A stretch of DNA of 64,000 nucleotides. It comes from Patescibacteria group bacterium. Lineage in GTDB: Bacteria > Patescibacteriota > Patescibacteriia > Patescibacteriales > WJLG01. How positions within the stretch are numbered: the first letter of the stretch is position 1; the number at the start of each line of letters is the position of its first letter. The notes under the pieces were generated by a model. That model was not told the origin of the DNA. It did not search any database and was given only the letters and a program-made list of their open reading frames with translations. A program made the translations under genes and the position numbers. Positions 1-64,000 of this stretch are shown here, one piece after another. Location: positions 66,501-130,500 of the forward strand of contig JAQTUZ010000003.1 in assembly GCA_028707065.1 (NCBI GenBank), written 5' to 3'.

Positions 1-1210
1 CGAATTCTTTGAATTTTTTAAGGAAGCGCTGGGCCGAGCGCTTGCGGATCAGATGGACCGAATCGACCAATTTGTCAGAGTCGACCCATTTCCAGGCCGA
101 ATGATCCCAAAAATTTATCTTAATATCTTCATCGCGGCCGGTGAATTCGGCGATGAATAAACCCTGTGATTGGCCTTTGAAGCCGGTGTGCTTGCGGCGG
201 GTCTTGGCCTGCATGCTGGTTTCGCCCGGACGATTGCCGAATTTATAGCGGTAGACATCTTTAAAAACTCGCTTGGCGATGAATTTATCGGAATTAATCT
301 CTTCACTTAATTCTCTCGCTCCCGCGACGAGCAGTCTTTCCCGGTCCGTGCCGCCCTGGGGCAATTGCCAATGACCCGGTTCGTTCTGCCGCTCGACGAT
401 CAAAATTTTATACTTATCCCCCTCTTTCTTGTACAAAAGACAAGCGACATTATGGCGATAAAAAAACGGGTAGAAAATTTTTCTTTTGATAAATTCCCAG
501 GGAAAGATAAAGATCGCGTTCCTGATCCGCTCTGATCTTTTTTGGCCCACGACCTGCGGATTGAAAAAAAAGCGCCAAAGCCATTCCATCCCGATGAAAC
601 GGATTATTTTCAGCGCCCGCTTGCGGCGGCCGGTCATAAAATCAAAGGTGCCGCCCACGCCCATCATGATTTTCGCCGACGGAATTTTCTTGATATTATG
701 AAAAATAAATTTTTCCTGCCAGGGGAAACCTAAACCCACTAAAACGATCACTGGGCCGTAATTCAAGAATTTATCGCCTACTATCGTGTCAGTTTCGCGG
801 CCGATGCTCTCGACCATAAAATCGAGCGTTGGATATTTTAAGCGCAAGGCGTCTTCGACTTCATTTTTTTTCGACAAGCCGCCTTTCCAGATCAATACCC
901 CGACCTTGGTCTTTTCCGCCGCTGCCAAATCAAGCAGATCAGCGCTGAAATCCGCTCCGGTGATCCGCGGTAAATTTTTGCCGTTAAGCCAGCTGGCGAT
1001 CTTCAAACCGATCCCGTCGCCCAAGCTCAAATCCGCGCTGTTCAAGATATAAAAAAGCTCCTCGTCGCGGTCGGCGGCCATGATGATTTCCGGATTGGGA
1101 GTGACGATAAAATGCTGCCCGCTTCCGGCCAAAAATTCTTTGGCCTTCAAAAGCAGTTTTTCCCTGTCCAGGTTTGTTATTTTGATGCCTAAAATAGAGA
1201 TTGTTTCCAT
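1..1210 (-). CDS. WecG/TagA-family glycosyltransferase fused to a C-terminal NUDIX hydrolase domain (3' end runs off the window)
   Basis: ATG at 1208-1210 (minus) opens a frame with no stop down to base 1 (403 codons). It is absent from the ORF track because no stop lies in the window. My translation gives METISILGIKITNLDREKLL...GDGIGLKIASW...MGVGGTFDFMTGRRKRALKIIRFIGMEWLWRFF (WecG/TagA hallmark). This is followed by QLPQGGTDRERLLVAGARELSEEINS (E-x7-RE-L-x-EE Nudix box, nt 303-362). Confidence 0.75.
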   Translation of the reverse strand, partial: METISILGIKITNLDREKLLLKAKEFLAGSGQHFIVTPNPEIIMAADRDEELFYILNSADLSLGDGIGLKIASWLNGKNLPRITGADFSADLLDLAAAEKTKVGVLIWKGGLSKKNEVEDALRLKYPTLDFMVESIGRETDTIVGDKFLNYGPVIVLVGLGFPWQEKFIFHNIKKIPSAKIMMGVGGTFDFMTGRRKRALKIIRFIGMEWLWRFFFNPQVVGQKRSERIRNAIFIFPWEFIKRKIFYPFFYRHNVACLLYKKEGDKYKILIVERQNEPGHWQLPQGGTDRERLLVAGARELSEEINSDKFIAKRVFKDVYRYKFGNRPGETSMQAKTRRKHTGFKGQSQGLFIAEFTGRDEDIKINFWDHSAWKWVDSDKLVDSVHLIRKRSAQRFLKKFKEF

Positions 1211-1287
1211 AATTTCATTATATCGGTTAAACCTAAAATTGCCAACAAAAAACCCGGTTTTACCAATAAACCGGGCTGTTTTAAATG

Positions 1288-1479
1288 CTATTTTTTAATG
1301 AGCTTCTGGCCGGCTTCAATAAGTGTCAAGAAATCCGATCTATTAGTACCGGCAAACATCAACTGAAACTTATTGAACTGCGTTAAGCTGATCCCCTCCA
1401 GCTTCTCGCCAGCCTCGACTTTTTTTAACATTTCGCCAAATTCTTCTTGCAAATTAATCCGGATCTTTGCGTGCCGCAT
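1288..1479 (-). CDS. hypothetical small protein (63 aa)
   Basis: Complete ORF with a GGAGG about 8 nt upstream of the ATG and its own promoter. No recognisable motif. Confidence 0.5.
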   Translation of the reverse strand: MRHAKIRINLQEEFGEMLKKVEAGEKLEGISLTQFNKFQLMFAGTNRSDFLTLIEAGQKLIKK

Positions 1480-1526
1480 CGAGCTGCCTCCATTGTTAAA
1501 ATTAACTGGAAAAAGAATTTTTGTTA

Positions 1527-1555
1527 ATATTAACTAAATACTAAATTTTTGTCAA
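1527..1555 (-). promoter_or_regulatory. sigma70-like promoter for the 63-aa gene (TTGACA-17-TAATAT on minus strand)
   Basis: Reverse complement of 1550-1555 is TTGACA and of 1527-1532 is TAATAT, with a 17-nt spacer. It is divergent from the clpB promoter. Confidence 0.55.
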
Positions 1556-1564
1556 GGATATGAT

Positions 1565-1593
1565 TTGACAATATTTTATAAATACCCTATATT
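1565..1593 (+). promoter_or_regulatory. sigma70-like promoter of clpB (TTGACA-17-TATATT)
   Basis: TTGACA at 1565-1570, 17-nt spacer, TATATT at 1588-1593, immediately upstream of CIRCE. Confidence 0.7.
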
Positions 1594-1597
1594 TATA

Positions 1598-1624
1598 TTA
1601 GCACTCCCCTATTCCGAGTGCTAA
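1598..1624 (+). promoter_or_regulatory. CIRCE operator (HrcA binding site), perfect consensus
   Basis: The sequence is TTAGCACTC-CCCTATTCC-GAGTGCTAA. This matches TTAGCACTC-N9-GAGTGCTAA exactly, 4 nt after the -10 box and 45 nt before the clpB ATG. Confidence 0.9.
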
Positions 1625-1668
1625 ATACAAAACTAATTCATAATTTATAATTTATAATTGATTATAAT

Positions 1669-4320
1669 ATGTTCAATAAATTCACGACCAAATCTCAAGA
1701 AGCCATTATTAACGCCCAGATAATCGCTCAGGAATATGGCCAGCAAAATATCGAAGCTTTGCATCTGCTCGCTTCCCTCTTGGACCAGGACGAAAGCCTG
1801 GTCAAGCCGATCTTGGAAAAGGCGCAGATCGATCCGGATAAAGTCCGGGATGATGTTTTTGATGCGATTGAAAAACTGCGTAAATCAACCACCCGCGGCT
1901 CCAATGCTTTCGGCGAAGGCGGTGTCGGCACGGTTTCCGGTTCAGCCGAAGCGGCTTTTGTTCTGGAACGCGCCAAAAAGGAAGCTGACAAGATGAAGGA
2001 TGAATTTATTTCTACTGAACATATTCTATTGGCTTTGATCGGCATTAAAACCCAGGCTCAAGAAATATTATTGAAGGCGGGTTTGGAATATGAAAATATT
2101 TTGAAAATTTTAACCGAGTTGCGAGGCGGAAAAAATATCACTGAGCCCGATCCGGAAGTGAAATACCGCGTCTTGGAAAAATATACCGTTGATCTGACTG
2201 AATTGGCCCGAGCAAAAAAACTTGATCCGGTCATCGGCCGCGATACGGAGATCCGCCGCATTATGCAAGTCTTGCTTCGCCGCACTAAAAATAATCCGGT
2301 TTTGATCGGTGATGCCGGCACGGGCAAAACCGCGATCGTTGAAGGACTGGCGCAAAAAATAATTGCTAATGATGTGCCGGAAAATTTGCGCGATAAAAAA
2401 ATCGTTTCGCTTGACCTGGGCGCGCTGATCGCCGGCGCGAAATTCCGCGGTGAGTTTGAAGAACGCCTTAAAGCGGTTATTAAAGAAATCGAATCGCAAG
2501 ACGGCGGCGTAATTTTATTTATCGATGAATTGCATACTTTGGTCGGCGCCGGCGCTTCGGAAGGAGCGATGGACGCTTCTAATATGTTAAAGCCGGCCTT
2601 AGCGCGCGGCAAAATCCGGGCGATCGGCGCCACCACTACCAAAGAATACCAAAAATATATCGAGAAAGACCAAGCCTTAGAAAGACGTTTCCAGCCGATT
2701 TACGTGGCTGAACCAACGGTCGAAGATACAATCGATATTTTGCGCGGCATCAAGGAAAAATATGAAGTCCATCATGGCATCAGGATCACCGACGAAGCTT
2801 TGATCGCGGCCGCGAAATTGTCATCTCGTTATATTACTGACAGATTCTTGCCGGATAAAGCCGTGGATTTAATGGACGAAGCCGCCTCGGCTTTGCGGAT
2901 GCAAGTCGATTCCACGCCGGAAGATCTGGAAAAAATGAAAAAAGAAATCCGCCATTTGGAAATAAATAAAATGAGCCTGACGAAAGGCAAAGAAAAAATT
3001 TCGCCGGAAATATCTGAAATAAATAAGCAGCTGGCCGAGCTGAAAGAAAAAGCCAATCAATTGGAACTGCATTGGAATAATGAAAAATCGGCTATTTCCA
3101 AGATCCGCGAATCAAAAAGAAAAATCGATGAACTGAAAATCCAGTCCGAGATCGCCGAGCGCCGCGGCGATGACTTGATGAAAGTCGCCGAGATCCGCTA
3201 CGGCCAAATTCCGGCTTTGGAAAAAGAAGTGAAAAAGAATGAAAAAGAATTGGCGGAAATCCAAAAAAGCGGCCAATCGATCCTGAAAGAAGAGGTTGAT
3301 GAAGAAGATATCGCCAAGGTCGTCGCCCGCTGGACCGGCATTCCCCTTTCCAAAATGCTCGAGTCGGAAACGCAAAAATTAACGCATCTGGAAGATGAAT
3401 TGAAGAAAAAAGTCGTCGGCCAGGACGAAGCGATCAGTGCGATCGCCAAAGCGATACGGCGTTCCCGCGCCGGTATCAACGAAGAAAGCCATCCGATCGG
3501 CTCCTTTCTGTTCGTCGGCCCGACCGGCGTTGGCAAAACCCAATTAGCCAAAGCGCTGGCAGGATTTATGTTCGATGACGAAAACGCCTTGATCAGGATC
3601 GATATGAGCGAATATATGGAAAAGCATTCGGTCGCCAAAATAATCGGCTCGCCGCCCGGCTATGTCGGCCATGAAGAAGGCGGACAATTGACGGAAAAGA
3701 TCCGCCGCCGCCCCTATTCGGTCATCTTATTCGATGAAATGGAAAAAGCCGATCCGGAAGTCTTTAATATTATGCTGCAAATTCTGGACGACGGCCGCAT
3801 TACCGATTCCAAAGGCCGGATGGTCAACTTCAAGAATACCATCGTGATCATGACGTCCAATCTGGGCAATGAGATCATCAAGAAATTCTCGATCGGCTTC
3901 CGCGATTCCGAAGATGGCAAAAGCGAACGCGAGATCGGCTTTAAGGATATGAAAGAACAGATCGACAAGAAGCTCAAAGATCATTTCAAATTGGAATTTT
4001 TGAACCGCATCGACGAGATTGTCGTCTTCCATTCCTTGGATAAAGCATCTCTGGAACGCATTGTCGATTTGGAACTGGCAAAAGTCCAGAATCGTTTGCG
4101 TAATAAAGATATTACCCTCAAGATCAGCAATAAGGTTAAAAAAATGCTTTCCGACGAAGGCTTTGACATCACTTATGGCGCCCGGCCGTTAAAACGCCTG
4201 ATCCAAAACCGCATTCTCGATGAATTGTCTTTGGAAATCATCGAGGGCAAGATCAAGGACGGCGACAAAGTAACGATCGATCTGGGCATCGAAAACAAAG
4301 TACTCTTGAGCGTTAAATAG
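1669..4320 (+). CDS. clpB: ATP-dependent chaperone/disaggregase ClpB
   Basis: 883 aa. Clp N-domain, two AAA+ modules ([15 protein letters not shown] and [15 protein letters not shown] Walker A), a long coiled-coil middle domain, and the C-terminal [10 protein letters not shown] motif. Confidence 0.97.
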
Positions 4321-4323
4321 TTT

Positions 4324-4425
4324 TGTCATTGCGAGGAGTCGACCGAAGGGAGACGACGAAGCAATCCCGCCGAGAATAGTATTCACGGGATTGTTTCGCT
4401 TCACTTCGTTCCGCTCGCAATGACA
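4324..4425. repeat. 102-bp imperfect palindrome with TGTCATTGCGAG...CTCGCAATGACA termini (TGTCAT-family element)
   Basis: The left arm tgtcattgcgaggagtcgaccgaaggg...gaagcaatcccg pairs with cgggattgtttcgcttc...gctcgcaatgaca. A sister copy lies inside tgt at 19624-19708. Confidence 0.8.
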
Positions 4426-4430
4426 GTATT

Positions 4431-4462
4431 AAAAAATCCGCGGCGCAGGCTGCGGATTTTTG
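4431..4462 (+). terminator. rho-independent terminator of clpB
   Basis: Stem aaaaatccgc / gcggattttt with a 10-nt loop, followed by a T-run. Confidence 0.7.
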
Positions 4463-4471
4463 TTAATCCAA

Positions 4472-4676
4472 ATTTAAAAGGCCACCGAGTCTTTTTTTAA
4501 AAGACTAAGTGGCCTGGCGTGGCTCATGCCGAAACGTTCTTCGACATCAGGGATTTGTACCCCGAAATTATGATAAAACTACACAGCTAATGTCCCGAAC
4601 CACTGAATTGGGCGCCTAAGAGGCTATTTATTTACCGCTTTCGGCACCGGGGATTCGTACCCCGAAAAAACGTACT
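4472..4676 (-). ncRNA. candidate orphan small RNA (about 205 nt), class unknown
   Basis: It lies in a 560-bp ORF-free gap between convergent genes. A minus-strand promoter sits at 4683-4710. A minus-specific terminator hairpin ggccacttagtctt/gactcggtggcc plus UUUUAAAUUU sits at 4470-4514. The body holds two tandem copies of TTCGGGGTAC(G/A)AATCCC(C/T)G hairpins with T-loop-like heptaloops. Confidence 0.4.
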
Positions 4677-4682
4677 AATTAA

Positions 4683-4710
4683 AGTTTACCAAAATTAATT
4701 ATTTTGTCAA
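4683..4710 (-). promoter_or_regulatory. promoter of the candidate sRNA (TTGACA-16-TGgTAAACT, extended -10)
   Basis: Reverse complement of 4705-4710 is TTGACA. Reverse complement of 4683-4691 is TGGTAAACT. Confidence 0.45.
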
Positions 4711-4777
4711 TAATATATTAAAAAACTGCCAATGATAGCAGTTCTATATTGAAAAAATATTTAAATTTAATTTTACT

Positions 4778-4810
4778 ACAACTAAGTACCTAATCAACTA
4801 ATTAACTAAT
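4778..4810. repeat. half-copy of the TTAGTTAATTAGTT palindrome family (family B)
   Basis: acaactaagtacctaatcaactaattaactaat matches the right arms of the copies at 10879-10906, 26226-26251, 28375-28418 and 34625-34650. Confidence 0.6.
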
Positions 4811-4830
4811 AGCATCTTTCAAATCATTTT

Positions 4831-4881
4831 AACACACCCCGTCCCGCCGAGGCGGCGGTCCACCCCTCTCGAGAGGGGAAT
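4831..4881. repeat. GC-rich palindromic element, family A, intergenic copy
   Basis: aacacaccccgtcccgccgaggcggcggtccacccctctcgagaggggaat is nearly the reverse complement of 59369-59419. It ends 3 nt from the histidine kinase stop codon. Confidence 0.85.
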
Positions 4882-4884
4882 TTT

Positions 4885-6015
4885 TCATCTCCAGATCGGC
4901 ACCGTAAAGCTGAACATCGAGCCCTTTCCAACTTCGGATTTTTCCAGTTTCAATTCGCCGCCATTGGCTTCCACGATTTTTTTGGCGATATAAAGTCCCA
5001 GTCCGGAACCGGACGGGCGTTCGTGCACCGCGCGCTTGCCGCGGACGAATTTTTCAAATAATTTTCCCTGATCTTCGAAATCGATGCCGCAGCCGCTGTC
5101 TTGAATATAAATTTTTAAAAACTCGTTGCCGATCAATCCGAAAGTGATCGCCACCGAGCCGGAATTGGTATAGGAAATGGCATTTTCCAATAAATTGCTG
5201 GCCACTTGGGTAATTTGTTTAGGGTCGCTTTTAATCCTGGGAATGTCAAAATTCTTTTCAACTTCCACCTTCAATCCCCGCTCTTTAACTACCGGCGAAT
5301 TATTATTGGCATTATCCACCAACTTGCCGATGATTTCTTCCAAATTTGTTTCCCGCAAATCCAATTTCACTCCTTCGCCCTCAAAGGAAAAAGCTTTCCA
5401 AAAATCAGTGAAAATTTCCTCCATCCTTTTGACGCCTTCATCGACGAAGCTCAAGCCTTTTTCCAAAGAAAACGCGCCGGACTTGATCATAAAAATGGAA
5501 TTCTTAATGATCGATACCGGCGTATTGAGCTGATGATTGACCACGCGCAAAAATTCATTCTTGACTTCCAGCAGCTTATTGAGATTGGTGTTTTTTTCTT
5601 CCAGTTCGGCGGCTTTTTTCTTGATGTCCTCGGTTTGTTCTTTGACTCGCTCTTCAAGTTTTTCGGTCAATTCCTCGAGAGCCTGGCTGGCTTTTCTTTG
5701 GGCAAAATTAGCTTTAATGATCCGGTCCGTGCTTTTATTCAAGACATAACCATAAACGATCACAAAAGTAAAAACACAAATGATCACTAACGCCGTAATC
5801 TTTCTTTCAGTTAGAAAAAAGAGGATGAGGAAAATACCAATCAAGGCTAAGCTGATAATTTGATATTGTAAAAAAAGACACTTGCGAAATTCTAATTCGC
5901 AATATTGACAGCGGCTATATGGCGAATAATTAAGGGTTTTGGCTAACCAGCAATTTTTATTGATATACCCGGGTCCGCCTATTTTTTCTCTTTGAATTTT
6001 TTTATCTTTTTTCAT
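4885..6015 (-). CDS. sensor histidine kinase with N-terminal Cys4 motif
   Basis: 376 aa. H-box LRVVNHQLNTPVSII, N-box NLLENAISYT, G-boxes DSGCGI and GSGLGLYIAKKIVEANGG, one TM region, a coiled coil, and an N-terminal C-x13-C-x2-C-x6-C motif. Confidence 0.88.
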   Translation of the reverse strand: MKKDKKIQREKIGGPGYINKNCWLAKTLNYSPYSRCQYCELEFRKCLFLQYQIISLALIGIFLILFFLTERKITALVIICVFTFVIVYGYVLNKSTDRIIKANFAQRKASQALEELTEKLEERVKEQTEDIKKKAAELEEKNTNLNKLLEVKNEFLRVVNHQLNTPVSIIKNSIFMIKSGAFSLEKGLSFVDEGVKRMEEIFTDFWKAFSFEGEGVKLDLRETNLEEIIGKLVDNANNNSPVVKERGLKVEVEKNFDIPRIKSDPKQITQVASNLLENAISYTNSGSVAITFGLIGNEFLKIYIQDSGCGIDFEDQGKLFEKFVRGKRAVHERPSGSGLGLYIAKKIVEANGGELKLEKSEVGKGSMFSFTVPIWR

Positions 6016-6443
6016 TACTGCTTCTTAAAGATCTTTTTGAAAAAAACATACATTAAAGTAGCCAGACAAAGACCGACAAAACAAGCCAAAAATATCAAGA
6101 AAGCCACGACTAGAATATAAATCCAGGCAAAATCAGCATAGATATTAAAATGAATCAATAAAAAACCGATAAAAAGCAGCATGGCCGTCATTCCGGAAAC
6201 AAAACTTAATTCTCCCGATTCCTTCTGGATCGGCGCCGAACTTTTTTTTCCCATTTTTACAAAAACCAAATAATGAAGCTGATAGAAAAGATTAAGCTTC
6301 AGGGAAAAAGTTCCCAGGGCCATTAAAACACAGACGAGCAAAAGCAGCCATTCACCGTGAATTAAAAAAGCGACCACGGTTAAGCCGCCATAAACGGCTC
6401 GGGAAAATCGCAAAGATTTATCATAAATCGAGCAGGTGTTCAT
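6015..6443 (-). CDS. small polytopic membrane protein (about 4 TM)
   Basis: 142 aa, strongly hydrophobic. Its TAA stop overlaps the kinase ATG by one base (TAATG), which suggests translational coupling. Confidence 0.6.
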   Translation of the reverse strand: MNTCSIYDKSLRFSRAVYGGLTVVAFLIHGEWLLLLVCVLMALGTFSLKLNLFYQLHYLVFVKMGKKSSAPIQKESGELSFVSGMTAMLLFIGFLLIHFNIYADFAWIYILVVAFLIFLACFVGLCLATLMYVFFKKIFKKQ

Positions 6444-6477
6444 AAAATTATGATGATTAAATTTTAAATTTCTTTAT

Positions 6478-6638
6478 GGGACTGTCGCTGAATGCTCTTT
6501 CGAGCATAAATTTACAAAATTCGAGCCAAATTTGTTTTAAAATTTTTTTGGTGATATGGTTTATCAGCTAAAAAATTTTAAAACAAATTTGCCGAATTTT
6601 GGAGATTTAGGCCGAATACAGCATTCAGTGGCAGTCCC
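6478..6638. repeat. 161-bp imperfect palindrome
   Basis: The left arm gggactgtcgctgaatgct...caaatttgttttaaaatttttt is about 80 percent identical to the reverse complement of aaaaaattttaaaacaaatttg...agcattcagtggcagtccc. The right arm overlaps the last codons of sufS. Confidence 0.85.
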
Positions 6639-8325
6639 TGCGAGAGGCGGCATCGGCTTTCATCCGATTGACTAATTTCCAAAGGCTGTTGGCGCGCAGC
6701 GGTGAAAAATTTTCCTTCAATCCAATCGCGTCAAAAAAATACAATTCGGCATCCGCGATCTCGTCCGGAATGCGCCCGGACAAAACTTCCAGCAATAGAG
6801 CGATGAATCCTTTGATCACGAAAGAGACGCTGTCAACCTGAAAAAACATCTTGCCATTCTCAAAGGTCGAATGATACCAGGTATTCACCTGGCAGCCTCT
6901 GATCAAATTGTCCTTGATTTTAAATTTCTGATCGAGCGGAGGCAAATTTTTCCCCAATCTGACCAAATAAGCGTATTTATCCGTCCAATCGCCGAAAGGC
7001 TTGAATTCGCCAATGATTTTTTCTTGCGCTTCCCGGGTCGTGCCTGAAATTTTCATCGCGGGAACAGCCTGGCTTTGTTCAAAAATCGCCTTGATTTTTT
7101 CCAATACTTCGCAAAAACAATCTATCTCCGCGAAAGTATTGTAAAAAGACAAAGAAGCGCGGACCGATCCTTCGGTTTTAAAATGCGCCCAGAGAGGATG
7201 CGTGCAATGATGGCCGGTGCGCACGGCAACGCCCATCCGGTCTAAATAAATTCCCACATCATAAGGGTGGGTGTTATCCAGCAAAAAGGACAGGATGCAA
7301 GTTTTTTTCTCCGCCGTTCCGTAAATTTTCAATCCGGGTACGGACATAAGTTTCGCTGTCGCGTAAGCCAATAATTTTTTCTCATAATCCGCTATTTTAT
7401 CCAATCCTAGGTTCGAAATATAATCCAAAGCCGCGCCCAAGCCGATGGCGCCGATGTAATTCGGGGTGCCGGCTTCAAATTTGTTGGGCAAATCGGCGTA
7501 AGTAGTGTTGGCAAAAGTCACCCGATCGATCATATCCCCTCCGCCCTGATAAGGCGGCATTTCATTCAGCCAGCGTTCTTTGGCGTATAAAACTCCGATT
7601 CCCGTGGGCCCGTATATTTTGTGTCCGGAAAAAGCGTAAAAATCGCAGTCCAAATCTTGGACATCGACGCGTCCGTGCTGGATCGCCTGCGTCCCGTCGA
7701 CCAAGACGGGAATATTATTTTTATGAGCGATGGCCGTAATTTCTTTGACCGGGTTTACGGTACCGAGAGAATTGGAAACGTGGACGACGGCTACCAGTTT
7801 GGTTTTGGAATTGATCAATTTTTTATATTCGTCCAATAATAATTCACCTTGGTCGTTGAAAGGAATTACTCTTAATTTAGCGCCCTTGCGCCGGCACATT
7901 ATCTGCCAGGGAACAATGTTGCTGTGATGCTCCATTTCGGTGACGATGATCTCGTCGTTTTCTTTCACATATGCCTCGCCGAAAGAATATGCCGCTAAAT
8001 TAATGGAGGCCGTGGTCCCGGCGGTAAAAATTATCTCCTGGACAGATTCGGCATTCAGATAAGCCCTGATCTTTTCTCTGGCCAATTCATATTTGATAGT
8101 CAGCTGTTCGCTTAAATAGTGAACTCCCCGGTGAATATTGCTGTTGTGTTTCGCGTGCAATTCATTGACGGTGCCGATAACGATTTTCGGCTTTTGCGTG
8201 GTCGCGCCATTATCAAAATAAACCAGGGGTTTTCCGTAAATTTTACGCTTCAAGATCGGAAAATCCTTCCTTATTTTTGCCACGTCAAAACCGGATGTTT
8301 TTTGTTTATTTTTTAAGCCGAACAT
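6625..8325 (-). CDS. sufS: cysteine desulfurase SufS fused to a C-terminal SufE-like domain
   Basis: 566 aa. PLP lysine SGHKIYGPTGIG and catalytic RTGHHCTHPL. The C-terminal 140 aa or so carry the SufE signature LIRGCQVNTWY. Confidence 0.9.
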   Translation of the reverse strand: MFGLKNKQKTSGFDVAKIRKDFPILKRKIYGKPLVYFDNGATTQKPKIVIGTVNELHAKHNSNIHRGVHYLSEQLTIKYELAREKIRAYLNAESVQEIIFTAGTTASINLAAYSFGEAYVKENDEIIVTEMEHHSNIVPWQIMCRRKGAKLRVIPFNDQGELLLDEYKKLINSKTKLVAVVHVSNSLGTVNPVKEITAIAHKNNIPVLVDGTQAIQHGRVDVQDLDCDFYAFSGHKIYGPTGIGVLYAKERWLNEMPPYQGGGDMIDRVTFANTTYADLPNKFEAGTPNYIGAIGLGAALDYISNLGLDKIADYEKKLLAYATAKLMSVPGLKIYGTAEKKTCILSFLLDNTHPYDVGIYLDRMGVAVRTGHHCTHPLWAHFKTEGSVRASLSFYNTFAEIDCFCEVLEKIKAIFEQSQAVPAMKISGTTREAQEKIIGEFKPFGDWTDKYAYLVRLGKNLPPLDQKFKIKDNLIRGCQVNTWYHSTFENGKMFFQVDSVSFVIKGFIALLLEVLSGRIPDEIADAELYFFDAIGLKENFSPLRANSLWKLVNRMKADAASRRDCH

Positions 8326-8443
8326 AATATAAAAAATTGATTTTGGGCAAAAATAAAAAAGAGTCCTGCCGGTAAATTTTTGTGATCACGATCAGACATG
8401 CCCGTTAAATGCGATGAGTTAGACGATTATCAGATCATTAACG

Positions 8444-8830
8444 CTATTTGATCAAGGTGCGGACATTGCGGACGACGTCGTCGGGATTGAATTGCGATTT
8501 GGTGAAATAGCCGCTGGCGCCCAGGGCCATACCCTCGCTGATGGTCTTGTCGTCAGACAGATTACTGATGATCATTACCGGAATTTTTTCGGTTTTTTTG
8601 GTTTCTCGCAGCTTTTTTAAAACCGCCAAACCGTTCATTTCGCCGGGCAACATTATATCCAAAAGCATTACGTCAGGCAAAAAAACAGCCGCTACCCGAT
8701 ACCCGTCCTCGCCGTTCATTGCCGTTTGAACTTCAAAACCTTCTTTAGTGAAAACCGTTTCATAAATGTTCAGCAGGAACTCATCGTCTTCAACGATTAA
8801 AATTTTGGCTTTTTTTGAAGAGTCAGACAT
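8444..8830 (-). CDS. single-domain response regulator (CheY-like receiver)
   Basis: 128 aa. KILIVEDDEF, phospho-acceptor LLDIMLPGEMNG, conserved ISNL and K in YFTKSQ. No output domain. Confidence 0.88.
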   Translation of the reverse strand: MSDSSKKAKILIVEDDEFLLNIYETVFTKEGFEVQTAMNGEDGYRVAAVFLPDVMLLDIMLPGEMNGLAVLKKLRETKKTEKIPVMIISNLSDDKTISEGMALGASGYFTKSQFNPDDVVRNVRTLIK

Positions 8831-8971
8831 ATTTTAGCAAATAAAGTTTTAATGTTTATATTATACAATAAATCGGGTTGCCTGCCAAGGCTCTTTTGCC
8901 CGCGCAATTTTCTTAAAAGATAAAGACGGTTAAATAATGATGCAAAAAAAATAAGACAGCGAGTACTGCCA

Positions 8972-9835
8972 TTATTTTTTATGTCGATTCAAATCGACTT
9001 CAATCACTATTCTTCCGTCCTTTTCATCTTCAAATTCGACCATCACCGACTGTTTAAGCACATGAGTGCCGACCACAACGCCTTTTTTGCCGTCCACATT
9101 AACCTTCTGGCCGATCGACGGCATTTTTTCCGCCAAATCCTTGTAACCCTGATATTCATATTGCAAACAGCACATCAAGCGGCCGCAACAGCCGGAAATG
9201 CGCTCCGAGCCGCGATGGACGACTTGCTGGGCCTCAGCCATTTCCGAACTGATCGAAGAAAAATCCTTAATAAATCTTTTGCAGCACAAGGGTCGTCCGC
9301 AATGGCCGTAATCACCGGCCAGCCGAGCTTCGTCGCGGATGCCGATCTGGGTCAGGCGGATCTGCTTGCCGAAATGGCCGGTCAGATCTTTGACCAAGTC
9401 GCGAAAATCCACGCGGCCGTCGGCGATAAAAGCGAAATTGATCCGGTTGCCGGTGAAAGAAAAAACCACATCCACCAACTTCATCGGCAAATCGCGCTTC
9501 TCGATCATCTTGCGGCAAAAATCAAAAGCTTCTTCCTTTTCTTTCTTGGAAGGCAATTTTTCAAAATCGCCCTGATTCGCCAGGCGCAGGATCGGCTTGA
9601 TCTCCCGTTTTTCGATCTTTTTTTCTTCCACGCCTTCGGCGTTGATCTCGCTGGAGATCACGACTTCTACTGACCCGGATTTATCCTCCACTTCCTCGAA
9701 ACCGACCACCTCGCCCATTTCCATGCCCAATTCCGTATCAACAATAACCCTGTCCCCTTTATTGAGGGCCAGATTATTCGGGGAAAAATGATAAATTTTA
9801 TCCCAGCGGGCGAATTGGATTTGGGCTACCTTCAT
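8972..9835 (-). CDS. PSP1 C-terminal domain protein (YaaT/RicT-like)
   Basis: 287 aa. Cys cluster GHCGRPLCCKRF...GCCGRLMCCLQYE, typical of PSP1/RicT. Confidence 0.8.
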   Translation of the reverse strand: MKVAQIQFARWDKIYHFSPNNLALNKGDRVIVDTELGMEMGEVVGFEEVEDKSGSVEVVISSEINAEGVEEKKIEKREIKPILRLANQGDFEKLPSKKEKEEAFDFCRKMIEKRDLPMKLVDVVFSFTGNRINFAFIADGRVDFRDLVKDLTGHFGKQIRLTQIGIRDEARLAGDYGHCGRPLCCKRFIKDFSSISSEMAEAQQVVHRGSERISGCCGRLMCCLQYEYQGYKDLAEKMPSIGQKVNVDGKKGVVVGTHVLKQSVMVEFEDEKDGRIVIEVDLNRHKK

Positions 9836-9851
9836 AAACGAATTTCGTAAT

Positions 9852-9954
9852 ATAATCCGAACCTACAAAATATCCGAATACAACGAACATTAGGACGAAC
9901 TCATGTTCGGTTCGTAGGGTTCGTAGTATTTGTGTATTTCGTAGGTTCGGATTA
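9852..9954. repeat. AT-rich palindrome of the CGAATAC/TACGAA family (family C)
   Basis: ataatccgaacctacaaaatatccgaatacaacgaacat pairs with atgttcggttcgtagggttcgtagtatttgtgtatttcgtaggttcggattat. The left arm is nearly identical to 48197-48236. Confidence 0.85.
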
Positions 9955-9959
9955 TTTAT

Positions 9960-10754
9960 TTACAAACTATACCGAACGAATTTCGTCACTTTCACGTTAC
10001 CTAAAACCTGCTCAACCTTTTTCTTGTCATCCTTGATATATTCCTGCTTGACCAGGCAAACCGCTTCGTAAAATTTATTGATCTTGCCGGCAAGAATTTT
10101 TTCCATCACTGCCGCCGGTTTCTTTTCTTTGGCTAAAGCTTCGCCTTCGATCTCTTTTTCCTTGTCGACGTCGGCTTGCGGCACTTCGGCAGGCTCGATA
10201 TATTTCGGATTGGCCGCGGCGACTTGCATGGCGATATCCACGGCCAAATCTTGTTTGCCGGCCGCATCTAAGGCAACCAGCACGCCGATCTTTCCGCCCA
10301 TATGCGAATAGCCGGCCACGGTCGCGCCCGAAATGATATTAAAATTCTTAATAACTAACTTTTCTCCGATCGTTCCGGACAGCGCATCAAGATCTTCTTT
10401 AACAGTTCCTTTTCGCAGTTTCAAGGCAAACAAGGCGTCCATATCGGCGGGTTTAGAACAAATAATCAAGTCCAGAACGGCTTTGGCAAACGCCTGGAAT
10501 TTTTCATTGCGCGCCACAAAATCTGTTTCGGCGTTAACCTCGACGATGTAACCTTCGTTTCCCTCTTCATTGACTGCCAATTGAATGCAGCCCTCTTTAG
10601 CTTCGCGGCCTTCGCGCTTGGCTGCTTTGGCAATCCCCTTCTTTCTCAAAAATTCCAAAGCTTTTTCCAAATCTTCGCCGGCTTCATCCAAAGCTTTTTT
10701 GCAATCCATCATGCCGGCTCCGCTTCTTTCACGTAATTGTTTGATGAGTTCCAT
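9960..10754 (-). CDS. tsf: translation elongation factor Ts
   Basis: 264 aa. MELIKQLRERSGAGMMDCKKALDEAGEDLEKALEFLRKKG (UBA-like N-terminus). Located downstream of rpsB as in most bacteria. Confidence 0.95.
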   Translation of the reverse strand: MELIKQLRERSGAGMMDCKKALDEAGEDLEKALEFLRKKGIAKAAKREGREAKEGCIQLAVNEEGNEGYIVEVNAETDFVARNEKFQAFAKAVLDLIICSKPADMDALFALKLRKGTVKEDLDALSGTIGEKLVIKNFNIISGATVAGYSHMGGKIGVLVALDAAGKQDLAVDIAMQVAAANPKYIEPAEVPQADVDKEKEIEGEALAKEKKPAAVMEKILAGKINKFYEAVCLVKQEYIKDDKKKVEQVLGNVKVTKFVRYSL

Positions 10755-10756
10755 TT

Positions 10757-10906
10757 TAGTTGATTGGTTAATCAGTTAATTAGTTGTGGTGACAAACAAG
10801 TTTTTGCAGACATTCAGCATCTCGCTGCTTAAATATCCGCAAAACGCGCCACCAGCCGAGGAATTAATTTACTTAAAAACTAATTCACCAATTAACTAAT
10901 TGACTA
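10757..10906. repeat. family B palindrome (TTAGTTAATTAGTT arms) filling the rpsB-tsf gap
   Basis: Arms tagttgattggttaatcagttaattagttgtgg and actaattcaccaattaactaattgacta. It starts 3 nt after the tsf start codon and ends 3 nt before the rpsB stop. Confidence 0.85.
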
Positions 10907-10908
10907 TT

Positions 10909-11613
10909 TTATTTTGAAGTTTTAATTTCTTGCTTTGCTTGAAGAAGATTTTCTTTGATGCAATCCATGATCAGTTTGACGGTTTTGGACGCATCGTCGT
11001 TTCCCGGAATGACATAATTCACCAGATCGGGATTAGAGTTCGTGTCGCAGATCGCGACGATTGGAATATTTTTAACCCTGGCCTCGCTCAGGGCAGTTTT
11101 TTCTTTCTTGATGTCCCAGATAAATAGCGCGTCGGGCAACTTGTTCAGATTGGTCAAACCGCCGACTTTCAATTCCAGACGCTTGATCTCCTTATCAAAA
11201 TCCGAACGCTCCTTTTTGGTATAGCGGTCTAGTTTTCCCAAAGCTTTTTCTTCCTGCAATCCTTTATACTTATTGATCATTTTCCGGAAGATCGGAAAAT
11301 TGGTCAGAACTCCGCCCGCCCATTTTTCCGAAATGTAGGGCATGCCCACAGCTTCGGCGGTCGCGCGCAAATCTTTTTTCACCTGGTTCTTGGTTCCGAC
11401 AAAAAGAATCGTCTTCGATTCCTTGACCAGGTTTTCCATAAATTCCAAAGCGGTTCCCAGCATTTTTTGGCTCTTGGCCAAATCAATGATGTAAACTCCT
11501 TTGCGTTCCGTAAAAATATACGGTTTCATCTTCGGGTGCCATTTGCTGGCTGAGTGCCCAAAGTGCATGCCCGCTTCGAGCATGGCTTCGATTGTTGGCA
11601 ATTTTGTGGCCAT
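10909..11613 (-). CDS. rpsB: 30S ribosomal protein S2
   Basis: 234 aa. LEAGMHFGHSASKWHPKMKPYIF...GVYIIDL, the canonical S2 N-terminus. Confidence 0.97.
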   Translation of the reverse strand: MATKLPTIEAMLEAGMHFGHSASKWHPKMKPYIFTERKGVYIIDLAKSQKMLGTALEFMENLVKESKTILFVGTKNQVKKDLRATAEAVGMPYISEKWAGGVLTNFPIFRKMINKYKGLQEEKALGKLDRYTKKERSDFDKEIKRLELKVGGLTNLNKLPDALFIWDIKKEKTALSEARVKNIPIVAICDTNSNPDLVNYVIPGNDDASKTVKLIMDCIKENLLQAKQEIKTSK

Positions 11614-11614
11614 A

Positions 11615-11692
11615 GTTTTTTTACCCCGTCCGGTCCGTAGACCGGCGGTGGTCCTTTTTTACCCCGTCCCGCAAAGCGGGCGGGGGTTCCTC
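11615..11692. repeat. two tandem GC-rich hairpin units (TTTTTTACCCCGTCC...) abutting the rpsB start codon
   Basis: tttttttaccccgtccggtccgtagaccggcggtggtcc followed by ttttttaccccgtcccgcaaagcgggcgggggttcc. Related to family A cores. Confidence 0.75.
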
Positions 11693-11926
11693 TATCCTAA
11701 CGATTTTACTTATTTCGGCTAAAAATAAGCAAGGTTTCCCTTAAGCATTTAGGATATGAGAGATTTATGAATAAATACATTATCGGCGCTCGCTCGGGAA
11801 TGATCTCACCAGAGGCGGATCATTTCGCTCGCTTGCTTGATAAACAAAACGGAAACGCCATAAATATGGCTTTTCCTTAACATTTAGCAGTTTACTACGG
11901 ATTTTAGTCAATGTCAAACATTGTCC

Positions 11927-11955
11927 TTGACATTATTGAAAAATAATTATAAAAT
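11927..11955 (+). promoter_or_regulatory. promoter TTGACA-17-TAAAAT for the 143-aa gene
   Basis: TTGACA at 11927-11932 and TAAAAT at 11950-11955. The -35 box is embedded in the inverted repeat aatgtcaa...ttgacatt. Confidence 0.6.
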
Positions 11956-12013
11956 GGCAAAAACAACTTTGCAAGTACTTTTTTAAAAACTCTATAAAAA
12001 TAGGAGGCAAAAA

Positions 12014-12445
12014 ATGCAGTGCCAGCGTAAACCAACAATCATTATCACAAAAGCAGCCGTAACGCGTGGCTATCCGGAAAAAATCGGCGATATATTTATT
12101 GAACTTTTCAAGGCCAAGCTGATTGAACTTCCAGTAAATAAATCTGTGCCCCGCTCTTTCGATAGTAATCCTGAAAATCCCCTGCTTTTTGTGAAAAGCA
12201 TCAGTAATCTTGTGGCGCTGGTGGTAAAAAACGGGGAGGAAGCCGAAATAGCGGCTGACCTGATTTGCGGCAAACTGACTTTCGAAGAGATAAAAGAAAG
12301 GGATGACGATCATCATTCTCATACCTTCCGTGAGGAAATATTAATAGCCTATTCCATTCTGACTGGTGAGGCGTTTAAACTCGCCAACGATCAAGATGAA
12401 CTTCGGCGACTGATCGACGAGAAAATAAAGGCATCGGTCCGGTGA
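12014..12445 (+). CDS. hypothetical protein (143 aa)
   Basis: AGGAGG lies 7 nt upstream of the ATG, with its own promoter and terminator. No recognisable motif. It is one of the few plus-strand genes. Confidence 0.6.
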   Translation: MQCQRKPTIIITKAAVTRGYPEKIGDIFIELFKAKLIELPVNKSVPRSFDSNPENPLLFVKSISNLVALVVKNGEEAEIAADLICGKLTFEEIKERDDDHHSHTFREEILIAYSILTGEAFKLANDQDELRRLIDEKIKASVR

Positions 12446-12506
12446 TCTTAAAATACTGATCATCGCGGACGGCATATCCCCTTTTAGGGCTATGACATTG
12501 TAAATT

Positions 12507-12545
12507 AAAAGGCGTTTAGCGCGAGCTATCCGCCTTTTTTATTTT
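12507..12545 (+). terminator. rho-independent terminator
   Basis: aaaaggcgtttagcgcgagctatccgcc hairpin followed by ttttttatttttt. Confidence 0.6.
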
Positions 12546-12612
12546 TTGTCATTTAAAAACATTTTTTCACTTTTTTTGAAAAAAGTGGCAAAATAATATT
12601 GTCGGGAATATA

Positions 12613-12727
12613 CCCACCCCCCAACTTCGCTCCGCGGCGGAGCTTCGTTGGGCAAGCTGTCTTTTTTAAGATGAGCCACCCTTGCCCTACCGAAGCTTTA
12701 GCGTAGGCGGGCCTCCCGAGGAGAGGA
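12613..12727. repeat. GC-rich composite palindromic element (family A, long form), intergenic copy
   Basis: cccaccccccaacttcgctccgcggcggagcttcgttgggcaag...gagccacccttgccctaccgaagctttagcgtaggcgggcctc aligns with the reverse complement of the dus insertion at 50061-50177. Confidence 0.8.
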
Positions 12728-12753
12728 CTTTTTTACTTTTTACTTCTAACTTC

Positions 12754-13890
12754 TTACTTGATTATTCCTCCTCCCAACAGCTCATTCTTTTTATAAAATA
12801 CCACGCTCTGGCCCGGGGTGATCGCACGCTGCGGCTGTCTGAATTTAACAACCAACAATCCCCTGTCGCCCTTAGTTATGGTGCAAAGAACTTCGGGATG
12901 ATGATAGCGGATCACCGCCGAACATTTAAAAGGAAGCTTGGGGGCAAGACCAGAGATCCAATTAACTTTTTCTGCTAATAAATATTCACCCGACAAGGCC
13001 GGATCATCCGGATCATTAGTTACATACAAAGTGTTGGTCTTAAAATCGCGGCCGGTCACATAATACGGGCCCTTACCGCCGATCTCCACGCCCTTGCGCT
13101 GACCGATAGTATAAAGCGGCAAACCCTGATGTCCGCCGACGATCTTGCCAAAGGTGTCGACAATTTTACCCTTCTTAAGCTGCAGATATTTTTTTAAATA
13201 ATCATTGTGGTCGCCGGACAAGAAGCAAACGTCCTGGCTTTCGGTTTTCAAATTGGGTAATTTTGCCCTGGCCGCCGCCGCCTTGACCTTTTCTTTAACC
13301 AGATCGCCCATCGGAAAAATAACATGCTTTAATTGCTCTTGGGTCAAATTATAAAGAAAATAAGTCTGATCTTTGGACAAATCTTTGGCGCGATAAATCT
13401 TGTACGTAGGAACGCGAGATTTTGCGTTCGAATTTCCGGGAACGCAAGATTTTGCGTTCCTACGAGATTTAACATTACGAAGTTTTACATAGTGCCCGGT
13501 CGCTAAATAATCGCAACCCAGGGCGCGCGCTTTTTTCAAAAGTTCGCCAAATTTAATGAGTTGATTGCACTTGACGCAAGGATTGGGAGTAATCCCCCGC
13601 TCATATGCTTTTAAAAAATATTCTTTAACATCATGATTAAATCGGCGCTTCACGTCAACCGGATAAAATTTGATGCCGATCTTCTGGCAGACTGCCCTGG
13701 CCGCCGCCTCGTCGCAGCAGCCGCGCTCAATCCCCAAGCGCATAAAAACGCCCAAGCAATCAAAGCCCTGGTCTTTCAAAATCTTGGCAGTTGTTGACGA
13801 GTCAACGCCGCCGCTCATTGCGACGGCCACACGCCGATTTGCGATTTTCGATTTGCGATTTTCGATTTGATTCATATTATTATTTGTCAT
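12754..13890 (-). CDS. mnmA: tRNA 2-thiouridine(34) synthase MnmA (start uncertain)
   Basis: 378 aa. PP-loop VAVAMSGGVDSS, NPCVKCN, ATGHY and KDQTYFL. The annotated ATG lies inside a repeat terminus (TGTCAT), so the true start may be the downstream MNQ or further in. Confidence 0.92.
   Translation of the reverse strand: MTNNNMNQIENRKSKIANRRVAVAMSGGVDSSTTAKILKDQGFDCLGVFMRLGIERGCCDEAAARAVCQKIGIKFYPVDVKRRFNHDVKEYFLKAYERGITPNPCVKCNQLIKFGELLKKARALGCDYLATGHYVKLRNVKSRRNAKSCVPGNSNAKSRVPTYKIYRAKDLSKDQTYFLYNLTQEQLKHVIFPMGDLVKEKVKAAAARAKLPNLKTESQDVCFLSGDHNDYLKKYLQLKKGKIVDTFGKIVGGHQGLPLYTIGQRKGVEIGGKGPYYVTGRDFKTNTLYVTNDPDDPALSGEYLLAEKVNWISGLAPKLPFKCSAVIRYHHPEVLCTITKGDRGLLVVKFRQPQRAITPGQSVVFYKKNELLGGGIIK
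13406..13463. repeat. twin 20-nt hairpins (GAACGC[G/A]AGATTTTGCGTTC x2) in frame inside mnmA
   Basis: gtaggaacgcgagattttgcgttcgaatttccgggaacgcaagattttgcgttcctac encodes RNAKSCVPGNSNAKSRVP between the conserved GHY and KDQ motifs. The spacing is about 19 aa longer than in the E. coli MnmA sequence as I recall it. Confidence 0.75.
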
Positions 13891-14060
13891 CCTGAGCGCC
13901 TCGCGAAGGATCTATTTTGCAAGAACTCTGAATCTTACTGAATAAGATTTCTTTGCAAAAAATCAACTATAGTATTTCTAAATTTTTATCTTCATTGTTC
14001 AACTTCCCGAAAAATAGATCCTTCGTCGTCAGCCGAGGCGGCTTTCTCCTCAGGATGACA
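13885..14060. mobile_element. MITE-like element with TGTCATCCTGAG...GAAGGATCTATTTT terminal inverted repeats (176 bp)
   Basis: The left arm 13885-13918 is tgtcatcctgagcgcctcgcgaaggatctatttt. The right arm 14011-14060 is aaaatagatccttcgtcgtcagccgaggcggctttctcctcaggatgaca. The core is AT-rich. A second copy lies at 53324-53525. No ORF, so non-autonomous if mobile. Confidence 0.65.
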
Positions 14061-15350
14061 AAAATCGGCGAAAATTTCCAAATATTCGCGAGCTGTTTTC
14101 TTCCAGCTGAAATCTTTTGCACGTTCCAGGCCGCGGGCGGAATATGATCCTCTCAATTTTTCATCTTGCATTAATATTTGCAGAGCCTTGGCGATTGAAT
14201 TTTCATCGTGCGGATCGACGAGCAAAGCCGCGTCGCCGGTCACTTCGGGTAAAGATGAAACTGCGGAAGTGATCACTGGAGTTCCCGAGGCCATTGCTTC
14301 CAAAACCGGCAAGCCAAAACCTTCATAAAAAGAAGGGTAAGCGAATATTTCCGCCAAATTATACAGCGCGGCACGCTCGTCTTTTTTGATATAGCCGATA
14401 ATGTTTATTCTGGCTTTATTTTTCGCCTTATCAATGGCCTTAAAAATTTCCTTGTTTTTCCAGCCGCCCGAGCCGGCTAAAACCAAATGCCACTCCCCCA
14501 TTCCGGGCAAATCGGCCACCGCATCAAAAGCGCCGATCAAGCCGGCTAAATTTTTGCGCGGCTCGAAAGTCCCGATGTTTAAAATGAATTTTTCCGGCAA
14601 GCCATATTTATTTTTTACGCTTGCCAATTCAAGATCATTTTGCCCCGTCGCAGTCTCCGCCGCGGGACTGCGACGCAACGGGCGAAATTCCGCGCCCACG
14701 CCCGCGTAAATCATTTTTATTTTATCAGCTGGCACGGAAAAATATCTGATAATATCTTGCCTGGTGTTTTCAGAAATGGCCACGATAATATCAGCCCGCT
14801 CGATCAATTTCCTGACGCCCAAAAATTTATGCCAAAAATTCTTCCGCGCGGAAAAAAATTCAGGATAAGAAATAAAGGATAAATCAGGAACCGTTAAAAC
14901 CACCCGGCAATTCCGGGAAAAATTGGCAAAATTAAAATGCGGCTGCCAAAAAACATCCACGCCGCCCTGCGGAACCACCCCCAAACCCCTCCTTATAAAG
15001 GAGGGGGGCTGACCACCCCTACCCCCTCCTTTGAAAGGAGGGGAATTTTTTGCGGCAATGGCATCTAACTTCGGCCAATGAAAAATTTTCTGTAGAAAAT
15101 AATTAAAAATTTTATTGGGATAATGAGTGGCGGCAATTTTAACATTATCCGAGTTCTGAAATCCCTGCCTTGCCGGCAGGCAGGCGAGTTCTGAAATCCG
15201 ATTTGAAATATCGCGGCCGGAATTATAATACAAAACATATTCGTTCTGCCGGTCTTGGCGCAAAATTTCGGTCAACAAATCCAGCGTATACCAGGATACG
15301 CCCGAATATTCCTTGTCCATCAATGGCCTGATATCAATGCCGATTTTCAT
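13992..15350 (-). CDS. glycosyltransferase family 1 (GT4-type)
   Basis: 452 aa. C-terminal EGFGLPVLEAMASGTPVITS motif. The last 23 aa or so are encoded by the MITE-like right arm. Confidence 0.85.
   Translation of the reverse strand: MKIGIDIRPLMDKEYSGVSWYTLDLLTEILRQDRQNEYVLYYNSGRDISNRISELACLPARQGFQNSDNVKIAATHYPNKIFNYFLQKIFHWPKLDAIAAKNSPPFKGGGRGGQPPSFIRRGLGVVPQGGVDVFWQPHFNFANFSRNCRVVLTVPDLSFISYPEFFSARKNFWHKFLGVRKLIERADIIVAISENTRQDIIRYFSVPADKIKMIYAGVGAEFRPLRRSPAAETATGQNDLELASVKNKYGLPEKFILNIGTFEPRKNLAGLIGAFDAVADLPGMGEWHLVLAGSGGWKNKEIFKAIDKAKNKARINIIGYIKKDERAALYNLAEIFAYPSFYEGFGLPVLEAMASGTPVITSAVSSLPEVTGDAALLVDPHDENSIAKALQILMQDEKLRGSYSARGLERAKDFSWKKTAREYLEIFADFCHPEEKAASADDEGSIFREVEQ
14977..15047. 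repeat. two CCCCTCC-loop-GGAGGGG hairpins in frame inside the GT4 gene
   Basis: cccctccttataaaggagggg and cccctcctttgaaaggagggg encode NSPPFKGGGRGGQPPSFIRRGLGVV. A related copy lies at 63839-63920. Confidence 0.75.
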
Positions 15351-15400
15351 CTGTTTATTCTAATTACCTTGATAATATTTTAGCAAATTTTATCTGATTT

Positions 15401-15433
15401 TAAAAGAAAAAGGAGCTTGACAATAAGCTCCTT
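15401..15433 (-). terminator. rho-independent terminator (minus sense)
   Basis: aaggagctt-gacaat-aagctcctt hairpin followed on the minus strand by TTTCTTTT. Confidence 0.65.
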
Positions 15434-15454
15434 ACTTTTGATCGCTTGGCGTAA

Positions 15455-15799
15455 TTATTTAAAAGACGCGAAACTCTTGCCGTTTAAGTTTTCCTCGTCG
15501 AGCTTCCATAATCCAGAAAATTCATAATCCACCTTTTCATCTCCCTTGGGGCGTCCGGGTTCTTTCCGCAAAATCACACTATAGTTAATATTTGTGCCAT
15601 ATCTAAGCTCAAAAGTAACAATTTTTTCGGAAAATTTACCATTGCTAATGTCTTTTTCTTCTCTGCTGGGACCGCGGACCTCAAGCATTTGTCCGATAAA
15701 TAACCTTCTGACCCTCTGAACCTTCCCGAAAAAAAATTTTTTCGGATTTCCTTTGAGATCACAAAGTACCAGGCTTAGGGACAAATTTTTCTTCACCAT
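15455..15799 (-). CDS. hypothetical protein (114 aa)
   Basis: AAGGAG lies 8 nt upstream of the ATG. No recognisable motif. Confidence 0.5.
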   Translation of the reverse strand: MVKKNLSLSLVLCDLKGNPKKFFFGKVQRVRRLFIGQMLEVRGPSREEKDISNGKFSEKIVTFELRYGTNINYSVILRKEPGRPKGDEKVDYEFSGLWKLDEENLNGKSFASFK

Positions 15800-15849
15800 A
15801 ATATACTCCTTCTGAAAGGGTGATAATCTATGATAATGTTAATGAACTG

Positions 15850-16989
15850 CTAAACAATCTTAGGATTATTGAACTTTCCAGCAGTTTTGTCAAGATAGTC
15901 GATAATTTTCTTCTTGAAATTTTCCGTGCTGAATTTTTCCGCCTGGGCGCGGATTATTTTTTCATCGAATTTGCTTTTATCAAAACTGCTGATTGCTTTT
16001 ACGACCGAATCGACTGACTGTTCATCAAAAAATATTCCGGTTTGATTTTCGATTATCGTTTCCTCGGCGCCGCCCTTGCGATAAGCGATGGCTGGCGTGC
16101 CGCAGGCCATGGCTTCGACCACGGTGATGCCGAAATCCTCTTCTTGCGGATGGATAAAGGCGACGGCGTTGCGGAATAATTTAGCCAGTTGCGCGTCCTC
16201 AACCCGGCCGAGAAATTCGATATTAGCCGAATTGGCGGCGATTTTCATCAAGCGGCCGGTATCAATGCCGCTGCCAAAAATCTTTAATTTCTTCTCCGGC
16301 ATTTTCTTAAATGCTTCTATGACGATATCGACCCGCTTATATGGCGCCAAGCGGCAGCCGCAGAGAAAATAATTTTCCGCTTTTAATTTTTCATCAGCCA
16401 ATTCTGAAGTGATATTAAATAAATCTGTATTGACCGGCGGATAGATCACAGTTGAATCTCTTTTGTAATATTTTTGAATGCGTTTTTTTACCGTTTCTGA
16501 ATTGGCAATGAACAAATCAACCCGGTCAGCGGCCAGTCTGTCCCAGATGCGGATATAATTTAAAACGAGAGAGATAATTTTTTTAAACCATTTATTGTAC
16601 TTGAGTTCATTGATATAGGAATGAGTATCACTCCAAAGATAACGGGTTGGCGTATGGCAATAGTCGATATGCAATGTTTCCGGCCGGGTGATCACACCCT
16701 TGGCAAAAGATGCCGAATCGGACAAAACCAAATCAAATCCGGACAGATCGAAAAATTCCACGGCCATGGGCATGAACGGCATATACCATTGGTAATGACG
16801 GACGCCGCCGGGGAGTTTCTGAATGATCGAAGTATCGATCTTCCGGCCCGGATAATACTTGGCGATATTATTCTTTTCTGATAACAAAGTATAAATCGGC
16901 GCCTCGGGAAACATTTCCGCGAACACTTTCAATACTTTTTCCGCTCCCCCGTCTTGAGCGAGATGATCATGAACCAATGCGACACGCAT
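15850..16989 (-). CDS. glycosyltransferase family 1 (GT4-type)
   Basis: 379 aa. MRVALVHDHLAQDGGAEKV N-terminus and EDFGITVVEAMACGTPAIAY motif. Confidence 0.88.
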   Translation of the reverse strand: MRVALVHDHLAQDGGAEKVLKVFAEMFPEAPIYTLLSEKNNIAKYYPGRKIDTSIIQKLPGGVRHYQWYMPFMPMAVEFFDLSGFDLVLSDSASFAKGVITRPETLHIDYCHTPTRYLWSDTHSYINELKYNKWFKKIISLVLNYIRIWDRLAADRVDLFIANSETVKKRIQKYYKRDSTVIYPPVNTDLFNITSELADEKLKAENYFLCGCRLAPYKRVDIVIEAFKKMPEKKLKIFGSGIDTGRLMKIAANSANIEFLGRVEDAQLAKLFRNAVAFIHPQEEDFGITVVEAMACGTPAIAYRKGGAEETIIENQTGIFFDEQSVDSVVKAISSFDKSKFDEKIIRAQAEKFSTENFKKKIIDYLDKTAGKFNNPKIV

Positions 16990-17054
16990 GAAATTAGAAA
17001 TTAGAAATTAGAAATTTGGAACTTTTTAATTTCCAATTTCAAATTTCCAATTTC
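16990..17054. repeat. GAAATTAGAAATT...AATTTCCAATTTC palindrome (family D), copy 1
   Basis: gaaattagaaattagaaattagaaatttggaactttttaatttccaatttcaaatttccaatttc fills the 69-nt gap between the stop at 17059 and the start at 16989. It is nearly identical to 42876-42937. Confidence 0.85.
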
Positions 17055-17058
17055 GGTT

Positions 17059-18474
17059 TTACTCTGCTTTACGACCCTTTAATACCGCCAACGGCGTTCT
17101 TAGGAGAATGGTCAAATCCAAGAGGAACGACCAATTTTCAATATAATAAGTGTCTAATTTTACTTCTTCCTCAAAGCTTAAGTCCGAGCGGCCGGAAATC
17201 TGCGCCAGGCCGGTGATGCCCGGCTTCAAAGTCAGAACTTTCTTGTGATGACGTTCGTATTTGGCCACTTCTTCGGGCAGATGAGGGCGCGGCCCGACCA
17301 AGCTCATTCTGCCAGCCAAGACCAAGAATAATTCCGGCAATTCATCAATCGAGAAACGGCGGATGAATTTACCGACGCGAGTAATCCGAGGATCATCTTT
17401 AATTTTTACCAATGGCCCGCCCTGGCGAACATTCAAATCAGCCAATTCTTTGTAGCGCATGCTGTCGGTCCGGTTGCGCATCGACCGGAATTTAAAATAA
17501 CGGAATAATTTACCGCCGACTCCGACGCGGAAAAGCGGCGCATCATCATCGCGGCGGGAAAAGAAAACCGGACCGTGCGATTCAAGTTTGATGGCAATGG
17601 CCGTTAATAATAAAATCGGACTAAGAATGATAATTAAAATTAAAGCGGCAATAAAATCGCAAATGCGCTTGATAATCCGGCCCCAGCCGTCAAGCGGAGT
17701 TTTCTTGACTTCCATGATCGGCAAGCCGGAAAATTCAGTCAACTCGGTTTTTAAAACTTTAGTTCCCAAGAGATCCGCCACATACTTGAAGGTCAAATGA
17801 TGTTCGTCGGTAAAATCGAATAAGCGCAGAATTTCCGCCTTGCTCAAATTCGGATCAGCCTGGATGATTTCGTCGATCTCGTTATTTTTGATGAATTCCT
17901 CCAATTCTTGCGCCGTATTCAATTCAAAATCGCGAGTTCGCTTAACGACTTCAAAACCATAACCGCGATTAGCGGAAAAATCACCTACCAGCATGTCGCT
18001 GGTTTTGCTGGCTCCGACAATGACGACTTTTTTCGCGCCAATGCCATGAGATAGCAAGATCCGCTGAATGCCGCGGACGACCGTCCGGGCAAGGCTGACA
18101 TAAATTATCGCCAAGATCCAGCCGGCTAAAACAATAAAACGCGAATCGAACAATTCGCGCCTGACAAAAATTAAAATCACAATCAACATCAAACCGGTCG
18201 AACAAGCCAGAACAACCCGATAAACTTCATTGACCAATTTTCTCGCGCTGTGGATGGTGTAAAGTCCGGCCAAGGCGAAAATAACCAGCCAAAAAACCGC
18301 CAGCAATAAAACAACATTCAAGTATGATTCAAATTTTAAATTAAAAACGACCGGGCGCAAACTTTTAAAAAGATCCGAGTAGCGCAAATAATAGGCGGTC
18401 ATGCCGGCGGCAACGATCGCTAAATAATCAAGCGGGACCAATAAAGATGAGAAAAAGAGTTCAGAACGCTTCAT
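17059..18474 (-). CDS. polyprenyl glycosylphosphotransferase (WbaP/sugar transferase family)
   Basis: 471 aa. N-terminal TM helices and a C-terminal bacterial sugar transferase domain (SLVGPRP, KPGITGLAQISGRSDLSFEEEVKLDTYYIENWSF). Confidence 0.9.
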   Translation of the reverse strand: MKRSELFFSSLLVPLDYLAIVAAGMTAYYLRYSDLFKSLRPVVFNLKFESYLNVVLLLAVFWLVIFALAGLYTIHSARKLVNEVYRVVLACSTGLMLIVILIFVRRELFDSRFIVLAGWILAIIYVSLARTVVRGIQRILLSHGIGAKKVVIVGASKTSDMLVGDFSANRGYGFEVVKRTRDFELNTAQELEEFIKNNEIDEIIQADPNLSKAEILRLFDFTDEHHLTFKYVADLLGTKVLKTELTEFSGLPIMEVKKTPLDGWGRIIKRICDFIAALILIIILSPILLLTAIAIKLESHGPVFFSRRDDDAPLFRVGVGGKLFRYFKFRSMRNRTDSMRYKELADLNVRQGGPLVKIKDDPRITRVGKFIRRFSIDELPELFLVLAGRMSLVGPRPHLPEEVAKYERHHKKVLTLKPGITGLAQISGRSDLSFEEEVKLDTYYIENWSFLLDLTILLRTPLAVLKGRKAE

Positions 18475-18477
18475 GGT

Positions 18478-18573
18478 TATTAGTTAATTAGTTAATTGGT
18501 TAATTAGTTTGCAATTAAACAAGCTTTTGCAAATCAATTAGTAAACTAATTAACTAATTCACTAATTAACCAA
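18478..18573. repeat. family B palindrome
   Basis: ttattagttaattagttaattggttaattagtttgc...gtaaactaattaactaattcactaattaacc lies between the start codon at 18474 and the rnpB 3' end. Confidence 0.85.
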
Positions 18574-18585
18574 CAATCTAAATTC

Positions 18586-19031
18586 CAGTAATCTCAGGGC
18601 AAGCTATAAGCCGGATTCTGTCTGACCTCGCACCGAAGTGCAGGGTGATACAGCCATTAATCTGGTCGGGCTGTTGCCAGCCGACTCAAGCGAGCCACGT
18701 TCCTTCAAATCTTGCGATTTGAGTTTGCTCTTGCTTCAGATGGGGTTTACCACGCATTCCTGTCGCCAGGAAGCGAATCGGGTAGCCGATATTGATTAGG
18801 ATATCCTCATAATCAACATCTTCACCCCGAAACTTTTCACGTTTTACCAATGCGCCTCGCGGAGCACCGGCTAGTATTGTCTCTGTGGCACTTTCCGTGG
18901 AATTACTCCCCGTGGACGTTATCCACCATCATTTTTTGTTCCGCAAAACGCGGAGCAAGAAGTCCGGACTTTCCTCCCCTCTCTGGCAAAAACCAAAAAA
19001 GAGCGGCTGTCCGCTTACCCTGATATTACTG
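18586..19031 (-). ncRNA. rnpB: RNase P RNA (bacterial type A)
   Basis: The minus strand contains GAGGAAAGTCCGGAC (reverse complement of 18961-18976) and ACAGAATCCGGCTTA (reverse complement of 18607-18621). The ends CAGTAATATCAGGGTAAGC and GCTTGCCCTGAGATTACTG pair as a 19-bp P1. Confidence 0.9.
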
Positions 19032-19107
19032 AAATTTAATCGAATTATCAATGAACTTAAGCTGTATAGAATATAGCACAAGAGAAGGCAAAAAGTCAAT
19101 ATTAATG

Positions 19108-19136
19108 TTGACAAATTCAAATTTATGTGATATTAT
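19108..19136 (+). promoter_or_regulatory. promoter TTGACA-17-TATTAT with TG extension
   Basis: TTGACA at 19108-19113. tgaTATTAT ends at 19136. Confidence 0.7.
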
Positions 19137-19183
19137 CGAAAGTCAACTGACATGCAAATTCAACCCTTTAAAAAGGAGCTGCT

Positions 19184-19357
19184 ATGCCCGAAAATTGCTT
19201 TTGTTTACCAGTCGGCAACGAATGCGATGGCTGCGACGGCAAAAAAAAGGATTGTGCCATCAAAATCATAGTGGCAAAACACGAATCAATGGCAGTAAAA
19301 AAAGAGCTTCCATGCCCCAATTGCCCAATTCGCTTGGTGCGGGCAATGATCTTATAA
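19184..19357 (+). CDS. Cys-rich micro-protein (57 aa), not in the ORF track
   Basis: AAGGAG lies 7 nt upstream. My translation is MPENCFCLPVGNECDGCDGKKKDCAIKIIVAKHESMAVKKELPCPNCPIRLVRAMIL (7 Cys: CxC, CxxC, C, CxxC). It is flanked by a strong promoter and a terminator. Confidence 0.55.
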   Translation: MPENCFCLPVGNECDGCDGKKKDCAIKIIVAKHESMAVKKELPCPNCPIRLVRAMIL

Positions 19358-19381
19358 CCGCCTTTCCGCGGTACCCAAATT

Positions 19382-19416
19382 AAAATGGACTGAATCGTTT
19401 CAGCCCATTTTTTATT
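19382..19416. terminator. bidirectional terminator hairpin between the micro-gene and tgt
   Basis: aaatggactgaa-tcgt-ttcagcccattt with T-runs on both strands. Confidence 0.65.
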
Positions 19417-20584
19417 TTATAGCAATCTTTTTCATTAATTCCGAATAAAATTCTAAATTATTAAGCGAGGCCAAACGGGCGCCGAGCGGGTCGTTAATTT
19501 TGAAAAGATGGTGGATATAAGCTTTGGTGTGATCACGCAATTCGGAAATCCTGCTCGCCGGGTTGATCGGTGAAAAATCGGTCGCAAAACGGGAGTTGCC
19601 GATATTAAAAGTTCGATATTTAATGTCATTGCGAGCGCCTCGCGAAGCAATCCCGCTTTTACTTTTACCCGCGGGATTGCTTCGTCGCTGACGCTCCTCG
19701 CAATGACAAAAGAGTTTACCATGCCTCCCCTCGCGGGTGGGGATGACGCAGTCGAAAATGTCCCAGCCCATTTTGTAACAGCGGACAATATCTTCCGGCA
19801 AACCGACACCCAAGGCGAATTTTATTTTATTTTTAGGGATCAGCTCGGCAGTAAACTTTAAAACTTCTCCCAAAAATTTTCCTTCGCGGTCGACATGCCG
19901 CGCGCCAAAACCATAGCCGTCGAAATCGTGCTTAACCAATTCTTTAGTGCAGCGCTCGCGCAAATCAAGTTCGACGCCGCCCTGAATTACTCCAAAGATC
20001 AGCGGCCGCTTAGCGCGAGATATTTTTCTTTGCTTGATTTGTTTAAGATATTCTTTTTTACAGCGCGCGGCCCATTTGATCGTCCGCTCGACCGCCTTGG
20101 CAATATCAGCCCGGCTATATTCATTTGGCGGGCAATCGTCCAGACAAACCATCATATCCACACCCAGATCGAATTGAATCTGGATCGCTTTTTCCGGAGT
20201 GATCTCGTGCAATGAGCCGTCAGACGGCGAGCGGAAGATCGCACCTTGATCGGTAATTTTCCCCATCTTAGGATTTTTATGAATCAAGGAAAAAACCTGA
20301 TACCCGCCGGAATCAGATAAGATCGGTCCATCCCAACCTATAAATTCATGAATTCCGCCCTTGCCTCGCCGAAGTCCCGCGCCAGCGGGACGAAGGCGGG
20401 CGGCCTTTTTGATGATTTTCATTCCCGGCTCAAGATAAAGATGTAAAGTATTTACCACCAGCGCCTCGATCCCCGCCCCGGCGACTTCTTCGGTCGATAA
20501 AAATTTAACCAGCCCTCTAGTGGCATCAGGCATAAAGAAAGGTACACGCAACGGCCCATGGTTTGTGATAATACCTTTTTTCAT
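19412..20584 (-). CDS. tgt: queuine/archaeosine tRNA-ribosyltransferase family protein (Tgt-like) with two inserted elements
   Basis: 390 aa. FFMPDAT, NTLHLY, LSDSGGYQVFSL, FGVIQGG, GYGFG, LGVGLPEDI and WDIFDCVIPTREGRHG. The CxCxxC zinc motif expected before KAYIHHL is absent. Confidence 0.85.
   Translation of the reverse strand: MKKGIITNHGPLRVPFFMPDATRGLVKFLSTEEVAGAGIEALVVNTLHLYLEPGMKIIKKAARLRPAGAGLRRGKGGIHEFIGWDGPILSDSGGYQVFSLIHKNPKMGKITDQGAIFRSPSDGSLHEITPEKAIQIQFDLGVDMMVCLDDCPPNEYSRADIAKAVERTIKWAARCKKEYLKQIKQRKISRAKRPLIFGVIQGGVELDLRERCTKELVKHDFDGYGFGARHVDREGKFLGEVLKFTAELIPKNKIKFALGVGLPEDIVRCYKMGWDIFDCVIPTREGRHGKLFCHCEERQRRSNPAGKSKSGIASRGARNDIKYRTFNIGNSRFATDFSPINPASRISELRDHTKAYIHHLFKINDPLGARLASLNNLEFYSELMKKIAIK
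19624..19708. repeat. TGTCATTGCGAG...CTCGCAATGACA palindrome in frame inside tgt
   Basis: Encodes CHCEERQRRSNPAGKSKSGIASRGARNDI between FDCVIPTREGRHGKLF and YRTFNIG. A sister copy is intergenic at 4324-4425. Confidence 0.8.
20355..20403. repeat. GC-rich palindrome in frame inside tgt
   Basis: ccgcccttgcctcgccgaagtcccgcgccagcgggacgaaggcgggcgg encodes ARLRPAGAGLRRGKG just before GIHEFIGWDGPILSDSGG. Confidence 0.7.
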
Positions 20585-20642
20585 ATTATTAAATAAGCAG
20601 GCAGATTGCCTGCTATTTTAAGCGAGATAAACAAAATTCATT

Positions 20643-21278
20643 TTAATGATTAACTCGACGCAAACACTCATTTTTATATTCGGGTTGAGAAATTTGTTGG
20701 CAATCAGCCGCAGTTTTAGCATTGTTCAATTGATCCATAAGATCGGTAAAGTCAAAATATTGAACGCAGTATGGCTTTTCGCGGCTAGGCAAGGCCTCAC
20801 AATCGCTTCGCTTGATCCCGGAAACATTATTAATCACGGTAGCAACGCAATTCTGATTGATCGCGTCTGATTTTATTTGGTTACAAAGGCTGATCTTATT
20901 GGCCGAAACCGCCTGATCTCTAATTACCCAGTCAACGCAATCCTGCGCTAACGATTTATCGGAAATGCTGGCGCAAAAGGATTGGTTTTGGGAATTTTCC
21001 GCGACTAGCTTAATGCACTGATCGATATATTTAGGAATCTTATAACTAGCGCATTGGCTGATATCGTTATTCTTTTTAGCCAGATCAAGAGGAAAAGCTG
21101 ACGAAGAAGAACCGGTCACTGCCGGAGGCTTAGTTCCGCCGGGGTTGTTGGAGATACCTGGCGGCAAATTTATGACAACTTTTTTAGAAAGCGAGTTGAA
21201 TACAAACAAAGCGGTAAACAACATCAAAAAAACAGCGACAGCGGCAATGATGATTATATAGATATTTTTTTTGTTCAT
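20643..21278 (-). CDS. membrane-anchored extracytoplasmic protein with repeated Cys pairs (211 aa from the ATG at 21278)
   Basis: MNKKNIYIIIIAAVAVFLMLF anchor, then repeated C-x(8-14)-C spacing (QCASYKIPKYIDQCIKL, FCASISDKSLAQDCVDW, LCNQIKSDAINQNCVA and others). The track start at 21380 overlaps the upstream gene. The ATG at 21278 lies 5 nt after that gene's stop. Confidence 0.55.
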   Translation of the reverse strand: MNKKNIYIIIIAAVAVFLMLFTALFVFNSLSKKVVINLPPGISNNPGGTKPPAVTGSSSSAFPLDLAKKNNDISQCASYKIPKYIDQCIKLVAENSQNQSFCASISDKSLAQDCVDWVIRDQAVSANKISLCNQIKSDAINQNCVATVINNVSGIKRSDCEALPSREKPYCVQYFDFTDLMDQLNNAKTAADCQQISQPEYKNECLRRVNH

Positions 21279-21282
21279 ATTT

Positions 21283-24200
21283 TTACTGTATTTGGCAAAG
21301 AGGCAACACGTTAAAGATAAAATCACTGAATTCGACATGCGGATGAGCGGAACCTTGAGCATTATCAGGAAAGGAGGCATAGATGTTCAAAGCTTTAGGA
21401 TTGTTAGGATTACGCCGAGCGGTACTGCATTGATTTATGCCCGAAATATCGCAGGAAATTGAATCAGCCGGCAGCACAAAATTATTAACGCCATTAAGAT
21501 CAACGGTACCACCGACACCGCCAAGAGGATTTAAATCGCCGCCAATATTATAAGTAACGCCACCCTTGAGCATATTGTCAAGTATCGAACTTTCGATCCT
21601 GGTATAAATCTGTTCAGTCTCTGCCCCCGGGTTGGAACTATTTAAATTCTTAAAAGAGTAGCTGCTGGCGCCATTGGCATAACAATCCCTCAACTTTGTC
21701 CCGTTCTTATCGTAATCACTTGACCACTGGCAAACAATATCGGGGCCACTGCTGCCAAACGGGAAATCGATCGCATAGATTTGAATGCCGTAACTTTTCG
21801 CCGTTTTAACGCTATCAAGCGAACCGGACGAATCTATCCCGTCACTAAGGATGATGATGTATTTTTGACTGGCGCCGTAACACCCCAAAGTCTCATCAGT
21901 ATCACAAGCATGCAGCATTTCCGTTGCTTTGATAATCGCTTCATTTGCTCCTGATTCGTTAGTCCCGTTTTTGTTATAATCGAGGTAAAAATCATATTTT
22001 CCCACAGCAGCATACTCGTATTGGTAATTTAAATTTCCCAAAGAATCAGAATTTCCATTCTTAAAATTAACCAAATTTTGAACATCACAAACCGGTACGG
22101 TCGATTGGGCCGTGCAAGAACCAAAACTTAGCGATCCCACGTAAATATTGCTTCTTTTTCCTTGACCGGCGCCATTAATATCATTGCTCATATTATAAAA
22201 ACCAGTCAATCCGGCTTGAACTGCGGCTTTCAAGTTAGTCATATTAAATCGCGGCGGTCGTTGAGCTGCGGGATTTTCAAACCAGCCAAGATTGGACGCG
22301 TCTGTCACAAAAACCACTGCCTGAATATCGGGATGTTTTCCTTGAGCGTCGAAGTACTGGGCGGTAAATGATCCGCTCTTCACGCCGCGGCTATGGAGAA
22401 TGTCATCCGATAACTGAAGTTGTTGTGTCTGACTCGGACCAATATTTAAAGTATTAGGAAGCGATATGGGTGAAGTTGGACCATCAGTTACCCATTGGCA
22501 TTTATTGCAACAATTTGTGCTTAAATTGCTAAAATCGCATTGCTCGCCGAAATTAGTGGCGGAATGTTTAAGGATCATGATCGGATTAGATTTATCATTA
22601 GCAGTTTCTTGCGCGCCCTTAGAAAGTAATAGGCCGTCTTGGGCAACGCCATCGCCGCAGAAGCCGCCGTTGGCGGTAGCGCATTTATTGGTACAACCGT
22701 ATTGCCAGAGAAAAGAGGACATGGAAGTCGTCGGCACGTTGCCCAAAATCAAACCGTTGTTATTTTTATAATTTTGGGCGCATTGCGGGGCCGTGAGCGG
22801 ATTAGAAACGCCGGTGCACCCGCTGGCCCGAACGCACGCGACATAATCAATGCTGCCGTCTTTATTCAAGTATGCTCCGCAGTCGCAATCTTCATAGCCG
22901 TCGTTGGCATGGCCACCCTTGCTTTCGAAATTAGGAAACTGTTTGATTCCATCGCCGCAATAATTATTAACGCGCAGCGGAAAGGTGACCGTCGGGCTTG
23001 TCGCCCCATAAATATCAGACGCGCTGATCGTTATGTTATAGGGAACGGCGCTGGCGCTATCTTGAGTTGGCATGCCTCTGATAGTGTTGCCGTGTAAATA
23101 CAGGCCGGAGGGAAGGCCATTGACCGTAATGGCTACTTGCTGGCCTTCGGGATCGGTGGCGTTAATCGCGCAACCGGTGTTGCCGTTGGGATTATCCATG
23201 TAAGTCATTCCCACCCGGGTGCTTTTATCGCAATTGAATGCCATGATGACCGGCGGTTTGTTAGTAATCTCCAGGCTAAACTGCTGACTGGTATAATTTT
23301 CGCATGGCGGCAAAGTATCAGACGCGGCTATCGAATAATTTTTTTCCAAGCCTGATTCATCAAAATAAGGCAAATCGTCTTTGGCTAAAGAGGCGATCTG
23401 ATAATCAGTTTCCGGCGCCAAGGCAACGCCGGAATTTGATAAACTTTTATAATGCGTCGGACTATTCGGATTAGTTATATCCACAATTTCCAAAGTATTA
23501 TCTCCCTGGCTGGCCACATAAGCATAGTTGCCGCTGACCTTAACCGAAACCGGATGAACCAAATGCGCGCCGCCATCGCCATTATTGATAATTCCCGCTT
23601 GTCGCATATTCGACGGATCAGAAATATCTATTATCTGCAGCGCACCGCTGTTATAAAGCGGCAAATAAGCATAATGTCCGTTGATTTCCAGGGAATACGG
23701 CCTCCCCGGCGAAGAAAACGATCCGGCAAAAGCGGGTGAAGTTTTGCTGGAAATATCAATGGCAACAATCGAAGCATCTTTCCAGTCATTTACAAAAGCA
23801 TAATGGCCTGATAAAGCTGTTGCCAACGGCTGATTCAGGCTATTGCTGGTCAAACCCCCGATCAATGTCGGATTGGCAGGATTATTAATATCCACTATCT
23901 GGAAAGCATAGGCGCCGCCATTCCTTCTGGTTACGTAAGCGTAACCATTGTTGGTTATGACCGAATAAGGCTGAACGATAGCGACGCTATTGACGAATAC
24001 GGGTTTGGTTTTATCGGAAACGTTAATAACGGAAAGGTTGCCGCCTTCCCAATCGGCCAGGTAAGCATAATTATTAACTACTGAAACGCCCAACGCGCCC
24101 GTCAGCTCGCTTAAACTGCCGGCGTGGGTGGGATTATTTTTCTTGGAAATATCCACTATTTCCAAAGCATTGTCGCCATGGCTCGCGATATAAGCATAAT

Positions 24201-26076
24201 TGCCGGCGACGTACACAGAACCGGGATTACGCAACAGAGCTCCGCCATCGCCATTCTTGATTTGGCCGACCGCTTTAGGATTTGCCGGATTGGTAATATC
24301 GACGATGAGCATCGAGCTTCCCGCCCAGTTAACTACATAAGCATAATTATTGCTGATGAAAATATTATTGATAAAATCAAAATACGGCTGAGAAAGATTA
24401 TTGGCTGGCGGAGTCGTGGGCTGAGTCGACGCCGAAACACAATTAGCCGTATTTTTAGCCGTGACTATTACATTATATTTTTCCGGAACAGCGACCGCGT
24501 AAGTCGGAACGGAAACATCGCAGCGGGCTCTGCCGTCGGAAGTAATAGAGAGCGGCTGATTGCATTGCAAGTCGATGATATTTCCCTGAACGGCAAAATC
24601 AAAAGTTAAGCCATCGTAATTTTTTCTGGAATTAAAAGCGTAAACGGGGAAATTAAGCTGTTTGCCCACCGTGACTTTTTGGTCGGCGACCGGATAGATA
24701 AAGCTCGCCCGCGAGCTGATATTGATTGGGCACGATTGAGAAAGCTGCCCGCTAACGCTGTCGCTTTTGTAAACGACCGTGATATCGAATATTCCGCCAT
24801 CAGCGGCGTTAGCAGCGTCAATTTCTATTTTATGCGGGTCAGCGGTGCTCTTATAAGTGTAGCCCCGGGGCAGATTGTCAACGCGGAAGATGGATGGATT
24901 GTTTTGCGGATCGTTAACCGACACAAAACCGGTAAACGGCTGGTTTTGAGCGCCGATCAAGCTGCCGCAGCTGATAACCGGAACCGGAACGCGTGAATTG
25001 CTGCCGGGACAATAATCACTGGTAAAATCTCCAGTGGGATCAACAACGTATAATCCTGATTCCATTTCGGCGCAGACATTGAAATTTTTCCCCTTGGCAT
25101 CGGTCGAATAGACTAAAACCCGGCTATCATAGGGCAGAGTCGGAGTTAGGTCGACAAATGAGCCGGCAAAACTTTTATCTTTGGCGTCCCAGCAAGTTAG
25201 CGGATCATATTTGGGATCGCCGCATCCGCCGATGAATTTATTGATCGGATCAAGGGGCGGGGCGCCGCCGATCTCGGCGGCGAATTCCTGATTCCAAGAA
25301 GGCCAAGTGGAAATTGTTTTTCCGGTCAGGTAAGTTCCCGAACCGAGCAGCGGATAATGGCCGACGCGATTGTTGTAAGAATCGATCTTTGATTTTAAAT
25401 CACTGATGTCGCCCAAGCGCTTGATATCGCGGGTAATTCTGGCTTTTAAGCTGCCGCAATAACCGCCGCCGCAATCTTTATCCACCAAACAATATTGCTG
25501 ACATGATCCCCGATTGCAAGTAAAGCCGTCGGGACAATCCCCGTCAGTACTGCAGGACGCGTTATCGCTCGATCTGCCGAAACAATTGCCATGTTCGGTT
25601 AAATTGGTATTAAAATTCCAATTGCTTAAAATTTTATTGAAGACCGTGATCGTTTCCGGACTTGCTTCTTGATTATACGAAATTAAGTAAATATTAGTAT
25701 AAAGTTTGCTTTGCGAACCCAGGGCGCACGAACCGCTTGTCCCGTCGCAATCACTATCGCTGGCGCAGCTATTTCCATTATAAGCGTAGCTGACGCAAGT
25801 CGAATTAACGTTGGCCACGTTCACGAAAACTGTCCGGCCGTCTTGAATAGCCTGATAGCCGTCAACCGTGAGCGGCGTGGGATTGCCGGTGAATTTTTTG
25901 CTTTTATACCAAGCTAACGGACTAAGGTGCTGGGGATTGGCCAGAACCCTGACGGCGATGGCATCGCCTTCCGCCGCCGCGTCTTTTTTTTCAAAAACAA
26001 AAAAACCGGTCACAAACAAGACGGCGATCATCACCGCTAAAAACGACTTAAATATTCTGTTTGTTTTTCCGGGCAT
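21283..26076 (-). CDS. giant secreted/surface protein (1597 aa): pilin-like N-region, LVIVD beta-propeller repeats, Cys-rich repeats, VWA-like domain
   Basis: N-terminal anchor FLAVMIAVLFVTGFFVF. RLGDISDLKSKIDSYNNRVGHYP (pseudopilin-like). About 8 repeats of NYAY[VI]...L.IVDI[ST]NP.NP (nt 23440-24390). YCGDGIKQ and FCGDGVAQDG Cys repeats. KYIIILSDGIDSSGSLDSVKTAKSYGIQIYAIDF (VWA-like, nt 21760-22330). Confidence 0.85.
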   Translation of the reverse strand: MPGKTNRIFKSFLAVMIAVLFVTGFFVFEKKDAAAEGDAIAVRVLANPQHLSPLAWYKSKKFTGNPTPLTVDGYQAIQDGRTVFVNVANVNSTCVSYAYNGNSCASDSDCDGTSGSCALGSQSKLYTNIYLISYNQEASPETITVFNKILSNWNFNTNLTEHGNCFGRSSDNASCSTDGDCPDGFTCNRGSCQQYCLVDKDCGGGYCGSLKARITRDIKRLGDISDLKSKIDSYNNRVGHYPLLGSGTYLTGKTISTWPSWNQEFAAEIGGAPPLDPINKFIGGCGDPKYDPLTCWDAKDKSFAGSFVDLTPTLPYDSRVLVYSTDAKGKNFNVCAEMESGLYVVDPTGDFTSDYCPGSNSRVPVPVISCGSLIGAQNQPFTGFVSVNDPQNNPSIFRVDNLPRGYTYKSTADPHKIEIDAANAADGGIFDITVVYKSDSVSGQLSQSCPINISSRASFIYPVADQKVTVGKQLNFPVYAFNSRKNYDGLTFDFAVQGNIIDLQCNQPLSITSDGRARCDVSVPTYAVAVPEKYNVIVTAKNTANCVSASTQPTTPPANNLSQPYFDFINNIFISNNYAYVVNWAGSSMLIVDITNPANPKAVGQIKNGDGGALLRNPGSVYVAGNYAYIASHGDNALEIVDISKKNNPTHAGSLSELTGALGVSVVNNYAYLADWEGGNLSVINVSDKTKPVFVNSVAIVQPYSVITNNGYAYVTRRNGGAYAFQIVDINNPANPTLIGGLTSNSLNQPLATALSGHYAFVNDWKDASIVAIDISSKTSPAFAGSFSSPGRPYSLEINGHYAYLPLYNSGALQIIDISDPSNMRQAGIINNGDGGAHLVHPVSVKVSGNYAYVASQGDNTLEIVDITNPNSPTHYKSLSNSGVALAPETDYQIASLAKDDLPYFDESGLEKNYSIAASDTLPPCENYTSQQFSLEITNKPPVIMAFNCDKSTRVGMTYMDNPNGNTGCAINATDPEGQQVAITVNGLPSGLYLHGNTIRGMPTQDSASAVPYNITISASDIYGATSPTVTFPLRVNNYCGDGIKQFPNFESKGGHANDGYEDCDCGAYLNKDGSIDYVACVRASGCTGVSNPLTAPQCAQNYKNNNGLILGNVPTTSMSSFLWQYGCTNKCATANGGFCGDGVAQDGLLLSKGAQETANDKSNPIMILKHSATNFGEQCDFSNLSTNCCNKCQWVTDGPTSPISLPNTLNIGPSQTQQLQLSDDILHSRGVKSGSFTAQYFDAQGKHPDIQAVVFVTDASNLGWFENPAAQRPPRFNMTNLKAAVQAGLTGFYNMSNDINGAGQGKRSNIYVGSLSFGSCTAQSTVPVCDVQNLVNFKNGNSDSLGNLNYQYEYAAVGKYDFYLDYNKNGTNESGANEAIIKATEMLHACDTDETLGCYGASQKYIIILSDGIDSSGSLDSVKTAKSYGIQIYAIDFPFGSSGPDIVCQWSSDYDKNGTKLRDCYANGASSYSFKNLNSSNPGAETEQIYTRIESSILDNMLKGGVTYNIGGDLNPLGGVGGTVDLNGVNNFVLPADSISCDISGINQCSTARRNPNNPKALNIYASFPDNAQGSAHPHVEFSDFIFNVLPLCQIQ

Positions 26077-26150
26077 ATGGTTTATCTATGCAACTATACT
26101 ATATCACAAAAAATATTATTTTTGAAATTTGAGTTTGAGTAATAATTTAT

Positions 26151-26251
26151 AGTTGATTGGTTAATTAGTTGATTAGTTGTGTTTCAAAATAATTATCAAA
26201 TAACATCGAAACCAGATGCTATAAAACTAATTAACCAATTAACTAATTAAC
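26151..26251. repeat. family B palindrome
   Basis: agttgattggttaattagttgattagttgtg...aaaactaattaaccaattaactaattaac. The right arm abuts the stop codon at 26252. Confidence 0.85.
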
Positions 26252-28249
26252 TTATTTGACCCGTCCGTCGCTCGACATGCCGGCGATACTGTCATCTTCC
26301 AGCTTGGTGGTTTTCGGCACCGAATTCTTGGAGAGCGGCGCGCCGGTGTTCGCGTCGGTAGCCGTTACTTTCGACCCCGAAATCAAAACGATGATTTTAT
26401 TGCGCTGGTCTTCGGCGGGAGTCAGACTGACGTCGAATTCAGCGCTGGCTTGAAAAACCGTGATGGGCAAGCGGCCGATCAGCCAGGTAACTTTCTTTGT
26501 GGAATTATCATAAGTCAAGCTGCCGACCGAGGTGCGATTACGAGCGCTCCATTCCACTCCGTTAGGCAAAACGGTTTCTACGCCGACCTCATTGAGATCA
26601 TGCAAATTATTAGTCAAATTCCAATAAACTTTAAAGGTGGTAGTCTGGCCGACCGTCGGCGGCAGCGGACCATCGCCGACCGGCAAATTATTCTCGTCAA
26701 AATATCTGACCTGCTCTTTGAAGCCAAGATCGCTGTTGATGATGCTATTGATCGTATTGCTCTGATTGTCAATTCCGGCCGAAGATGAAGACGCGGTCGA
26801 CGAACCGATTGCTCCTAACTTATCCAAGCCGCCCACCGCATACTGCGCGTAACTCGTGATCTTGAAACTTTTCCCCAGATCATTTTCTTTAAAAGGCAAA
26901 ACATTGATGGCAAAATCGATCATTCCATTTTCGCCCACGTCAATCTTGCTCAAACCCGGAATTTCATTCTTGGTCCAGGTGACGGTATTCCCCATTTCCC
27001 GGCCTTTGCGGGCGTCGCTCAAGGTCGTCCAATCGATAAAATCGCTGTTCAATACCGCCATGATCACCACGTCCTGCATCGGGGCTTCGCCCTTATTGGC
27101 ATAAGCGATGGAATAATTCAAAGTTTGGCCGAAATTCACCGCCTGATCATCGTTGGAACCGTTCAAGATCAAATTCAAATTAAGATCGCTCTTCATCACC
27201 TGAAAAGGGATCACTTGCGTGAGAAAAGGATAATCTTTATTGGCGATATTTTGGACAAAGGTCAAAATTATCTGTTGATTATCCGCGGTCTTATTTTTGA
27301 TATGGTATTTTATGGTAAATTTTTCTTCCTTAGCCTGCAAACCGGAAATCAGCCAACTGTTGCCCGTCGGTTCTTTGACTTTTTCCACTTTGAGCGAGTT
27401 GCCGTTTTCCGCGCCGGCCGCGCCGTTATTGACGATCGTATCGTCCAGCACGATATTATCATCCTTCTGCATCCGCATCGTGAACTGGGGCAGATAATCG
27501 GCCTCCAGCGGTTTCAAATTAATGTCGATCCTTTCTCCCTGGCCCACCAAAGCCGTATTGGAAAAATCAAAAGTTGGTTCAAAGCCGATATCTTTGACCA
27601 CCACGCTGGCGGAATTGTCTTTCTTGAATTCACTGGAAAAATTTTCCGGCGTATAGAGCATCTGTGCCAGAAAAATGCCAGCCGCCCCGACTTTATCGAT
27701 AATCTTGCCCTTGATGATTATTTTTCCCGAGCTGCGCGCGTTGATCCGGCCGATATTCCAAGTATCATTATTGACATCGGCCGGCGGATTAGCGCTGGTA
27801 AAAACAAAATTACCCGGATAGTCAGCCTTGATATTCACGTTTTTCAGGCCAACATATTCTTGATTATTATAACTCAAGATAAAACTCATATCCTGTCCGG
27901 CCGAAATCGTATCCGGAGCGGCAACAGTAAGATCCACCGCCGTCGAATCAGTGCCGCGATTATAAACGATATAATAGAAGGCGCCCAGACCGAGAACGAT
28001 TATTACCAAGGCGAAAACCAAAAGATTGAAAAACCAAAAAACGATTCCCTGTTTCCGGCGAATGTTCATGCGATTAACATCGATCTTCTGGCCTTGATCG
28101 TCTTGATAAATTTCGGACAAGCTGTCTTCGATCTCCGTTTCCCGTTTTTCTTCCATTTCTTTGTGCAGCTTTTTTCTTCTGGCCAATAATTTTTTGGCCA
28201 GATCCGATTTGCCCTCGATGTTTTCTTCGACGCGGACTTTGATACCCAT
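26252..28249 (-). CDS. membrane-anchored surface protein with repeated beta-sandwich-like modules (665 aa)
   Basis: Charged N-terminus, one TM (GIVFWFFNLLVFALVIIVLGLGAFYYIV), then a long extracytoplasmic region with repeated ...NY.I.Y.N.G...L.NV.I... modules. The family (DUF11/CARDB-like) is guessed only. Confidence 0.65.
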   Translation of the reverse strand: MGIKVRVEENIEGKSDLAKKLLARRKKLHKEMEEKRETEIEDSLSEIYQDDQGQKIDVNRMNIRRKQGIVFWFFNLLVFALVIIVLGLGAFYYIVYNRGTDSTAVDLTVAAPDTISAGQDMSFILSYNNQEYVGLKNVNIKADYPGNFVFTSANPPADVNNDTWNIGRINARSSGKIIIKGKIIDKVGAAGIFLAQMLYTPENFSSEFKKDNSASVVVKDIGFEPTFDFSNTALVGQGERIDINLKPLEADYLPQFTMRMQKDDNIVLDDTIVNNGAAGAENGNSLKVEKVKEPTGNSWLISGLQAKEEKFTIKYHIKNKTADNQQIILTFVQNIANKDYPFLTQVIPFQVMKSDLNLNLILNGSNDDQAVNFGQTLNYSIAYANKGEAPMQDVVIMAVLNSDFIDWTTLSDARKGREMGNTVTWTKNEIPGLSKIDVGENGMIDFAINVLPFKENDLGKSFKITSYAQYAVGGLDKLGAIGSSTASSSSAGIDNQSNTINSIINSDLGFKEQVRYFDENNLPVGDGPLPPTVGQTTTFKVYWNLTNNLHDLNEVGVETVLPNGVEWSARNRTSVGSLTYDNSTKKVTWLIGRLPITVFQASAEFDVSLTPAEDQRNKIIVLISGSKVTATDANTGAPLSKNSVPKTTKLEDDSIAGMSSDGRVK

Positions 28250-28250
28250 A

Positions 28251-28418
28251 GTTTGGTTAATTGGTTGATTAGTTAATTAGTTGTTGGACAAATTAGCTAA
28301 TCGACTCAAAACAAGAATCGGCTTAAAAATAATTCAATTTTTTTATAAAATAATCTTGATAACACTACAACTAATTAACTAATTAACCAATTAACTAATC
28401 AACTAATTACCTTCAATA
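28251..28418. repeat. family B palindrome (largest copy)
   Basis: gtttggttaattggttgattagttaattagttgttgg...acaactaattaactaattaaccaattaactaatcaactaatta. The left arm begins 2 nt from the start codon at 28249. The right arm supplies the last codon and the TAG stop of the DUF4012 gene. Confidence 0.9.
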
Positions 28419-31084
28419 ACCGCTGCCCAATATTTGTCGCTGTCCAGCTTACCGCTCGCTTGCCAGCCGTTCGTGCCGATCGTCAAATCGGCGGGATAAT
28501 TCCAATCGACTTTAAAATTGTCCGACAAAACCAGCGTGGAACTGACGATAGTGGAAACGGCGCCCGGCTGTTTCTGCCACATTAAAGAATAAACCAGCAG
28601 ATCCTTATTTTCGGTTTTAACCATTTTATCAATCAACCCCTCCAGTCCCGGCCTGACCACGACCGGTTCGGTTTTCTTTTCTAACTTAAACGGCAAGCGA
28701 TATTTAATAATAATGACCGCGGTTTGGCCCGGATCGACCATGCTCCAGTTGGCAAAAACGGTTTTGCCGCTGTCAAGATAAATCGTGGTGCTCGCGTGCG
28801 CGCTGTCGACAAAAGCATTGTCCCCTTCTTCGGCCGCGACATCAGGATCAAGCTGGCCGCTCGGATCGGGAATATTGAAATAAATCTTGTCCGGCGCTTG
28901 CCAGCCGCTCGCGTCGATCAATTGGCTCCCGGCCGGAACATAAATTCTCAGCCAATCAACGTTACGCTCGCCGGAAAAAAGCTGGCTCGTTGTCGCCGTA
29001 TTGGCTCGCGTGATGGTCACGGTATCAATGATCGTTCCGTCAGCGGCGACATCAGCGCGCTGGTCGATCGTTTCTTTCATCAAGCGATCGCTCTTGCCGC
29101 CGGCGATATTAGTATCAGCCACTAATAAATAATCCTTACTGGTTTCTTTGATCCGGCCGCCCCAATTTCTCGCCTCAACTTCGGTTTGCAGATCCTGATC
29201 GGTTAAATACAACAAAATCTGCTTTTCATTCAAATCCAATTGCAGACCGGATAAGAGCGCGACGAATTTATCGCGGTCAAGGCGCCGGGGAATTTCCGCC
29301 ATTAATTTTTGGATGAATTGGCCGATCACCTTTTTCGGCTTGTTTTCCGCCAGGTCATAAGGCAATTTCGCGTCAGCCGCTTTTTCTTGTTCGATGACCG
29401 TCCGTAAATTCGTCCAAAGATTATCGGCGGTCATTACCAGACCGTTAGTGTCAGTCATATCGATCGGACCGATAACCTGCAAAATACGCTCAAGCACCGT
29501 GGGCGTAAAAGCAATTACGCCATCCGTGGTCGGGCCGCCGCTCTTGGCATAAAACCAGCTTAACTTTTGCGCGCTTTTTTCCCAATCCGGCCACCAGTTG
29601 GCGTCCCAAAAATACCAGCGCGGATTGACCAAGGTTAAAGGTTGCGGCGGAATAATATATTTGCTCATTCCCCCTTTTGTGTCATAACTGCCGCCTGGCG
29701 GCGCTTCAATGCCGGTGATTTTTCCCCGGCTCAAATCAAGGAGAGCGTAGCTGCCGACAAAACCGCCGCTGGCCCTCATCTCGGCATTGTCTTCAAAGAC
29801 GAGCAAATAGCGTTTATCTGCCTGGGCGCCGAGAAAAATATTTAATTTCTTCACCAAATCGATATTTTTCGACAGGATCATGTTCAAATCCGCCGCCTTT
29901 TGCTTCAAGGAATTGAATTGATCGTGATAAGCGGCCGGGATGGCGTTAACGTCGATCCTGGCTATCTCATCATTTATTTTTTTCGCGTCAGCTTCGGCTA
30001 AAACTTCATATCGCACAAAATCATCGATCTTGGCCGATAAAGCCTGGTCGTTCCGCTCCAGCAAGCTGTTGACCGCCAAAGTTAAATTATTTCCCAAACT
30101 CGCGGCATCTTCGCCGGCGGCGATGATTTCCCGGCTTTGCGCGGCCAAGCGGATCTCGCTGTTGGGAATAATTTTGCCCAGCTCAAAAATAATGCCGCTC
30201 ACGGCCGAGAGATCGTTATTGGCCTGAGCAAAGCTTTCCCGCGCGGCATCGAAATTTTCACTGGCTTGTTTCAAATCTAATCCGTTTGCCGCGGCCGCCG
30301 CCGATTGCAGATCAGTGATGGCGCGGTCAGTCGCGCCCAAAACTTTGCCGCGCAGATCCCTGACCCCGACGGTATTATATAAATTCAATAGTCCCAGCGG
30401 CAGGATGATCAGCAAAGATAGAAAAACAAAAGTGAAAATATGGCGGAAGGGATGAAACTTTTTCTTTTTTAATTCCTCCGCCAGCACCCGTTGATAGAGA
30501 TAATCTTCGGTGGTGCGGCCCAAAAGATAATGGATAACTTCGCGCGGAAACGACCAAAGCGATTGCCAGAAAACGCCGAACGAACCTTCGCGCGACGCCT
30601 CGAGCGAAGGAATGTTTTTTTTCTCGCGTTTTTTATCGGCCATCTTTCTGATAATGACGCCCCTCGCGCGCTTACCGCCCCGTTTCTTGGCCTGCCGAAA
30701 AAATATCAATTTGCCGATCCGCCAGAATAAAATCCAAATAAACCGGATAATAAATAGCGGCAGCCACCAGAGTTTTAAAACTCTGGTAAAAAAATTAAAA
30801 AATGAAACTAAAACATTTTGTTTTTTTTCTTCGTCATCCTCGTCCAGATATTCCTTGACGATTTCCCGCTCGATAAAATCTTCTTTCTTTTCCAACTTTT
30901 TATAATGACGCAAAAAATCAACGTGATGCGTCTTTTCTTTTTTGCCAAAAAAATTCAGGCGGAAAACAAAAAATCCGCCCTTAGTCTTTTGGGCAAGCGT
31001 AATTTCCGCTTTATTTTCCGGCTCCCGCATTTTCTTCAGATCAACCACGCGGCCGGCCTCATTTTTTTTGAAAAAATCATCCAT
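28403..31084 (-). CDS. DUF4012 domain membrane protein (893 aa)
   Basis: N-terminal TM segments and the motif RYLLVFEDNAEMRASGGFVGSYALLDL, which I recognise as the DUF4012 core. Confidence 0.75.
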   Translation of the reverse strand: MDDFFKKNEAGRVVDLKKMREPENKAEITLAQKTKGGFFVFRLNFFGKKEKTHHVDFLRHYKKLEKKEDFIEREIVKEYLDEDDEEKKQNVLVSFFNFFTRVLKLWWLPLFIIRFIWILFWRIGKLIFFRQAKKRGGKRARGVIIRKMADKKREKKNIPSLEASREGSFGVFWQSLWSFPREVIHYLLGRTTEDYLYQRVLAEELKKKKFHPFRHIFTFVFLSLLIILPLGLLNLYNTVGVRDLRGKVLGATDRAITDLQSAAAAANGLDLKQASENFDAARESFAQANNDLSAVSGIIFELGKIIPNSEIRLAAQSREIIAAGEDAASLGNNLTLAVNSLLERNDQALSAKIDDFVRYEVLAEADAKKINDEIARIDVNAIPAAYHDQFNSLKQKAADLNMILSKNIDLVKKLNIFLGAQADKRYLLVFEDNAEMRASGGFVGSYALLDLSRGKITGIEAPPGGSYDTKGGMSKYIIPPQPLTLVNPRWYFWDANWWPDWEKSAQKLSWFYAKSGGPTTDGVIAFTPTVLERILQVIGPIDMTDTNGLVMTADNLWTNLRTVIEQEKAADAKLPYDLAENKPKKVIGQFIQKLMAEIPRRLDRDKFVALLSGLQLDLNEKQILLYLTDQDLQTEVEARNWGGRIKETSKDYLLVADTNIAGGKSDRLMKETIDQRADVAADGTIIDTVTITRANTATTSQLFSGERNVDWLRIYVPAGSQLIDASGWQAPDKIYFNIPDPSGQLDPDVAAEEGDNAFVDSAHASTTIYLDSGKTVFANWSMVDPGQTAVIIIKYRLPFKLEKKTEPVVVRPGLEGLIDKMVKTENKDLLVYSLMWQKQPGAVSTIVSSTLVLSDNFKVDWNYPADLTIGTNGWQASGKLDSDKYWAAVIEGN

Positions 31085-31092
31085 TTTTTATT

Positions 31093-31221
31093 AAATCCAA
31101 AACATAAAATCCTAAATCCAAAACAAATTAAAAAAATTAAAATCTAAAATTATAAAATTTTTAATCTTTGATATTTAAATTTTAGATTTGTTTTGAATTT
31201 TGTGCTTAGGGTTTTGGATTT
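31093..31221. repeat. 129-bp AT-rich palindrome (AAATCCAAAAC...GTTTTGGATTT)
   Basis: aaatccaaaacataaaatcctaaatccaaaacaaat pairs with atttgttttgaattttgtgcttagggttttggattt. Inner pair aatctaaaatt/aattttagatt. It begins 9 nt from the start codon at 31084. Confidence 0.8.
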
Positions 31222-31254
31222 CTAAAAATTCAAGAAACATATCTGCTTAGTAGA

Positions 31255-32451
31255 TCAAGATAGCTTCAATATACCGTTATAAACTTCTAAAGTCTGTCTG
31301 GCGCATTCCCACCAATTATATTTTTTAATCTGCTGGTGTCCTTTTTTGATCAGTACTTCGCGCAATTCTTGGTCGGCGTACAGGCGATCGATCTTCATAA
31401 ACATATCAGCTTTATCGGTCGGATCAAAAAATAATGCCGCCTCGCCCAAAATTTCCGGCAGGCTCGCCCGGTTGGAACTCGCTACCGGGCAGCCCTTGGC
31501 CATCGCCTCCAAAGCCGGCAAGCCAAAACCCTCGTAAAACGAAGGAAAAACATAAAACAGCGCCTGCCGATAAAGAACTTCCAATTCCACGTCCGGAACA
31601 TAGCCCGTGAAAATCACCGGGGACTCGGGTACGTTTTCGTTCCAAAGATTCAAGCTCGCCGCCTTTTCTTTCAATCGCTTGTAAAAATAATCCTCCTTGC
31701 CCACCAAAACCAGCCTTAAAGCCGGATATTTTTTGTGCAATTCAACAAAAACTTCGAGCAATGCTTCCAGATTTTTATGCGGATAAACATTGCCAACATA
31801 CAAAATAAAGTTGTCAGCTATATTATAACTTAAAAGCGTCTTCCTGTCATCCATTTTTTTGACAAAAAGAGAATCATTGCCATGCGCCAGATTGGCCACG
31901 CCTTCATAAGTGACAACGACCTTGTCCGGACCGATCTTGAACTTGTCAACCACGTCTTTTTTGGTGAATTCCGAAACTGCGATCACCTTGCGGGCGCGCT
32001 TAACGGCCAAGGCGATAACGATCTGATAAAAAAAATTTTTTATTTTATACAACCAAGGCGATAAGGTGCTGGCGCGGATCGTGGGAAATTTTGTCAGGAT
32101 CAAATCATGGATCGTCACCGTGAATCTTACTGGCATTAAAATCGGCACGTTAAAATGCGGAAAATGCATCAGATCAAGGCGCTCTCTCCAGACCAAGTAT
32201 GGCAGGGAAATTTGTTCCGCCAAAGAATACCAGCGAGCCGTTACGGCGATTTTTTTTACTCGCGGCTCGGCTGACTCGAATTCGTCAAAATTTTGCGGAC
32301 TTAAAAAGATCACGTACTCGTTTTGTTGATCGATCTTGATCACATTATCCACGACTTCCTGGACATATCGCCCCAATCCTTTGCCCAAAGGTCCGTAGAA
32401 ACGGGCGTCGATCCCGATCCGCTTGGCTCTCATTTTTTGCGCATTGATCAT
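31255..32451 (-). CDS. glycosyltransferase family 1 (GT4-type)
   Basis: 398 aa. RIGIDARFYG N-terminus and YEGFGLPALEAMAKGCPVASS motif. Confidence 0.88.
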   Translation of the reverse strand: MINAQKMRAKRIGIDARFYGPLGKGLGRYVQEVVDNVIKIDQQNEYVIFLSPQNFDEFESAEPRVKKIAVTARWYSLAEQISLPYLVWRERLDLMHFPHFNVPILMPVRFTVTIHDLILTKFPTIRASTLSPWLYKIKNFFYQIVIALAVKRARKVIAVSEFTKKDVVDKFKIGPDKVVVTYEGVANLAHGNDSLFVKKMDDRKTLLSYNIADNFILYVGNVYPHKNLEALLEVFVELHKKYPALRLVLVGKEDYFYKRLKEKAASLNLWNENVPESPVIFTGYVPDVELEVLYRQALFYVFPSFYEGFGLPALEAMAKGCPVASSNRASLPEILGEAALFFDPTDKADMFMKIDRLYADQELREVLIKKGHQQIKKYNWWECARQTLEVYNGILKLS

Positions 32452-32667
32452 AATGCCATTATATCAGGCTGATTACCCGCTTACAATGTGCATAACCTCT
32501 CTGGAAACGGCGATTTATAGTTGACAGAAATTGCAATAATACTTTAAATTTTAAAAACCGCGATCAGCCGGAAAAACAATGCCCAGCTGAAGGGACGCGA
32601 GCCATTTTAAGAATTGTGATTTTATGCTAAGCTATCGACAGATTAAGCGACAATCGCGCGCTCGGTT

Positions 32668-33639
32668 ATGAATAAAAATTTTAAAAAAATATTAAGCATC
32701 AGCCTGGGAATACTATTCCTTATTTTTCTGATATTATTGCCGCAAATTTTAATCCAGAGCACGGTCAAAAGCGTCAATCTGGCGGTAAAATTAAAAAATG
32801 ACGTGACGCGGAAAAAAATCGGCCAGCCGCCCATCGCGACGATCGAACCGATCGAGAAAGTAGGATTTTATCATTTTCTTCCCGGCGCCAAAACCTATTA
32901 TTTGGGCTCTATCGACCAAGATCTGAACTGCCCTTCCTGTTCGGCTAAAACCGGTTCGGCCGGAACGACTTTGCGGCCCGAAGAACAAGTGATTACTGAA
33001 GCTGAAAATACGGGGGCGGAAATAATTTCTCTGGCCGATTCTGACTTCCAAAATACCAACGATTATAATTTTAATTTAGCCCGGCTGGCCAAACAAAACG
33101 GTTTTCACACCACCCTCTCTTACGACGGCTGCTTGGATTTAACAACTCTAAAAAATATTTTGCCCTTTCTGGACGCGGTAAAAATTGAAATAGGCAATAG
33201 GGAAAATAATTATTGCGCCAAAATTTCCGGGTCAGAACTTTCCGCCAGCGAAGCAAAAATTCAAGCGATCAAAGCCTCGGGCGTTCATCTGGAAATTGTC
33301 GATTATTTGAATCTTGCTTCGAGCACGACGATGGAAATAAATAAATTCATTACCGCGATCAGTGACAGCGCGGGAAAAGATTCGATCATTCATTTTTCTT
33401 CCAATGACGGGGCCGCCGCCGCTTCCACTACGCCAATGATCATCGCCGCCCGCGAACAAGCGCTGCGCGCCGGGTTCAAATATGTTTATATCGGCGGCTT
33501 TGATTATCCGCTGGGGGAAAATACTTATTGCGCCGACGGCACGGTCGCCTTGAATCGCCAAGACGATTATTTGCTGAAAAATAATCTTGTCGATGGCAAA
33601 TGCGCCGACGACACGGCGATACCGGGAATCTGGAAATAA
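32668..33639 (+). CDS. signal-anchored radical-SAM-like protein (PflA/AmmeMemoRadiSam-type fold) lacking the first cluster cysteine
   Basis: 323 aa. The layout matches IEPIEKVGFYHFLPGAKTYYLGS...(cluster loop)...VHLEIVDYLN...FKYVYIGG...IPGIW. The CxxxCxxC loop reads QDLNCPSCSA. N-terminal hydrophobic anchor ILSISLGILFLIFLILLP. Confidence 0.6.
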   Translation: MNKNFKKILSISLGILFLIFLILLPQILIQSTVKSVNLAVKLKNDVTRKKIGQPPIATIEPIEKVGFYHFLPGAKTYYLGSIDQDLNCPSCSAKTGSAGTTLRPEEQVITEAENTGAEIISLADSDFQNTNDYNFNLARLAKQNGFHTTLSYDGCLDLTTLKNILPFLDAVKIEIGNRENNYCAKISGSELSASEAKIQAIKASGVHLEIVDYLNLASSTTMEINKFITAISDSAGKDSIIHFSSNDGAAAASTTPMIIAAREQALRAGFKYVYIGGFDYPLGENTYCADGTVALNRQDDYLLKNNLVDGKCADDTAIPGIWK

Positions 33640-33644
33640 AAAAA

Positions 33645-33830
33645 TATAACGCGAATACTACAAATTATACGCGAATACAGCGAACCATTTTTAATTCCCC
33701 TCTTGCTTGCCCCGCAAAGCGAAGCGATGCGTGGGGGAGGGGTGGCCCGCCCCGGGCGGGACGGGGTGTGTTATTAGTTTCGCAGAGTTCGTGGTATTAG
33801 CGTAAAATTCGTTGTATTCGTGTTATATAA
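33645..33830. repeat. composite element: family C arms enclosing a family A GC-rich core (33694-33772)
   Basis: tataacgcgaatactacaaattatacgcgaatacagcgaacc...[attcccctcttgc...gacggggtgtgtt]...agtttcgcagagttcgtggtattagcgtaaaattcgttgtattcgtgttatata. Same architecture as 59322-59474. Confidence 0.85.
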
Positions 33831-33852
33831 ACAAGGTTGATATTTTTAAAAA

Positions 33853-33881
33853 CCTCGCCGCAAATTGGGCGAGGATTTTTT
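33853..33881 (+). terminator. rho-independent terminator
   Basis: cctcgcc-gcaaattg-ggcgagg followed by atttttt. Confidence 0.7.
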
Positions 33882-33894
33882 ATTTTTAAAATGC

Positions 33895-33983
33895 AATACT
33901 AATAAATACGAATACATACTAATATGACGAATAATTTTTTAGCACGCATTCGTCATATTAGTATGTATTCGCAGATTAGTATT
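33895..33983. repeat. AT-rich palindrome (AATACTAAT...ATTAGTATT)
   Basis: aatactaataaatacgaatacatactaatatgacgaat pairs with attcgtcatattagtatgtattcgcagattagtatt. The right end overlaps the stop codon at 33982. Confidence 0.85.
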
Positions 33984-34554
33984 ACATCTTCAACAAATAA
34001 AATAGTGGCAATAAAATCGCCAAGACTAACGAACCCCATTCGAAGATCGCCCACCACCAGGGCACGCCATAAGTATCCTGGCGCAGGGAAAAATAATCGC
34101 GCGCGAACCAGTCGTCAACTTCGTATTTACGGATGTGATGATCGCGATCTTTATTATCCTTAAATACCATGAGAATTTTTCCGCCATAAAAAAGTTTGAA
34201 AACTTTCTGCGAAAAAGGCAAAAATAATTTTACGCCCCAGCCGATCCCGAACAGATCTAAAAGCGGATGAGTCAAGGCCGCGACGCTGATCAATAAAGAA
34301 ATTTTCCAGCCGCCGATCAGCCAGGTCAGCAGAAAAATTATCAGCGGCAATAAAAGCGAGTGGGAGAGATTGTCCCGATGCAGATGAAAATATTTCGAAC
34401 GGTAGTTTAATTTTTTGTTGAGAAAATAACTCAAAATATCCGGGGAAAACCCCCAAAAAGCGCCAACGATCAAAAAAAGCGGCGTAATGTCAAAACCGAG
34501 CGCCTGGCCCAGAAATAAAAAAATTAATTCTCCGGCAATTAAGTGCTCAAACAT
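33982..34554 (-). CDS. polytopic membrane protein, possibly membrane-bound metal-dependent hydrolase (YdjM/DUF457-like)
   Basis: 190 aa, multiple TM helices, His-rich loops HLHRDNLSHS and THPLLDLFG. The family assignment is tentative. Confidence 0.5.
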   Translation of the reverse strand: MFEHLIAGELIFLFLGQALGFDITPLFLIVGAFWGFSPDILSYFLNKKLNYRSKYFHLHRDNLSHSLLLPLIIFLLTWLIGGWKISLLISVAALTHPLLDLFGIGWGVKLFLPFSQKVFKLFYGGKILMVFKDNKDRDHHIRKYEVDDWFARDYFSLRQDTYGVPWWWAIFEWGSLVLAILLPLFYLLKM

Positions 34555-34558
34555 TTTT

Positions 34559-34650
34559 TAGTTGATTAGTTGATTGGTTAATTAGTTGTATAGCATATTT
34601 ATTTCTCTAAAATAAAAACATTACAACTAATTAACTAATCAACTAATTTA
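34559..34650. repeat. family B palindrome
   Basis: tagttgattagttgattggttaattagttgta...ttacaactaattaactaatcaactaattta. It begins 5 nt from the start codon at 34554. Confidence 0.85.
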
Positions 34651-34663
34651 CTATTATTATACC

Positions 34664-34700
34664 ACAAAAAAACGGGGTTGCCTTTGGCTACAGCAACCCC
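34664..34700 (-). terminator. rho-independent terminator ending the typA transcript
   Basis: ggggttgc-tgtagccaaag-gcaacccc followed on the minus strand by GTTTTTTTG. Confidence 0.7.
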
Positions 34701-34704
34701 TTAA

Positions 34705-34824
34705 GTGCAAACAGCTCCTGTCTCTCCCAGTTAACCCCAATCGCGCCTTAACCGCCAACGGGAGAAGGCGACCATCCGGTCGGGCCAGAGACTCAGACCG
34801 AGTTATGCTTGCACCACAACATCG
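34705..34824 (-). other. about 120-nt long imperfect hairpin in the typA 3' UTR (candidate structured RNA)
   Basis: The ends GTGCAAGCATAACTC and GAGCTGTTTGCAC pair, as do the inner GTCTCT/AGAGAC. It lies between the typA stop (34853) and the terminator. No class identified. Confidence 0.3.
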
Positions 34825-34852
34825 GGTTTATCACCTGACGTTTTTGTATGAT

Positions 34853-36658
34853 TTAATTTTCTGATTCAATTCTTTTCCTCTCCGCCCGGATCCGGTCCAT
34901 CTCGGTCAGGTATTTTTTGCGCATCCGGATATTTTTCGGGGTAATTTCCAAATATTCATCTTCTTTCATAATTTCCAAACCGCGCTCTAAAGTAACCGGC
35001 AAAGCTGGAGTTAATAAGATCGCTTCGTCAGAACCGGAAGCTCTCATATTGGACAAGCGCTTGCCCTTGATCGGATTAACGGTAAGATCATTGCCCTTGG
35101 CCACATTACCCACCACCATTCCTTCATAAACTTCAGTATTGGGATCAATATATAAAGCGCCGCGCTCCTGCAGATTCCAAAGCGAAAAAGCCAGCGCCTT
35201 CCCCTGCTCCTGGGAAACCATCGAACCAAGGTCGTGCTTTTCGATTTCGCCGGCGAACGGCTTAAAACCGATGAAGCGCGCGCAGAGAATTCCTTCGCCG
35301 CGGGTATCCATGATGAATTCGCCGCGGTAGCCTAAGAGCCCGCGGGTCGGTATTTCGAACACGATCCTGGTCTGGCCGAATTCCGGTTTCATTTCTGTCA
35401 TTCTCCCCTTCCGCTTGGACATTTTCTCGATCACGACGCCAGTCATATTTTCCGGCACGTCGATCACGGCTTCTTCGTACGGCTCCAAAGTCTGGCCGTC
35501 TTTTTCCTTATAAATAACGGTCGGCTGGGAAACTTGCAACTCAAAACCTTCGCGGCGCATATTTTCCAAAAGGATGGCGATATGCATTTCGCCGCGGCCG
35601 TAAACTTTATAAAATTCGCCGGAGGAAAAATCGACTTTCAAGCCGACGTTAACTTCCAGTTCCTTCTCTAATCTTTCTTTGATCTGCCGGCTGGTGACAT
35701 ATTTGCCGTCGCGTCCGGCAAACGGCGAATTGTTCACTAAAAAATTCAAGGAAATGGTCGGCTCATCGATATCGATCGCCGGCAGCGGTTCTTGCGCGTC
35801 GTTCTGGCAGATCGTTTCGCCGATATAAATATCCGGCAAACCGGCCAGCATGATAATATCTCCGGCCTCGGCCTGCGCTTCTTCTTCACGCTTCAAGCCT
35901 TTGAAAGTGAAAAGTTTGGTGATTTTTCCGGTACGAATTCCGCCGGTCGGCTGTTTGATGATTACGTTATCAGTTGATTTGATCGTGCCTTCATAAATCC
36001 GGCAGATCGCCAAGCGGCCGATGAAATTATCATAAGCCAGATTAAACGGCTGCAAGCGGAAAGGCTTGGCCGATAATTCAGCCGAAGAAGCGACCGGAAC
36101 GTGCTCTAAAACAGTATCCAGAATCGGCGACAGATCTTTGGCCTCGTCTTCCATTTTCAATTTAGCGATGCCGGCGCGGGCCGCGGCATAGACGACCGGA
36201 AAATCCAATTGCTCGTCATTAGCGCCTAAATCCAAAAATAATTCAAAGATCATTTCTTCGACAGTTTCGACGCGGGCGGCCGGCTTATCGATCTTATTGA
36301 TAACCACGATCGGTTTCAAACCGAGCTCCAAGGCTTTTTTCAAAACAAATTTAGTCTGCGGCATCGGGCCTTCCTGCGCGTCAACGACCAGCAAAACCGA
36401 ATCGATCGAACGCAAAACGCGCTCGACTTCGGAACCGAAATCGGCGTGGCCGGGCGTATCGACGATGTTTATTTTCGTCCCTTTATAGATAACCGAGGTA
36501 TTTTTGGAATAAATCGTAATGCCGCGCTCCTGTTCCAGAGCGTTCGAGTCCATGCTGACGCCTTCCTCGGCCATGCCGGTTTGGCGCATCAGCGCGTCGG
36601 TTAAAGTTGTCTTGCCATGATCGACGTGCGCGATAATGGCTATATTACGTATATCCAT
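34853..36658 (-). CDS. typA: translational GTPase TypA/BipA
   Basis: 601 aa. [29 protein letters not shown], followed by EF-G-like domains. Confidence 0.96.
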
Positions 36659-36672
36659 AAACTTACTTGTGT

Positions 36673-36792
36673 ATATAATGCGAACCTACGAATTTTACGC
36701 GAATACCGCAAACTATTTATCGAATAAATTCTAGTAATTCGTTAAATCTATTCGTGGTATTCGCGAACAATTCATGGTATTCGTATTATATA
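36673..36792. repeat. family C palindrome
   Basis: atataatgcgaacctacgaattttacgcgaataccgc...attcgtggtattcgcgaacaattcatggtattcgtattatat. It begins 15 nt from the typA start codon. Confidence 0.8.
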
Positions 36793-36933
36793 ACCGCCAT
36801 ATCAGTAACGAGTCATTAAAATAAAAAACTGCCCGGAAAAAGCAGAATTAACTGACTTATTAAAGATAATTATATATTAAAAATCTAAAAAAGTCAAATA
36901 CTACAGCAAATTATCTTAAAAATATGGGCAATA

Positions 36934-36962
36934 TTGACATTATATTAAAAATATGATATTGT
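36934..36962 (+). promoter_or_regulatory. promoter TTGACA-17-TATTGT (TG-extended)
   Basis: TTGACA at 36934-36939. tgaTATTGT ends at 36962. Confidence 0.6.
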
Positions 36963-37024
36963 GCTAACCAGTTCAAATTAAGCTGTATTTTACAACCCAT
37001 TCCAATCCAAAGAAAGGATAAGTT

Positions 37025-38128
37025 ATGAAAAGACTTATCGCCTTGTTGTTCGTCGTTTTAACGTTGTCGTTGGCCTGCAGCAAAACCATTGTCGGGCCAA
37101 TCCATCACGACCAATCCCCTGCCTTGTATGTTTCTCTGGACAGCGCCAACGCGTTGACGACCAAACTCCCCTATCAACTGGGCGGATGCGTCACTCAATT
37201 TTTGGCGGCCGTAAAATTGCAGGCCAAGGACAGTCTGGTGCAGATCGACACCCTCAAAGTATTTTGTTCCGCATCAACGCCGGCCAATATTTTCTGCAAT
37301 CTGCTTCTGGTCGATGATCAAGGCAATGTGCTTGCTGCCAATCCCAATGTGCAGTCGACGACAATTTTCACCAACGTCGGCAAGATCGGTGATCAGGCCC
37401 GGACAATTTATCTGAAAGCTGATTTGAATAAAATCGGCAAAGATGAAGTCGGACAGATCAATGCCACGGCGAGTTTCCGCTTCGGTGGCATTGCCGCTAG
37501 CTACGCAGGAAGTAAAAAAGCGATTTCTAACATCCGCTACGAGAACGATTCCAGTCTTGAGCAAACCAATCCGTCACAAACTATCACCGTCGTTGCGGCC
37601 AAAATCGCCGCGGTTGATTTGGTCAATTCTAATGAAACAGCGGCGGTAGCGGCAAAAATCAGCGGAACCGGCTGGTGCAATGTGGCGATTATCAAAGTGG
37701 CAACCTCCGCCTCCTCAAACACCATCGCGAACGGCGATCCGGCTCGAATAATTTTGGATAAGATCAGAGTTAATATCCAAAAAAATTCAGGGATGACGAT
37801 TAGCGAGGCGCAAATCGGTCGCGTTCGACCGAGCGATATTTACTTCCTTTCCGCCACTTATTCGGCCACTACTGAATTTGACATGACCCAGCCGTCGATT
37901 GGATCCGATGAAGAAATCGATCCCGTGAGCTCGGTCTATTATCTCGTTAGAGTAAATATTTCCGCGTTAGCCCCGGGCGGCCAGAACTGGATCGAAGTCG
38001 ATCTTAACGATCTGGAAGGCGATGCCACCTCGGCCAATTTTGTCTGGCGCGACGGCAGCGACGCCGCGCAAAAATTTCCCCTTAAGCTTACACTCAACCA
38101 GCTTACTGGAAACAAAATTACCGAGTAG
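37025..38128 (+). CDS. lipoprotein, function unknown (367 aa)
   Basis: Signal peptide with lipobox LTLSLAC-SK. The remainder has a beta-rich composition. Confidence 0.65.
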   Translation: MKRLIALLFVVLTLSLACSKTIVGPIHHDQSPALYVSLDSANALTTKLPYQLGGCVTQFLAAVKLQAKDSLVQIDTLKVFCSASTPANIFCNLLLVDDQGNVLAANPNVQSTTIFTNVGKIGDQARTIYLKADLNKIGKDEVGQINATASFRFGGIAASYAGSKKAISNIRYENDSSLEQTNPSQTITVVAAKIAAVDLVNSNETAAVAAKISGTGWCNVAIIKVATSASSNTIANGDPARIILDKIRVNIQKNSGMTISEAQIGRVRPSDIYFLSATYSATTEFDMTQPSIGSDEEIDPVSSVYYLVRVNISALAPGGQNWIEVDLNDLEGDATSANFVWRDGSDAAQKFPLKLTLNQLTGNKITE

Positions 38129-38148
38129 CAAAATAAGCGATTCAAACC

Positions 38149-38181
38149 CAAGCCCTTGGAAAACCAGGGGCTTGCTTTTTT
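38149..38181 (+). terminator. rho-independent terminator
   Basis: caagccc-ttggaaaacca-ggggcttg followed by ctttttt. Confidence 0.75.
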
Positions 38182-38272
38182 ATCAGGAAATAAAAATCCC
38201 CTGTTCTTTCAAACAAGGGATTTGATCGCTTTTTTATAAAGCGATTTTGCGGCGGATCACTTTATACGGAGA

Positions 38273-38731
38273 TTACCCGTATATCCTGGTTGAGGGACAA
38301 TGTTTGATCGAAGCTTCAGGAACAACGCTTCCGACTTCGCCATTTAAGCTGCCGCAATCAAAAATGCCGAATCGAATTAAAATAACGATAAATGAATTTG
38401 ATTCGGGTTCAGTTTTAAGCGTTAATGAAGCCCCGATAAAACCTTGGCTAAAAATCAAAGCGGGATTGCTGTTTGATTCAACTGAAGGATTCGCGAGATT
38501 GAGTTCATACTCGACAACTCCGCCAACTTTTACCAGAGGATTTTTTTTCTTTTCTCCATGTCCCCCATTCTCTCTGTTTGTGTTCGCGATCATTGCCGCA
38601 ACTATCTTATCGAAAGTTTGGGCTAACCAATTCCGATCGTGCAAACGATTTTCTTTTCCGAACAATGCCCGCAAAGCTCCAGAATCAACCACGCAAGCAT
38701 GCGGACTTGATTCAACTCTCAAAGTGTCCAT
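38273..38731 (-). CDS. hypothetical protein (152 aa)
   Basis: AGGAGG lies 7 nt upstream of the ATG. Preferred over the overlapping plus-strand ORF 38247-38762, which has no ribosome-binding site. Confidence 0.5.
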   Translation of the reverse strand: MDTLRVESSPHACVVDSGALRALFGKENRLHDRNWLAQTFDKIVAAMIANTNRENGGHGEKKKNPLVKVGGVVEYELNLANPSVESNSNPALIFSQGFIGASLTLKTEPESNSFIVILIRFGIFDCGSLNGEVGSVVPEASIKHCPSTRIYG

Positions 38732-39006
38732 CTACTTTCCTCCTAATTTTGGAGTGATTTAAAAAAGAACAGTTAATTTTTCCCAATTAAAAAACCCGCC
38801 TAATTTTTCATTAGCGAGCTGAAACTAATTCAGATTGGTTTGTTTATATTAACGCGGCTACAGTATTCTTCGATCTCCATTTCTTAGACGGAAAAGTTTC
38901 TTTGAAAAATCATGACGAACTTCTCCCCAAAAAATAAAAAATGATTATGACGTAATCTTAGAATATAATATTTTATTTGTCAACAGTTTTTCGTCAATAA
39001 CCCCCT

Positions 39007-39225
39007 CTACTTTTTGCAATAGTAATAGGAATTCAAACCGTTCTCCGACCAGACCGGACAGGCGGCGCAGATACAGCCTTTCGAAGCGACCTCGCATTGG
39101 CTTTTTCCTTTGGCGCAGAATAATTTATCCGCGTTTTTTTTCAGGCATTCATCAGCTTGATAGCTCGGGCAGCCGAGACAAATGCACTTCTTAAAATTTT
39201 CCGGAGTATTGGTCACTGCTGACAT
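39007..39225 (-). CDS. DUF2769-type Cys-rich protein (72 aa)
   Basis: CICLGCPSY...LFCAKGKSQC...GCICAACPVW...YYYC, the pattern I recognise for DUF2769. Confidence 0.65.
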   Translation of the reverse strand: MSAVTNTPENFKKCICLGCPSYQADECLKKNADKLFCAKGKSQCEVASKGCICAACPVWSENGLNSYYYCKK

Positions 39226-39244
39226 AAAATTTAGTAATTATTTT

Positions 39245-40162
39245 TTAATTTATACTAAAATCATTTTTCCAATCGGTCGTTTTCGCCTCGCGCGCCAATT
39301 TAGCCGCCAGCATCACATTAGAGGCCAAAGAATAAATTTCTTTGGTGAAACAATCGCTCAGCACGATCTTTTTATCTTCGTAAGTCGGATTGCAGACCGA
39401 AGACATCGCGTACATATTATTGAACGGCGGGAACAACATCCCGAAGTGCGACAAAGTCATCATCAAGCAGCTGATCGCCATCGAAGTCCCCTCTTCATGG
39501 CCGGCGGTGATGATGCCGCCGATCTTGCCGGAAAACCGGCGCAAAAATCCGCTTCCGGGCACGTCATAATCAACATTCATTTGAACGAATTTCGTGTGCT
39601 TGATATTCAATTCCTTGTCTTTGGGCGAATCCGGATTAGCTGGCGGCAAGCTACCGTCCAAACTGATACAGCGATCGATAAAAGTCGCCATTAGAGTGGA
39701 AATTTTAAAATTATTGACCGGCGTGGCGAAAATGATCGCGTCCGCGTCTAAAATTTTATCATAAAGAATATTGCTCATATCATCGGCGCGGTCAGTCCCT
39801 TTGGGATAGCAGGAACAATAAAAATGGCATTGGGTATTGGTCGTGGAATAACAGGCCTTGCAATATTTGATATGATGATCGCGCAAAGAAATAAATTCGG
39901 TTTTAGCGCCTTGCTCTTCACAAAATTTCAAGCAGCGTTTCAATAATTCGGCCGTGTTGGAATCCTCCTGGGCCATATCATTTACGTCCCGGGCTGAACC
40001 GGAAATGCCCAGCACTTTTATCTCGCCGGTTTTCGGAGTCCCTAAACGCTCGGCCTCTTTGATCGTGGCTTCGCGGATTTCCTTAAATCTTGCCAGTGTC
40101 TTCTCATCAATTTCCAAAACTTTCATCAACTCTTCGTCGGAATATTTTAAATCATTGGCCAT
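39245..40162 (-). CDS. flavodoxin-fold iron-sulfur flavoprotein / NADPH-dependent FMN reductase family
   Basis: 305 aa. VLGISGSAR, compact Cys cluster YCKACYSTTNTQCHFYCSC, and DAIIFATPVNNF. Confidence 0.75.
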   Translation of the reverse strand: MANDLKYSDEELMKVLEIDEKTLARFKEIREATIKEAERLGTPKTGEIKVLGISGSARDVNDMAQEDSNTAELLKRCLKFCEEQGAKTEFISLRDHHIKYCKACYSTTNTQCHFYCSCYPKGTDRADDMSNILYDKILDADAIIFATPVNNFKISTLMATFIDRCISLDGSLPPANPDSPKDKELNIKHTKFVQMNVDYDVPGSGFLRRFSGKIGGIITAGHEEGTSMAISCLMMTLSHFGMLFPPFNNMYAMSSVCNPTYEDKKIVLSDCFTKEIYSLASNVMLAAKLAREAKTTDWKNDFSIN

Positions 40163-40230
40163 AATTGTTTGATGAATTAATTATCTTCTCTGATAATTAT
40201 AGCAAATCTGGCACAAATTGAAAAAGACAA

Positions 40231-40263
40231 AAAAACCACAAAAAAACCGGCCAAAAAGGCCGG
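40231..40263 (-). terminator. terminator downstream of tRNA-Gln
   Basis: ccggcc-ttttt-ggccgg followed on the minus strand by TTTTTTTGTGGTTTTTTT. Confidence 0.7.
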
Positions 40264-40277
40264 ATTTATTTTACAAG

Positions 40278-40348
40278 CTCGGGAGCTTGGATTCGAACCA
40301 AGATTATCGCGTCCAGAGCGCGACGTCTTACCTTTGGACGACTCCCGA
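40278..40348 (-). tRNA. tRNA-Gln (anticodon CUG)
   Basis: Hand-folded cloverleaf. Acceptor TCGGGAG/CTCCCGA, D arm GTC-CAAAGGTAA-GAC, anticodon arm TCGCG-CTCTGGA-CGCGA, T arm CTTGG-TTCGAAT-CCAAG. No encoded CCA. Confidence 0.9.
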
Positions 40349-40366
40349 AAAATATAATCAATATTT

Positions 40367-41092
40367 TTAGTATTTTCTAAACTTTAACAAATTAATGATC
40401 GCTTCAACTTCCGCTTTCCTTGAAATTTGCACCACATTTTCGCCTTTGTGCGGATGGAAACCTAATCCGCGCAAAAGAAAATAAACAATTCTTAAAAGCG
40501 ATTTATTGCAATTTTTGAAAAAAAATTTATAAGTATAGGTTGGGGCATGAACGCAATATGATCCCTCGGCCTCATAAAGTCCTCTTAAAAATCTTATCTT
40601 ATAATCTTCACGGGGTAAAACCCAACCTGGTATTTTAAAAACGATGCCCTTCTTAGGGCCGACGGGAATCTGCAATCTTTTGCTTATAAACTTTTCATAA
40701 ATAGTGACTGTGGTACAATTTGAATGGCTCTTTTTGCCAACATGAGACTTCCTATAAAAGACGCTTTCAACTAAAAAGGCGACTCTCTTTATCAATCCCT
40801 GGTTATTGCTGTTCAAAGAAATTCTCAACACTTCCGTTCTTTGAAGGGCGCCTAAATAACCATCACCCAAAACCATACCTATCAATTCCGCCAAATCGCC
40901 GTTCCTTTCCAGCTCCGGATAATGCGAACGAATTAAACCGTTCTTTTTCGCTTTTTCCCTCCATTTAAAAAAATTGTCTATTTTTTTAACCTTTAACGTA
41001 TTGGAAATTTTCAAAACAGAAGGATGCGTGTATTTAGTTTTCCCCTTATTCCAACTTGATTTCATATGCTTTAAATATAACATGAAAATCAA
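40367..41092 (-). CDS. free-standing LAGLIDADG homing endonuclease (two-motif type)
   Basis: 241 aa. Motif 1 LAELIGMVLGDGYL and motif 2 FLRGLYEAEGSY. It begins 19 nt upstream of tRNA-Gln. Confidence 0.8.
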   Translation of the reverse strand: MIFMLYLKHMKSSWNKGKTKYTHPSVLKISNTLKVKKIDNFFKWREKAKKNGLIRSHYPELERNGDLAELIGMVLGDGYLGALQRTEVLRISLNSNNQGLIKRVAFLVESVFYRKSHVGKKSHSNCTTVTIYEKFISKRLQIPVGPKKGIVFKIPGWVLPREDYKIRFLRGLYEAEGSYCVHAPTYTYKFFFKNCNKSLLRIVYFLLRGLGFHPHKGENVVQISRKAEVEAIINLLKFRKY

Positions 41093-41097
41093 GTTTT

Positions 41098-41120
41098 TCC
41101 TACCATTAGACGATCTCCCA
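41098..41120 (-). pseudogene. 5' fragment of a tRNA (acceptor plus D arm, 23 nt)
   Basis: Minus strand TGGGAGATCGTCTAATGGTAGGA. Identical at 16 of 23 positions to the 5' part of the adjacent tRNA-Gln. The similarity stops in the D stem, and the homing endonuclease ORF starts within about 6 nt (alternative ATG about 15 nt). Confidence 0.55.
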
Positions 41121-41239
41121 AAATCAATTATGAATTATTAATTATAAATTTATAATAAAAGCACCTGAAAATTGGCGCTAAAAAAATATTAAATCATTTG
41201 CGTCAGCCTGTCAATTTATAATTAATAATTTATAATTTA

Positions 41240-42871
41240 TTATCCCACTATTTTCCCCCCGAAAGTTTTCAAGAGATCAGACATCATATCATTCCCCTTC
41301 TCATTTTCCGGCGGCAGTTCATCAGCCGGAACTTCGAGCTCGATATCATTTTCCGGCGCAGCAACTTTATTGCCCGCTTCAGCAACTTCCATATTTTCAT
41401 CGATCACCGCTTCAATAATTAATTGTGTGCCGTAAACTTCGCGCAGCACATTCTGCACGATCTCTTTCATCTTGGCTTCATTGATGCGGTCTTTATGGAA
41501 CTTGTATTTAAAGGCCAGACAAAGCTTATTACCGTGGAGATCCCGCGGCTGGCAAAGATGCAGGATGAACGACAGGGAATGATTGTATTTTTTTATCTTG
41601 GCCAAGACTTCGCTCCAGCGGGACATGATCTTTTCCTGATCAGGAACCGCGCCGCCCGAAAATTTAATCGGCTCTCCAGAATCAATTTTTTTTTCATTTT
41701 CAGGACCGGCGCTGGCCGTCCGACTTTTCGCCGCTCCTTCGACAGCCGCGCTAACGGCCGCCTTTGCCGGTGATACTTTTTCCAGGCACAATTCAGCGAT
41801 TGCCAATTCTACCGGCAATTGGATGATAAAGCTGTTTTTCATCTCCGCTTTCGCCGCAATCATTTTTTCCAAGATCGCGATCAAATATCCGATCTCTAAA
41901 TTTTTCTTCAGATCATTGATCTTAATTTCAAAACTCTCGCCGATATCAAGGCCAAGGCGTTCGCCGAGGCTTGGATTGATCTTGGACAATAAAATTTTCC
42001 GCAAAATTTCCACGAAGTCCCCGACGAACTTTTCCGGATCAACGCCGTCGTCGATGAATTTATTGATCAAAGCGATGGCGCCGGAGGCATCCTTCTTGAT
42101 TAAAAATTCCAACAATTTGATAATTTCGGCAATGTCCGATCGGGGTATCACCAAATCCGCTTCGGCGCGGGTGATCTCTTTGCCCGAGATCGAAACCAAT
42201 TGGCCCAAAAGGCTTTCGGCATCGCGCATATGGCCCTCGGCCTGGCGGGCGATGGCTTCCAAGATTTCACGATCCGCCTTGATCCCCTCCTGCTTAATGA
42301 TATAAGATAGTTTTTTAACCGTATCCTCGATGCTGATGCGGCGGAAATCAAAGCGTTCGCAGCGCGAGATGATCGTGGCCGGAACCTTATGGATTTCCGT
42401 CGTGCAGAGAATAAAAATTACGTGCGCCGGCGGCTCTTCGATCAATTTTAACAGCGCGTTAAAGGCCGAGATGGAAAGCATATGCACTTCGTCGATGATA
42501 AAAACTTTATATTTATATTTGCTTGGCGTAACGCGGGCGGAAGCGATGATATTTTCCCGCACATTATCCACGCCGGTATGCGAAGCCGCGTCGATCTCCA
42601 CGATATCCAGACTGCGGCCGGCTATAATTTCCAAACAGGACGAACATTTATCGCAAGGCTCGAACTCCCCTTCTTTGCGATTTAGACAATTCACCGCTTT
42701 TGCCATCAAGCGGGCAAAAGTCGTCTTGCCGACGGCTCTAGGACCGCAAAAAAGATAGGCATGGGCGATCTTGCCCGTGCCGATCTCGTTTTGCAGAGTA
42801 ATTTTGATATGATTCTGCCCCACCGCTTCCTTAAAAGTCTGGGGACGATATTTTCTATACAGCGTTGCCAT
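41240..42871 (-). CDS. dnaX: DNA polymerase III subunit gamma/tau
   Basis: 543 aa. YRPQTF, GPRAVGKTT Walker A, Zn module CDKCSSC, DEVHML, and the SRC motif (IISRCERF). Confidence 0.93.
   Translation of the reverse strand: MATLYRKYRPQTFKEAVGQNHIKITLQNEIGTGKIAHAYLFCGPRAVGKTTFARLMAKAVNCLNRKEGEFEPCDKCSSCLEIIAGRSLDIVEIDAASHTGVDNVRENIIASARVTPSKYKYKVFIIDEVHMLSISAFNALLKLIEEPPAHVIFILCTTEIHKVPATIISRCERFDFRRISIEDTVKKLSYIIKQEGIKADREILEAIARQAEGHMRDAESLLGQLVSISGKEITRAEADLVIPRSDIAEIIKLLEFLIKKDASGAIALINKFIDDGVDPEKFVGDFVEILRKILLSKINPSLGERLGLDIGESFEIKINDLKKNLEIGYLIAILEKMIAAKAEMKNSFIIQLPVELAIAELCLEKVSPAKAAVSAAVEGAAKSRTASAGPENEKKIDSGEPIKFSGGAVPDQEKIMSRWSEVLAKIKKYNHSLSFILHLCQPRDLHGNKLCLAFKYKFHKDRINEAKMKEIVQNVLREVYGTQLIIEAVIDENMEVAEAGNKVAAPENDIELEVPADELPPENEKGNDMMSDLLKTFGGKIVG
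41686..41694 (-). promoter_or_regulatory. A9 run (A AAA AAA heptamer in the zero frame) in dnaX: candidate recoding/slippage site
   Basis: Codons 393-396 are GAA AAA AAA ATT. The -1 frame reads AAT TGA immediately after the run. Confidence 0.45.
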
Positions 42872-42875
42872 AAGG

Positions 42876-42937
42876 GAAATTAGAAATTAGAAATTAGAAA
42901 TTTGGAAACTAATTTCCAATTTCAAATTTCCAATTTC
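42876..42937. repeat. family D palindrome, copy 2
   Basis: gaaattagaaattagaaattagaaatttggaaactaatttccaatttcaaatttccaatttc. It begins 5 nt from the dnaX start codon. Confidence 0.85.
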
Positions 42938-42973
42938 TGCTTGATTCAGTAAAAAATCTTACTTTAAAAAAAA

Positions 42974-44041
42974 CTATTTACTCTTAATAACATTATCTAC
43001 CGCTCCCCAGGCGCTGTCGCCGGCGATCGGAACGAGCAAGACAACCTTGTCGCCCTGAATGCCTTTGTAATAAGTGATGCTCGCCGTGATGACGCGGAAC
43101 TTTTTATGTTCAGCCTTAACCAGATAATTCCCGTTGGCGTCTTTTTCCAGTTTGCCGATCAAGCGTTTTCTTTCCACCGGCTTGGTTTGTTTATAAATAA
43201 AAGTGCCGCGGTCCGTAATCGTCAATTTTAGCATATCGCCTTCCACTAATTTTGATTTGGAAGCGTAGTTGGCCGGGACGCTGTATTCTTTGCCGTCCGG
43301 ACCGATCATATTTTCGCCGTTAAAAACCCCTTCGATAACTTTGCCGCCTTCTTCTTCGTCAGCGATCAAGCCGTCGCTTATTTCACCAATACTGATGCGC
43401 TCTTCATCGCCATCATCAAGCAAACCGCCGAATAATGAAACCAAATTGACGGAACTTTTTTGAATATTTTCCAAAAGCTGTTTGGCTAAAATAATTTTTG
43501 ATTTGGAAACGATAACGCTGTCTTCACTGACATATTCTCCGTCGTCTCCATCGGAATCCTCTTCCAAATCTTCATCTTCATCCTCGCCCTCGTCTTCGGT
43601 CAGATCGCTTTCTTCAACTTCATCCTCGTCCGCCGTAGCTTTAGCGAAGGCGGGCTCGTCCGCCGTAGCCTTGGCGAAGGCGGATTCATCAGCTTCCATT
43701 TCTTCTTCCGCCTCATCTTCCTCCGCCTGCTCGTCGCTTTCCTCCTCATCGGCAATCAAAGGATTAACAGCGGCAGGAGCAAAGATCGGCGGCGATACTT
43801 TCAAATCATCCTCTTCATCCAAATCAAAATCCTCGTCCTCGTCCACCGTAGCTTTAGCGAAGGTGGGCTCGTCCGCCACAACCTCATCGGCGGAAACGGG
43901 CTCGTCCGCTTCTTCGTCTAAATCTTCTTCCAAATTTTCTTCAGCCTCGTTTAAAATTTCATCATTGTCGGTAAGGTCATCAGACCCTAAACCGGCATTA
44001 AAATTAGAAATTGGCATATTTTTGTTTTTATTTTCACCCAA
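42974..44041 (-). CDS. acidic repeat protein with conserved C-terminal beta-rich domain (355 aa)
   Basis: The N-terminal 190 aa or so are D/E-rich with three (P/S)(T/A)FAKAT(A/V)DE units. The C-terminal 150 aa are non-repetitive. No family recognised. Confidence 0.6.
   Translation of the reverse strand: MGENKNKNMPISNFNAGLGSDDLTDNDEILNEAEENLEEDLDEEADEPVSADEVVADEPTFAKATVDEDEDFDLDEEDDLKVSPPIFAPAAVNPLIADEEESDEQAEEDEAEEEMEADESAFAKATADEPAFAKATADEDEVEESDLTEDEGEDEDEDLEEDSDGDDGEYVSEDSVIVSKSKIILAKQLLENIQKSSVNLVSLFGGLLDDGDEERISIGEISDGLIADEEEGGKVIEGVFNGENMIGPDGKEYSVPANYASKSKLVEGDMLKLTITDRGTFIYKQTKPVERKRLIGKLEKDANGNYLVKAEHKKFRVITASITYYKGIQGDKVVLLVPIAGDSAWGAVDNVIKSK
43628..43870. repeat. three copies of a 30-nt GC-rich unit GTCCGCCGTAGC[TC]TT[AG]GCGAAGG[CT]GG[GA][CT]TC inside the acidic-protein gene
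   Basis: Units lie at 43628-43657, 43658-43687 and 43841-43870. Each encodes xFAKATxDE on the minus strand. A related core is in the intergenic element at 12690-12715. Confidence 0.8.
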
Positions 44042-44137
44042 AGGGTGATCACCCCTTGGGTGAAGTTTTTGTCTTTATTTATACCTACATGATATATGAA
44101 AAAAGCCCCTTTTTCAAGGGGCTTAAATCGTTCGGTT

Positions 44138-44923
44138 TTACTTGGCAAGATTGATGAACGGCAGCGTCGCGTCCGGTATCATCTGCGTCGGGAGCTTGCC
44201 GTCCCATTTTTCCACGGCCTTCAAATTGACATATTCCCGGCCGCCCTGCTGGGTGATGGCCTGGGCCTGGATTTGGATGGCTTTAGCCTCGGCCTCGGCC
44301 TGGGCAAGCCGCTGTTCAGCTTCCAGTTTTACTCTTTCCAAATCATTTCTGGCCTTAAGAGCCTGCTGCTGGGAAACCTGTTTTGATTCAACGGCTTTCT
44401 CGTATTCGTCGCTGAAAGAAAAATCAGTAATGGAAAATTCAACCACATTGAAATAAACCGATAATCTTTTCAAAAGCTCTTCTTTGATGCTTTCTTTGAC
44501 TTTCGGCCTGGCCTCGATCAATTCCTGGGCGGTAAAATTGGCCACGCCAGCCTTAACGCTCTCCTGGATCGCCGGATCGATCAATCTTGCTTGATAATCT
44601 TTGCCGACCTCCTGCCATAATTTATTTACGCTTTGCGGCTTGATGTTGTAATTCAAAGCCAAAGTGGCGTTAACGGTCTGGATGTCCTTTGAATAAGCCA
44701 GAGTTTTCGTTTCAATCTTTAAAGTCTTAACATCTAATTTTATCACCTGTTGATAGATCGGAATCCTAAAATGCAAGCCTTCTTCCATAATTTCTCCGGA
44801 AACCGCTCCCCAATTAAGCACGACCCCCCTTTCTCCGGCCGGTATGATCACGAAAGGATTCAAGGCCGAAAAAATAATGATGGCGATGATTATTCCGCCT
44901 GCCCACAAAGTTAATTTTTTCAT
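44138..44923 (-). CDS. SPFH/band-7 (prohibitin/HflC-like) membrane protein
   Basis: MKKLTLWAGGIIIAIIIFS anchor, then PAGERGVVLNWGAV...GLHFRIPIYQQVIKLDVKT and a C-terminal coiled coil. The track start at 44989 is a TTG extension. The ATG at 44923 is preferred. Confidence 0.85.
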   Translation of the reverse strand: MKKLTLWAGGIIIAIIIFSALNPFVIIPAGERGVVLNWGAVSGEIMEEGLHFRIPIYQQVIKLDVKTLKIETKTLAYSKDIQTVNATLALNYNIKPQSVNKLWQEVGKDYQARLIDPAIQESVKAGVANFTAQELIEARPKVKESIKEELLKRLSVYFNVVEFSITDFSFSDEYEKAVESKQVSQQQALKARNDLERVKLEAEQRLAQAEAEAKAIQIQAQAITQQGGREYVNLKAVEKWDGKLPTQMIPDATLPFINLAK

Positions 44924-45078
44924 TTGTTTAGTTTGGTTCCGGCAAAATCTCGCCAAGCGGATTCTGCCGAAGCGGCGCGATAGCGTCAAAATCCCCGGTA
45001 AGAGATTATGACGAAACCAAATTCGCGCATTAAAAATTTATTATCTATCTTTTATCATTCAAATACCGCGCTCATTCA

Positions 45079-47583
45079 TCAGAACAGCGTCAGGCGTTTA
45101 TTGATCTCCGCCTCGATTAACGCCCGATCGCGCCCGTATTTAAGGCGGCTTAAAGTTCTTATTTTTCCGGCGACTTCCGGCCGATCCTGGCCCGGCAAGG
45201 GCCACATCGTGCGCATCGAGAAGGGGCGCGAGGCGGTGTTGTCGATTAATAATTTAACGTAAGCGGTGTAAGCCTCGATGTTGATCAGGTCATATTCGTT
45301 AAAAACCGGGGAATATTCCTTGGCCAAAATTTCCGCGTCTTCCGAACCGATCTTAAAAGCGAACCAGCTTCCGACGTTGCCAAACACGGCCGAACGGATC
45401 GCCTCCCCTTCTTTGCCGAGCTGGCCGAGATATTGATGGGCGATGATCATATTCAAACCGTATTTGCGCGCTTCCGACAAAATCGTATTGATCGAGTCAG
45501 TGGTAAAGTTTTGGAATTCATCGATGTATAAATAAAAATCTTTGCGCGCCGAATCAGGCATATCGGCGCGGGATAAAGCCGCCATCAAAATTTTGCCGAC
45601 GATGAGCAAGCCGAGCAAATAAGCGTTCATATCGCCGATCTTTCCTTTGGACAGATCGACTAAAAGGATTTTTTGCTTATCCATCACGTCGCGCAGGTTG
45701 AAGGAGCTTTTCTGCTGGCCGATGATCGGACGCATCGTATCATTGGAAACGAATTGCGTCAATTTGGAAGTGATATAAGGCACGATATTGGCGAGCGCCG
45801 CTTCGCCGCCGGCTTTTTCCGCCTGCTTCTGCCAGAAATCAACCACGGTGATGTCCGGGCAATTTTGGATTTTCAATTTGCGGAAATCCGGATCGGATAA
45901 AACTCTGGGCACTTCCATCAGAGTCGAACCGGATTCGACGTGCGACATGATCAGCAATAAAGCATTGCGCATATACTGCTCGAACATCGGGCCGCCGGTG
46001 GTTTTCAAATCATATAATTTGTCAAAAATCTTGATCAGTTCATTGATGACGAAAGTTTTCTGTTCCGGATAGCGCTCGTCGAATTCGATCAGATTCAAAC
46101 CCATCGGCCGTTCCATATCGGCCGGCGAAAACAAGATGACATCTTCGGCGCGCTCGGGCGGAATGCGACGCAAGATATCTTCGATCAGATCGCCATGCGG
46201 ATCCATCACGCAGACTCCTTCGCCGTTCAAAATATCCTGAATCGCCAAACCGGCGATCAAGACCGATTTACCCGTACCGGATTTGCCGATGATGTACATA
46301 TGGCGGCGCCGGTCAGCCCGCTTAATGCGGATTTCTTTGGCCACGCCGCGATAAACATTTTTCCCCAAAACTATTCCCTCGGTAGGGATATTCGACGGCG
46401 CCGGTGCTTGTCGCGCCGTCAACCAGGCGATGTTGGGCGTTTCCAAATTTTTCAGAGGAAAATGATAAATGCTGTCCAGCTCCTCGGTGTTCAAAATAAA
46501 GCTGATCCGCTCGTTAAAGCGGCGATAAATGAAATCACGGACGACCCCGCCGTTGAACCGATAATTCTTTTGCTTGAAAATATTGCCATATTCATAATAA
46601 TTATATTCGGCGAACGCGTTGGCCATATTCAAAAGATAGGCCTTGCCGTTAGGCTCATTATTAGTGCTGACAATAACGCGGATATTGACATCAAGACCGG
46701 CCTTGGAATTTTTTTCTTCCATGCTCTTGAGCATCTCCTCTTCCATCTGGGATAATTTTTTCGGCTCCTTTTTCTCCTTTTCCCGTTCGCTTTTCGGCTT
46801 GGCTTCTTTCGCCACGCTGCCCAAAAAATTCAAGACCTGATTAAACACGCCGCCGCCGATCGCTTCGCCTACTTTTTTGCCGCGATTGACTTCCCGCACC
46901 ACTGCCGAAATTTTCCGATGCCAGGAACCTCTGGCAGATCGAACCACCAGCTGTACCGCCATTGATTCGTCCTTATCCAATTTGCTCATCACGTTAACCA
47001 GCGAATTCATCGGATCGATCTCCATTTTATTGTAAGTGCGGAGAGGAAAAACAAAACTTTTCCTGGTTTTCAAAACACTGGCGAAAACCTTGGCGGACGG
47101 ATTGAAAATGTTATAATCCGGCACTTCTTCAACCAGCGCGTCCGGATAATGAGCGTGAATTTGCTGTTCGATATAGCGCGCCGATTCCGCGGGCGTTACC
47201 ACGTAAAAATAAATTTTCTTTTCCGAGGCGACGATCTCGAAAGAAAAATGATCCGCCCTGCCCACCAGCCAGGCCTTAAGCCCGCGCTGGGCCCGAGCCC
47301 CGCCGATACTGTTAAAAATCGCTTCGCCCACGGCGATTTCTTCGCGCAACTCCTGCACGGTTTGCTCTTTTCTCTCCTCGCCCGGTTTTTCTTTGGGTAA
47401 TCTGACCATAAAAACCGTCTGGGTCAGATATTGATTGCGGACAAAATAATTGCGCAAAATTCTCAAGGCGATCAAAACGATAATTAAAAAAATAGCCGCG
47501 ATGGCGACATAAAAAATAATTGACAGCCAATCGACGTTGGCCGGCGCGGAATAAATATTGGGATAATTTACGGCGTAATCCAT
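45079..47583 (-). CDS. membrane-anchored VirD4/TraD-like (DUF87/AAA_10-type) ATPase
   Basis: 834 aa. N-terminal TM (IIFYVAIAAIFLIIVLIAL), Walker A IIGKSGTGKSVL, CVMDPHGDL, Walker B LYIDEFQNF, and ARKYGLNMIIAHQYLGQL. Confidence 0.75.
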   Translation of the reverse strand: MDYAVNYPNIYSAPANVDWLSIIFYVAIAAIFLIIVLIALRILRNYFVRNQYLTQTVFMVRLPKEKPGEERKEQTVQELREEIAVGEAIFNSIGGARAQRGLKAWLVGRADHFSFEIVASEKKIYFYVVTPAESARYIEQQIHAHYPDALVEEVPDYNIFNPSAKVFASVLKTRKSFVFPLRTYNKMEIDPMNSLVNVMSKLDKDESMAVQLVVRSARGSWHRKISAVVREVNRGKKVGEAIGGGVFNQVLNFLGSVAKEAKPKSEREKEKKEPKKLSQMEEEMLKSMEEKNSKAGLDVNIRVIVSTNNEPNGKAYLLNMANAFAEYNYYEYGNIFKQKNYRFNGGVVRDFIYRRFNERISFILNTEELDSIYHFPLKNLETPNIAWLTARQAPAPSNIPTEGIVLGKNVYRGVAKEIRIKRADRRRHMYIIGKSGTGKSVLIAGLAIQDILNGEGVCVMDPHGDLIEDILRRIPPERAEDVILFSPADMERPMGLNLIEFDERYPEQKTFVINELIKIFDKLYDLKTTGGPMFEQYMRNALLLIMSHVESGSTLMEVPRVLSDPDFRKLKIQNCPDITVVDFWQKQAEKAGGEAALANIVPYITSKLTQFVSNDTMRPIIGQQKSSFNLRDVMDKQKILLVDLSKGKIGDMNAYLLGLLIVGKILMAALSRADMPDSARKDFYLYIDEFQNFTTDSINTILSEARKYGLNMIIAHQYLGQLGKEGEAIRSAVFGNVGSWFAFKIGSEDAEILAKEYSPVFNEYDLINIEAYTAYVKLLIDNTASRPFSMRTMWPLPGQDRPEVAGKIRTLSRLKYGRDRALIEAEINKRLTLF

Positions 47584-47667
47584 ATATACAAATCATGGAG
47601 CAAAGAACAAAGAACACAAATATCGAAAATAAACACTTACAAAGTTATTTGCTCCATGCTCTTTGCT

Positions 47668-48153
47668 CTATGTTCTATGCTCTTTTTTTAATTTAATGAT
47701 CTCGTCCGCTTTGATCTTCGCTTCCTGCTCCAAGAAGAATTTATTGACCCCGGGAATTAGCGAAAGCCATTTGCGGATCAGATTAACTATCTTGCCAATA
47801 TTAATTTTTGTTTTTTCCAAGAGCTTTTCGATTTTTTTGGCGGTTTTTTCCCCTTCTTTGCGAAATTCCGCCTGCTTTTCCAAGGGCAAGCCTAAATAAA
47901 TCTCCTCTAATCCGACAGACAGAAAATTCTCGATCTGTTTTTCCCGCTCCTCATATTCGGAAATCACGCTCTTGACCGGCCGGGCCGCGGCCGGCGCTGC
48001 CGCGGGAATTTCCCCGATTTTTTCCTGGGCTTTTTGCGCGGCTTGCTCCGCCTTTTCCAAAGTCAAATCTGGCCGTTCGCTGGGAACGCCGGTTTCAGCC
48101 TCGATTTTCTTCGGAGCTTCGAGATTTGACCCGATATTCAATTCAGTTGGCAT
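47668..48153 (-). CDS. hypothetical protein (161 aa)
   Basis: Complete ORF upstream of, and co-directional with, the ATPase. Charged and Ala/Pro-rich. No motif recognised. Confidence 0.45.
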   Translation of the reverse strand: MPTELNIGSNLEAPKKIEAETGVPSERPDLTLEKAEQAAQKAQEKIGEIPAAAPAAARPVKSVISEYEEREKQIENFLSVGLEEIYLGLPLEKQAEFRKEGEKTAKKIEKLLEKTKINIGKIVNLIRKWLSLIPGVNKFFLEQEAKIKADEIIKLKKEHRT

Positions 48154-48196
48154 ATCTTAAGTATAACATAAATTAAGGGTAGATAAAACTCTGAAT

Positions 48197-48319
48197 TATA
48201 ATCCGAACCTACGAAATACCCGAATACAACGAACATTTTCATCCGAAAATTTCTTATTAATCTTGTATTCGTTTCGCAGCCGTTTGTAGTATTCGGATTT
48301 TTCGTGGGTTCGGATTATT
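48197..48319. repeat. family C palindrome
   Basis: ataatccgaacctacgaaatacccgaatacaacgaacatt...gtattcgtttcgcagccgtttgtagtattcggatttttcgtgggttcggattat. The track ORF 48196-48654 is an artefact of this repeat. Confidence 0.85.
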
Positions 48320-48354
48320 TGTGCTATAATATAATCATTGCTAACAAGGAGAAA

Positions 48355-49326
48355 ATGTCCCACTACAAAAAAATCACCAAAAACATCCAGGAGCTCGTCA
48401 TCACCGGCGGCAAAGGCGGCAACGCGATCCGCTGGTTTAATATTGCCAATCCGGGCAAGGAAGAATTGGATTTTCTGCGCAAGATGAAAAAATACAGTTT
48501 TGATTTTCATGAATTGCGCGCTTCCTCGGTCAAGGTGCAGGCCGAACGCCCGATCATCGAACAAAAAGGAAAATATTTTTTTCTCATCCTTCATTTTCCG
48601 GTTTTCAAAGATGAGGAAATCGTCGCCGCTGAAATCGATTTTTTCATCGCTCACGGATTATTGATTACCCTGCATGACGGCCGGCTAAAAATTCTCGATG
48701 ACTTTTTCAACACCGCCAGAAAAGACGGCTCTTCTTTGATGGTCAAAAAATTCCCTTCTTCAGCCGTGCTCTTGGCCGAACTGCTGGAAAAATTAGTGAC
48801 TGATTGCTATGGAATAATGGATAAAAATAATGTCAAAATAAACGCGGTGGAAAAAATGATCTTTGCCAACGAACAAAAAAAATCCGTCGCCCGGATCCTG
48901 GAACTGGAGCACAACATCATCAACATCCGCCGCACCATGCTCAATCACAAAAATATTTTAAAGAGGCTGGTGCAGATGAAAAGCTCGATCATCCCGCCGG
49001 CGGTGATCAAATCTTTTTATTACAATCTGATCGAACAGACCAAGCGGATCTGGGAATTTTCCGAAAGCCAGAAAGAAACCGTCGAGGCGCTGCGCTCGGC
49101 CAACGAATCGCTTTTGGATTTCCGCACTAGCAGCATCATCAAAACTTTGACCATCGTTTCAGTGATCTTCGCCCCGCTCTCTTTTATTGTCGCTCTGCTG
49201 ACTATAAGCGTTCAAAACGGAATGCCGCTGCTCGATACGCCCAACGGTTTTTGGATCGTCACTTATGGCTTAGGCCTTCTCGCCGCCCTGATGCTGCTAT
49301 TTTTTGTGAGGAAAAAATGGCTCTGA
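48355..49326 (+). CDS. corA: CorA-family divalent cation transporter with GMP in place of GMN
   Basis: AAGGAG lies 6 nt upstream of the ATG at 48355. The cytoplasmic domain is followed by two C-terminal TM helices. The signature loop reads QNGMPLL (49219-49227) where YGMNF is expected. It ends RKKWL. Confidence 0.78.
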   Translation: MSHYKKITKNIQELVITGGKGGNAIRWFNIANPGKEELDFLRKMKKYSFDFHELRASSVKVQAERPIIEQKGKYFFLILHFPVFKDEEIVAAEIDFFIAHGLLITLHDGRLKILDDFFNTARKDGSSLMVKKFPSSAVLLAELLEKLVTDCYGIMDKNNVKINAVEKMIFANEQKKSVARILELEHNIINIRRTMLNHKNILKRLVQMKSSIIPPAVIKSFYYNLIEQTKRIWEFSESQKETVEALRSANESLLDFRTSSIIKTLTIVSVIFAPLSFIVALLTISVQNGMPLLDTPNGFWIVTYGLGLLAALMLLFFVRKKWL

Positions 49327-49394
49327 ACCAATTACAAATTATGCCGACGTAAAGTCGGCATCCCGAGCTTGCCTCGGGAAAAATTAAAAATATT

Positions 49395-49426
49395 TTAAAA
49401 AGAGGCGCTAGATGCCTCTTTTTTTG
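49395..49426. terminator. bidirectional terminator
   Basis: aagaggc-gctagat-gcctctt flanked by A-runs and T-runs. Confidence 0.7.
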
Positions 49427-49443
49427 ATGAATTTTCAGTTGCC

Positions 49444-49854
49444 TTAGAAATGTTTGTGAAAAAAAACATTGATCCTCGATTGCTTTTGTTTTTCTTGCCT
49501 CAGATAAGCGGCAAGCGTATTAATCCAGCTCAATGGCTGATTTAAATAATGCTTTTTCCAAAGGCGCATTTCATATTTATCCAGCAGTTTGTCTTCAATG
49601 GACAAATGAATGTGGCAAAGAATCACCCGGGCGATTTGCGCCGACCAAAGCAGGTCATTGTCATTCTCTTTTCCGATTAACTCTTCGATGATCTGAAAAA
49701 GTCCTTCCCGATCAAGCGACCGCAAAACTTTTAAGGGAAATCGCCCGATTAAGGCCGAACGTGAATCAAAATCATCATTATTGGCCGCAACCAACGCCAA
49801 CAAATCCGGCCACCAGGGCATAGTTCTGACATCGACTCCGGGATTAGCCGCCAT
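49444..49854 (-). CDS. hypothetical protein (136 aa)
   Basis: AAGGAGG lies 6 nt upstream of the ATG. No motif recognised. Confidence 0.5.
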   Translation of the reverse strand: MAANPGVDVRTMPWWPDLLALVAANNDDFDSRSALIGRFPLKVLRSLDREGLFQIIEELIGKENDNDLLWSAQIARVILCHIHLSIEDKLLDKYEMRLWKKHYLNQPLSWINTLAAYLRQEKQKQSRINVFFHKHF

Positions 49855-49880
49855 AAATCCTCCTTTGAAAAGGTACGTGA

Positions 49881-50945
49881 TTATTTCAATAACTTTTTAA
49901 TATCCGCTAATGTTTCAACTTTAACGAATTCCTGACGCATTTCGGCCGCACCCGGCATTCCCTTTACATACCAGCACAAATGCTTGCGCATTTCAAGTAT
50001 CCCCCGCCTGCCCTTGAACTTTTCCATCAGTTTGGCATGCTCCAGCGCAATTTTAAAAATATTCCCCTCTAGAGAGGCCCGTCTCGCCAAGGCTTCGCCG
50101 AGGCGGAGGTGGCTCGCACCGCGCGAGGCGGGCCTTGCCCAGCGTAGCTCCGCCTCGGAGCGAAGTTGGGGTGTGTTACGCTCACTTTTACGAAAAACAT
50201 TTTTTATTTGCGCAAAAATTTGCGGACGCCCGCACGCTCCCTGGCCGATTCCGATTCCATCCGCACCAGTTTTTTTGAGCATTATTTCAGCGTCTTCTAA
50301 ATTATTTATCCCGCCATTAGCCAGTACGATACCTTTGAATTTTTTCTTAACTCGATTGATAATTCCATAATCAACTGGCCCGGCAAATCCCTGCGCCAAA
50401 GTCCGGCCATGAACCATGATCGCGGCGATCGGCAAATCTTTCATCTTATCGATAAATTCCAAAGCGGATATTTTTCCGGCATGGGCGCGGATCTTCACTG
50501 AGACTGGCAATTTTGTATTAGCCAGAACCGCCTCAATGACGCGCCGCGACTGATTCAAGTCCTGAAATAATTTCGCGCCAGAACAAGACTTGATTATTTT
50601 CATCACCGGACAGCCGAAATTTATATCGATCCCGTCCGGCTTGATTTTCTTCTCGATTATTTTCACCGCCTTGATAAAATGCTCAGGATTGTTGCCGAAA
50701 AGCTGAACCACGAATTTCGCCCCGCCATTTTTTCTATACACATCTAAAAGCCCGCTCGTTCTCTTGCTGTCATAGAACAAGCCGGCCGCCGAGATCATTT
50801 CGCTATAAACCACATCGGCGCCATACTTGCCGCACAGATACCGGAAAGCCGCGTCGGTAATCCCCGCCATCGGCGCCAGCGCCAATATAGGCCTGCCCTG
50901 AGCGGAGCCGAAGGGTTTTTTCAATTTTTCCCAAAAATTATTCAT
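49881..50945 (-). CDS. tRNA-dihydrouridine synthase (Dus family) carrying a 117-nt in-frame element
   Basis: LALAPMAGITDAAFR, NFGCPV, the KIR motif, and HGRTLAQGFAGPVDY. The track start at 51053 is a TTG that reads through the upstream terminator. The ATG at 50945 is preferred. Confidence 0.85.
   Translation of the reverse strand: MNNFWEKLKKPFGSAQGRPILALAPMAGITDAAFRYLCGKYGADVVYSEMISAAGLFYDSKRTSGLLDVYRKNGGAKFVVQLFGNNPEHFIKAVKIIEKKIKPDGIDINFGCPVMKIIKSCSGAKLFQDLNQSRRVIEAVLANTKLPVSVKIRAHAGKISALEFIDKMKDLPIAAIMVHGRTLAQGFAGPVDYGIINRVKKKFKGIVLANGGINNLEDAEIMLKKTGADGIGIGQGACGRPQIFAQIKNVFRKSERNTPQLRSEAELRWARPASRGASHLRLGEALARRASLEGNIFKIALEHAKLMEKFKGRRGILEMRKHLCWYVKGMPGAAEMRQEFVKVETLADIKKLLK
50061..50177. 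repeat. family A long GC-rich palindromic element in frame inside dus
   Basis: attcccctctagagaggcccgtctcgcc...cggagcgaagttggggtgtgtt encodes NTPQLRSEAELRWARPASRGASHLRLGEALARRASLEGN on the minus strand. Confidence 0.85.
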
Positions 50946-50970
50946 GAATTGATTATAACAAAGTAATTCA

Positions 50971-51050
50971 AAAATAAAAGAGCCGAGAACGATTTGTGAT
51001 CGTCCTCGGCTCATTATGTTTTGCGGCAATCGCCTGGTTAGCGAAGCCGG
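50971..51050 (-). repeat. conserved 3' module (last codons plus terminator), copy 1
   Basis: About 85 percent identical to 51903-51982. Contains the hairpin gagccgaggacg-atcacaaa-tcgttctcggctc followed by TTTTATTTTT (minus sense). Confidence 0.85.
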
Positions 51051-51799
51051 CAAGAATTCGCTCTCTTTAACACTGCTCCATTCGACAAGCGTATTAGAAA
51101 GAACCCGTTAGTAGCACGGCCGGAATTTATAATTCGTCCTGATAAATCAACCAGACAAGCCCTGGAAATTATTCCCGATGACCTAGCCTGCGGTCTGGCG
51201 ATTACTGCAACCGTGGCTCGATTAATGTCTGATAAGGAAATTATTTGCAGATAAGCTACCTTGCCCAAATTACTGACGCACTCCACTCTGACCAGCGCAC
51301 CGTCAACCATTTCCCCCGGCAGCGCTTGATAAACATTAACGCTTACGTCTGAACTCACGAACTCGTGATAGCTCAATCGTCTGATGGTGTCGTCTTGGCC
51401 GCTGGCAAATAAATATATGCCAATTCCGACCCGCACCACAATTATTCCATAGGCATTTACCGAACTGTCGAAAATCGACGTATAGATCAAACTCTTCTCG
51501 ACCACCAAGTACTTGTTTATTTGAGTGGGAATGGCCAGCCAACCGGCAAAGCTTTGCACCGTATACCAGTTATTCATAATCGAATTGCTCAAGCTGCCAA
51601 TGGCTGATTGTCGCCCGCGCCAATACAGATCATCGGTCCAAATCACATGATTACAGGCCGAACCGTCATTTCTCACCACGACAAAACTCGAATCGCGGCT
51701 GATAGTATCGTTGGCGCAAGAAGGCCCATGGGGATGCTGAGCAAAAGATATGGCCGCCAACAACAACAAAAACCCGCAACTGCCAATCATTTTTTTCAT
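51038..51799 (-). CDS. secreted protein with C-terminal beta-tail (253 aa from the ATG at 51799)
   Basis: GGGAGA ribosome-binding site, signal peptide MKKMIGSCGFLLLLAAISFAQ, and C-terminus LVDLSGRIINSGRATNGFFLIRLSNGAVLKR. The track start at 51883 overlaps the predicted promoter. Confidence 0.6.
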   Translation of the reverse strand: MKKMIGSCGFLLLLAAISFAQHPHGPSCANDTISRDSSFVVVRNDGSACNHVIWTDDLYWRGRQSAIGSLSNSIMNNWYTVQSFAGWLAIPTQINKYLVVEKSLIYTSIFDSSVNAYGIIVVRVGIGIYLFASGQDDTIRRLSYHEFVSSDVSVNVYQALPGEMVDGALVRVECVSNLGKVAYLQIISLSDINRATVAVIARPQARSSGIISRACLVDLSGRIINSGRATNGFFLIRLSNGAVLKRANSCRLR

Positions 51800-51869
51800 A
51801 CTTCTTCTCCCTTTGGTAAATGTGTTTGTTATTATTAAAAAACAATCATATTTGCAATGTCTGTGACAG

Positions 51870-51898
51870 ACAATAGCATACATTTACCGATTTGTCAA
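51870..51898 (-). promoter_or_regulatory. promoter TTGACA-17-TATTGT (cassette 1)
   Basis: Reverse complement of 51893-51898 is TTGACA and of 51870-51875 is TATTGT. It shares ATGCTATTGT with 53250-53259. Confidence 0.6.
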
Positions 51899-51902
51899 TG
51901 TC

Positions 51903-51982
51903 AAAATAAAAAAGAGCCGGGGACGAATGCAATCGTCCTCGGCTCATATTGTTTTGCGGCAATCGCTTGGTTAGCGATGCCG
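51903..51982 (-). repeat. conserved 3' module, copy 2
   Basis: See 50971-51050. Hairpin at 51914-51945. Confidence 0.85.
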
Positions 51983-53179
51983 ATTAAAGATCGTGGTTTT
52001 AGTCGCTCCGTCCGACATCTGAATAATCCTCAGTCCGGATGTGGCATAATTTGCGCCAGTGATTTTCCTACCCCTTATGTCGAAAGCGGCATTTTGGGCG
52101 GAATATTTCCGAATGGGCGCGCTTTTTAAAACCGGTTTTGAAATTGCCGTCGGATTTATCGGACCTCCAAGTTCACAGATTTCGACCGTATACTTCGCGG
52201 CCGGATCCGGAATTTCTACCGTCCATTGTCCGTTGGCGTCGGCGAAGGAATCTTTCTGCCAAAGCTTACCTCTCTGGAAAGAAAAAACATTAATCGCTGC
52301 GTTCGAACTAGTCTTAATCGTCAGCTTATCGCCAACAATCTCCGACGTATAACGAGCCGATGAAGCCCTTTTGAACAAGGAGACATTCCCGACCGTTTCT
52401 GACATCGGTTTTCCAAAACCAAGATCTTTGACGGCAGGGTCGATGGGGTTATTTAGCCAGACATTTAGAAGTGTCGGGCCAACAACTTTAGTCGGCATTG
52501 ATTGTCCCGGAAGAATCATTTTTCCGTAATTCTTTCCGGACTGTACGTATCGCTCCCTATTACCGAGAACTCCATGTCCGATAAATCCGATATAGCTCAC
52601 CAGGTCAGCGGAGGTAACAAGGCCATCGCCGTTTATATCACCCCTGATCCCGTCTAACTTTCTGAAAGTAAATCCCCTGCTTATTTCTTCTCCTTGCCCG
52701 GGGAATTGCTCTCCGCTAGAAATCGCGGCATCCATAACGACATATCCGACTTTATTGTCAGCAATATCATTTAATCGGATGCCAGAAAAATAAACAAGCA
52801 TGCAACGAGTCATATAATATGAGCTCGTTTTTGCGAGAGCCATAATATCCCAGATGGGCGTAGAATCGTTAATGAAATAGGAGACCTTGTCAGAGTCATC
52901 CGACCAATAATAATCACAAACCCTGAGATTTGTTTGACTGAAAAAACCGTTTATGTCCCAACCGGTCGACGTGGTTTTTATGCCCCACATTTTCCCGTTG
53001 GCAGCACTGCCGCTGAACGGGCCGTTATTTGATACGTGCAATATTCCATCGAAACGCTCTCCGGGCAAGAGATAATAATTGCTTGCCGTGTCATAAAAGT
53101 AAAACCGAAAATCAGGCTGAGCGATCGAAGAGACCGACGACAATAAGCAGACGAACAGCGAAAAAATGAGCTTTTTCAT
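51971..53179 (-). CDS. secreted protein with dockerin-like repeat and C-terminal beta-tail (402 aa)
   Basis: Signal peptide MKKLIFSLFVCLLSSVSSIAQ, GDINGDGLVTSADLVSYIGFI (dockerin/EF-hand-like), and C-terminus FDIRGRKITGANYATSGLRIIQMSDGATKTTIF. Confidence 0.65.
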   Translation of the reverse strand: MKKLIFSLFVCLLSSVSSIAQPDFRFYFYDTASNYYLLPGERFDGILHVSNNGPFSGSAANGKMWGIKTTSTGWDINGFFSQTNLRVCDYYWSDDSDKVSYFINDSTPIWDIMALAKTSSYYMTRCMLVYFSGIRLNDIADNKVGYVVMDAAISSGEQFPGQGEEISRGFTFRKLDGIRGDINGDGLVTSADLVSYIGFIGHGVLGNRERYVQSGKNYGKMILPGQSMPTKVVGPTLLNVWLNNPIDPAVKDLGFGKPMSETVGNVSLFKRASSARYTSEIVGDKLTIKTSSNAAINVFSFQRGKLWQKDSFADANGQWTVEIPDPAAKYTVEICELGGPINPTAISKPVLKSAPIRKYSAQNAAFDIRGRKITGANYATSGLRIIQMSDGATKTTIFNRHR

Positions 53180-53249
53180 AAAAACCCCTTTCTGTTTGTT
53201 AGGAGATATTGAATTGTAAACAGCAAACTGCTTTCAGAATTATGTTAAA

Positions 53250-53278
53250 ACAATAGCATAGTTCTCACTTTTTGTCAA
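53250..53278 (-). promoter_or_regulatory. promoter TTGACA-17-TATTGT (cassette 2)
   Basis: Reverse complement of 53273-53278 is TTGACA and of 53250-53255 is TATTGT. Confidence 0.6.
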
Positions 53279-53323
53279 TCAAGCCAAACAAAAAACGCCA
53301 ACTTTGGCGACTTTTACCCTCTT

Positions 53324-53525
53324 TGTCATCCTGCCTGCCCGCCTTCTTGTCCGCCTCGGGCGGAGGGAGGGAGCGCCGTGCGAAGGATCTATTTTCCGAT
53401 AAATCTTTAAAATGTTATAAAGAATTAGAACGATGATATTGGATTAACTTTATCGATAAAAAATTTTACCTCGATAATTTCTGCTTTACACAAAATAGAT
53501 CCCTCGTCAGGGACTCGGGATGACA
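53324..53525. mobile_element. MITE-like element, second copy (202 bp)
   Basis: The left arm is tgtcatcctgcctgcccgcc...gtgcgaaggatctatttt. The right arm is aaaatagatccctcgtcagggactcgggatgaca. The core is AT-rich, with the same termini as 13885-14060. Confidence 0.65.
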
Positions 53526-53575
53526 AAAAAGAGAAAGCCGGGATTATGGAAAAATCGGTTTTTATTTCTAACTTC

Positions 53576-55240
53576 TTACTTCTTATTTATCTTCATCCCC
53601 TCCTTCGTGTCCTCAATAGAAAATCCTTTGGCTTCAATTTCCGCACGCAAACGATCTGACTCCGGCCAATTTTTTTCCGCGCGGGCTTTAGCGCGCGCCT
53701 CGACCAGAACGCCAACTTCGGCGGGAACTGTTTCCTGATCCTGGCCCCGGCAGAGTCTCTCGGAGAGGACTCTGCCGAAATTTAAGCCGAGCACGCGATC
53801 AAAATCTAAAATCGTTGCCAACTTATCCCCTGACAACAAATTTGATTTTAAAACTTCCTGCAGAACCGATAAAGCGGCCGGAGTATTAAAATCATCATTA
53901 ACAGCGGTTACGAATTTTTTTCTATATTCCGCGCTTAACACACCCCCCACTTCGTTCTGCTCCGCAGAACTTCGCGGGGCAAGCCGTCCGCGCGGCGCGT
54001 CCACCCCTCTTGATAGAGGGGAATTTTTTAGCACGCTAATCTGAGAGTATAAATGTTCCAGTCCGTTTTGGGCGGCCTGCAAAGCTTCCCAGGTAAAATT
54101 CTGCGGAGAGCGATAATTGGCGGAAAGAAAATAATATCTTAAAGCTAAGGGTGAAAAACCTTTCTCTTTTACTTCGGCCAAGGTAAAACCAGTGCCTTGA
54201 GACTTGGCCATTTTTTCTTCGTTCACTAAAAGATGTTCGTTGTGCAGCCAATAATTTACATATTTAACGCCGTTGGCCGCTTCGGATTGAGCGATCTCGT
54301 TGGTGTGATGAACCGGAATATGCTCGATGCCGCCCATATGGACGTCCAAGGTCGGACCAAGATATTTTTTACTCATCGCCGAACACTCGATATGCCAGCC
54401 GGGAAAACCTTCACCCGATTTCACCAAAGGCGATTTGAACGGAGATTTCCAAAACTGCAAAGCATTGGCGTGAACGCCGGCGCGAAAAAACCACAAGGCA
54501 AAATCTCGCGGATGTTTTTTAGCCGGATCGGTTACGTCGCCCGAACCCTCCCCGATGATATTTTTTTCCAGATTTTGCCGCGAGAGTTCTGTGTAATTGG
54601 GAAATTTGGAAACATCAAAATAAATCGCGAGCGGCGTGGCATAAGCAAAGCCTTTTTTTAATAAAATTTTAACCATCGCCTGCATCTCTTTAATGTGCTT
54701 GGTGGCGCGCGGTTTTTTCCACGGTTCTTTAATATTCAAATCAACCGCGGCTTGTTCATATTCCTGAATGTATTTTTTTGCAACATCTAATGGAGATTTT
54801 CGAAAATCTTCATCAATAACGTATCCATTTTTATCTTTAACTAAGTTTTCGTAACCACAAAACGGACATACATGAACATTGTTCGAAAACGTTCCGGTCG
54901 CAAAAGCTTTTTTCGTTACGGCTATTCCCGAATTAAAAATCTTTTGACATTTTTTACACTTAACACCTAATCCCGTAGTTGTCATCTTGTCCTCGCCTTC
55001 ATCCTCATCCGAAGTCATATGTCCGACATCGGTATAATTTTTGACATACTTAACTTTATAGCCGTCATATTCAAAAACCCGGCGGATAATATCACCCAAG
55101 ACCGCGGCGCGAAGATTGCCCAGATGCTGGGTCCAATAAACCGTCGGCCCGCATTGATAAAACCCAACTACGCCCTTTTTCAAAGGCTTGAATTCCTCCT
55201 TTTTCTTAGTGAGCGTGTTATACAAATATATTTTCTCCAT
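53576..55240 (-). CDS. cysS: cysteinyl-tRNA synthetase with two insertions
   Basis: 554 aa. [16 protein letters not shown] (HIGH region), [30 protein letters not shown] (KMSKS), and DDFNTPAAL. Confidence 0.93.
53937..54023. repeat. family A GC-rich palindromic element in frame inside cysS (opposite orientation to the dus copy)
   Basis: aacacaccccccacttcgttctgctccgcagaacttcgcggggcaagccgtccgcgcggcgcgtccacccctcttgatagaggggaat encodes [30 protein letters not shown]. Confidence 0.85.
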
Positions 55241-55278
55241 ATATCTATATTGTAAAGAAATCTGATAAAATTAGCAAA

Positions 55279-55311
55279 TAAAAAAAGGCCGCTCGACAAA
55301 GTCTGGCGGCC
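55279..55311 (-). terminator. rho-independent terminator after hisI-like gene
   Basis: ggccgc-cagactttgtcga-gcggcc followed by TTTTTTTA (minus sense). Confidence 0.7.
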
Positions 55312-55318
55312 GAAATCT

Positions 55319-55771
55319 TCAAACCTTTTTTTGCATTGCTTCTTTGACTTTCTCAAGGCCTAGCCCGTCTTCTTTAGCGACGATCCGGCGGAAATAACAG
55401 GTCAAATATGAATTTCCGTTGTCATCTTTCACATGGCAGGCACCGCCCCGGGGTTTAACCATGAAAAGAAGCGAATCCTGTTCGCAGTTAGTGAAGACGT
55501 CAACAAGTTCAAGCTGGTCGCCGGAAGTTTTTCCCTTTTGCCAAAGACGATTGCGAGTGGTTGACCACATTGTTGCCAGGTCGTCTCTCAAGGAAGCATA
55601 AAATGCTGCCTTGTTAATATAGCCCTCGATCAGCACGAGGAGAGTATCGGCATCCTGGATCGTTACCCTCATCACGTTTCTTCTGGACGTCTTGGCGACC
55701 TTCTTTATTTTGGTGAAATCCAGCATCAGCACATTTCCCGTTTCTCTTACCTTATTCTTTAAGTCAGACAT
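55319..55771 (-). CDS. hisI: phosphoribosyl-AMP cyclohydrolase (HisI)-like protein
   Basis: 150 aa. WSTTRNRLWQKGKTSGDQLELVDVFTNCEQDSLLFMVKPRGGACH...CYFRR aligns with the HisI core WSRSR..LW.KGETSG....DCD.D.LL....GGACH..SCF. Confidence 0.7.
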   Translation of the reverse strand: MSDLKNKVRETGNVLMLDFTKIKKVAKTSRRNVMRVTIQDADTLLVLIEGYINKAAFYASLRDDLATMWSTTRNRLWQKGKTSGDQLELVDVFTNCEQDSLLFMVKPRGGACHVKDDNGNSYLTCYFRRIVAKEDGLGLEKVKEAMQKKV

Positions 55772-55846
55772 ACAACCTCCTGCTTGGTTTGGGTTTAAGT
55801 TATCAAATGTGTAACTTTAAAAATTATCATAATCCGCTATGACAGT

Positions 55847-55883
55847 CAAACAAAAGGCAGAATCCCGATGATGAGATTCTGCC
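55847..55883 (-). terminator. rho-independent terminator
   Basis: ggcagaatc-tcatcatcgg-gattctgcc followed by TTTTGTTTG (minus sense). Confidence 0.7.
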
Positions 55884-55913
55884 AGAGCCAGCAAAGTTTT
55901 TATTATTTTTACT

Positions 55914-56354
55914 TTACAACTTTTGACTTTCAACTTCCGGTTTAAGCCATTTCGCGAAAATCCAGCCGGCGATGATCGCGTTGATCAAGCCGGAAATCAG
56001 CCAGCTGGCAATCATCATCAGAGAAACTTTAAAAGTAGAATAGGAAATCAGCATGCCGGGAATTCCGGCCAACACAAAATATCCCAAGCCGAAATTGATC
56101 CCCCTGATCCAAACTTGCGCGCCTTTGATCTTGTCTTTGACCATGTCCCAGAAAAAAGCCAGGATAATGCCCAGGACAAAAGGATAGAGAAAATAAAGCG
56201 ACATCAGCGGATCAGACCAAGGACGAAAGATCGCCGGATTGGCATACTCGGCATTGATCGCCGGATAGATCATAGTGAATAACCGCGAAATGGCCAAACC
56301 GACGACTAACATGGCCAAACCCGCTAATAAACCAAAAATTAAATTCTTTTTCAT
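55914..56354 (-). CDS. polytopic membrane protein (146 aa)
   Basis: Four hydrophobic segments. No motif recognised. Confidence 0.55.
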   Translation of the reverse strand: MKKNLIFGLLAGLAMLVVGLAISRLFTMIYPAINAEYANPAIFRPWSDPLMSLYFLYPFVLGIILAFFWDMVKDKIKGAQVWIRGINFGLGYFVLAGIPGMLISYSTFKVSLMMIASWLISGLINAIIAGWIFAKWLKPEVESQKL

Positions 56355-56385
56355 AAATTTTTAATTTATAATTTGTAATTTTAAT

Positions 56386-57003
56386 TTATTTAAGTCCATC
56401 GATCTCGTCGATCCTGACCTTGTGCCGATGGCCGGAGTTGTCGCGATAGCGGACATAATATTCGATCCCGTCGGGAAATCTTTTCAGATGCTCCAAGAAT
56501 CGGGCATTAAAGGAAACAAAATAATCCAGATCGATCTTCTCAAAACCGTTGCCGGGAATAACGATCGTCCGCCGAGTGGCGCCGATGCGCTCGGAAGTCG
56601 GCCTGACTTCCAGTTCAAAATTACTGTGATCGAATTTGATCAACAGCTTGGGCTGATCGACCGCTCCGGCGCCGTAGGAAATATTCACGAAATCGGCGAA
56701 CATGCGAAAAATAAAAGTAACGTCCTTGAGCGCGCCATAAGGCCGGCGCGCCAAATCTTTGAAGGCGGAAATTTTAAAACCGTCGCGCTTGCCCTCGGCG
56801 CTAACTCTCAGATGGATCTTGGCGATGCGGATATTGGCCGTCACCTGCCGGCGCATAATCTTCACCGTTTCATAAGTCATGTACGCGTAAACAGCCGTGA
56901 TCAGCACCAAGATCAAGTTGGCGTATTGGTTGGAACTTTCTAAAATTTTATTGATAACTTCAAGCATATTATAGGCAATTTCATTATACCATAAATTTGT
57001 CAA
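56386..57003 (-). CDS. hypothetical protein with one N-terminal TM helix (205 aa)
   Basis: YANLILVLITAVYAYMTY helix followed by a soluble domain. No motif recognised. Confidence 0.5.
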   Translation of the reverse strand: MTNLWYNEIAYNMLEVINKILESSNQYANLILVLITAVYAYMTYETVKIMRRQVTANIRIAKIHLRVSAEGKRDGFKISAFKDLARRPYGALKDVTFIFRMFADFVNISYGAGAVDQPKLLIKFDHSNFELEVRPTSERIGATRRTIVIPGNGFEKIDLDYFVSFNARFLEHLKRFPDGIEYYVRYRDNSGHRHKVRIDEIDGLK

Positions 57004-57057
57004 ATAAAAAACCGCCGATTTGCTGTCTCAGCGGTCGATCATATCCTTGCGGACAGA

Positions 57058-57396
57058 TCATTCTTTCTTTTTAAGTATTTTCATTCCCTGATTGGTCACT
57101 CTGACGCGATAACCATCTGAGGCCAATTTGCCTATCTTATACGGCATATCGATGCCCAGATCGTAAGCGCCTTTTATAATATCCAGGAATGATGAAGTTC
57201 CCTCTTTGCCGCTCTTTCCCCCCAGTTTGTTTATTTCGGGCATAAGGTAAACGGTAACCTGCTCACCGTCATCTTTTTGGATTTTGAGCGTCATCCTCAG
57301 GCTATCACCGGCGACGACAACCCCCTCAAACTCCTCAAAGCCAGTCACGACTATCCCGACTACCGGAACGCTTTTTCCTCCAGCTCCAGGGATCAT
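57058..57396 (-). CDS. hypothetical protein (112 aa)
   Basis: AAGGAGG lies 6 nt upstream of the ATG. No motif recognised. Confidence 0.5.
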   Translation of the reverse strand: MIPGAGGKSVPVVGIVVTGFEEFEGVVVAGDSLRMTLKIQKDDGEQVTVYLMPEINKLGGKSGKEGTSSFLDIIKGAYDLGIDMPYKIGKLASDGYRVRVTNQGMKILKKKE

Positions 57397-57437
57397 CGTT
57401 CACCTCCTTCTTTTTTAAAAAAATGTTCAGCTGTCTT

Positions 57438-59321
57438 TTATTCATTTTTATCGCGCTTTGGCAAAATTGTCAAGGGTTTTTTGATAATTTTCACGGTTGA
57501 CGTCGCGACTGCGGAAAAATTTTCCAATTTGTACAAAGTAAAAATATCATCGGTCGATTTTATTTTCTGCAAAACCAAACCAGCTTGTTTTAATTTGCCA
57601 TCATTCAAATATTTAAAATCCTTCTCCGGAAAAGTAAAATTGAAATAATAAACCGGGATATATTTGGCTAATTTTTGATAAATAATTAACATGGCCGGAT
57701 CGGTAAGATTATTAACAACGACCTTGCGCTCGGGGAAAAATATCTTATCATGATAGCGGGTGATGATCACGGCCGACGGTTCGGTAAGCCTGAGCACCTG
57801 GTCATATTCCGATTTCAAAACTTGGTTATTGGAATCGACATAGAGCAGGCCCTCTTTGGAACCGCTGACCAAAAAATTGGCGGAAAAGAAAAAAATAAAA
57901 ATTATGATGACCGCCTGCGTGGCGCCGATGCTAAATGTCCGGGACGGCCATTGGAGCAGAAAAAAATTCTTAAACTTATTGGAACTGATCTTAACCGCGA
58001 CTTCACTATTTTCAGTATCGCGCGCAAAGATCGCCCAGGACAAACGAGAGATAAAAAAAGCCGCGAACGGCATCGCCCCTAAATAGATTGGCAGCCAATA
58101 ACGGGTGTAAGAATTGCCGATAGTGATTTCGTTAAGATTGGGATTATCATTGAATACCCAGCTGCCGTAATATAAGACCAAAATCGCGCTGGCAATAAAG
58201 TAAGCGAAGAAATACGCCCAATATTTTTTCTTCCATTTCCAAACCCGGGTCATGAACAGGATCAGTCCCAGAAAAGCCGGCCAAAAGAGCAAGGGAAACA
58301 TTTTCGGAAAATAATTTTTAAAATTCTGCCCGGCCTGATTATAATTCAAGCCGAAATAAAAAACAGTATTTTTGATTTTATTCAACGGTTCAAGAATGTA
58401 GGAAAATTGTCCCTTGACGACGGTCTTGGTCAAAACAACGCCCTCGGCCGCGACCGTGGTTATTGAGCGATTTATCTCCACGTAGCCGCCGTTGCTATAG
58501 CCGCCGTAGAGGATTTCGTTCCAAAAAAGCACCGGCACGAAAGGCAAGGCAACGAAACAAACAATGATGATCAATTTCAATATCCCGATCTTTTTTAAAT
58601 TGAACAGCCAAAGGACAATAAGCGCCGGTAGCAGCCAAATGGCCTCGGAAGTTCTGGTGATCAGGGCGCCGCCGACGAACAATCCGCCTAAAGCGGCCAG
58701 GAATAAATTTAACCAATCCATCTGCCAAAACCGCCAAGAAAAAAATTTATTTTTTCTCGGCGCGCGCGTCGCGGCTAAAACAATAAAATACAGGCTGATG
58801 ACCAATAAAGAAACAAATAAAACATTATGAAACAGGCTGTGCACCGAATAAAAATAAAATACCGGAAAACTTAAAAGTAAAAGCGAGCTTAGGAAGGCCA
58901 CCCGCGGCGTAAAAATCTTCTTGATCAAAAGATAATAAAAGAAAAAAGCCAGCGCCGCGAAAAACGGGGTCAAGAATGGGATGACTTTGACTGAAATTAA
59001 CTTGGCAATCGTACCGTAGATCAGAATGACGCCCAAAAAACTCACGGGTTTGAGCAGGCCATTGTCGCTGCGGAAGCTTCTCGGCTGCATGATCTCAGAA
59101 ACGAACGGATTATATTTTTCGTAAATAGTCAGCTGGCCGGTTTGGGCGTAAAGTTTGGCAAAAATATAATTGGCTGTTTCATCAGGCGAACCCCATTTGA
59201 CAAAACCATCGCGCTGCGTAAAAGCGATAAAACCGCAAGCGGCCGCAAAAAATACTGCTGCCAAGAGAACAACGCAGATTTCCCGCCAAAATCTTCTAAT
59301 AAAACTTATTATTTTGGTCAT
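57438..59321 (-). CDS. GT39/ArnT-like polytopic membrane glycosyltransferase (627 aa)
   Basis: More than 10 TM segments. The first loop motif GSPDETANYIFAKLY resembles the DE-containing loop of the PMT/ArnT family. C-terminal soluble domain. Confidence 0.7.
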   Translation of the reverse strand: MTKIISFIRRFWREICVVLLAAVFFAAACGFIAFTQRDGFVKWGSPDETANYIFAKLYAQTGQLTIYEKYNPFVSEIMQPRSFRSDNGLLKPVSFLGVILIYGTIAKLISVKVIPFLTPFFAALAFFFYYLLIKKIFTPRVAFLSSLLLLSFPVFYFYSVHSLFHNVLFVSLLVISLYFIVLAATRAPRKNKFFSWRFWQMDWLNLFLAALGGLFVGGALITRTSEAIWLLPALIVLWLFNLKKIGILKLIIIVCFVALPFVPVLFWNEILYGGYSNGGYVEINRSITTVAAEGVVLTKTVVKGQFSYILEPLNKIKNTVFYFGLNYNQAGQNFKNYFPKMFPLLFWPAFLGLILFMTRVWKWKKKYWAYFFAYFIASAILVLYYGSWVFNDNPNLNEITIGNSYTRYWLPIYLGAMPFAAFFISRLSWAIFARDTENSEVAVKISSNKFKNFFLLQWPSRTFSIGATQAVIIIFIFFFSANFLVSGSKEGLLYVDSNNQVLKSEYDQVLRLTEPSAVIITRYHDKIFFPERKVVVNNLTDPAMLIIYQKLAKYIPVYYFNFTFPEKDFKYLNDGKLKQAGLVLQKIKSTDDIFTLYKLENFSAVATSTVKIIKKPLTILPKRDKNE

Positions 59322-59474
59322 ATAATACGAATACTACGAATTGTACGCGAATACTACAAACCATTGTTATTCCCCTCTCGAGAGGGGTGGCAGGCCGCCT
59401 CGGCCTGACGGGGTGTGTTATTCGATTCGTGGAGTTCGCGGTATTCGCGAATAATTCGTAGTATTCGCATTATA
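59322..59474. repeat. composite element: family C arms enclosing a family A core (59369-59419)
   Basis: tataatacgaatactacgaattgtacgcgaatactacaaacc...[attcccctctcgagaggggtggcaggccgcctcggcctgacggggtgtgtt]...attcgattcgtggagttcgcggtattcgcgaataattcgtagtattcgcattata. It abuts the start codon at 59321. Confidence 0.9.
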
Positions 59475-59541
59475 GGTTATCAAAAAATGCGGATTTTAGC
59501 AAGAAAAAAGCCCATGACCGTAATCACAGGCTTAAGAAGAT

Positions 59542-60192
59542 TCAATTCGTTCCCGGCGAGAATATATTTGGGGGCAAAGGCGGTTCCGGCGGTTCCGTCC
59601 AATCGCCGCAACAGCCTAAACAACCTTTCCAAATATCGCCTATTTCGCCTCCGCATTCTTTGCAGGATTTTTTACAGTTTTGTCTTTGCTCTTTGGCCCG
59701 CTGATTTTTTACACTGTCTTCAATCACCCGCAAACTGTCATGCCGGTCCAAGCTGTCGCGATATGCCTTGCCGTAGAGCGTCCATCCGCAACACATTGCG
59801 CAGGGATTATTGGAATTGCGGCAACATTTTTTATTCTTGGTTTTTGATCCGGTTACCGCCGCATTACGTTTTTCCGTTGGCCGTGCTGCCAATTTAATTT
59901 TTTCCGCGGCCAGCTGGCAACCGGCAAACCGTTCATGCAATAAGATTAAGCCTTCAAGCACCCCGACGCTGGCTATTTCCTGCTTGCCATACTCGCTGCA
60001 GGAAATATCATGATGCCACGCACGATAAGCGCAATGATAGCCCTTGTGCGGCGAAACAAAACGCTGATAAAGATCAATGGAGAATGCCCACGTTTCCTTG
60101 AAAGAAAACAGCACCATCATCAGCGCCGCGAAGCAAGCCGTTGATAAAAACACTCTCTTTATCAGCTTAATGTGCTTTTTGAGAAATTTCAT
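59542..60192 (-). CDS. YidD-like (membrane protein insertion efficiency factor family) protein with a long Cys-rich C-terminal extension
   Basis: 216 aa. N-terminal TM, then IDLYQRFVSPHKGYHCAY...SCSEYGKQEIASVGVLEGLILLHERFAGC (YidD pattern). This is followed by CCRNSNNPCAMCCGW, CKKSCKECGG and CLGCCGDW. Confidence 0.6.
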   Translation of the reverse strand: MKFLKKHIKLIKRVFLSTACFAALMMVLFSFKETWAFSIDLYQRFVSPHKGYHCAYRAWHHDISCSEYGKQEIASVGVLEGLILLHERFAGCQLAAEKIKLAARPTEKRNAAVTGSKTKNKKCCRNSNNPCAMCCGWTLYGKAYRDSLDRHDSLRVIEDSVKNQRAKEQRQNCKKSCKECGGEIGDIWKGCLGCCGDWTEPPEPPLPPNIFSPGTN

Positions 60193-60306
60193 AATGAAAC
60201 CTCCTCTTGTTTTTAAGGATCGACCAAATATAAAGGTAAGCTTATATAAACACAGTAATAATTAAATGTCAATGGCACTTTTTTATTAAAGGATATGTTT
60301 GCTCAA

Positions 60307-60336
60307 TAAAAAAGCGCAAGTCGGGAAAACTTGCGC
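60307..60336 (-). terminator. rho-independent terminator
   Basis: gcgcaagt-tttcccg-acttgcgc followed by TTTTTT (minus sense). Confidence 0.75.
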
Positions 60337-60364
60337 CTTAGGTGAAACCGATTCTTGTTTATCG

Positions 60365-60985
60365 TCAGTTAAGACGAAAAAGGTGCTCGCCATTTATCCC
60401 AGTATTTGGCCCGGACCAGATGATCGTGTCGGAAGATGAAGTTGGCTTCATGGTTCCCCAGCCATTGCCCAGCGTCAAATAATTTCCCAGCATGCTGCAG
60501 GAAAATGAAGCGCGCGATCCGTATGGCCAGCCCAGATAAGCGACGAACAAATCGGCTTTGATAAGAAAAATATCATTGCCGCCGAAAGAATAAGGGCTAG
60601 GCGGTTTTTGGTAAGAAGAATAAAGTCCTAAAAACGGATGAGCGGAATCAGCCTGATCGTAATCGCCGATCTTGACCGGCAACCTTACCGCGCGCGCTTT
60701 AAAATCAAAAACGCTGGTATCGGTCTGGCAATGAACATTGATATCCGCGACACTGTCGCCGGAAAAGGATGCGCCCGAAACTGACAGACTTGAATTATTA
60801 TTCCCGCATTTCCATGCCGAGCCTGACCAGATAAAAACCATCGGCCGGCCGCCTTGTTTTCCCACATAAGCGGAAAAATAGATCCCCGGCTCCGGTTCCT
60901 TCTGCTCTCCGCTATTTGCCGGATTGGAACAATTACTGATCGCCGTCAAACAAACCAATACCGTTAAATTGATGATTTTTATCAT
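60365..60985 (-). CDS. lipoprotein, paralog of 61223-61873
   Basis: 206 aa. Lipobox LTAISNC-S. Shares GIY..., VFIWSGS.W..G, F.GDSVA, ARAVRLP, DY..ADS.HPF.G.Y with the neighbour. Confidence 0.6.
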   Translation of the reverse strand: MIKIINLTVLVCLTAISNCSNPANSGEQKEPEPGIYFSAYVGKQGGRPMVFIWSGSAWKCGNNNSSLSVSGASFSGDSVADINVHCQTDTSVFDFKARAVRLPVKIGDYDQADSAHPFLGLYSSYQKPPSPYSFGGNDIFLIKADLFVAYLGWPYGSRASFSCSMLGNYLTLGNGWGTMKPTSSSDTIIWSGPNTGINGEHLFRLN

Positions 60986-61169
60986 TTGCTTTCCCTTTCA
61001 ACGAATATTTATGATTAAACGAACCAATTGCTTCTTACCATAAATATTAACAAAAATCAAGGCAGGCAGGTAATGTGCGCGCACCTATTGCACTTTCCGC
61101 TAGCTTGATACATATGTCAAAAACTATGCCAAAATCAACTAAAGAATTCACTGATCAAGCTGATTTTTT

Positions 61170-61198
61170 TAAAAAGAGCGTGCCTTATAACACGCTCT
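61170..61198 (-). terminator. rho-independent terminator
   Basis: agagcgtg-ttataagg-cacgctct followed by TTTTT (minus sense). Confidence 0.7.
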
Positions 61199-61222
61199 TG
61201 ATTGTAATATCATTTCAATCTT

Positions 61223-61873
61223 TTAGCGGCCACAACCATCCATACCGACTAGCTGGATGCTGGTTGAGTCGCTTCTAAACCATTGGAGCAGCCCGGTTAA
61301 CGGCTGAGGTGATATTGGATTATAACTTATGTACCCCCAGTTTCGACCAGTCAGAAGCAGTTTCGGCGGATTGCCATCCCTAAAATTGGTACACATCTCC
61401 TCGGCGAAAAAGTTCATATTCTGCGGACCAATAATGGTCGCTTCCCCGACAGCACCGATGATATTACCAGCATCAGTAATAGCAAAGACGTAGGAGTTAT
61501 CATGAGTTCCGTAGATTCCGCTGAACGGGTGCGAAGAATCCGCTACACCATAATCATTGGATAAAATAGGCAAGCGAACAGTTCTGGCGTTAAAGACCAT
61601 GCCGTCGACATATTTCAACACCAGATTCGCAACACTATCGCCCATGAAAGATTCACAGCTGTTGACCGAAATCGCATTCTTGCTTTCGCTGCCGACTCTC
61701 CAAGAAGATCCGCTCCAGATAAACACTTGCGGCGACTGATATTGCGGCACCGGCGATAAATAATATATTCCGGCTACCGGCTGCTTGGTGCTTGCGGAAG
61801 AAACAGAATTTGAGCAACCTGCCAAAATAGCCAAAACATTTAATAAAACTAACGCCAAAAACAACTTAAACAT
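61223..61873 (-). CDS. lipoprotein, paralog of 60365-60985
   Basis: GAGGGGG ribosome-binding site, then MFKLFLALVLLNVLAILAGC-S lipobox from the ATG at 61873. The track start at 61933 lies between the promoter -10 box and the ribosome-binding site. Confidence 0.6.
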   Translation of the reverse strand: MFKLFLALVLLNVLAILAGCSNSVSSASTKQPVAGIYYLSPVPQYQSPQVFIWSGSSWRVGSESKNAISVNSCESFMGDSVANLVLKYVDGMVFNARTVRLPILSNDYGVADSSHPFSGIYGTHDNSYVFAITDAGNIIGAVGEATIIGPQNMNFFAEEMCTNFRDGNPPKLLLTGRNWGYISYNPISPQPLTGLLQWFRSDSTSIQLVGMDGCGR

Positions 61874-61923
61874 AAAACCCCCTCGGATGGATTGTTTAGG
61901 AACATTCTGTTCAACTAATCCGC

Positions 61924-61952
61924 ACTTTATCACACTTTACAACTCTTGTCAA
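61924..61952 (-). promoter_or_regulatory. promoter TTGACA-17-TAAAGT
   Basis: Reverse complement of 61947-61952 is TTGACA and of 61924-61929 is TAAAGT. Confidence 0.5.
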
Positions 61953-61987
61953 TATGTTTCTTCCTGAATATTTGCTAAAATAAGATT

Positions 61988-64000
61988 ATGAAAATAAATT
62001 TTAAAAAACAATTATTTTATTTGGCGCTCGCCGCGATTTGCCTGGTTTCCGTTTCTGGCGCGGTGATTTATTATTTTTACGCCTTGAATTGGCTGGGGAT
62101 TTCGCTAGTTCTGATCTTGTCCGGCTTGGGTGTTTGGTATTTTGCCCGCCTGCTTTTTGTGCAAAAAAAAGAGACGTTCGGCACTGATGATATAGCGGAA
62201 AAATTCATTATCAAAAAAACTGAAATTGACTGGAAAAAAATCACCATAACTTCCGCTTGGCTCGTTCCTTATTTTATTTTTTTACTTTTTACTTTTTACT
62301 TTTTACTTAAGGTTCGGACCGACGCAGCCCTGACTTCCCCCTGGCAGGTTGTTTCAGTAAAATTTTTCATCTTTTATATTTTGGCGACCGCCTATTTGCT
62401 CTGGTTGATCATTAGAAATTCCAAATTTACGCTCTGGCTGATTATGGCCCATTATTTTTTATCTTTTTCTGCCTTATGGATTGTGTTTAAAATCGGCTAT
62501 GGCTATGATCCTTTCATCCACCAAGCCACGGCTGATTTAATCGATAAGCAAGGCGCAGTCTTTCCCAAGACGCCATATTATCTTGGCCAATACGCGCTAA
62601 TCTTATTCGCCCATAAATTATTTTTCCTCCCGATCGTCTGGGCCGACAAACTTTTAGTCCCCCTTCTCGCCGCTTTAGCTTTACCGCCCACAATTTATCT
62701 TTTCTTAAAAAAACGCTGTTCAAACTTATCATTTGTAATTTGTAATTTGTCATTATTAATTTTATTGATTCTCCCCTTCTCCGTCTTCACCTTAACCGTT
62801 CCGCAAAACTTGGCCTATCTATTTTTATTGCTTTCGATCTTTTTTTCGCTCTTCGCGCGCGAACGCATTGAAATAATTTTAAGTTTTCTTTTAGCCGGCG
62901 CGGCCTTAGCGACTCATCCGATCGCCGGCATTCCGGCTTTACTTTTTGCTTTAGCTGCGCTCATCGCCCGCCAGCCGGGCAACCGGATTTTCTTTACGCC
63001 AAAAAATAACAGCGAGGACGGCGAAATTTGCCTGGACAAACCCCGCGAAGGAATCTTGCGCATTAAAACTATAAAAATCTCGGAAAAAAAACATTGGCAT
63101 TTTTCTTTCCGAACAATCAGCGATTTTTTTCTAGGCAAAAATATTTTCTATGTTCTGATCGCCTTGCTGACGGCGGTGGTTCTGCCGCTACTCTTTTATT
63201 TATCCGGCAAAAATTCCACTGGTTCAACCGGCGGAGAATCAACGGCAGCCGGATTTATTATGCCGGGCATCGCCTTTCCGCGGCAAGAAAATATTTTCCT
63301 AAATTTTATTTATTTTTTCCTAAGCAATGAATGGCTGGTTTTGATCGTCTTAGCCTTGGCGGCCGGTTACGCGATCTATCGCTATCGTGATAAATTTCCG
63401 GAATTAGTTTTATTAGGCAGCATAGCCATTAGCTTATTAGTCGCTTATTTTATAACCAAGCAATTAAATTTTAACTTCCTTATCAGTTACGAGCGCAATG
63501 ACTACGCGCAAAGAATTTTATTCGCGGCTTTTATTTTTCTCATTCCGGTTTTGGCAATTTTAGCGGGCAAACTTATTGAGCTAATCCTTTCAGCACGGCC
63601 ATTGCTTAAATATTCTTGGCTGGCATTGTTGGTAATTCTTATCGCTGTTTCGCTTTATGGCTCTTATCCGCGGCTCGACCGATATTTTAATTCTCGCGGA
63701 TTCTCGGTCGGCGCCGATGATCTTGCCGCGGTGAATTGGATCGCGCAAGATGCCGGAAATACGCCGTATGTCGTTTTAGCCGATCAGCAAGTTTCCGTCG
63801 GCGCGCTCTGGACTTTCGGCTTTTCTCATTATTACAAATCCCCCCTCCTTCCTAAGGATGGGGTGTCCTCCCCTCCTTCCCAAGGAGGGGTTGGGGGTGG
63901 TTCTGCGGGAGGTGGTTCTGAAATCTATTTTTACCCGATTCCGACCGGCGGGCCGCTTTACCAAATTTACTTGAATATGGTTTATCAAAAACCCGACCGC
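61988..64000 (+). CDS. large polytopic membrane protein (more than 671 aa, 3' end runs off the window)
   Basis: The ATG at 61988 opens a frame with no stop to base 64000 (exactly 671 codons, so not in the ORF track). My translation begins MKINFKKQLFYLALAAICLVSVSGAVIYYF and contains at least 12 hydrophobic segments. Confidence 0.7.
   Translation, partial: MKINFKKQLFYLALAAICLVSVSGAVIYYFYALNWLGISLVLILSGLGVWYFARLLFVQKKETFGTDDIAEKFIIKKTEIDWKKITITSAWLVPYFIFLLFTFYFLLKVRTDAALTSPWQVVSVKFFIFYILATAYLLWLIIRNSKFTLWLIMAHYFLSFSALWIVFKIGYGYDPFIHQATADLIDKQGAVFPKTPYYLGQYALILFAHKLFFLPIVWADKLLVPLLAALALPPTIYLFLKKRCSNLSFVICNLSLLILLILPFSVFTLTVPQNLAYLFLLLSIFFSLFARERIEIILSFLLAGAALATHPIAGIPALLFALAALIARQPGNRIFFTPKNNSEDGEICLDKPREGILRIKTIKISEKKHWHFSFRTISDFFLGKNIFYVLIALLTAVVLPLLFYLSGKNSTGSTGGESTAAGFIMPGIAFPRQENIFLNFIYFFLSNEWLVLIVLALAAGYAIYRYRDKFPELVLLGSIAISLLVAYFITKQLNFNFLISYERNDYAQRILFAAFIFLIPVLAILAGKLIELILSARPLLKYSWLALLVILIAVSLYGSYPRLDRYFNSRGFSVGADDLAAVNWIAQDAGNTPYVVLADQQVSVGALWTFGFSHYYKSPLLPKDGVSSPPSQGGVGGGSAGGGSEIYFYPIPTGGPLYQIYLNMVYQKPDR
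63839..63920. repeat. CCCCTCC/GGAGGGG hairpin element in frame inside the membrane protein gene
   Basis: tcccccctccttcctaaggatggggtgtcctcccctccttcccaaggaggggttgggggtggttctgcgggaggtggttct encodes SPLLPKDGVSSPPSQGGVGGGSAGGGS. Related to 14977-15047. Confidence 0.75.

Follow-up and report, generated by a model that had tools for sequence, protein, structure and literature searches.

Why does a bacterium with a tiny genome carry long palindromes between the genes of its operons, many of them ending within a few nucleotides of the next start codon? The host of the 64,000-nt stretch of DNA analyzed here (the window) is a Falkowbacteria (CPR) bacterium. CPR/Patescibacteria genomes are among the smallest and most streamlined in bacteria, so dense and diverse repeat families were unexpected, and no description of such families was found in the literature for this group. 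The palindromes are probably copies of several small non-coding palindromic repeat families that are mobile now or were so recently. Gene names were confirmed by Pfam and ortholog gene tables; GT39 had no Pfam match at E <= 0.001.

Palindromes and their families in the window

The preliminary description listed 15 palindromes, and inverted repeats were present at all 15, each hairpin-forming. Twelve elements folded as sense RNA had z-scores from -3.9 to -9.9, and none of the 200 shuffles per element folded as well as the native sequence. A search of the whole window for ungapped inverted repeats (IRs; score >= 16) returned 16 long IRs, whereas 30 block-wise dinucleotide shuffles averaged 0.03; 14 of the 16 were intergenic (1.18 per kb of intergenic DNA vs 0.038 per kb of coding sequence). 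Elements were 57-185 nt long with no ORF inside, and had arms of 20-46 nt (72-100% complementary) and loops of 2-101 nt; some stems were near-perfect and lay inside operons. The arms were tandem arrays of 7-9-nt units, and the arrays tested showed a period of 7/8. AT-rich repetitive arms in a window taken from a metagenome assembly could point to chance low-complexity sequence or an assembly artefact, but the excess of IRs, the fold z-scores and the homologous elements found at the same junctions of genomes assembled independently speak against this, and the comparative data have already refuted it.

At least six families were present, as counted earlier; they had near-identical copies at scattered sites, copies nested in others and loops that varied. 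The 64 kb contained five copies of family A, five or six of family B, two of family C, at least four of family E and two of family F. The claim that gaps between genes are each filled by one long palindrome was true of many gaps but of only about 17 of the 39 gaps of at least 40 nt; many others of that size had ordinary GC-stem and T-run terminators instead.

All five family A palindromes were on the minus strand. The copy at 10757..10906 (z = -5.95) separated the rpsB stop (10909) from the tsf start (10754). Its arms, read in the sense direction, were octamers of period 8 on both sides, (RATTRGTT)n on the 5' side and (AACYAATY)n on the 3' side, and its ortholog in the related locus L162 had an identity of 0.81 vs 0.44 at four-fold sites. 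TAACTGA also occurs in an arm of this copy, the family A arm consensus being TAACTRAT-like. The copy at 18477..18576 (z = -8.49) lay between the 3' end of the RNase P RNA (18591) and the glycosylphosphotransferase (GPT) start (18474); the L001 ortholog was identical at 103 of 116 positions, and L002 had a different family there. The palindrome at 26150..26251 (z = -5.48) abutted the stop of the gene for a 665-aa protein (26252), with a promoter-like site (26126-26098) between it and the start of a giant protein about 75 nt downstream. The copy at 28253..28412 (94% complementary) overlapped the DUF4012 stop (28403) and ended close to the 665-aa start (28249), and the copy at 34558..34653 (z = -9.17) lay just upstream of the ydjM-like start (34554), with TGGTATAAT (an extended -10 by eye), a canonical terminator and ~200 nt of structured sequence on its 5' side. 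Family A loops were unrelated from copy to copy.

Family B palindromes on the minus strand lay at 9852..9955 (z = -9.92), between the tsf stop (9960) and the PSP1 start (9835); at 36673..36792 (z = -7.59), in the divergent gap upstream of the typA start, with promoter-like and terminator-like sites upstream of the palindrome; and at 59321..59474, directly next to the GT39 start (59321) and preceded by a canonical terminator. The PSP1 copy was built of ~9-nt CGAA units, ended TAAT...ATTA and had an orthologous copy in L162. Its close paralogue at 48198..48318 (no strand assigned) occupied the divergent gap between gene 47668-48153 (minus) and corA (plus), 44 nt from the minus-strand start. A further copy with a nested family E unit (33644..33828, no strand assigned) lay in a convergent gap, 4 nt past the stop of the plus-strand gene 32668-33639. 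This copy and the GT39 copy had in common their loop sequence and the nested, REP-like family E unit (~59372-59413 in the GT39 loop). The same convergent gap held a perfect palindrome with 24-nt arms (CGAATACATACTAATATGACGAAT; 33909..33971, no strand assigned) 10 nt past the ydjM stop. Family B ends were always TA...TA, but TA also belongs to the palindrome itself.

Two nearly identical family C palindromes were found on the minus strand, one at 16990..17054 (z = -7.06) separating the GPT stop (17059) from the GT4 start (16989), and one at 42875..42937 (z = -6.82) upstream of the dnaX start. The arms of the GT4 copy were (GAAATTN)4 and (NAATTTC)4, with period 7 and 100% matches. Other AT-rich palindromes of the minus strand had AAATCCA-type heptamer arms (31086..31228; z = -5.19; directly upstream of the DUF4012 start at 31084) or AATTATA/AATTTAT heptamer arms (41122..41241). 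The latter ran from the dnaX stop (41240) to 29 nt before a LAGLIDADG-like ORF, and its loop had promoter-like and terminator-like sites. A minus-strand hairpin with AGAGCAA/TTGTTCT heptamer arms (47592..47667; z = -3.85) separated a stop at 47668 from the VirD4/TrwB-like start (47583), and its unit family was also present at L002 junctions. A composite palindrome (6478..6638, minus), with outer arms at 6478-6523 and 6593-6638 and an inner palindrome at 6527-6591, overlapped the SufS/SufE gene stop upstream of the DUF4395 start. Single-arm arrays were seen as well: a sense (ATAAATT)5 heptamer array (56356..56389, minus) filled the 31-nt gap to the start at 56354, with no Shine-Dalgarno (SD) site and no inverted partner, and another lay at 1634-1659. 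Altogether, period-7/8 arrays ended 0-9 nt from at least 10 SD-less starts; their unit sequences differed and most were inverted-paired.

The rpsB element, earlier described as one long palindrome, proved to be two tandem GC-rich REP-like hairpins of family E (11615..11692, minus) placed between the conserved rpsB leader/SD region and the rpsB ATG. Both hairpins bore an unpaired CCCCGTC tag (plus strand) and were missing from L001 and L162. CCCCGTC lay directly 5' of each family E stem (plus 4837, 11624 and 11662; minus 33766 and 59413). The unit at 4832..4886 (CCCCGTC tag and CCCCTCTCGAGAGGGG; no strand assigned) had 94.5% identity to an L002 copy sited elsewhere in the gene order.

A family F palindrome (TTTGTCATCCTGAG...CTCAGGATGACAAA; 13885..14063, minus) joined the end of the gene for a 452-aa glycosyltransferase to the mnmA start. 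Its 5' arm formed the stop codon and the 22 codons before it in the glycosyltransferase gene, whose other four orthologues terminated 16-22 residues sooner in the alignment, and its 3' arm contained the mnmA ATG. The second family F copy (53324..53525, minus) lay in the gap downstream of cysS. In-frame palindromic inserts were present in mnmA (13405..13473, minus; IR 13405-13464), where 19 residues missing in 4/4 orthologues were added, and in the 452-aa glycosyltransferase (14967..15050, minus; 28 residues). L162 had a different element at the latter site, and the glycosyltransferase also had other inserts.

Placement, transcription and start accessibility

At least 13 genes had been said to have a palindrome 0-17 nt from the start codon, and 13 genes at <= 17 nt were indeed counted. 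The hairpin foot was 0 nt from the start codon for GT4 and GT39, 1 nt for rpsB, 2 nt for tsf and GPT, 3 nt for the 665-aa protein and dnaX, 4 nt for ydjM (the earlier "hydrolase-like" gene), 1-8 nt for DUF4012, ~8-15 nt for the VirD4-like gene, 14 nt for typA and 16 nt for PSP1; the mnmA ATG was within a palindrome arm. The giant protein (~75 nt) and DUF4395 (35 nt) were the two further genes placed at 35-75 nt, as claimed. The proposed closeness of the upstream stop to the other arm (0-6 nt, or overlapping) was likewise observed for tsf, PSP1, GT4, the 665-aa protein, VirD4, DUF4395 and the giant-gene element. Of nine family A and C copies compared (seven from the window plus those of L001 and L162), eight ended <= 4 nt from a start, even in roomier gaps.

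Specificity for start codons did not hold, since the same families also abutted stops and occupied convergent and divergent gaps. Across 39 related sequences the median distance to the upstream stop (15.5 nt) and to the downstream start (17.5 nt) was symmetric. One convergent gap contained two palindrome copies, each adjoining a stop, and divergent gaps contained the family copies of typA and beside corA. GC-richer palindromes, other than these families, were in-frame within mnmA and the glycosyltransferase gene, and one was within tgt.

The rpsB-tsf-PSP1 operon had no good room for a promoter, so its elements must be transcribed through; tsf came right after a 150-nt hairpin and lacked a convincing promoter. 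Most copies would be transcribed, given their position within an operon or downstream of a promoter but ahead of the first codon. Intrinsic termination was rejected as a role of the long palindromes: no T-run followed them and the terminator scan flagged none, while it did flag parts of family E units, and canonical terminators were found elsewhere in the window.

The expectation that the start-proximal arm is paired close to the AUG agreed with the predicted folds. The unpaired probability at -20..-4 was 0.22 for hairpin-preceded genes vs 0.44 for other genes (p = 3e-4), while the AUG window (-3..+12) was as open as elsewhere (0.49 vs 0.43). The genes named earlier did lack or possess AGGAGG sites as described, but the contrast drawn between them was not significant: a strong SD was found in 0/13 palindrome genes vs 7/34 others (one-sided p ~0.09, hand calculation), and 23/34 palindrome-free genes were also without an SD.

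Sister genomes and the origin of the palindromes

Comparison with sister genomes, proposed earlier as a search for presence/absence differences, revealed family replacement and gap-length differences at the same junctions. Filled and empty sites were told apart by gap length and orthologue alignment, at less than nucleotide resolution. The GPT to GT4 junction had five states among close relatives, with a gap of 11 nt in one vs 49-129 nt, and some of the 49-129-nt gaps carried palindromes from different families. The gap between the glycosyltransferase gene and mnmA was -4 to 4 nt in four genomes vs 72-166 nt elsewhere, and the 72-166-nt gaps held different palindromes in all three genomes with readable DNA; part of the tightness at -4 to 4 nt may be artefactual, from ORFs that run on across a heptamer array at the N-terminus of mnmA. 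At the rpsB to tsf and tsf to PSP1 junctions a hairpin was present in 7/7 sister genomes, with families differing. Among co-directional gaps of 101-200 nt, 32/93 in the ingroup had a long inverted repeat vs 1/56 in the outgroup, and the family A and B arm motifs were confined to the closest relatives.

Orthologous copies had identities of 0.71-0.95 at paired positions, far above the identity at four-fold sites (0.44-0.65; 0.33-0.39 at A/T four-fold sites), so retained copies look constrained; at unpaired positions the identities were 0.52-0.82. Between orthologues 350 pairs were unchanged, 59 were broken (43 by other mismatches, 16 by changes to A.C) and 36 were kept by changes to G.U (26) or compensatory changes (10). 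The sense-strand G.U bias was not significant between orthologues (26 to G.U vs 16 to A.C), no copy-specific arm complementarity was found among paralogues, and fold energies had no consistent strand preference; evidence for selection on pairing itself was weak. Arms stayed near the family consensus across loci, whereas loops diverged.

Family replacement and gap-length differences at the same junctions suggest that the palindromes are primarily mobile repeats and secondarily, perhaps, regulatory. MITE/REP/RPE-like repeats would have colonised the few sites where a compact genome tolerates extra DNA, namely the short gaps separating co-transcribed genes, the ends of genes and a small number of in-frame positions within genes that permit insertion. 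Each palindrome would fold as a self-contained hairpin that loops the insert out, so that at the stem foot only a few nucleotides separate the stop of one gene from the start of the next, the AUG being single-stranded and -20..-4 paired. With -20..-4 paired and the AUG open, the downstream gene must start without SD contact, which might occur either by re-initiation or coupling, with the ribosome that has just finished at the opposite foot, or by capturing the AUG directly. An insert that could no longer pair would move stop and start apart or leave the mRNA exposed, which would explain the slow evolution of retained copies. The hairpins may have a role in juxtaposing stop and start or stabilising mRNA, and some copies may have been co-opted as mRNA-stabilising or processing hairpins; action as a translation switch is not proven. 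Transcription, in-vivo folding and initiation mode are here what we infer. Against mobility, a scan of 40 window proteins and the gene tables of the ~20-kb sister loci revealed no transposase and no autonomous element with the same arms, and no target-site duplication was seen at family A or C ends or, clearly, overall. Simple copy-and-paste does not explain the unrelated family A loops, and slow evolution is not expected of junk and could instead reflect a primary host function.

Such a function might be translational. The hairpins would then be dedicated intercistronic devices, a bacterial analogue of ribosome shunting in which a terminating ribosome crosses the helix base and re-initiates SD-free, with mobility and family diversity secondary. 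Stops at 0-6 nt and AUGs at 0-5 nt from opposite feet (tsf, GT4, 665-aa), the open AUG window behind a paired -20..-4 region, the lack of a strong SD in all 13 genes, the close approach of eight of nine family A/C copies to a start, the slower change of retained copies than of silent sites and the hairpins of the rpsB and tsf junctions in 7/7 sister genomes despite differing families would all suit such devices. They would not account for copies of the same families at stops only, in convergent or divergent gaps or behind primary promoters with no upstream cistron, nor for the other, GC-richer palindromes within coding sequence; stop and start distances are symmetric across the clade, two thirds of hairpin-free genes are also without an SD, some sister-genome junctions have gaps of a few nucleotides, and strand-specific covariation is lacking. 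Dedicated devices are judged unlikely. A related reading for these SD-poor CPR genomes, in which the hairpins are working parts of gene expression and a ribosome is handed across the helix base from the stop foot to the AUG foot, is put a little lower still; under it the stem must persist once inserted, so that selfish palindromes would become "addictive" spacers and their slow evolution would be explained.

Roles of the RNA itself in processing, stability or attenuation (RNase III sites, 3'-end protectors for the upstream cistron, 5'-terminal protective stem-loops, or attenuators with no U-tract that set the stoichiometry of operon products) were given the same low standing as dedicated devices. 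Near-perfect 20-45 bp stems within operons, the element dividing the RNase P RNA from an mRNA, the stop-only elements (26150-26251, 33644-33828 and 33909-33971) and conservation beyond the neutral level accord with these roles, as do the ydjM and GT39 elements, which follow a -10-like box directly and would form the transcript 5' end. Correia elements are bound or cleaved by RNase III (PMC2649163), and REPs have been proposed as mRNA stabilisers (PMC3733652). The missing U-tract, with canonical terminators elsewhere and even in the same gap (GT39, ydjM), and the missing sense-strand bias in pairing count against them; such roles need no sequence conservation of arm units across loci and leave the in-frame intragenic copies unexplained. 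If the 7-9-nt units were instead protein-binding or cruciform-forming sites in DNA, for a regulator, nucleoid protein, recombinase or transposase acting in trans, the RNA hairpin would be incidental. The conserved arms and diverged loops, the absence of a preferred strand, the single-arm arrays lacking an inverted partner and the copies in divergent promoter regions are in keeping with this, but at least six unrelated units in 64 kb, and more in every sister genome, would call for a large set of cognate proteins. The analysis turned up neither a candidate binding protein nor a transposase, the majority of copies are found in operons and not at promoters, and sites in DNA are the least probable of these alternatives.

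If the palindromes are mobile repeats, palindromic invaders occupy about one third of the 100-200-nt intra-operon spacers in this clade. The same junctions, and even codon positions, repeatedly struck by different families would amount to a natural experiment on operon tolerance, and translation of SD-less cistrons would be made testable by stops and starts at stem feet, an open AUG and a paired docking region. The elements also inflate or shift ORF calls through C-terminal extensions, donated start codons and in-frame peptides, and masking of palindromic elements is advisable in CPR genome annotation.

Comparison with known systems

Guide arrays of the TIGR/CRISPR type were rejected as a likeness: the period is 7-9 nt vs 36 (TIGR), each hairpin stands alone at a scattered site, and the window yielded no Nop/Tas or Cas gene. 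Phage T7 early and late mRNAs have intercistronic RNase III hairpins directly upstream of the next initiation region, and in T4 gene 38 a split ribosome-binding site is bridged by a hairpin, which is tolerated between SD and AUG because folding restores the spacing. Comparable here is the pair of family E units placed after the rpsB SD region and before its ATG. The phage sites differ in being single-copy evolved regulatory sites with an SD, with no repeat families and no insertion polymorphism.

Rickettsia palindromic elements (RPE), reportedly described by Ogata and co-workers in 2000, are selfish palindromic repeats of a reduced genome that lie in-frame in genes as well as between them. An RPE insert is tolerated as an extra surface peptide. 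The likeness is in behaviour only, through the in-frame inserts missing in orthologues (mnmA 19 aa, glycosyltransferase 28 aa); the palindromes described here are mostly intercistronic, have tandem-unit arms, comprise several families per genome and bear no sequence relation to RPE. Cyanobacterial STRR heptamers are comparable heptamer arrays. Direct repeats of the heptamer TAACTGA, known from Beggiatoaceae, cyanobacteria and Bacteroidetes, form arrays a few nucleotides upstream of starts, also in ribosomal-protein operons, with 169 direct sets vs one indirect in Beggiatoa (MacGregor 2015, PMC4679880). The TAACTGA in the tsf-copy arm and the single-arm arrays are alike, and the start-proximal arrays may be, but here the arrays are mostly inverted pairs forming a hairpin and have several unit sequences, not one.

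Family E resembles REP/REPIN sequences and CGTC-tagged REPs (Di Nocera et al. 2013, PMC3733652; REPIN/RAYT, PMC3337134) as 25-35-nt GC-rich palindromes with an unpaired CCCCGTC head that occur singly, in tandem or nested in repeats. A GC-rich palindrome of 20-40 bp with a GTAG/CGTC head was found in family E only; families A, B and C, which are AT-rich, run to 60-185 nt with arms of 20-45 nt and have no such tag. REPs lie mostly between co-directional or convergent ORFs, with some intragenic (PMC3733652; PMC3337134), as do the palindromes here, and no RAYT (Y1) transposase gene was seen within the window.

MITEs are matched in the terminal inverted repeats around a short non-coding core with a total length below ~500 bp, the multiple dispersed copies and the filled vs empty sites, but neither the window nor the ~20-kb sister loci had a cognate transposase or autonomous element. 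Among MITEs, the Neisseria Correia elements (CREE, NEMIS) bind IHF and RNase III and are cleaved or protected by RNase III, altering the expression of neighbours (PMC2649163; review PMC10969869). Correia elements and the palindromes here are both non-coding intergenic inverted repeats of ~100-160 bp near genes, co-transcribed (here by inference) as a long hairpin, with -10-like boxes possible at the ends, and the family B ends (TA/TAAT...ATTA/TA) are compatible with a TA target. Correia elements form one family with a unique 26-bp terminal inverted repeat (TIR), whereas the palindromes here form many unrelated families with arms of 7-9-nt tandem arrays have no sequence similarity to Correia, and are not known to have an IHF site or a related transposase. 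The palindromes are probably an unusual variant of known selfish repeats, and probably mobile.

Palindrome families and their arms

The window contained several families of short palindromic repeats whose arms were tandem arrays of short units rather than unique sequence. An inverted repeat (IR) was present at every coordinate listed in the preliminary description, and the hairpin foot (the base of the stem) lay 0-17 nt from the ATG of 13 genes, the number counted there. The starts of rpsB, tsf, PSP1, the glycosylphosphotransferase gene (GPT), and the glycosyltransferase gene GT4 were backed by conserved ortholog lengths or N-termini. Gene names were confirmed by Pfam or ortholog tables, except that the glycosyltransferase gene GT39 had no Pfam match. 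The rpsB site did contain an IR, although as two short GC-rich hairpins and not as one long palindrome. A simple ungapped IR finder returned 16 long IRs, compared with 0.03 expected from block-wise dinucleotide shuffles; 14 of the 16 were intergenic (1.18 per kb versus 0.038 per kb). Sense-RNA folds of 12 elements gave z = -3.9 to -9.9, with no shuffle as stable. It is exceedingly improbable that the elements are an artefact.

Families A, B, and C were long and AT-rich. Family A arms had a period of 8 (in sense orientation, 5' (RATTRGTT)n and 3' (AACYAATY)n), and family C arms a period of 7 (GAAATTN), as did AT-rich elements at 31086, 41122, and 47592. Family B arms consisted of CGAA units of roughly 9 nt. 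Copies of family A shared conserved arms around unrelated loops of ~25 to 90 nt, and within a family B sub-family the copies were alike over their entire sequence. Two family B copies (B_GT39 and B_33644) each contained a nested GC-rich unit, family E, in which a short GC palindrome comes after an unpaired CCCCGTC head. Further family E copies were a tandem pair before rpsB and a unit at 4832-4886; this family fits the CGTC-tagged REPs described in PMC3733652. Family F (TTTGTCATCCTGAG...CTCAGGATGACAAA) occurred at 13885-14063 and 53324-53525.

Single-arm arrays lacking an inverted partner were found at gene boundaries: 1634-1659, 56356-56389, 12733-12759, 53562-53585, 62279-62308, and 62731-62762. 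The first, (TAATTTA)n, preceded clpB, and the second, (ATAAATT)5, filled a 31-nt gap. At mnmA and cysS, (GAAGTAA)n arrays covered the stop codons. Repeats were piled up in the 564-nt convergent gap that follows clpB (4321-4884), which contained a GTCATTGCGAG-type palindrome (4324-4425), two tRNA T-arm-like GGGGTACGAATCCCC units (also present in the relative L162 near 16375), a lone family A arm (4779-4810), and a family E unit. Separately, the unannotated ORF at 42974-44041 contained a 30-nt tandem duplication (CTCGTCCGCCGTAGCCTTAGCGAAGGCGGG x2, 43625-43683).

Gene context and transcription

The window had ~44% G+C, and nearly all genes were on the minus strand. At the gathering threshold, Rfam matched only RNase P RNA (18591-19022) and one tRNA; the window's tRNA-Gln lay at 40277-40348. 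Permissive Rfam scans of three regions gave only meaningless microRNA or leader matches. TIGR/CRISPR-like arrays were rejected on period, clustering, and the lack of Tas/Cas genes, and no transposase or RAYT was found in the window.

Promoters and terminators were scored as consensus matches only. By this measure, in the rpsB-tsf-PSP1 operon, rpsB was preceded by a promoter-like site and a conserved leader, and PSP1 was followed by a canonical terminator. A family A palindrome and a family B palindrome occupied the operon's two internal gaps, and the consensus scan revealed no convincing promoter in either. Since tsf would otherwise have no route to expression, we infer that transcription runs through both palindromes. 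The copies at GT39 and at ydjM, a hydrolase-like gene, each lay downstream of both a -10-like box and a canonical terminator, an arrangement in which the palindrome would make up the whole 5' UTR.

The palindromes were not canonical terminators, since they lacked a U-tract and real terminators occurred elsewhere. The intercistronic gaps had been described as each filled by one palindrome; this held for ~17 of the 39 gaps of at least 40 nt, but many others contained ordinary GC-stem/T-run terminators. One copy (26150-26251) adjoined a stop only, and the convergent gap at 33640-33981 held two copies. Family B was found in divergent gaps at 36673-36792 before typA and at 48198-48318 next to corA.

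Several neighboring features were also recorded. On the minus strand at 36829-36897, a near-consensus promoter (TTGACT-17-TATAAT) lay ~24 nt ahead of a terminator-like hairpin that carried a T-run, and the family B palindrome and typA came next; the arrangement may represent a leader, an attenuator, or a very short transcript. For corA (48304-49326, plus strand), the GTG start given by the longest-ORF rule fell inside a family B palindrome and the Pfam match began at residue 41, so the true start is probably downstream, an example of these repeats distorting ORF calls. A LAGLIDADG-like ORF with a TTG start (40367-41092; Pfam E = 5.7e-9) followed the AT-rich palindrome at 41122-41241 and directly preceded tRNA-Gln. 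The minus-strand region 34655-34852, ~200 nt, was strongly structured and ended in a canonical terminator (GGGGTTGC...GCAACCCC + T7). As it contained neither an ORF nor an Rfam match, it may represent an undescribed small RNA. Downstream of it were an extended -10-like TGGTATAAT, a family A hairpin, and ydjM. The rpsB leader (11698-11904, minus strand) was 86-88% identical to that of the relative L001, was also present in L002 and L162, and contained a conserved stem (GGAAAAGCCAT...ATGGCGTTTCC). It matched no Rfam family and may act in this clade as an autoregulatory leader for S2.

Turnover among relatives and within genes

RpsB and Tsf searches placed the window with Candidatus Falkowbacteria (Patescibacteria/CPR). 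Two GTDB representatives, L001 (CAVVFV010000005) and L002 (DATJQC010000078), were syntenic with the window at 94-96% RpsB identity. Other sister genomes were reached through Tsf homologues (L161, L162/L163, L164, and L165), and four JGI contigs were compared through gene tables, not DNA. Altogether, the data covered 64 kb of this genome and ~20-kb neighborhoods of relatives. The clade was star-like, with identities of 0.81-0.91 for amino acids and 0.38-0.63 at four-fold degenerate sites, and a metagenome scan for closer strains gave Tsf identities of at best 59%. Searching for an exact protein match to the window's Tsf gave no result. Between L162 and L163 there were 16 substitutions and one indel across 17 kb, for which the hairpins were not enriched.

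Long IRs were frequent among the 39 sequences closest to the window and almost never occurred in loci from more distantly related Patescibacteria and Chloroflexi. In co-directional gaps of 101-200 nt, they occurred in 32 of 93 ingroup gaps versus 1 of 56 outgroup gaps. IR density per kb was 1.32 for co-directional, 0.61 for divergent, and 0.57 for convergent gaps. The comparison of presence and absence among sister genomes, suggested in the preliminary description, revealed family replacement and gap-length differences at shared junctions, with one junction carrying different families from genome to genome. Between rpsB and tsf, the window and L162 carried family A; L002, L161, and L164 carried a GTAnCAG heptamer family; and L001 and L165 carried two other families. 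Between tsf and PSP1, family B or a B-like element was found in the window, L162, L164, and L165, a AAATCCGAA family in L001 and L161, and an AGAGCAA family in L002. The GPT-GT4 junction had five different states, one of them an 11-nt gap. The gap between the glycosyltransferase gene and mnmA was -4 to 4 nt in four genomes. Elsewhere it measured 72-166 nt, and the genomes of this kind with available DNA had three different palindromes. These gap lengths are subject to the caveat that in some genomes a heptamer array itself encodes the mnmA N-terminus.

Palindromic or GC-rich in-frame inserts absent from orthologues were found in mnmA and in a 452-aa GT4-family glycosyltransferase (13405-13473, 14967-15050, 15159-15188, 14643-14675, and 13995-14060). 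The mnmA insert was a 19-residue palindrome (IR 13405-13464) missing from four orthologues. The glycosyltransferase had a 28-residue insert at 14967-15050, where L162 contained a different element, and two smaller inserts. One family F arm encodes the 22-residue C-terminal extension of this protein and the opposite arm gives the mnmA ATG. The intragenic inserts show that palindromes insert widely but persist only at tolerant sites, and one intragenic site hit by different elements mirrors one intercistronic junction hit repeatedly. The repeat families were lineage-specific and dispersed, with nesting, family replacement, presence/absence differences, and in-frame intragenic copies.

Within tgt (19412-20584), a TGTCATTGCGAG...CTCGCAATGACA palindrome at 19624-19708, encoding CHCEER..., also occurred in L001 and had diverged in L161. 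The window alone had, in addition, a 14-residue GC-rich insert at a separate site (ARLRPAGAGLRRGK, ~20350-20400).

Constraint, function and known systems

In seven orthologous pairs of palindromes, identity was 0.71-0.95 at paired and 0.52-0.82 at unpaired positions, compared with 0.44-0.65 at four-fold sites of the flanking genes. Retained copies therefore either evolve more slowly than neutral or postdate the species splits, having been acquired independently or laterally. AT-biased mutation was rejected as the cause because A/T four-fold sites were even less conserved (0.33-0.39). Between orthologues, 350 pairs were unchanged, 10 changes were compensatory, 26 led to G.U, 16 to A.C, and 43 to other mismatches; selection on pairing as such is weakly indicated.

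The likeliest account, which we hold somewhat more probable than its competitors combined, begins with repeats that are, or recently were, mobile and non-autonomous. Once co-transcribed, they would fold and hold stop and start juxtaposed, allowing SD-independent coupled initiation to go on; after insertion, loss of the stem would harm expression, which would produce the observed constraint. That the elements are primarily a translational-coupling device is unlikely. Partition-function folding gave an AUG window (-3..+12) openness of 0.49 in hairpin genes versus 0.43 in others, so that this window was as open in the one group as in the other, and the -20..-4 region was paired in hairpin genes (unpaired probability 0.22 versus 0.44 in others, p = 3e-4). 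Across 39 related sequences, with gene starts in most loci set by the longest-ORF rule, median distances were symmetric (15.5 nt to the upstream stop, 17.5 nt to the downstream start), and start-specific placement was rejected. The contrast drawn earlier between hairpin genes lacking a Shine-Dalgarno (SD) sequence and lone genes with strong sites proved selective, as SD was also missing in 23 of 34 palindrome-free genes. Strong SD sites occurred in none of 13 palindrome genes versus 7 of 34 others (p ~0.09, hand calculation), a non-significant depletion that was rejected as a signature of the elements.

A role in RNA processing, stability or attenuation is equally doubtful, and DNA-level protein-binding arrays are a little less probable again. 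Fold energies had no consistent strand bias, being about equal on the two strands; the excess of G.U over A.C changes among orthologues was not significant as a sense-strand bias; and arms complemented each other within a copy no better than they did the arms of paralogues. On these three results, RNA-level selection on the sense strand was rejected.

The elements are closest in function and form to Correia/CREE MITEs (PMC2649163), to REP/REPIN elements (PMC3733652, PMC3337134), and to Rickettsia palindromic elements (RPEs), which the in-frame intragenic copies resemble in behavior. The SD-less, start-proximal 7-8-nt arrays are strongly reminiscent of TAACTGA repeats in Beggiatoaceae (PMC4679880), and TAACTGA was present in one family A arm. 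Literature searches turned up no account of such repeats in the CPR group. Unlike the known systems, the tandem-unit arrays here pair inversely into long hairpins, many unrelated families share one genome, families turn over fast at fixed junctions, and the host is a streamlined CPR bacterium.

Follow-up and report, generated by a model that had tools for sequence, protein, structure and literature searches.

A plausible Thermus-type slippage site in the dnaX gene of a Patescibacteria bacterium

The dnaX gene of the Patescibacteria bacterium analyzed here carries an uninterrupted run of nine A residues with a stop codon close behind it in the -1 frame. The locus raises the question of whether this run serves to make a short, gamma-like form of DnaX beside full-length tau, or whether it is an incidental feature of an A-rich coding sequence. 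Our preferred reading, to which we give a probability of roughly 0.55, is that the A9 run acts as a Thermus-type slippage tract and yields a gamma-like product that is used in this organism.

The dnaX gene and the products it could encode

We refer to the whole 64-kb stretch of DNA that was analyzed as the window. Within it, dnaX occupies positions 41240..42871 on the minus strand and encodes in its zero frame the tau protein (543 aa, 60.2 kDa), as identified from the list of open reading frames, Pfam and NCBIfam. The NCBIfam model dnaX_nterm matched the protein with 406 bits, and the sequence shows 100% identity to a protein from a Patescibacteria MAG that is annotated as DNA polymerase III subunit gamma/tau. 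Pfam placed DNA_pol3_delta2 at residues 19-179, DNAX_ATPase_lid at 186-229, DNA_pol3_gamma3 at 246-363 and DnaX_C at 412-495. Clamp-loader domains I-III accordingly span residues 1-363 (41783..42871, minus strand) and the tau-specific C-terminal domain, matched by DnaX_C, spans residues 412-495 (41387..41638, minus strand). These two parts are joined by a linker that was delimited by alignment (residues 364-411; 41639..41782, minus strand). An alignment of 40 homologues gave no consensus across the linker (residues about 364-411), which is therefore hypervariable.

The proposed slippage tract lies in this linker, at 41686..41694 on the minus strand (gene nucleotides 1178-1186; T9 on the plus strand), and begins about 30 codons past the end of the Pfam match to domain III. 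Codons 393-396 read GAA AAA AAA ATT and contain the heptamer A AAA AAA in phase (41687-41693, minus strand). One additional A or a -1 shift brings AAT TGA into frame, and the TGA (41682..41684, minus strand) ends a product of 396 aa (43.7 kDa) that terminates in PENEKKN. An earlier note on this DNA had described these codons, the X XXY YYZ heptamer in the zero frame, the short product of about 396 aa and its end beyond domains I-III, and all four points were confirmed by our analysis of the gene. The gamma-like product is predicted to keep domains I-III and to lose the C-terminal domain recognized by DnaX_C, while tau keeps both. Removal of one A leads into the +1 frame, which would also be reached from an mRNA with A11; this frame stays open for 31 codons up to a TAA (41593..41595, minus strand) and would give a product of 425 aa with a 31-residue out-of-frame tail.

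Three other accounts of the locus were set aside. A genetic code that reads UGA as sense was ruled out, with TGA terminating 10 of the 43 long ORFs of the window and a coding density of 79% under table 11. An assembly error at the A9 run is unlikely, because A9 leaves the full tau frame intact and the encoded protein equals the NCBI MAG protein. Predictions of antisense terminators and promoters gave no element at the T9 run of the plus strand. The exact 396-aa product was absent from a collection of 15 billion proteins, an outcome that is uninformative for rare MAGs. Exact look-up in the protein collection of the products predicted from one added A in 13 genes, the window gene included, likewise found none of them.

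Long A runs in the window and across the dnaX family

Examination of the window established the chance level for such a site. The 43 long ORFs contain 43 in-frame A_AAA_AAN heptamers, 7 of which have a -1 stop within one codon, and the combination of heptamer and near -1 stop is therefore not distinctive. What makes the dnaX site distinctive is the length of its run and the position of that run in the linker. The 64 kb contain 185 runs of A or T of length 6, 75 of length 7, 21 of length 8 and a single run of length 9, which is the dnaX site and the sole run of nine or more. When the codons of the window ORFs were shuffled, 4.4 runs of A9 or longer were expected compared with the 1 observed; runs of 7 were in excess and runs of 8 at expectation. 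A sharp drop at nine is the pattern used by Baranov et al. 2005 to recognize a slippage-prone length under counter-selection (PMC1088944). The genome avoids A or T runs of nine or more by this measure, which on that criterion would imply that its polymerase slips on such lengths, and the same avoidance was seen in pooled dnaX relatives.

The wider sample comprised at least 160 further dnaX loci with 35-62% identity, mostly from Patescibacteria, with some from Chloroflexota and other groups. Family statistics were calculated on the coding strand of 140 full-length dnaX genes, with the linker defined by alignment to window residues 362-419. This analysis revealed 17 runs of A9 or longer in the linker (31.2 kb) and 1 each in domains I-III (150.8 kb) and the C-terminal part (47.4 kb) (linker versus rest of gene, 17 in 31 kb versus 2 in 198 kb; odds ratio 54, P = 2.5e-13). 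In the flanks of the dnaX loci, 3 runs of nine or more, of either A or T, were found in 341 kb. The length spectrum of the linker runs (127 of length 5, 58 of 6, 26 of 7, 14 of 8, 14 of 9 and 3 of 10) showed a shoulder at nine that was missing outside the linker; in domains I-III, 23 runs of length 8 were followed by a single run of length 9.

Because the linker is lysine-rich in the dnaX family, codons were shuffled within each region. The 17 linker runs of A9 or longer compared with 8.95 ± 2.7 expected, and the 14 runs of exactly nine with 4.8 ± 2.0 expected. The opposite was observed in the other parts of the gene, where 10.7 runs of A9 or longer were expected in domains I-III and 6.8 in the C-terminal part, with 1 observed in each. 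A synonymous shuffle that kept the protein was less decisive, with 12.0 ± 2.5 linker runs expected and 14 of 300 shuffles reaching 17. About half of the linker runs, if not more, can be put down to composition. What composition does not account for is the remaining excess and, most of all, the way in which the linker differs from the folded domains.

These counts bear on the best-surviving alternative, in which the run is incidental: a lysine-rich, A-rich and unconstrained linker would have drifted to A9 by synonymous change from AAG to AAA, the slippage products, being gamma-like and terminated straight away, would be harmless and the run tolerated rather than selected, and a second product would be unneeded. 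We regard this as possible though on balance unlikely. It agrees with the hypervariability of the linker, with the 7 heptamers with near stops in the window, and with codon composition alone giving about 9 of the 17 linker runs. Relaxed selection predicts, however, a smooth tail of run lengths at the level of the shuffles; instead, the linker runs peak at exactly nine (14 versus 4.8) and none reaches 11 or more (2.1 expected in the shuffles of the 140 genes).

The frames that follow the runs provided a further measure. A -1 stop within three codons was present at 13 of the 17 linker runs of A9 or longer compared with 3.2 ± 1.7 in the shuffles (maximum 8 in 300), and the corresponding frequencies were 26% at random linker positions and 30% at linker runs of A6-8 (binomial P = 1.6e-5; Fisher P = 5.6e-4). 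The excess persisted when two near-duplicate genes were removed. Counted within one codon, -1 stops followed 65% of runs of nine or more versus 14-28% otherwise, and in-phase heptamers in runs of 6-8 showed no surplus of near -1 stops, either in the linker or elsewhere. An excess of about four-fold that appears solely at runs of nine or more is not what an incidental origin would predict. Stops in the +1 frame were also closer than expected at the 17 linker sites (median 7 versus 17 under the null, P = 0.0015). The +1-frame stop of the window gene, 31 codons away, is the farthest among these sites.

The device of run plus stop was recurrent but patchy. It occurred in 16 of 140 genes, and the run-bearing genes were scattered, their nearest sampled relatives mostly lacking a run. 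The pattern GAA AAA AAA AYT with a -1 stop, giving a product ending in EKKN, was found in at least four other lineages (L014, L025, L047 and L096), in each of which the nearest sampled relatives were without the run. Three related GC-rich genes (62-65% GC) read GGY CAA AAA AAA AAT, with TAG or TGA directly behind it in the -1 frame, and keep this A10 tract and its stop while the downstream sequence diverges; such retention in three diverged genes also speaks against an incidental run. Taken together, these comparisons of sequence provide good evidence that, as a class, the runs in the dnaX linker are a selected slippage device. The anatomy of the window gene fits that class, its run being the sole long one in a genome that avoids such runs, and we consider the window site a plausible slippage site of the Thermus type.

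Close relatives and run-length alleles

The earlier note had named loss of the run or of its -1 stop in close relatives as evidence against the site. We examined the DNA of eight relatives with 80-85% protein identity to the window DnaX, and none of the eight carried A9 at the homologous codons; the run with its adjoining -1 stop was present only in the window gene. One relative reads GAA AAA AAA TCA, an A8 run with its -1 stop 64 codons away (L163). The remaining seven read GAA AAG AAT AAT (L161), GGA AAG AGT TCC (L162), GTC AAG AAA ATT (L164), GAA AAG AAA GTT (L165), GAA AAT AAA ATT (L166), GCA AAA ATA ATT (L167) and ATG AAA AAG AGC (L168). In P0011, another relative, the protein reads EKKT at the site. 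Most of the eight are A-rich at the site, and the run is broken or replaced in six to seven of them. The lack of A9 plus stop in the eight relatives counts against a conserved site, and the site appears to be young or unstable in evolutionary terms.

The same comparison supplies the incidental reading with further support, in that the homologous codons of the 80-85% clade are A-rich but interrupted or replaced. Given this state in the relatives, one or two point changes in an ancestral A-rich motif could have produced the window run. L163 carries an A9 run within domain III, at codon 321, another point in favor of an incidental origin; since no useful product would be expected there, A9 runs are sometimes tolerated in the clade of the window. 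Three observations on the window locus thus speak against a used site, namely the lack of conservation at 80-85% identity, the poorly terminated +1 frame and the A9 run in domain III of L163.

Alleles that differ in the length of the run were found in two more distant lineages. The first is a Patescibacteria lineage (L102) with 51% identity to the window protein, represented by an 860-kb contig on which the tract is A11. In this allele the zero frame ends in TKKKN at 382 aa, and the tau C-terminal domain goes on in the +1 frame. Exact-sequence look-up in public assemblies recovered the A11 form in at least 24 contigs of up to 860 kb (56 index blocks), and an A10 form encoding an intact tau of 498 aa in two contigs. 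The A10 and A11 sequences of this lineage (L169 and L171) had no other difference over 1497 nt. The second case is one of the three GC-rich A10 genes, which belongs to Alistipes putredinis and is present in public assemblies in both A10 and A11 versions; the A11 version corresponds to a RefSeq protein of 366 aa on 95 contigs.

The L102 lineage has the two-ORF arrangement of dnaX, here in Patescibacteria. In other phyla, Antonov et al. 2013 (PMC3711429) described two-ORF dnaX genes that have A10 tracts and depend on recoding for the production of tau. Tau is essential in the bacteria studied (10.1101/2022.11.10.516041). If this also applies to the L102 lineage, its A11 allele would be viable only with efficient slippage. 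The pair of A10 and A11 alleles thus lends independent support to the class of slippage sites.

Mechanism and comparison with known systems

We propose that the A9 run acts during transcription. The RNA:DNA hybrid would realign on nine A:T pairs, so that part of the mRNA would carry A10; on this mRNA ribosomes would read GAA AAA AAA AAT and stop at UGA. The outcome would be a 396-aa gamma-like DnaX with the full ATPase and collar domains I-III and without the C-terminal tau domain, while unslipped mRNA would give the 543-aa tau. Ribosomes that shift by -1 on A AAA AAA would also make the gamma-like protein, perhaps as a minor contribution. We infer from the sequence both slippage in this organism and its efficiency, as well as the use of the short product.

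The closest parallel is Thermus thermophilus, in which dnaX undergoes transcriptional slippage on an A9 run (Larsen et al. 2000, as cited in PMC1088944 and PMC5009743). Both genes have a single ORF for tau with an A9 run on the sense strand past the clamp-loader domains, and in both an mRNA with a non-templated extra A meets a near stop that gives gamma, with no ribosomal stimulators needed. The Thermus gene has near stops in both alternative frames, whereas the window gene has one only in the -1 frame, with the +1 frame open for 31 codons. The two also differ in host phylum, the window being from Patescibacteria, in the lack of conservation of the window site in close relatives, and in the type of evidence, which is experimental for Thermus and confined to sequence for the window.

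The parallel suggested by the earlier note extended to Escherichia coli as well as to Thermus. The Thermus part finds support in the gene family as a whole, where many independent dnaX genes have a run of slip-prone length after domain III and, directly behind it, a -1 stop; the E. coli part was not supported. Programmed -1 ribosomal frameshifting on A AAA AAA, with UGA one codon on, is improbable as the main mechanism at this site. The window gene and E. coli dnaX share an in-phase lysine heptamer, a -1 stop one codon later and a product without the tau C-terminal domains (PMC5009743). In E. coli, however, the heptamer is A AAA AAG, with an upstream Shine-Dalgarno (SD) element and a downstream stem-loop, whereas the window has A AAA AAA inside a nine-nucleotide run without an SD-like element, stem-loop or match to an Rfam dnaX frameshifting element, and in E. 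coli A_AAA_AAA is reported to shift far less readily than A_AAA_AAG (PMC5009743). No GGAG, GAGG or AGGA was present within 20 nt upstream of the window run. For the 60 nt downstream the folding energy was -11.2 kcal/mol compared with a shuffle mean of -14.4 (z +1.22), which is worse than the shuffles, and the mean downstream z over the 17 linker sites was -0.16. Neither SD-like elements upstream nor structure downstream were found across these 17 sites. Across the whole gene, Rfam at E <= 10 gave just four weak hits, all to unrelated families, and no dnaX frameshifting element.

Downstream stimulators usually begin a few nucleotides past the slip site. The palindrome TTCCTGATCAGGAA, placed about 55 nt downstream by the earlier note, is present at 41633-41646 but starts 39 nt after the run. 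It was rejected as a stimulator because this distance is too great and because the number of perfect 14-nt palindromes in the window (7 observed versus 3.9 expected) is consistent with chance.

The family statistics point in the same direction. Runs of 6-8 lack an excess of near stops, and because the excess is present only at runs of nine or more, polymerase slippage is favored over ribosome slippage; an effect that starts at nine is expected of the former. The near +1 stops are more in keeping with an mRNA that gains or loses nucleotides than with a ribosomal event confined to the -1 frame. The confinement of the near-stop excess to runs of nine or more, the proximity of +1 stops in the family and the failure to find stimulators or an Rfam element together favor transcriptional slippage of the Thermus type over ribosomal frameshifting of the E. 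coli type.

Two further systems help to place the site. Like the two-ORF dnaX genes (Antonov et al. 2013, PMC3711429), the window gene has a poly-A tract at the gamma/tau junction, where a single A can reverse the frame relation; unlike them, it is one intact ORF, the two-ORF state being seen in L102 (A11) and in Alistipes putredinis assemblies. In Caulobacter crescentus, gamma is a proteolysis product of tau (as cited in PMC5009743). This shorter DnaX also lacks the C-terminal part, but it arises post-translationally with no slippery sequence required, and proteolysis of this kind is a possible route to gamma in the close relatives without A9.

A broader reading, which we put forward tentatively, is that A9-A11 tracts come and go repeatedly in the unconstrained linker of Patescibacteria dnaX genes. 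Transcriptional slippage on these tracts would set the ratio of tau to gamma and would be efficient enough for the genomic frame to flip, as in the A11 allele with the short form in the zero frame that is commonly assembled from a natural population. The window site would then be a young member of this series and the first evidence of a tau/gamma pair in these bacteria with reduced genomes. Very improbable is a hypermutability at the DNA level, in which replication slippage from A9 to A8 or A10 toggles between tau-encoding and truncated alleles: the otherwise identical A10 and A11 alleles of L102 and the two versions in Alistipes putredinis fit such switching, but with tau essential in the bacteria studied (10.1101/2022.11.10.516041) a truncated allele would be viable only if slippage restored the frame, so that this account builds on the main explanation and is no substitute for it, and the window gene is on record only as A9.

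The mechanism itself is already known, and the window site would add a member from Patescibacteria; full-text searches of the searchable library found no paper that ties recoding of dnaX to Patescibacteria or to the candidate phyla radiation. If confirmed, transcriptional slippage at this site would mean that even bacteria whose genomes are very small and whose replication machinery is minimal make both a long and a short clamp-loader subunit, by polymerase slippage. This would argue for a broad usefulness of the short form, beyond the few model species in which it might be seen as a peculiarity. With their patchy distribution, the sites would offer a natural series for how recoding sites arise and disappear. 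Poly-A tracts at the junction also lead to dnaX being annotated as truncated in some assemblies, as in the 366-aa RefSeq protein of Alistipes putredinis and the 382-aa product of L102, and slippage should be kept in mind when truncated dnaX calls that end at such a tract are read.

Run-length alleles of dnaX

Comparison of dnaX alleles related to that of L102, a Patescibacteria locus, revealed that the A run (L102, 2623-2633; L169, 1435-1444; L171, 1835-1845) exists in two lengths. The A11 allele, identified on at least 24 contigs (the longest 860 kb), has a zero-frame stop after 382 aa and carries the C-terminal part of tau in the +1 frame. The A10 allele, identified on 2 contigs, encodes an intact tau of 498 aa. 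No other difference was observed between the A10 and A11 genes across 1497 nt.

We also examined the related dnaX genes of L144, L159 and L160, which are GC-rich (62-65%) and share an A10 run (GGY CAA AAA AAA AAT) at codons 362-366. A -1 frame TAG or TGA immediately follows the run in these genes, exactly where domain III ends. Although the run and the -1 stop were retained, the sequences 3' of A10 differed between the three. The 366-aa product of an A11 version of the L144 gene is identical to RefSeq protein WP_411327462.1 of Alistipes putredinis, which was present on 95 contigs.

Naturally short DnaX proteins of 354-385 aa, terminating a few residues past domain III, were observed at about 14 distant Patescibacteria-type loci (L060, L108, L111, L115, L117, L119, L121, L123, L132, L135, L136, L138, L142 and L149). 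The dnaX_nterm score of the short protein at L119 was 436 bits. No tau C-terminal domain was detected in any frame downstream of the short dnaX at these loci.

A runs in domain III and across the window

The close relative L163 has an A8 run at the position of the window's A9 site, plus a second run, A9 (CTA AAA AAA AAT), at codon 321 (gene nt 963-971) inside domain III. This was the sole run of A9 or longer in domains I-III among 140 full-length dnaX genes; slippage there would cut off the ATPase module.

Analysis of long ORFs across the whole window against codon shuffling revealed an approximately 2-fold excess of A7 runs (33 versus 14.7 expected), no deviation for A8 (7 versus 6.4) and depletion of runs of A9 or longer (1 versus 4.4), with run lengths showing an abrupt cut-off at 9. 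A perfect 14-nt palindrome, CCCTCTCGAGAGGG, was present twice in the window (4864-4877 and 59373-59386).

Neighbours of dnaX

The region directly downstream of the window's dnaX (40277-41092) contains a minus-strand ORF at 40367-41092, whose product has a LAGLIDADG_3 domain, and a tRNA-Gln(CTG) gene (40277-40348). The downstream neighbour in relatives is a serine recombinase gene (L161 and L167) or a radical SAM gene (L163); these differing neighbours therefore point to a variable, mobile-element-prone spot. Upstream, the gene at 42974-44041 encodes a very acidic 355-aa protein for which no Pfam match was found, and which contains recurring FAKATAD/FAKATVD segments. Relatives carry an unannotated gene of approximately 300-320 aa at the same position.

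Follow-up and report, generated by a model that had tools for sequence, protein, structure and literature searches.

The 64-kb stretch of DNA analysed here (hereafter, the window) belongs to a metagenome-assembled genome with 44% GC, from an uncultured, ultra-small bacterium of the Patescibacteria (CPR), and carries the housekeeping genes dus and cysS, which code for tRNA-dihydrouridine synthase and cysteine--tRNA ligase. The dus product corresponds to the database protein P0001, which has a later start (354 aa), is 100% identical and comes from a Patescibacteria metagenome-assembled genome; P0121 is 100% identical to the window CysS, whose relatives measure 462-548 aa. Within both ORFs, as well as between genes, lie copies of a short, GC-rich palindromic repeat with two hairpins, which we call family A, and further ORFs contain in-frame hairpins of other kinds (Table 1).

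Table 1. Host genes and repeat copies in the window (strand left empty where none is assigned)
Feature	Position	Strand	Remarks
Family-A minimal 51-nt unit, intergenic	4831-4881	-	exact termini
Degenerate composite A+B copy, intergenic	12613-12727	-	comparison by eye
Family-C double palindrome in mnmA	13406-13463		GGAACGCAAAATCTTGCGTTCC twice; in-frame, RRNAKSCVPGNSNAKSRVPT; distinct from A
Variant A2, two tandem units in GT4 glycosyltransferase ORF 13992-15350(-)	14973-15047	-	in-frame
Family-D long palindrome in tgt	19624-19708		TGTCATTGCGAG...CTCGCAATGACA; in-frame; distinct from A
Family-B palindrome in tgt	20355-20403		CTTCG-hairpin-CTTCGGCGAGGCAAGG; in-frame; distinct from A
Family-A 79-nt unit, intergenic	33694-33772	+	exact termini; B-like block within hairpin-1 loop
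Three 30-nt units in acidic protein ORF 42974-44041(-)	43628-43870		encode E(P/S)(T/A)FAKAT(V/A)D
dus, host gene	49881-51053	-	NCBIfam TIGR00737, 5.9e-75, two stretches
Family-A copy within dus	50061-50177	+	exact termini; 117 nt = 39 codons
cysS, host gene, 554 aa	53576-55240	-	TIGR00435, 3.5e-116; PDB homologues
Family-A copy within cysS	53937-54024	-	exact termini; 88 nt
Family-A minimal 51-nt unit, intergenic	59369-59419	+	exact termini
A2-type, two tandem units in membrane-protein ORF (61979 to beyond window end, +)	63839-63920	+	in-frame, SPLLPKDGVSSPPSQGGVGGGSAGGGS

The family-A unit has the structure ATT-CCCCTCT-loop-AGAGGGG-TGG-(covarying hairpin)-GACGGGGTGTGTT and a minimal length of 43-51 nt. 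Its 10-nt 5' terminus (ATTCCCCTCT) and 10-nt 3' terminus (GGGGTGTGTT) each have five exact matches on the two strands of the window, where, by our own arithmetic, chance would give about 0.1 matches to any one 10-mer over the 128 kb of both strands. In all five copies, an exact 3' terminus comes 41-107 nt after the exact 5' terminus, on the same strand. Hairpin 1 (CCCCTCT/AGAGGGG) is conserved at the sequence level; hairpin 2, after which the unit ends in (GA)CGGGGTGTGTT, is free in sequence and always keeps its self-complementarity. In the covariation test, 92.5% and 95.6% of its cells were paired, against 10-58% in slid controls, with scores of 0.494 versus 0.198 and 0.844 versus 0.165; the observed values were reached in none of 500 shuffles. 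Perfect GC-rich hairpins whose stems reach 7 bp or more number 23 in the window, against 3-8 in five Markov shuffles. A classification of family A as a short, non-autonomous, REP/RPE-like repeat, with the dus and cysS segments as its copies, is supported.

An earlier note on this DNA had claimed that one element family sits both intergenically and in frame, in both orientations, and the five copies with both exact termini, two of them in frame in dus and cysS, bear this out. The loci it listed are real, with the corrections that '33694-72' stands for 33694-33772 and that the cysS copy ends at 54024, not 54023. The copy at 12613-12727 is degenerate, and its blocks follow, by inspection, the same order as in the composite copy of dus. 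The minimal unit at 4831-4881 lies 4 nt beyond the stop codon of a histidine-kinase ORF (4885-6015, minus strand).

As the earlier note had it, the two in-gene copies are read in opposite orientations, and its host-frame translations of them are exact: dus reads the reverse complement of the element, giving the peptide NTPQLRSEAELRWARPASRGASHLRLGEALARRASLEGN, whereas cysS reads it forward. The core unit of the dus copy (50061-50075, 50108-50128 and 50168-50177) is interrupted by nested blocks of the family-B type at 50076-50107 and 50129-50167, and the cysS copy consists of a 51-nt unit in which a family-B block (53947-53983) is nested. Both copies are thus minimal units enlarged through nested insertions of this second repeat family. 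Minimal versions of 43-51 nt exist at the same dus and cysS sites of close relatives: L202 has an orthologous 51-nt copy in dus, sharing the hairpin-2 sequence CTCGCGCGG(C/T)GCGAG with the window copy, and a unit of 43 nt in cysS (P0122), and P0123 is likewise unexpanded at the cysS site.

Distant orthologues and some relatives lack the residues in question. In the alignment with the solved Thermotoga maritima Dus (1vhn), which covers query residues 20-259 and 297-351, 37 query residues (260-296) stand against five; the site is empty in the CPR Dus proteins P0008, P0010, P0015 and P0028 and in more distant ones, as is the CysS site in the relative L121 (P0124) and many other CysS. The gaps in these alignments agree with the ends of the elements, give or take a few residues, and the host genes are intact rather than pseudogenes, their orthologous in-frame copies being kept across relatives that are about 70% identical. 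In the AlphaFold (AF2) models, pLDDT falls below 50 in Dus only at residues 257-290, and in CysS at 411-430, between helices 384-405 and 437-448; the insertions are thus predicted to form loops of low confidence that separate confidently modelled domains or helices. With gaps at the boundaries, intact genes, orthologous in-frame copies and loop placement all found, the RPE-like reading put forward in the earlier note holds. Mis-assembly of a metagenome-assembled genome at repeats, which can mislead assemblers, or decay of the host genes is an almost negligible explanation: orthologous copies occupy the same codon positions in independent assemblies of different samples (L202 from JGI, L203 from ENA, L204/L205, L207 from Logan and L121 from NCBI), and the ORFs have their full length and align with solved enzymes in every catalytic region.

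Every in-gene copy examined, over a wide spread of lengths (14-39 codons), keeps the host frame and is free of stop codons, although the protein database is skewed to intact ORFs by gene callers. Judging from this conservation of frame and stop codons, the dus and cysS segments would be translated as disordered loops. Units that form such strong GC hairpins in a genome of 44% GC might instead be cut from the mRNA like introns or bypassed by the ribosome, and GC-rich mobile bypass elements exist in some yeast mitochondria. We consider this highly improbable, since a constraint on frame and stop codons would be needless if the segments were removed or bypassed. The minimal unit of 43-51 nt has no conserved take-off or landing codons, and a family search gave no match to an Rfam ribozyme or intron family.

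At the dus site, relatives share the hairpin-1 nucleotides CCACCCCTC...GAGGGGA or differ in them through compensatory changes (including a T-A to C-G switch), while their host proteins are only about 70% identical and the encoded peptide varies (HPSQEGN, HPSKEGN, TPPEEGI, HPSRGGD). In L204 and L207, hairpin 2 of dus is swapped for other self-complementary sequences, so that pairing persists with unrelated letters. Together with the position of in-gene copies at domain boundaries in Dus, CysS and Sua5, such conservation could mean that the units are more than selfish DNA that the host tolerates, namely functional nucleic-acid elements selected by the host and maintained within genes for that role, be it as nuclease or recombination-control sites similar to NTS or as DNA or RNA hairpins that act on supercoiling, on the stability of the mRNA or, where domains meet, on translational pausing. 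A precedent is the NTS of Neisseria, which are cut by Ssn, modulating transformation (PMC11893778). However, we find host selection unlikely. The units are patchy among close relatives (cysS of L121 and dus of L206 are empty), and lineages differ in the repeat family that fills these loops of CysS and Dus, another palindrome occupying the family-A site in the CysS of L204 (P0133), for instance. Furthermore, there is no orientation bias relative to transcription, and copies are enriched about 3-fold between genes (four of eight loci within at most 16% of the DNA), as expected from selection against genic insertions. The conservation itself could equally reflect gene conversion among many copies or the needs of nuclease recognition. 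The occupancy of one loop by different families could point to site-preferred insertion rather than mere tolerance.

The earlier note had also listed related in-frame hairpins in other genes. These are real insertions against the solved Tgt (two of them) and MnmA, but a single family for all of them had to be rejected, the sequences splitting into A2, B, C and D. A2, found in the GT4 and membrane-protein ORFs, is a close variant of family A (CCCCTCC..GGAGGGG plus GGGGTGGTT); its GT4 units combine CCCCTCC-loop-GGAGGGG with GGGGTGGT and are read forward as NSPPFKGGGRGGQPPSFIRRGLGV. The family-B segment of tgt corresponds to a 14-residue gap against Zymomonas mobilis Tgt, the family-D segment breaks the Tgt alignment at 293/326, and the family-C segment of mnmA corresponds to an 18-residue gap against the solved MnmA. 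Family D shares with the repeats that border the GIY-YIG gene of L206 only a TGTCAT...GAG head and a CGAAG...ATC motif, and otherwise aligns poorly (57% mean column identity). By inspection, the units of the acidic protein appear related in motif to family B (GCTACGGCGGAC).

Family A is neither lineage-specific nor home-grown. A cross-phylum scan found the unit in at least 120 loci from more than a dozen phyla; among the matches listed, 126 of 135 have the full architecture, with 85 distinct hairpin-2 sequences. A near-unchanged unit occurs in Verrucomicrobiota, Planctomycetia, Bacteroidota, Ignavibacteriota, Nitrospinota, Bacillota, Francisellaceae, CPR and an archaeal metagenome-assembled genome. 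It is in frame in Fibrobacteria Sua5, between the YrdC and Sua5_C domains, and in Bacillota OGG/HhH-GPD. Units prefer convergent and co-directional intergenic regions, and their orientation to neighbouring genes is unbiased (18 same, 17 anti), a point in favour of an element at the level of DNA.

In all six loci examined that carry a gene for a small DUF559 endonuclease (Vsr-like PD-(D/E)xK), units lie on both sides of it, in inverted or direct orientation (L018, L103, L215/216 from Parcubacteria, L217 from the complete genome of Francisella frigiditurris, L218/219 and L220/221); L018 and L103 were found via the element itself, and the other four were picked from the protein side. The gene codes for 120-135 aa, the unit-bracketed cassette measures about 0.45-0.6 kb, and the units stand at fixed distances from the gene, with the GGGGTGT end toward it in the inverted cases; in L218, it is the A2 variant that flanks the gene. 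Peptides encoded by hairpin 1 were found in 36 of the 53 DUF559 homologues with N-terminal ORF extensions and at the C-terminus of 18/25, as compared with 0/53 after shuffling and 0/120 in the core domain. The homologues are 62-85% identical across Parcubacteria, Francisella, Desulfuromonadales, Oscillospiraceae and Aenigmarchaeota, and DUF559 falls within the Vsr clade of PD-(D/E)XK nucleases (PMC3424549). The window itself contains neither a DUF559 nor a GIY-YIG gene. The partnership is a physical association, to which a function may be ascribed by analogy; it points to an apparently undescribed nuclease-plus-repeat selfish element.

One might object that units spread and stay homogeneous mainly via homologous recombination, gene conversion or hairpin-templated replication errors, with DUF559 as a passenger in a repeat-rich hotspot. 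Solo units indeed show no clear target-site duplication or terminal inverted repeat, their flanks being merely A/T-rich; the copies at one orthologous site differ in hairpin-1 variant and in hairpin-2 sequence, which fits conversion from other copies in the genome; three A copies have their B blocks at matching internal positions, so that composites may propagate as units; and CGTC REPs are reported without a dedicated transposase (PMC3733652). Nevertheless, such an account appears distinctly improbable: near-identical 10-nt motifs together with 62-85% identical nucleases across phyla can hardly be accounted for unless there is co-transfer as well as specific recognition, and the constant bracketing of DUF559 at fixed distances is the architecture of REPtrons and of NTS-ssnA-NTS.

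The REP/REPIN-RAYT systems (REPtrons) likewise consist of short GC-rich extragenic palindromes, often inverted doublets, that bracket a single-copy nuclease or transposase gene and prefer convergent and co-directional intergenic regions; unlike them, family A lacks a GTAG head, no Y1/HUH transposase was seen, and its unit is conserved across phyla, whereas REP families are normally species- or genus-specific. The NTS/SRM-Ssn system (Chenal et al. 2025, PMC11893778) also has hairpin repeats, in up to hundreds of copies, on both sides of a small single-domain nuclease gene over a wide phylogenetic range, with a free loop and a conserved stem and flanking oriented motif. The candidate partner of family A, however, would be DUF559, with a PD-(D/E)xK, Vsr-like fold, and not GIY-YIG. 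An assignment of family A to the Ssn motifs was rejected, the published SRM pattern giving no matches in the window.

Overall, we favour, with a probability of roughly 0.7, a joint scenario of REP/RPE-like insertion, vertical inheritance, enlargement by family B, translation as disordered loops and DUF559-driven spread. In an ancestor of the present CPR lineage, a unit would have inserted into a tolerant linker in each of the two enzymes: in Dus, where the TIM barrel joins the C-terminal helical domain, and in CysS, past the catalytic body, in the stretch separating two helices. The insertions may have survived because their length is a multiple of three and the frames in use are open throughout the GC-rich unit. 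The units would then have been passed on vertically and, in the window genome, have grown later by nested family-B insertion. Expressed as part of the host gene's transcript and protein, they would form disordered loops at the surface. By analogy with REP-RAYT and NTS/SRM-Ssn, a putative recognition by DUF559 of the conserved hairpin-1 and terminal motifs, probably in folded single-stranded or cruciform DNA, would drive or maintain the spread of solo units in trans; cleavage or mobilisation of the units by DUF559, as well as their mode of insertion, we infer.

The Rickettsia RPEs (Ogata et al. 2000, via PMC10969869 and PMC3733652) are similar palindromic repeats, both intergenic and in frame in unrelated conserved genes, in either orientation, adding peptide segments compatible with the fold. 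Compared by description, RPE-1 is about 100-150 bp long, against 43-51 nt for the minimal family-A unit; moreover, the family-A host is a free-standing CPR lineage, not Rickettsia, and family A is near-unchanged in many phyla and linked to a DUF559 nuclease gene. The earlier note's suggestion of novelty stands in part. We found no report of in-frame REPs in CPR in the literature searched, but the in-frame behaviour itself is not new, since it is documented outside Rickettsia (Di Nocera 2013, PMC3733652), and the family extends well beyond genomes of this kind; what is new is the cross-phylum unit, its occasional in-frame copies in other phyla and the DUF559 flanking.

The CGTC-tagged REP superfamily, which includes the neisserial dRS3 and Rickettsia RPE-4 and RPE-6 (Di Nocera et al. 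2013, PMC3733652), comes close in several respects. The reverse strand of family A shows hairpin 2 with CGTC as an unpaired head and CCA as the tail, dimers arranged head-to-head occur commonly in other genomes, the units have no adjoining tyrosine transposase, intragenic in-frame units are known for the superfamily, and hairpin 1 starts with ATTCCC as does dRS3 (ATTCCC-N8-GGGAAT). Family A nonetheless fails the stem rules of the superfamily and was not assigned to it: its CGTC-to-CCA stem has 3-7 bp instead of the defined 8-9 bp and lacks A·T in the first two positions, and the four described families have neither a second, sequence-invariant hairpin nor the GGGGTGTGTT terminus.

Small structured repeats readable as protein are also found among MITEs with in-frame genic insertions (ERIC/RU, Anabaena MITEs; PMC10969869, PMC2759123) and among the coding palindromes of Nematomorpha mitochondria (PMC6649704). 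Unlike these and the mitochondrial GC clusters, family A is bacterial-chromosomal, with a much shorter unit and solo copies that lack terminal inverted repeats or a demonstrable target-site duplication. Nesting of GC-rich modules within one another, as in the family A/B composites, also recurs in this group of repeats.

The exact decamers ATTCCCCTCT (5') and GGGGTGTGTT (3') occur five times each in the window, and every 5' decamer is followed, 41-107 nt further on the same strand, by a 3' decamer. The five segments form a repeat family, family A, whose coordinates are listed in the table. The 51-nt plan consists of ATT, a perfect palindrome CCCCTCT-CG-AGAGGGG (hairpin 1), TGG, a second GC hairpin (hairpin 2) and a GACGGGGTGTGTT end; the hairpin 2 sequences of the two 51-nt copies differ by compensatory changes. 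Every copy is single, with no dimer. Of the eight loci of family A and its close variant A2, four are coding and four intergenic, in a window of which at least 84% is coding. Genic copies are thus under-represented, which is what the loss of most insertions into genes would produce. We dropped the idea of a known RNA family, since a permissive Rfam scan of one unit gave at best a Mahella-1 look-alike of 12.5 bits (gathering threshold, 70.7); at gathering thresholds, the window yields an RNase P RNA and one tRNA, and nothing else. The GC content of the window is about 44%, and the minus strand holds 39 of its 46 long ORFs. Its Dus and CysS match proteins of a 'Patescibacteria group bacterium' MAG at 100% identity, which makes the source a CPR genome. 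Over the entire window, cumulative GC skew declines monotonically, placing it within one replichore.

Features of the window (coordinates are window positions) and DUF559 genes flanked by family-A units in other genomes (L numbers)
Feature	Location	Strand	Remarks
Family-A copy	4831-4881	-	51 nt
Family-A copy	33694-33772	+	79 nt; family B in hairpin-1 loop
Family-A copy in dus	50061-50177	+	117 nt
Family-A copy in cysS	53937-54024	-	88 nt
Family-A copy	59369-59419	+	51 nt
dus ORF	49881-51053	-	DusB-type tRNA-dihydrouridine synthase (NCBIfam)
cysS ORF	53576-55240	-	cysteine--tRNA ligase (NCBIfam)
Variant A2 in GT4 gene	14973-15047		tandem pair; CCCCTCC..GGAGGGG then GGGGTGGT(T)
Variant A2 in membrane ORF (61979 to end)	63839-63920		tandem pair
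Family B in tgt	20355-20403		alone, in frame
Family C in mnmA			GGAACGCAA..TTGCGTTCC; peptide 'RNAKSCVPT'
Family D in tgt	19624-19708		TGTCATTGCGAG...CTCGCAATGACA
RNase P RNA, class A	18591-19022	-	Rfam, 177 bits
tRNA-Gln(CTG)	40277-40348	-	with RNase P RNA, sole Rfam/ARAGORN matches in the window
DUF559, units on both sides	L215/216		Parcubacteria GW2011_GWC2_38_7
DUF559, units on both sides	L217		Francisella frigiditurris, complete genome
DUF559, units on both sides	L218/219		Desulfuromonadales MAG, A2 variant
DUF559, units on both sides	L220/221

The copies in dus and cysS have opposite orientations in genes that are both on the minus strand, as the earlier note had it. Therefore, dus reads the reverse complement of the unit (NTPQ...LEGN) and cysS its forward strand (NSPL...GGVL); the host-frame translations in the note agree exactly with ours. 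The note had also taken these segments for extra sequence, and this was confirmed, as distant Dus and CysS proteins and the DNA of relatives (L206 for dus; L121, with protein P0124, for cysS) are without them. In the 353-residue translation of 49881-50942, the T. maritima Dus structure 1vhn covers residues 20-259 and 297-351, leaving 37 residues opposite 5 in 1vhn; residues 256-294 are encoded by the element. When 22 CPR Dus proteins were aligned, the site was empty in the more distant ones, P0008, P0010, P0015, P0028, P0047, P0062, P0075 and P0082, and in L206 DNA, it reads ...AAAATTAAG joined directly to AATATTTTTAAAGTT. The cysS site is empty in L121/P0124 and in many other CPR sequences, and solved CysRS structures show a gap of 19 (6ujd) or 8 residues (8qhp) there. 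A metagenome scan with the Dus alignment listed relatives of at most 52% identity and was uninformative on empty versus filled sites. AlphaFold2 on the Dus alignment gave a mean pLDDT of 85.6, with residues 257-290, after the last barrel helix and before the C-terminal helical domain, as the sole segment below 50; in CysS, residues 411-430 fell below 50, with helices 384-405 and 437-448 on either side. In these predictions, both insertions are low-pLDDT loops between confident domains.

The DNA of relatives (L121, L202/L203, L204/L205, L206 and L207) reveals the age of these copies. The unit at the dus site of L202 has the canonical length of 51 nt and reads AACACACCCCGT-CCTCGCGCGGCGCGAG-TCCACCCCTCTCAAGAGGGGAAT. 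In the window, hairpin 2 (CCTCGCGCGGTGCGAG) and the termini are the same, and two blocks are added (50076-50107 and 50129-50167). The unit in L121 has the same hairpin 2 and a compensatory pair of changes in hairpin 1 (CCCCTCT/AGAGGGG to CCCCTCC/GGAGGGG), and L204 and L207 have different hairpin-2 sequences that are still self-complementary. The peptides encoded here vary (HPSQEGN, HPSKEGN, TPPEEGI, HPSRGGD) while the palindromes persist, which indicates constraint on the nucleic acid and not on the peptide; vertical inheritance under such constraint is what the comparison shows. In cysS, the L202 unit is 43 nt long and agrees with the window in its hairpin-1 loop (ATCA), and the 16-residue peptide of the homologue P0123 is the unexpanded form of the ...GGVL segment of the window, where a 37-nt block was added at 53947-53983. 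The blocks added in both genes belong to family B (CTTCG-hairpin-CTTCG..GGGCAAG), and a degenerate intergenic composite at 12613-12727 has family B at the same two internal positions. Overall, the copies inside the two genes are orthologous and old, and have been enlarged by nested growth. The loops of Dus and CysS hold different repeat families in different lineages, being either permissive or preferred insertion sites.

The other in-frame hairpins of the window, grouped by the earlier note as related, are insertions as well, with a 14-residue gap and an alignment break at 293/326 in Tgt and an 18-residue gap in MnmA relative to solved homologues. By sequence, A2 is a close variant of family A, and families B, C and D are different families. 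In further CPR orthologues of Dus and CysS, peptides encoded by other palindromes are found at different sites (P0012, P0015, P0016, P0020, P0023, P0037, P0140, P0153 and P0202), examples being NTPRSRGAATPEVSGSCNPLDRGEL, RNAKSCVPT, PSTPLSSASFRTGRTG, LPTGQAGR and TSSRPSPSKGEGE. Such peptides are widespread in this CPR clade, and several loops were struck repeatedly.

Family A extends far beyond this clade. A pattern scan (ATTCCCCTCTN{2,6}AGAGGGGTGG) of one genome per GTDB species returned at least 120 loci. The matches listed come from Verrucomicrobiales, Planctomycetia, Ignavibacteria/Kapaibacteria/Melioribacteraceae, Pedobacter/Mucilaginibacter/Flavobacterium, Nitrospinota, Aminicenantes, Zixibacteria, Cloacimonadota, Fibrobacteria, Pelosinus and other Bacillota, Desulfobacterales, Cysteiniphilum/Caedibacter, Paceibacteria and an archaeal MAG. 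In 126 of the 135 matches listed, (G/A)GGGTGT follows within 120 nt; four of the other nine are cut by the locus end, and four have a near-variant of this motif. At least 85 distinct hairpin-2 sequences occur among these matches, most of which fold into one hairpin (median z = -3.2), with stems mostly of 3-7 bp, usually C-G first, and 3-nt GNA-type loops being common. In two length-matched subsets, hairpin 2 was paired at 92.5% and 95.6% (slid controls, 10-58%), with covariation of 0.494 versus 0.198 and 0.844 versus 0.165 (0/500 shuffles). Inverted pairs with facing GGGGTGT ends are found in many genomes and predominate in Mucilaginibacter, Verrucomicrobiales and Pelosinus. Among the matches listed, convergent spacers outnumber divergent ones (15 versus 7), and no orientation bias was seen relative to the 3' end of the adjacent gene (18 same, 17 anti). 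This lack of bias, together with the lack of a T-run, speaks against an oriented role at the RNA level, such as a 3'-UTR stabiliser or terminator. In-frame genic units recur in a Fibrobacteria Sua5, between the YrdC and Sua5_C domains, in a Bacillota OGG, inside the HhH-GPD domain, and twice in a 930-aa Kapaibacterium ORF (L060). Residues ~800-885 of the latter contain a tandem duplication of a ~63-residue segment that includes a family-A unit (KNTPSGKMPATPLQEGN), so genic units can also be amplified by local duplication.

As for possible vehicles, BLAST of the consensus unit against phages and plasmids gave no meaningful match, and 7 of 2.9 million IMG/VR contigs contain the pattern, giving no sign of a viral vehicle. 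Solo units have ends that are not mutually inverted, and their A/T-rich flanks show no consistent target-site duplication. An autonomous form with ORF cargo in hairpin 2 was also considered; no long inserts exist among the matches listed, and a nuclease gene lies between two units instead. Homologous ORFs occupy this position in two phyla, in Melioribacteraceae (L018) and Pelosinus (L103), and both encode DUF559 (PF04480; E = 3.6e-29 and 5.4e-30). Homologues 62-85% identical exist in Parcubacteria, Francisella, Desulfuromonadales, Trichlorobacter, Oscillospiraceae and Aenigmarchaeota. Their database ORF calls often extend into the flanks and encode the element, with N-termini such as FPSERGVPERRGVL and C-termini such as TPRPAGTPLKEGN; the hairpin-1 peptide is present in 36/53 N-terminal and 18/25 C-terminal extensions, against 0/53 after shuffling and 0/120 in the core domain. 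When four more homologues were picked from the protein list and their DNA inspected, all four had units on both sides (table). The cassette of F. frigiditurris (CP009654.1, with the gene at about 1,072,941-1,073,345) reads ATTCCCCTTCAAGTGTTGAAGGGGTGG-ATTGCGAAGCAAG-ACGGGGTAGT, 15 nt, ATG...DUF559...ACTACCCCGTC-AGTCTAGCGACTG-CCACCCCTTCAACACTTGAAGGGGAAT, and the terminal units of the DUF559 cassette as a whole are inverted. Family-A units are thus physically linked to DUF559. No other recurrent neighbour protein was found across the 120 loci listed, and neither a DUF559 nor a GIY-YIG gene is encoded within the window, which covers 64 kb of a 134-kb contig. DUF559 matches the solved 'endonuclease-like protein' PDB 3hrl (E = 1.1e-13) and, within the PD-(D/E)XK superfamily, has been put into one group with a homing endonuclease and Vsr (PMC3424549). 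Judging by titles and the openings of abstracts, we found no published work on DUF559 in connection with repeats.

Palindromic repeats in frame within genes are a classic feature of Rickettsia (RPEs), and Di Nocera et al. extended them to the REPs of several other bacteria, defining GTAG- and CGTC-tagged superfamilies, placing RPE-4/RPE-6 and neisserial dRS3 in the CGTC class, and including tRNA synthetase and pseudouridine synthase genes among those with intragenic in-frame units (PMC3733652). Family A resembles RPEs, to which the earlier note had likened these palindromes, in being a repeated palindrome in frame in conserved ORFs whose orthologues are without the segment, and in having inserts in loops predicted to be compatible with the host fold; comparison at the sequence level is limited to CGTC/CCA tags in common with RPE-4/6 (PMC3733652). 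On the reverse strand, family A reads ...CCCGTC-[hairpin 2]-CCA-CCCCTCT..AGAGGGGAAT. Likenesses to CGTC REPs are an unpaired head at the foot of the stem-loop (CGTC, or TGTC/CCTC, in that superfamily), with GACG before GGGGTGT in 77/126 listed copies (77/104 of those with hairpin 2) and in 4/5 window copies, the dus copy having GCGGG where its L202 orthologue has GACGG; a CCA-like tail, with TGG between the hairpins in 5/5 window copies (in the cross-phylum set, TGG is imposed by the pattern); and the ATTCCC start. However, hairpin 2 fails the rule of an 8-9-bp stem with A/T at the first two positions and a 4-5-nt loop. Chenal et al. described NTS/dRS3-type hairpins (CGTCATTCCCGCG..GCGGGAATC) that flank small GIY-YIG Ssn nuclease genes in many phyla and are cut by these nucleases as single-stranded DNA (PMC11893778); Ssn is encoded in 81% of the genomes rich in SRM. 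Unlike these, family-A units flank DUF559 and not a single-domain GIY-YIG (cd10448) gene, and the SRM pattern HGTCWYN(0-2)YYVSBRHN(0-5)WNVSBRGN(0-2)RNCYNB has 0 matches on either strand of the window. Family A also differs from REP/REPIN-RAYT systems, having no GTAG head and, in the loci listed, no association with a Y1 (RAYT) transposase. The unit is also without the motifs that define attC, the ends of IS200/IS605, domains of group II introns or known ribozymes, and these candidates were dropped. Literature searches on these DNA motifs or the element-encoded peptides returned nothing relevant, and those on CPR and palindromic insertions nothing specific. With the tags present, the CGTC stem rules and SRM pattern failed and the nuclease fold different, we place the family, by analogy, as one that works like REP/RPE/NTS elements and belongs to no described family.

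We propose, at a probability of roughly 0.45, that family-A units and DUF559 constitute a 'small nuclease plus hairpin repeat' system of a third, previously undescribed kind, with a PD-(D/E)xK/Vsr-fold enzyme beside HUH RAYT-REP and GIY-YIG Ssn-NTS, spread horizontally through most bacterial phyla and archaea. By analogy with RAYT and Ssn, DUF559 would recognise or mobilise the units; if our proposal is correct, it would be a nuclease specific for both the structure and the sequence of ATTCCCCTCT-loop-AGAGGGGTGG. Its action may take place on folded single-stranded or cruciform DNA. GNA triloops form very stable DNA mini-hairpins, and the many GNA triloops in hairpin 2 are a weak hint in this direction. 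In the same scenario, reduced CPR genomes would repeatedly receive solo units and at least three other palindrome families into loops of core translation and tRNA-modification enzymes, and would thereby keep supplying new peptide segments that are translated. The universal frame/stop-codon conservation over variants of 14-39 codons suggests that the units are translated by read-through, and the AlphaFold2 models suggest that they are accommodated as disordered loops.

CPR proteins are known for unexplained extra segments. A measurable part of these are copies of identifiable hairpin repeats, presumably translated; the window alone has at least seven repeat insertions in six genes (dus, cysS, tgt with two, mnmA, the GT4 gene and the membrane protein gene), which bears on annotation, alignment-based phylogeny and structure prediction in CPR. 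The DUF559 link offers a testable function for a large domain-of-unknown-function family and suggests that nucleases specific for sites or structures could be drawn from it, as has recently been the case with the Ssn family. REP-type repeats are normally lineage-specific, and near-identity of a ~30-nt recognition module across phyla is unusual among them, making the family usable for studying movement between and within genomes. The searched unit is present in cultured Mucilaginibacter, Pedobacter, Flavobacterium and Cysteiniphilum, with a variant at the DUF559 gene of F. frigiditurris, so a tractable system is at hand.

Finally, we would like to comment on several minor repeats. In L206, the relative that encodes Dus P0015, a 135-aa GIY-YIG gene (18300-18900) lies between inverted GTCATCCTGAG...GACGAAGGATC repeats, a palindrome different from family A. 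Family D has in common with these repeats only a TGTCAT...GAG head and a CGAAG...ATC motif, and the two align poorly; a pairing of family D with an Ssn-like GIY-YIG nuclease is a tentative possibility. At 11621-11697, an intergenic spacer has two tandem units of 'ACCCCGTC + short GC hairpin'; hairpin 1 is missing from them, and they are simple REP-like units with a CGTC head. The two intergenic family-A copies that start at 33694 and 59369 are bracketed by AT-rich imperfect palindromes made of (T)ACG(C)GAATAC-like units (33640-33830 and 59320-59480), and one such palindrome is solitary at 33890-33990. These (T)ACGCGAATAC palindromes were at first taken to belong to a larger composite; units resembling them (ATTCG[TC]G) follow 1/126 listed copies elsewhere (Nitrospinota L064), which makes them a separate repeat family. 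Perfect palindromes with 10-bp stems lie inside the GT4 ORF (14646-14675; CGTCGCAGTC...GACTGCGACG) and the cysS ORF (53748-53777; CGGCAGAGTC...GACTCTGCCG), the latter coinciding with a small lineage-specific insertion (SERLCRGQ) and a stretch of low pLDDT at 495-504. CysS residues 86-147 (~54800-54985, minus strand) form a further insertion of ~62 residues, CxxC...CxxC and zinc-ribbon-like, with low AlphaFold2 confidence throughout. It is common only to P0122, P0125 and P0138, while the closer relatives P0123 and P0124 are without it, a patchy distribution like that of a mobile insertion domain.
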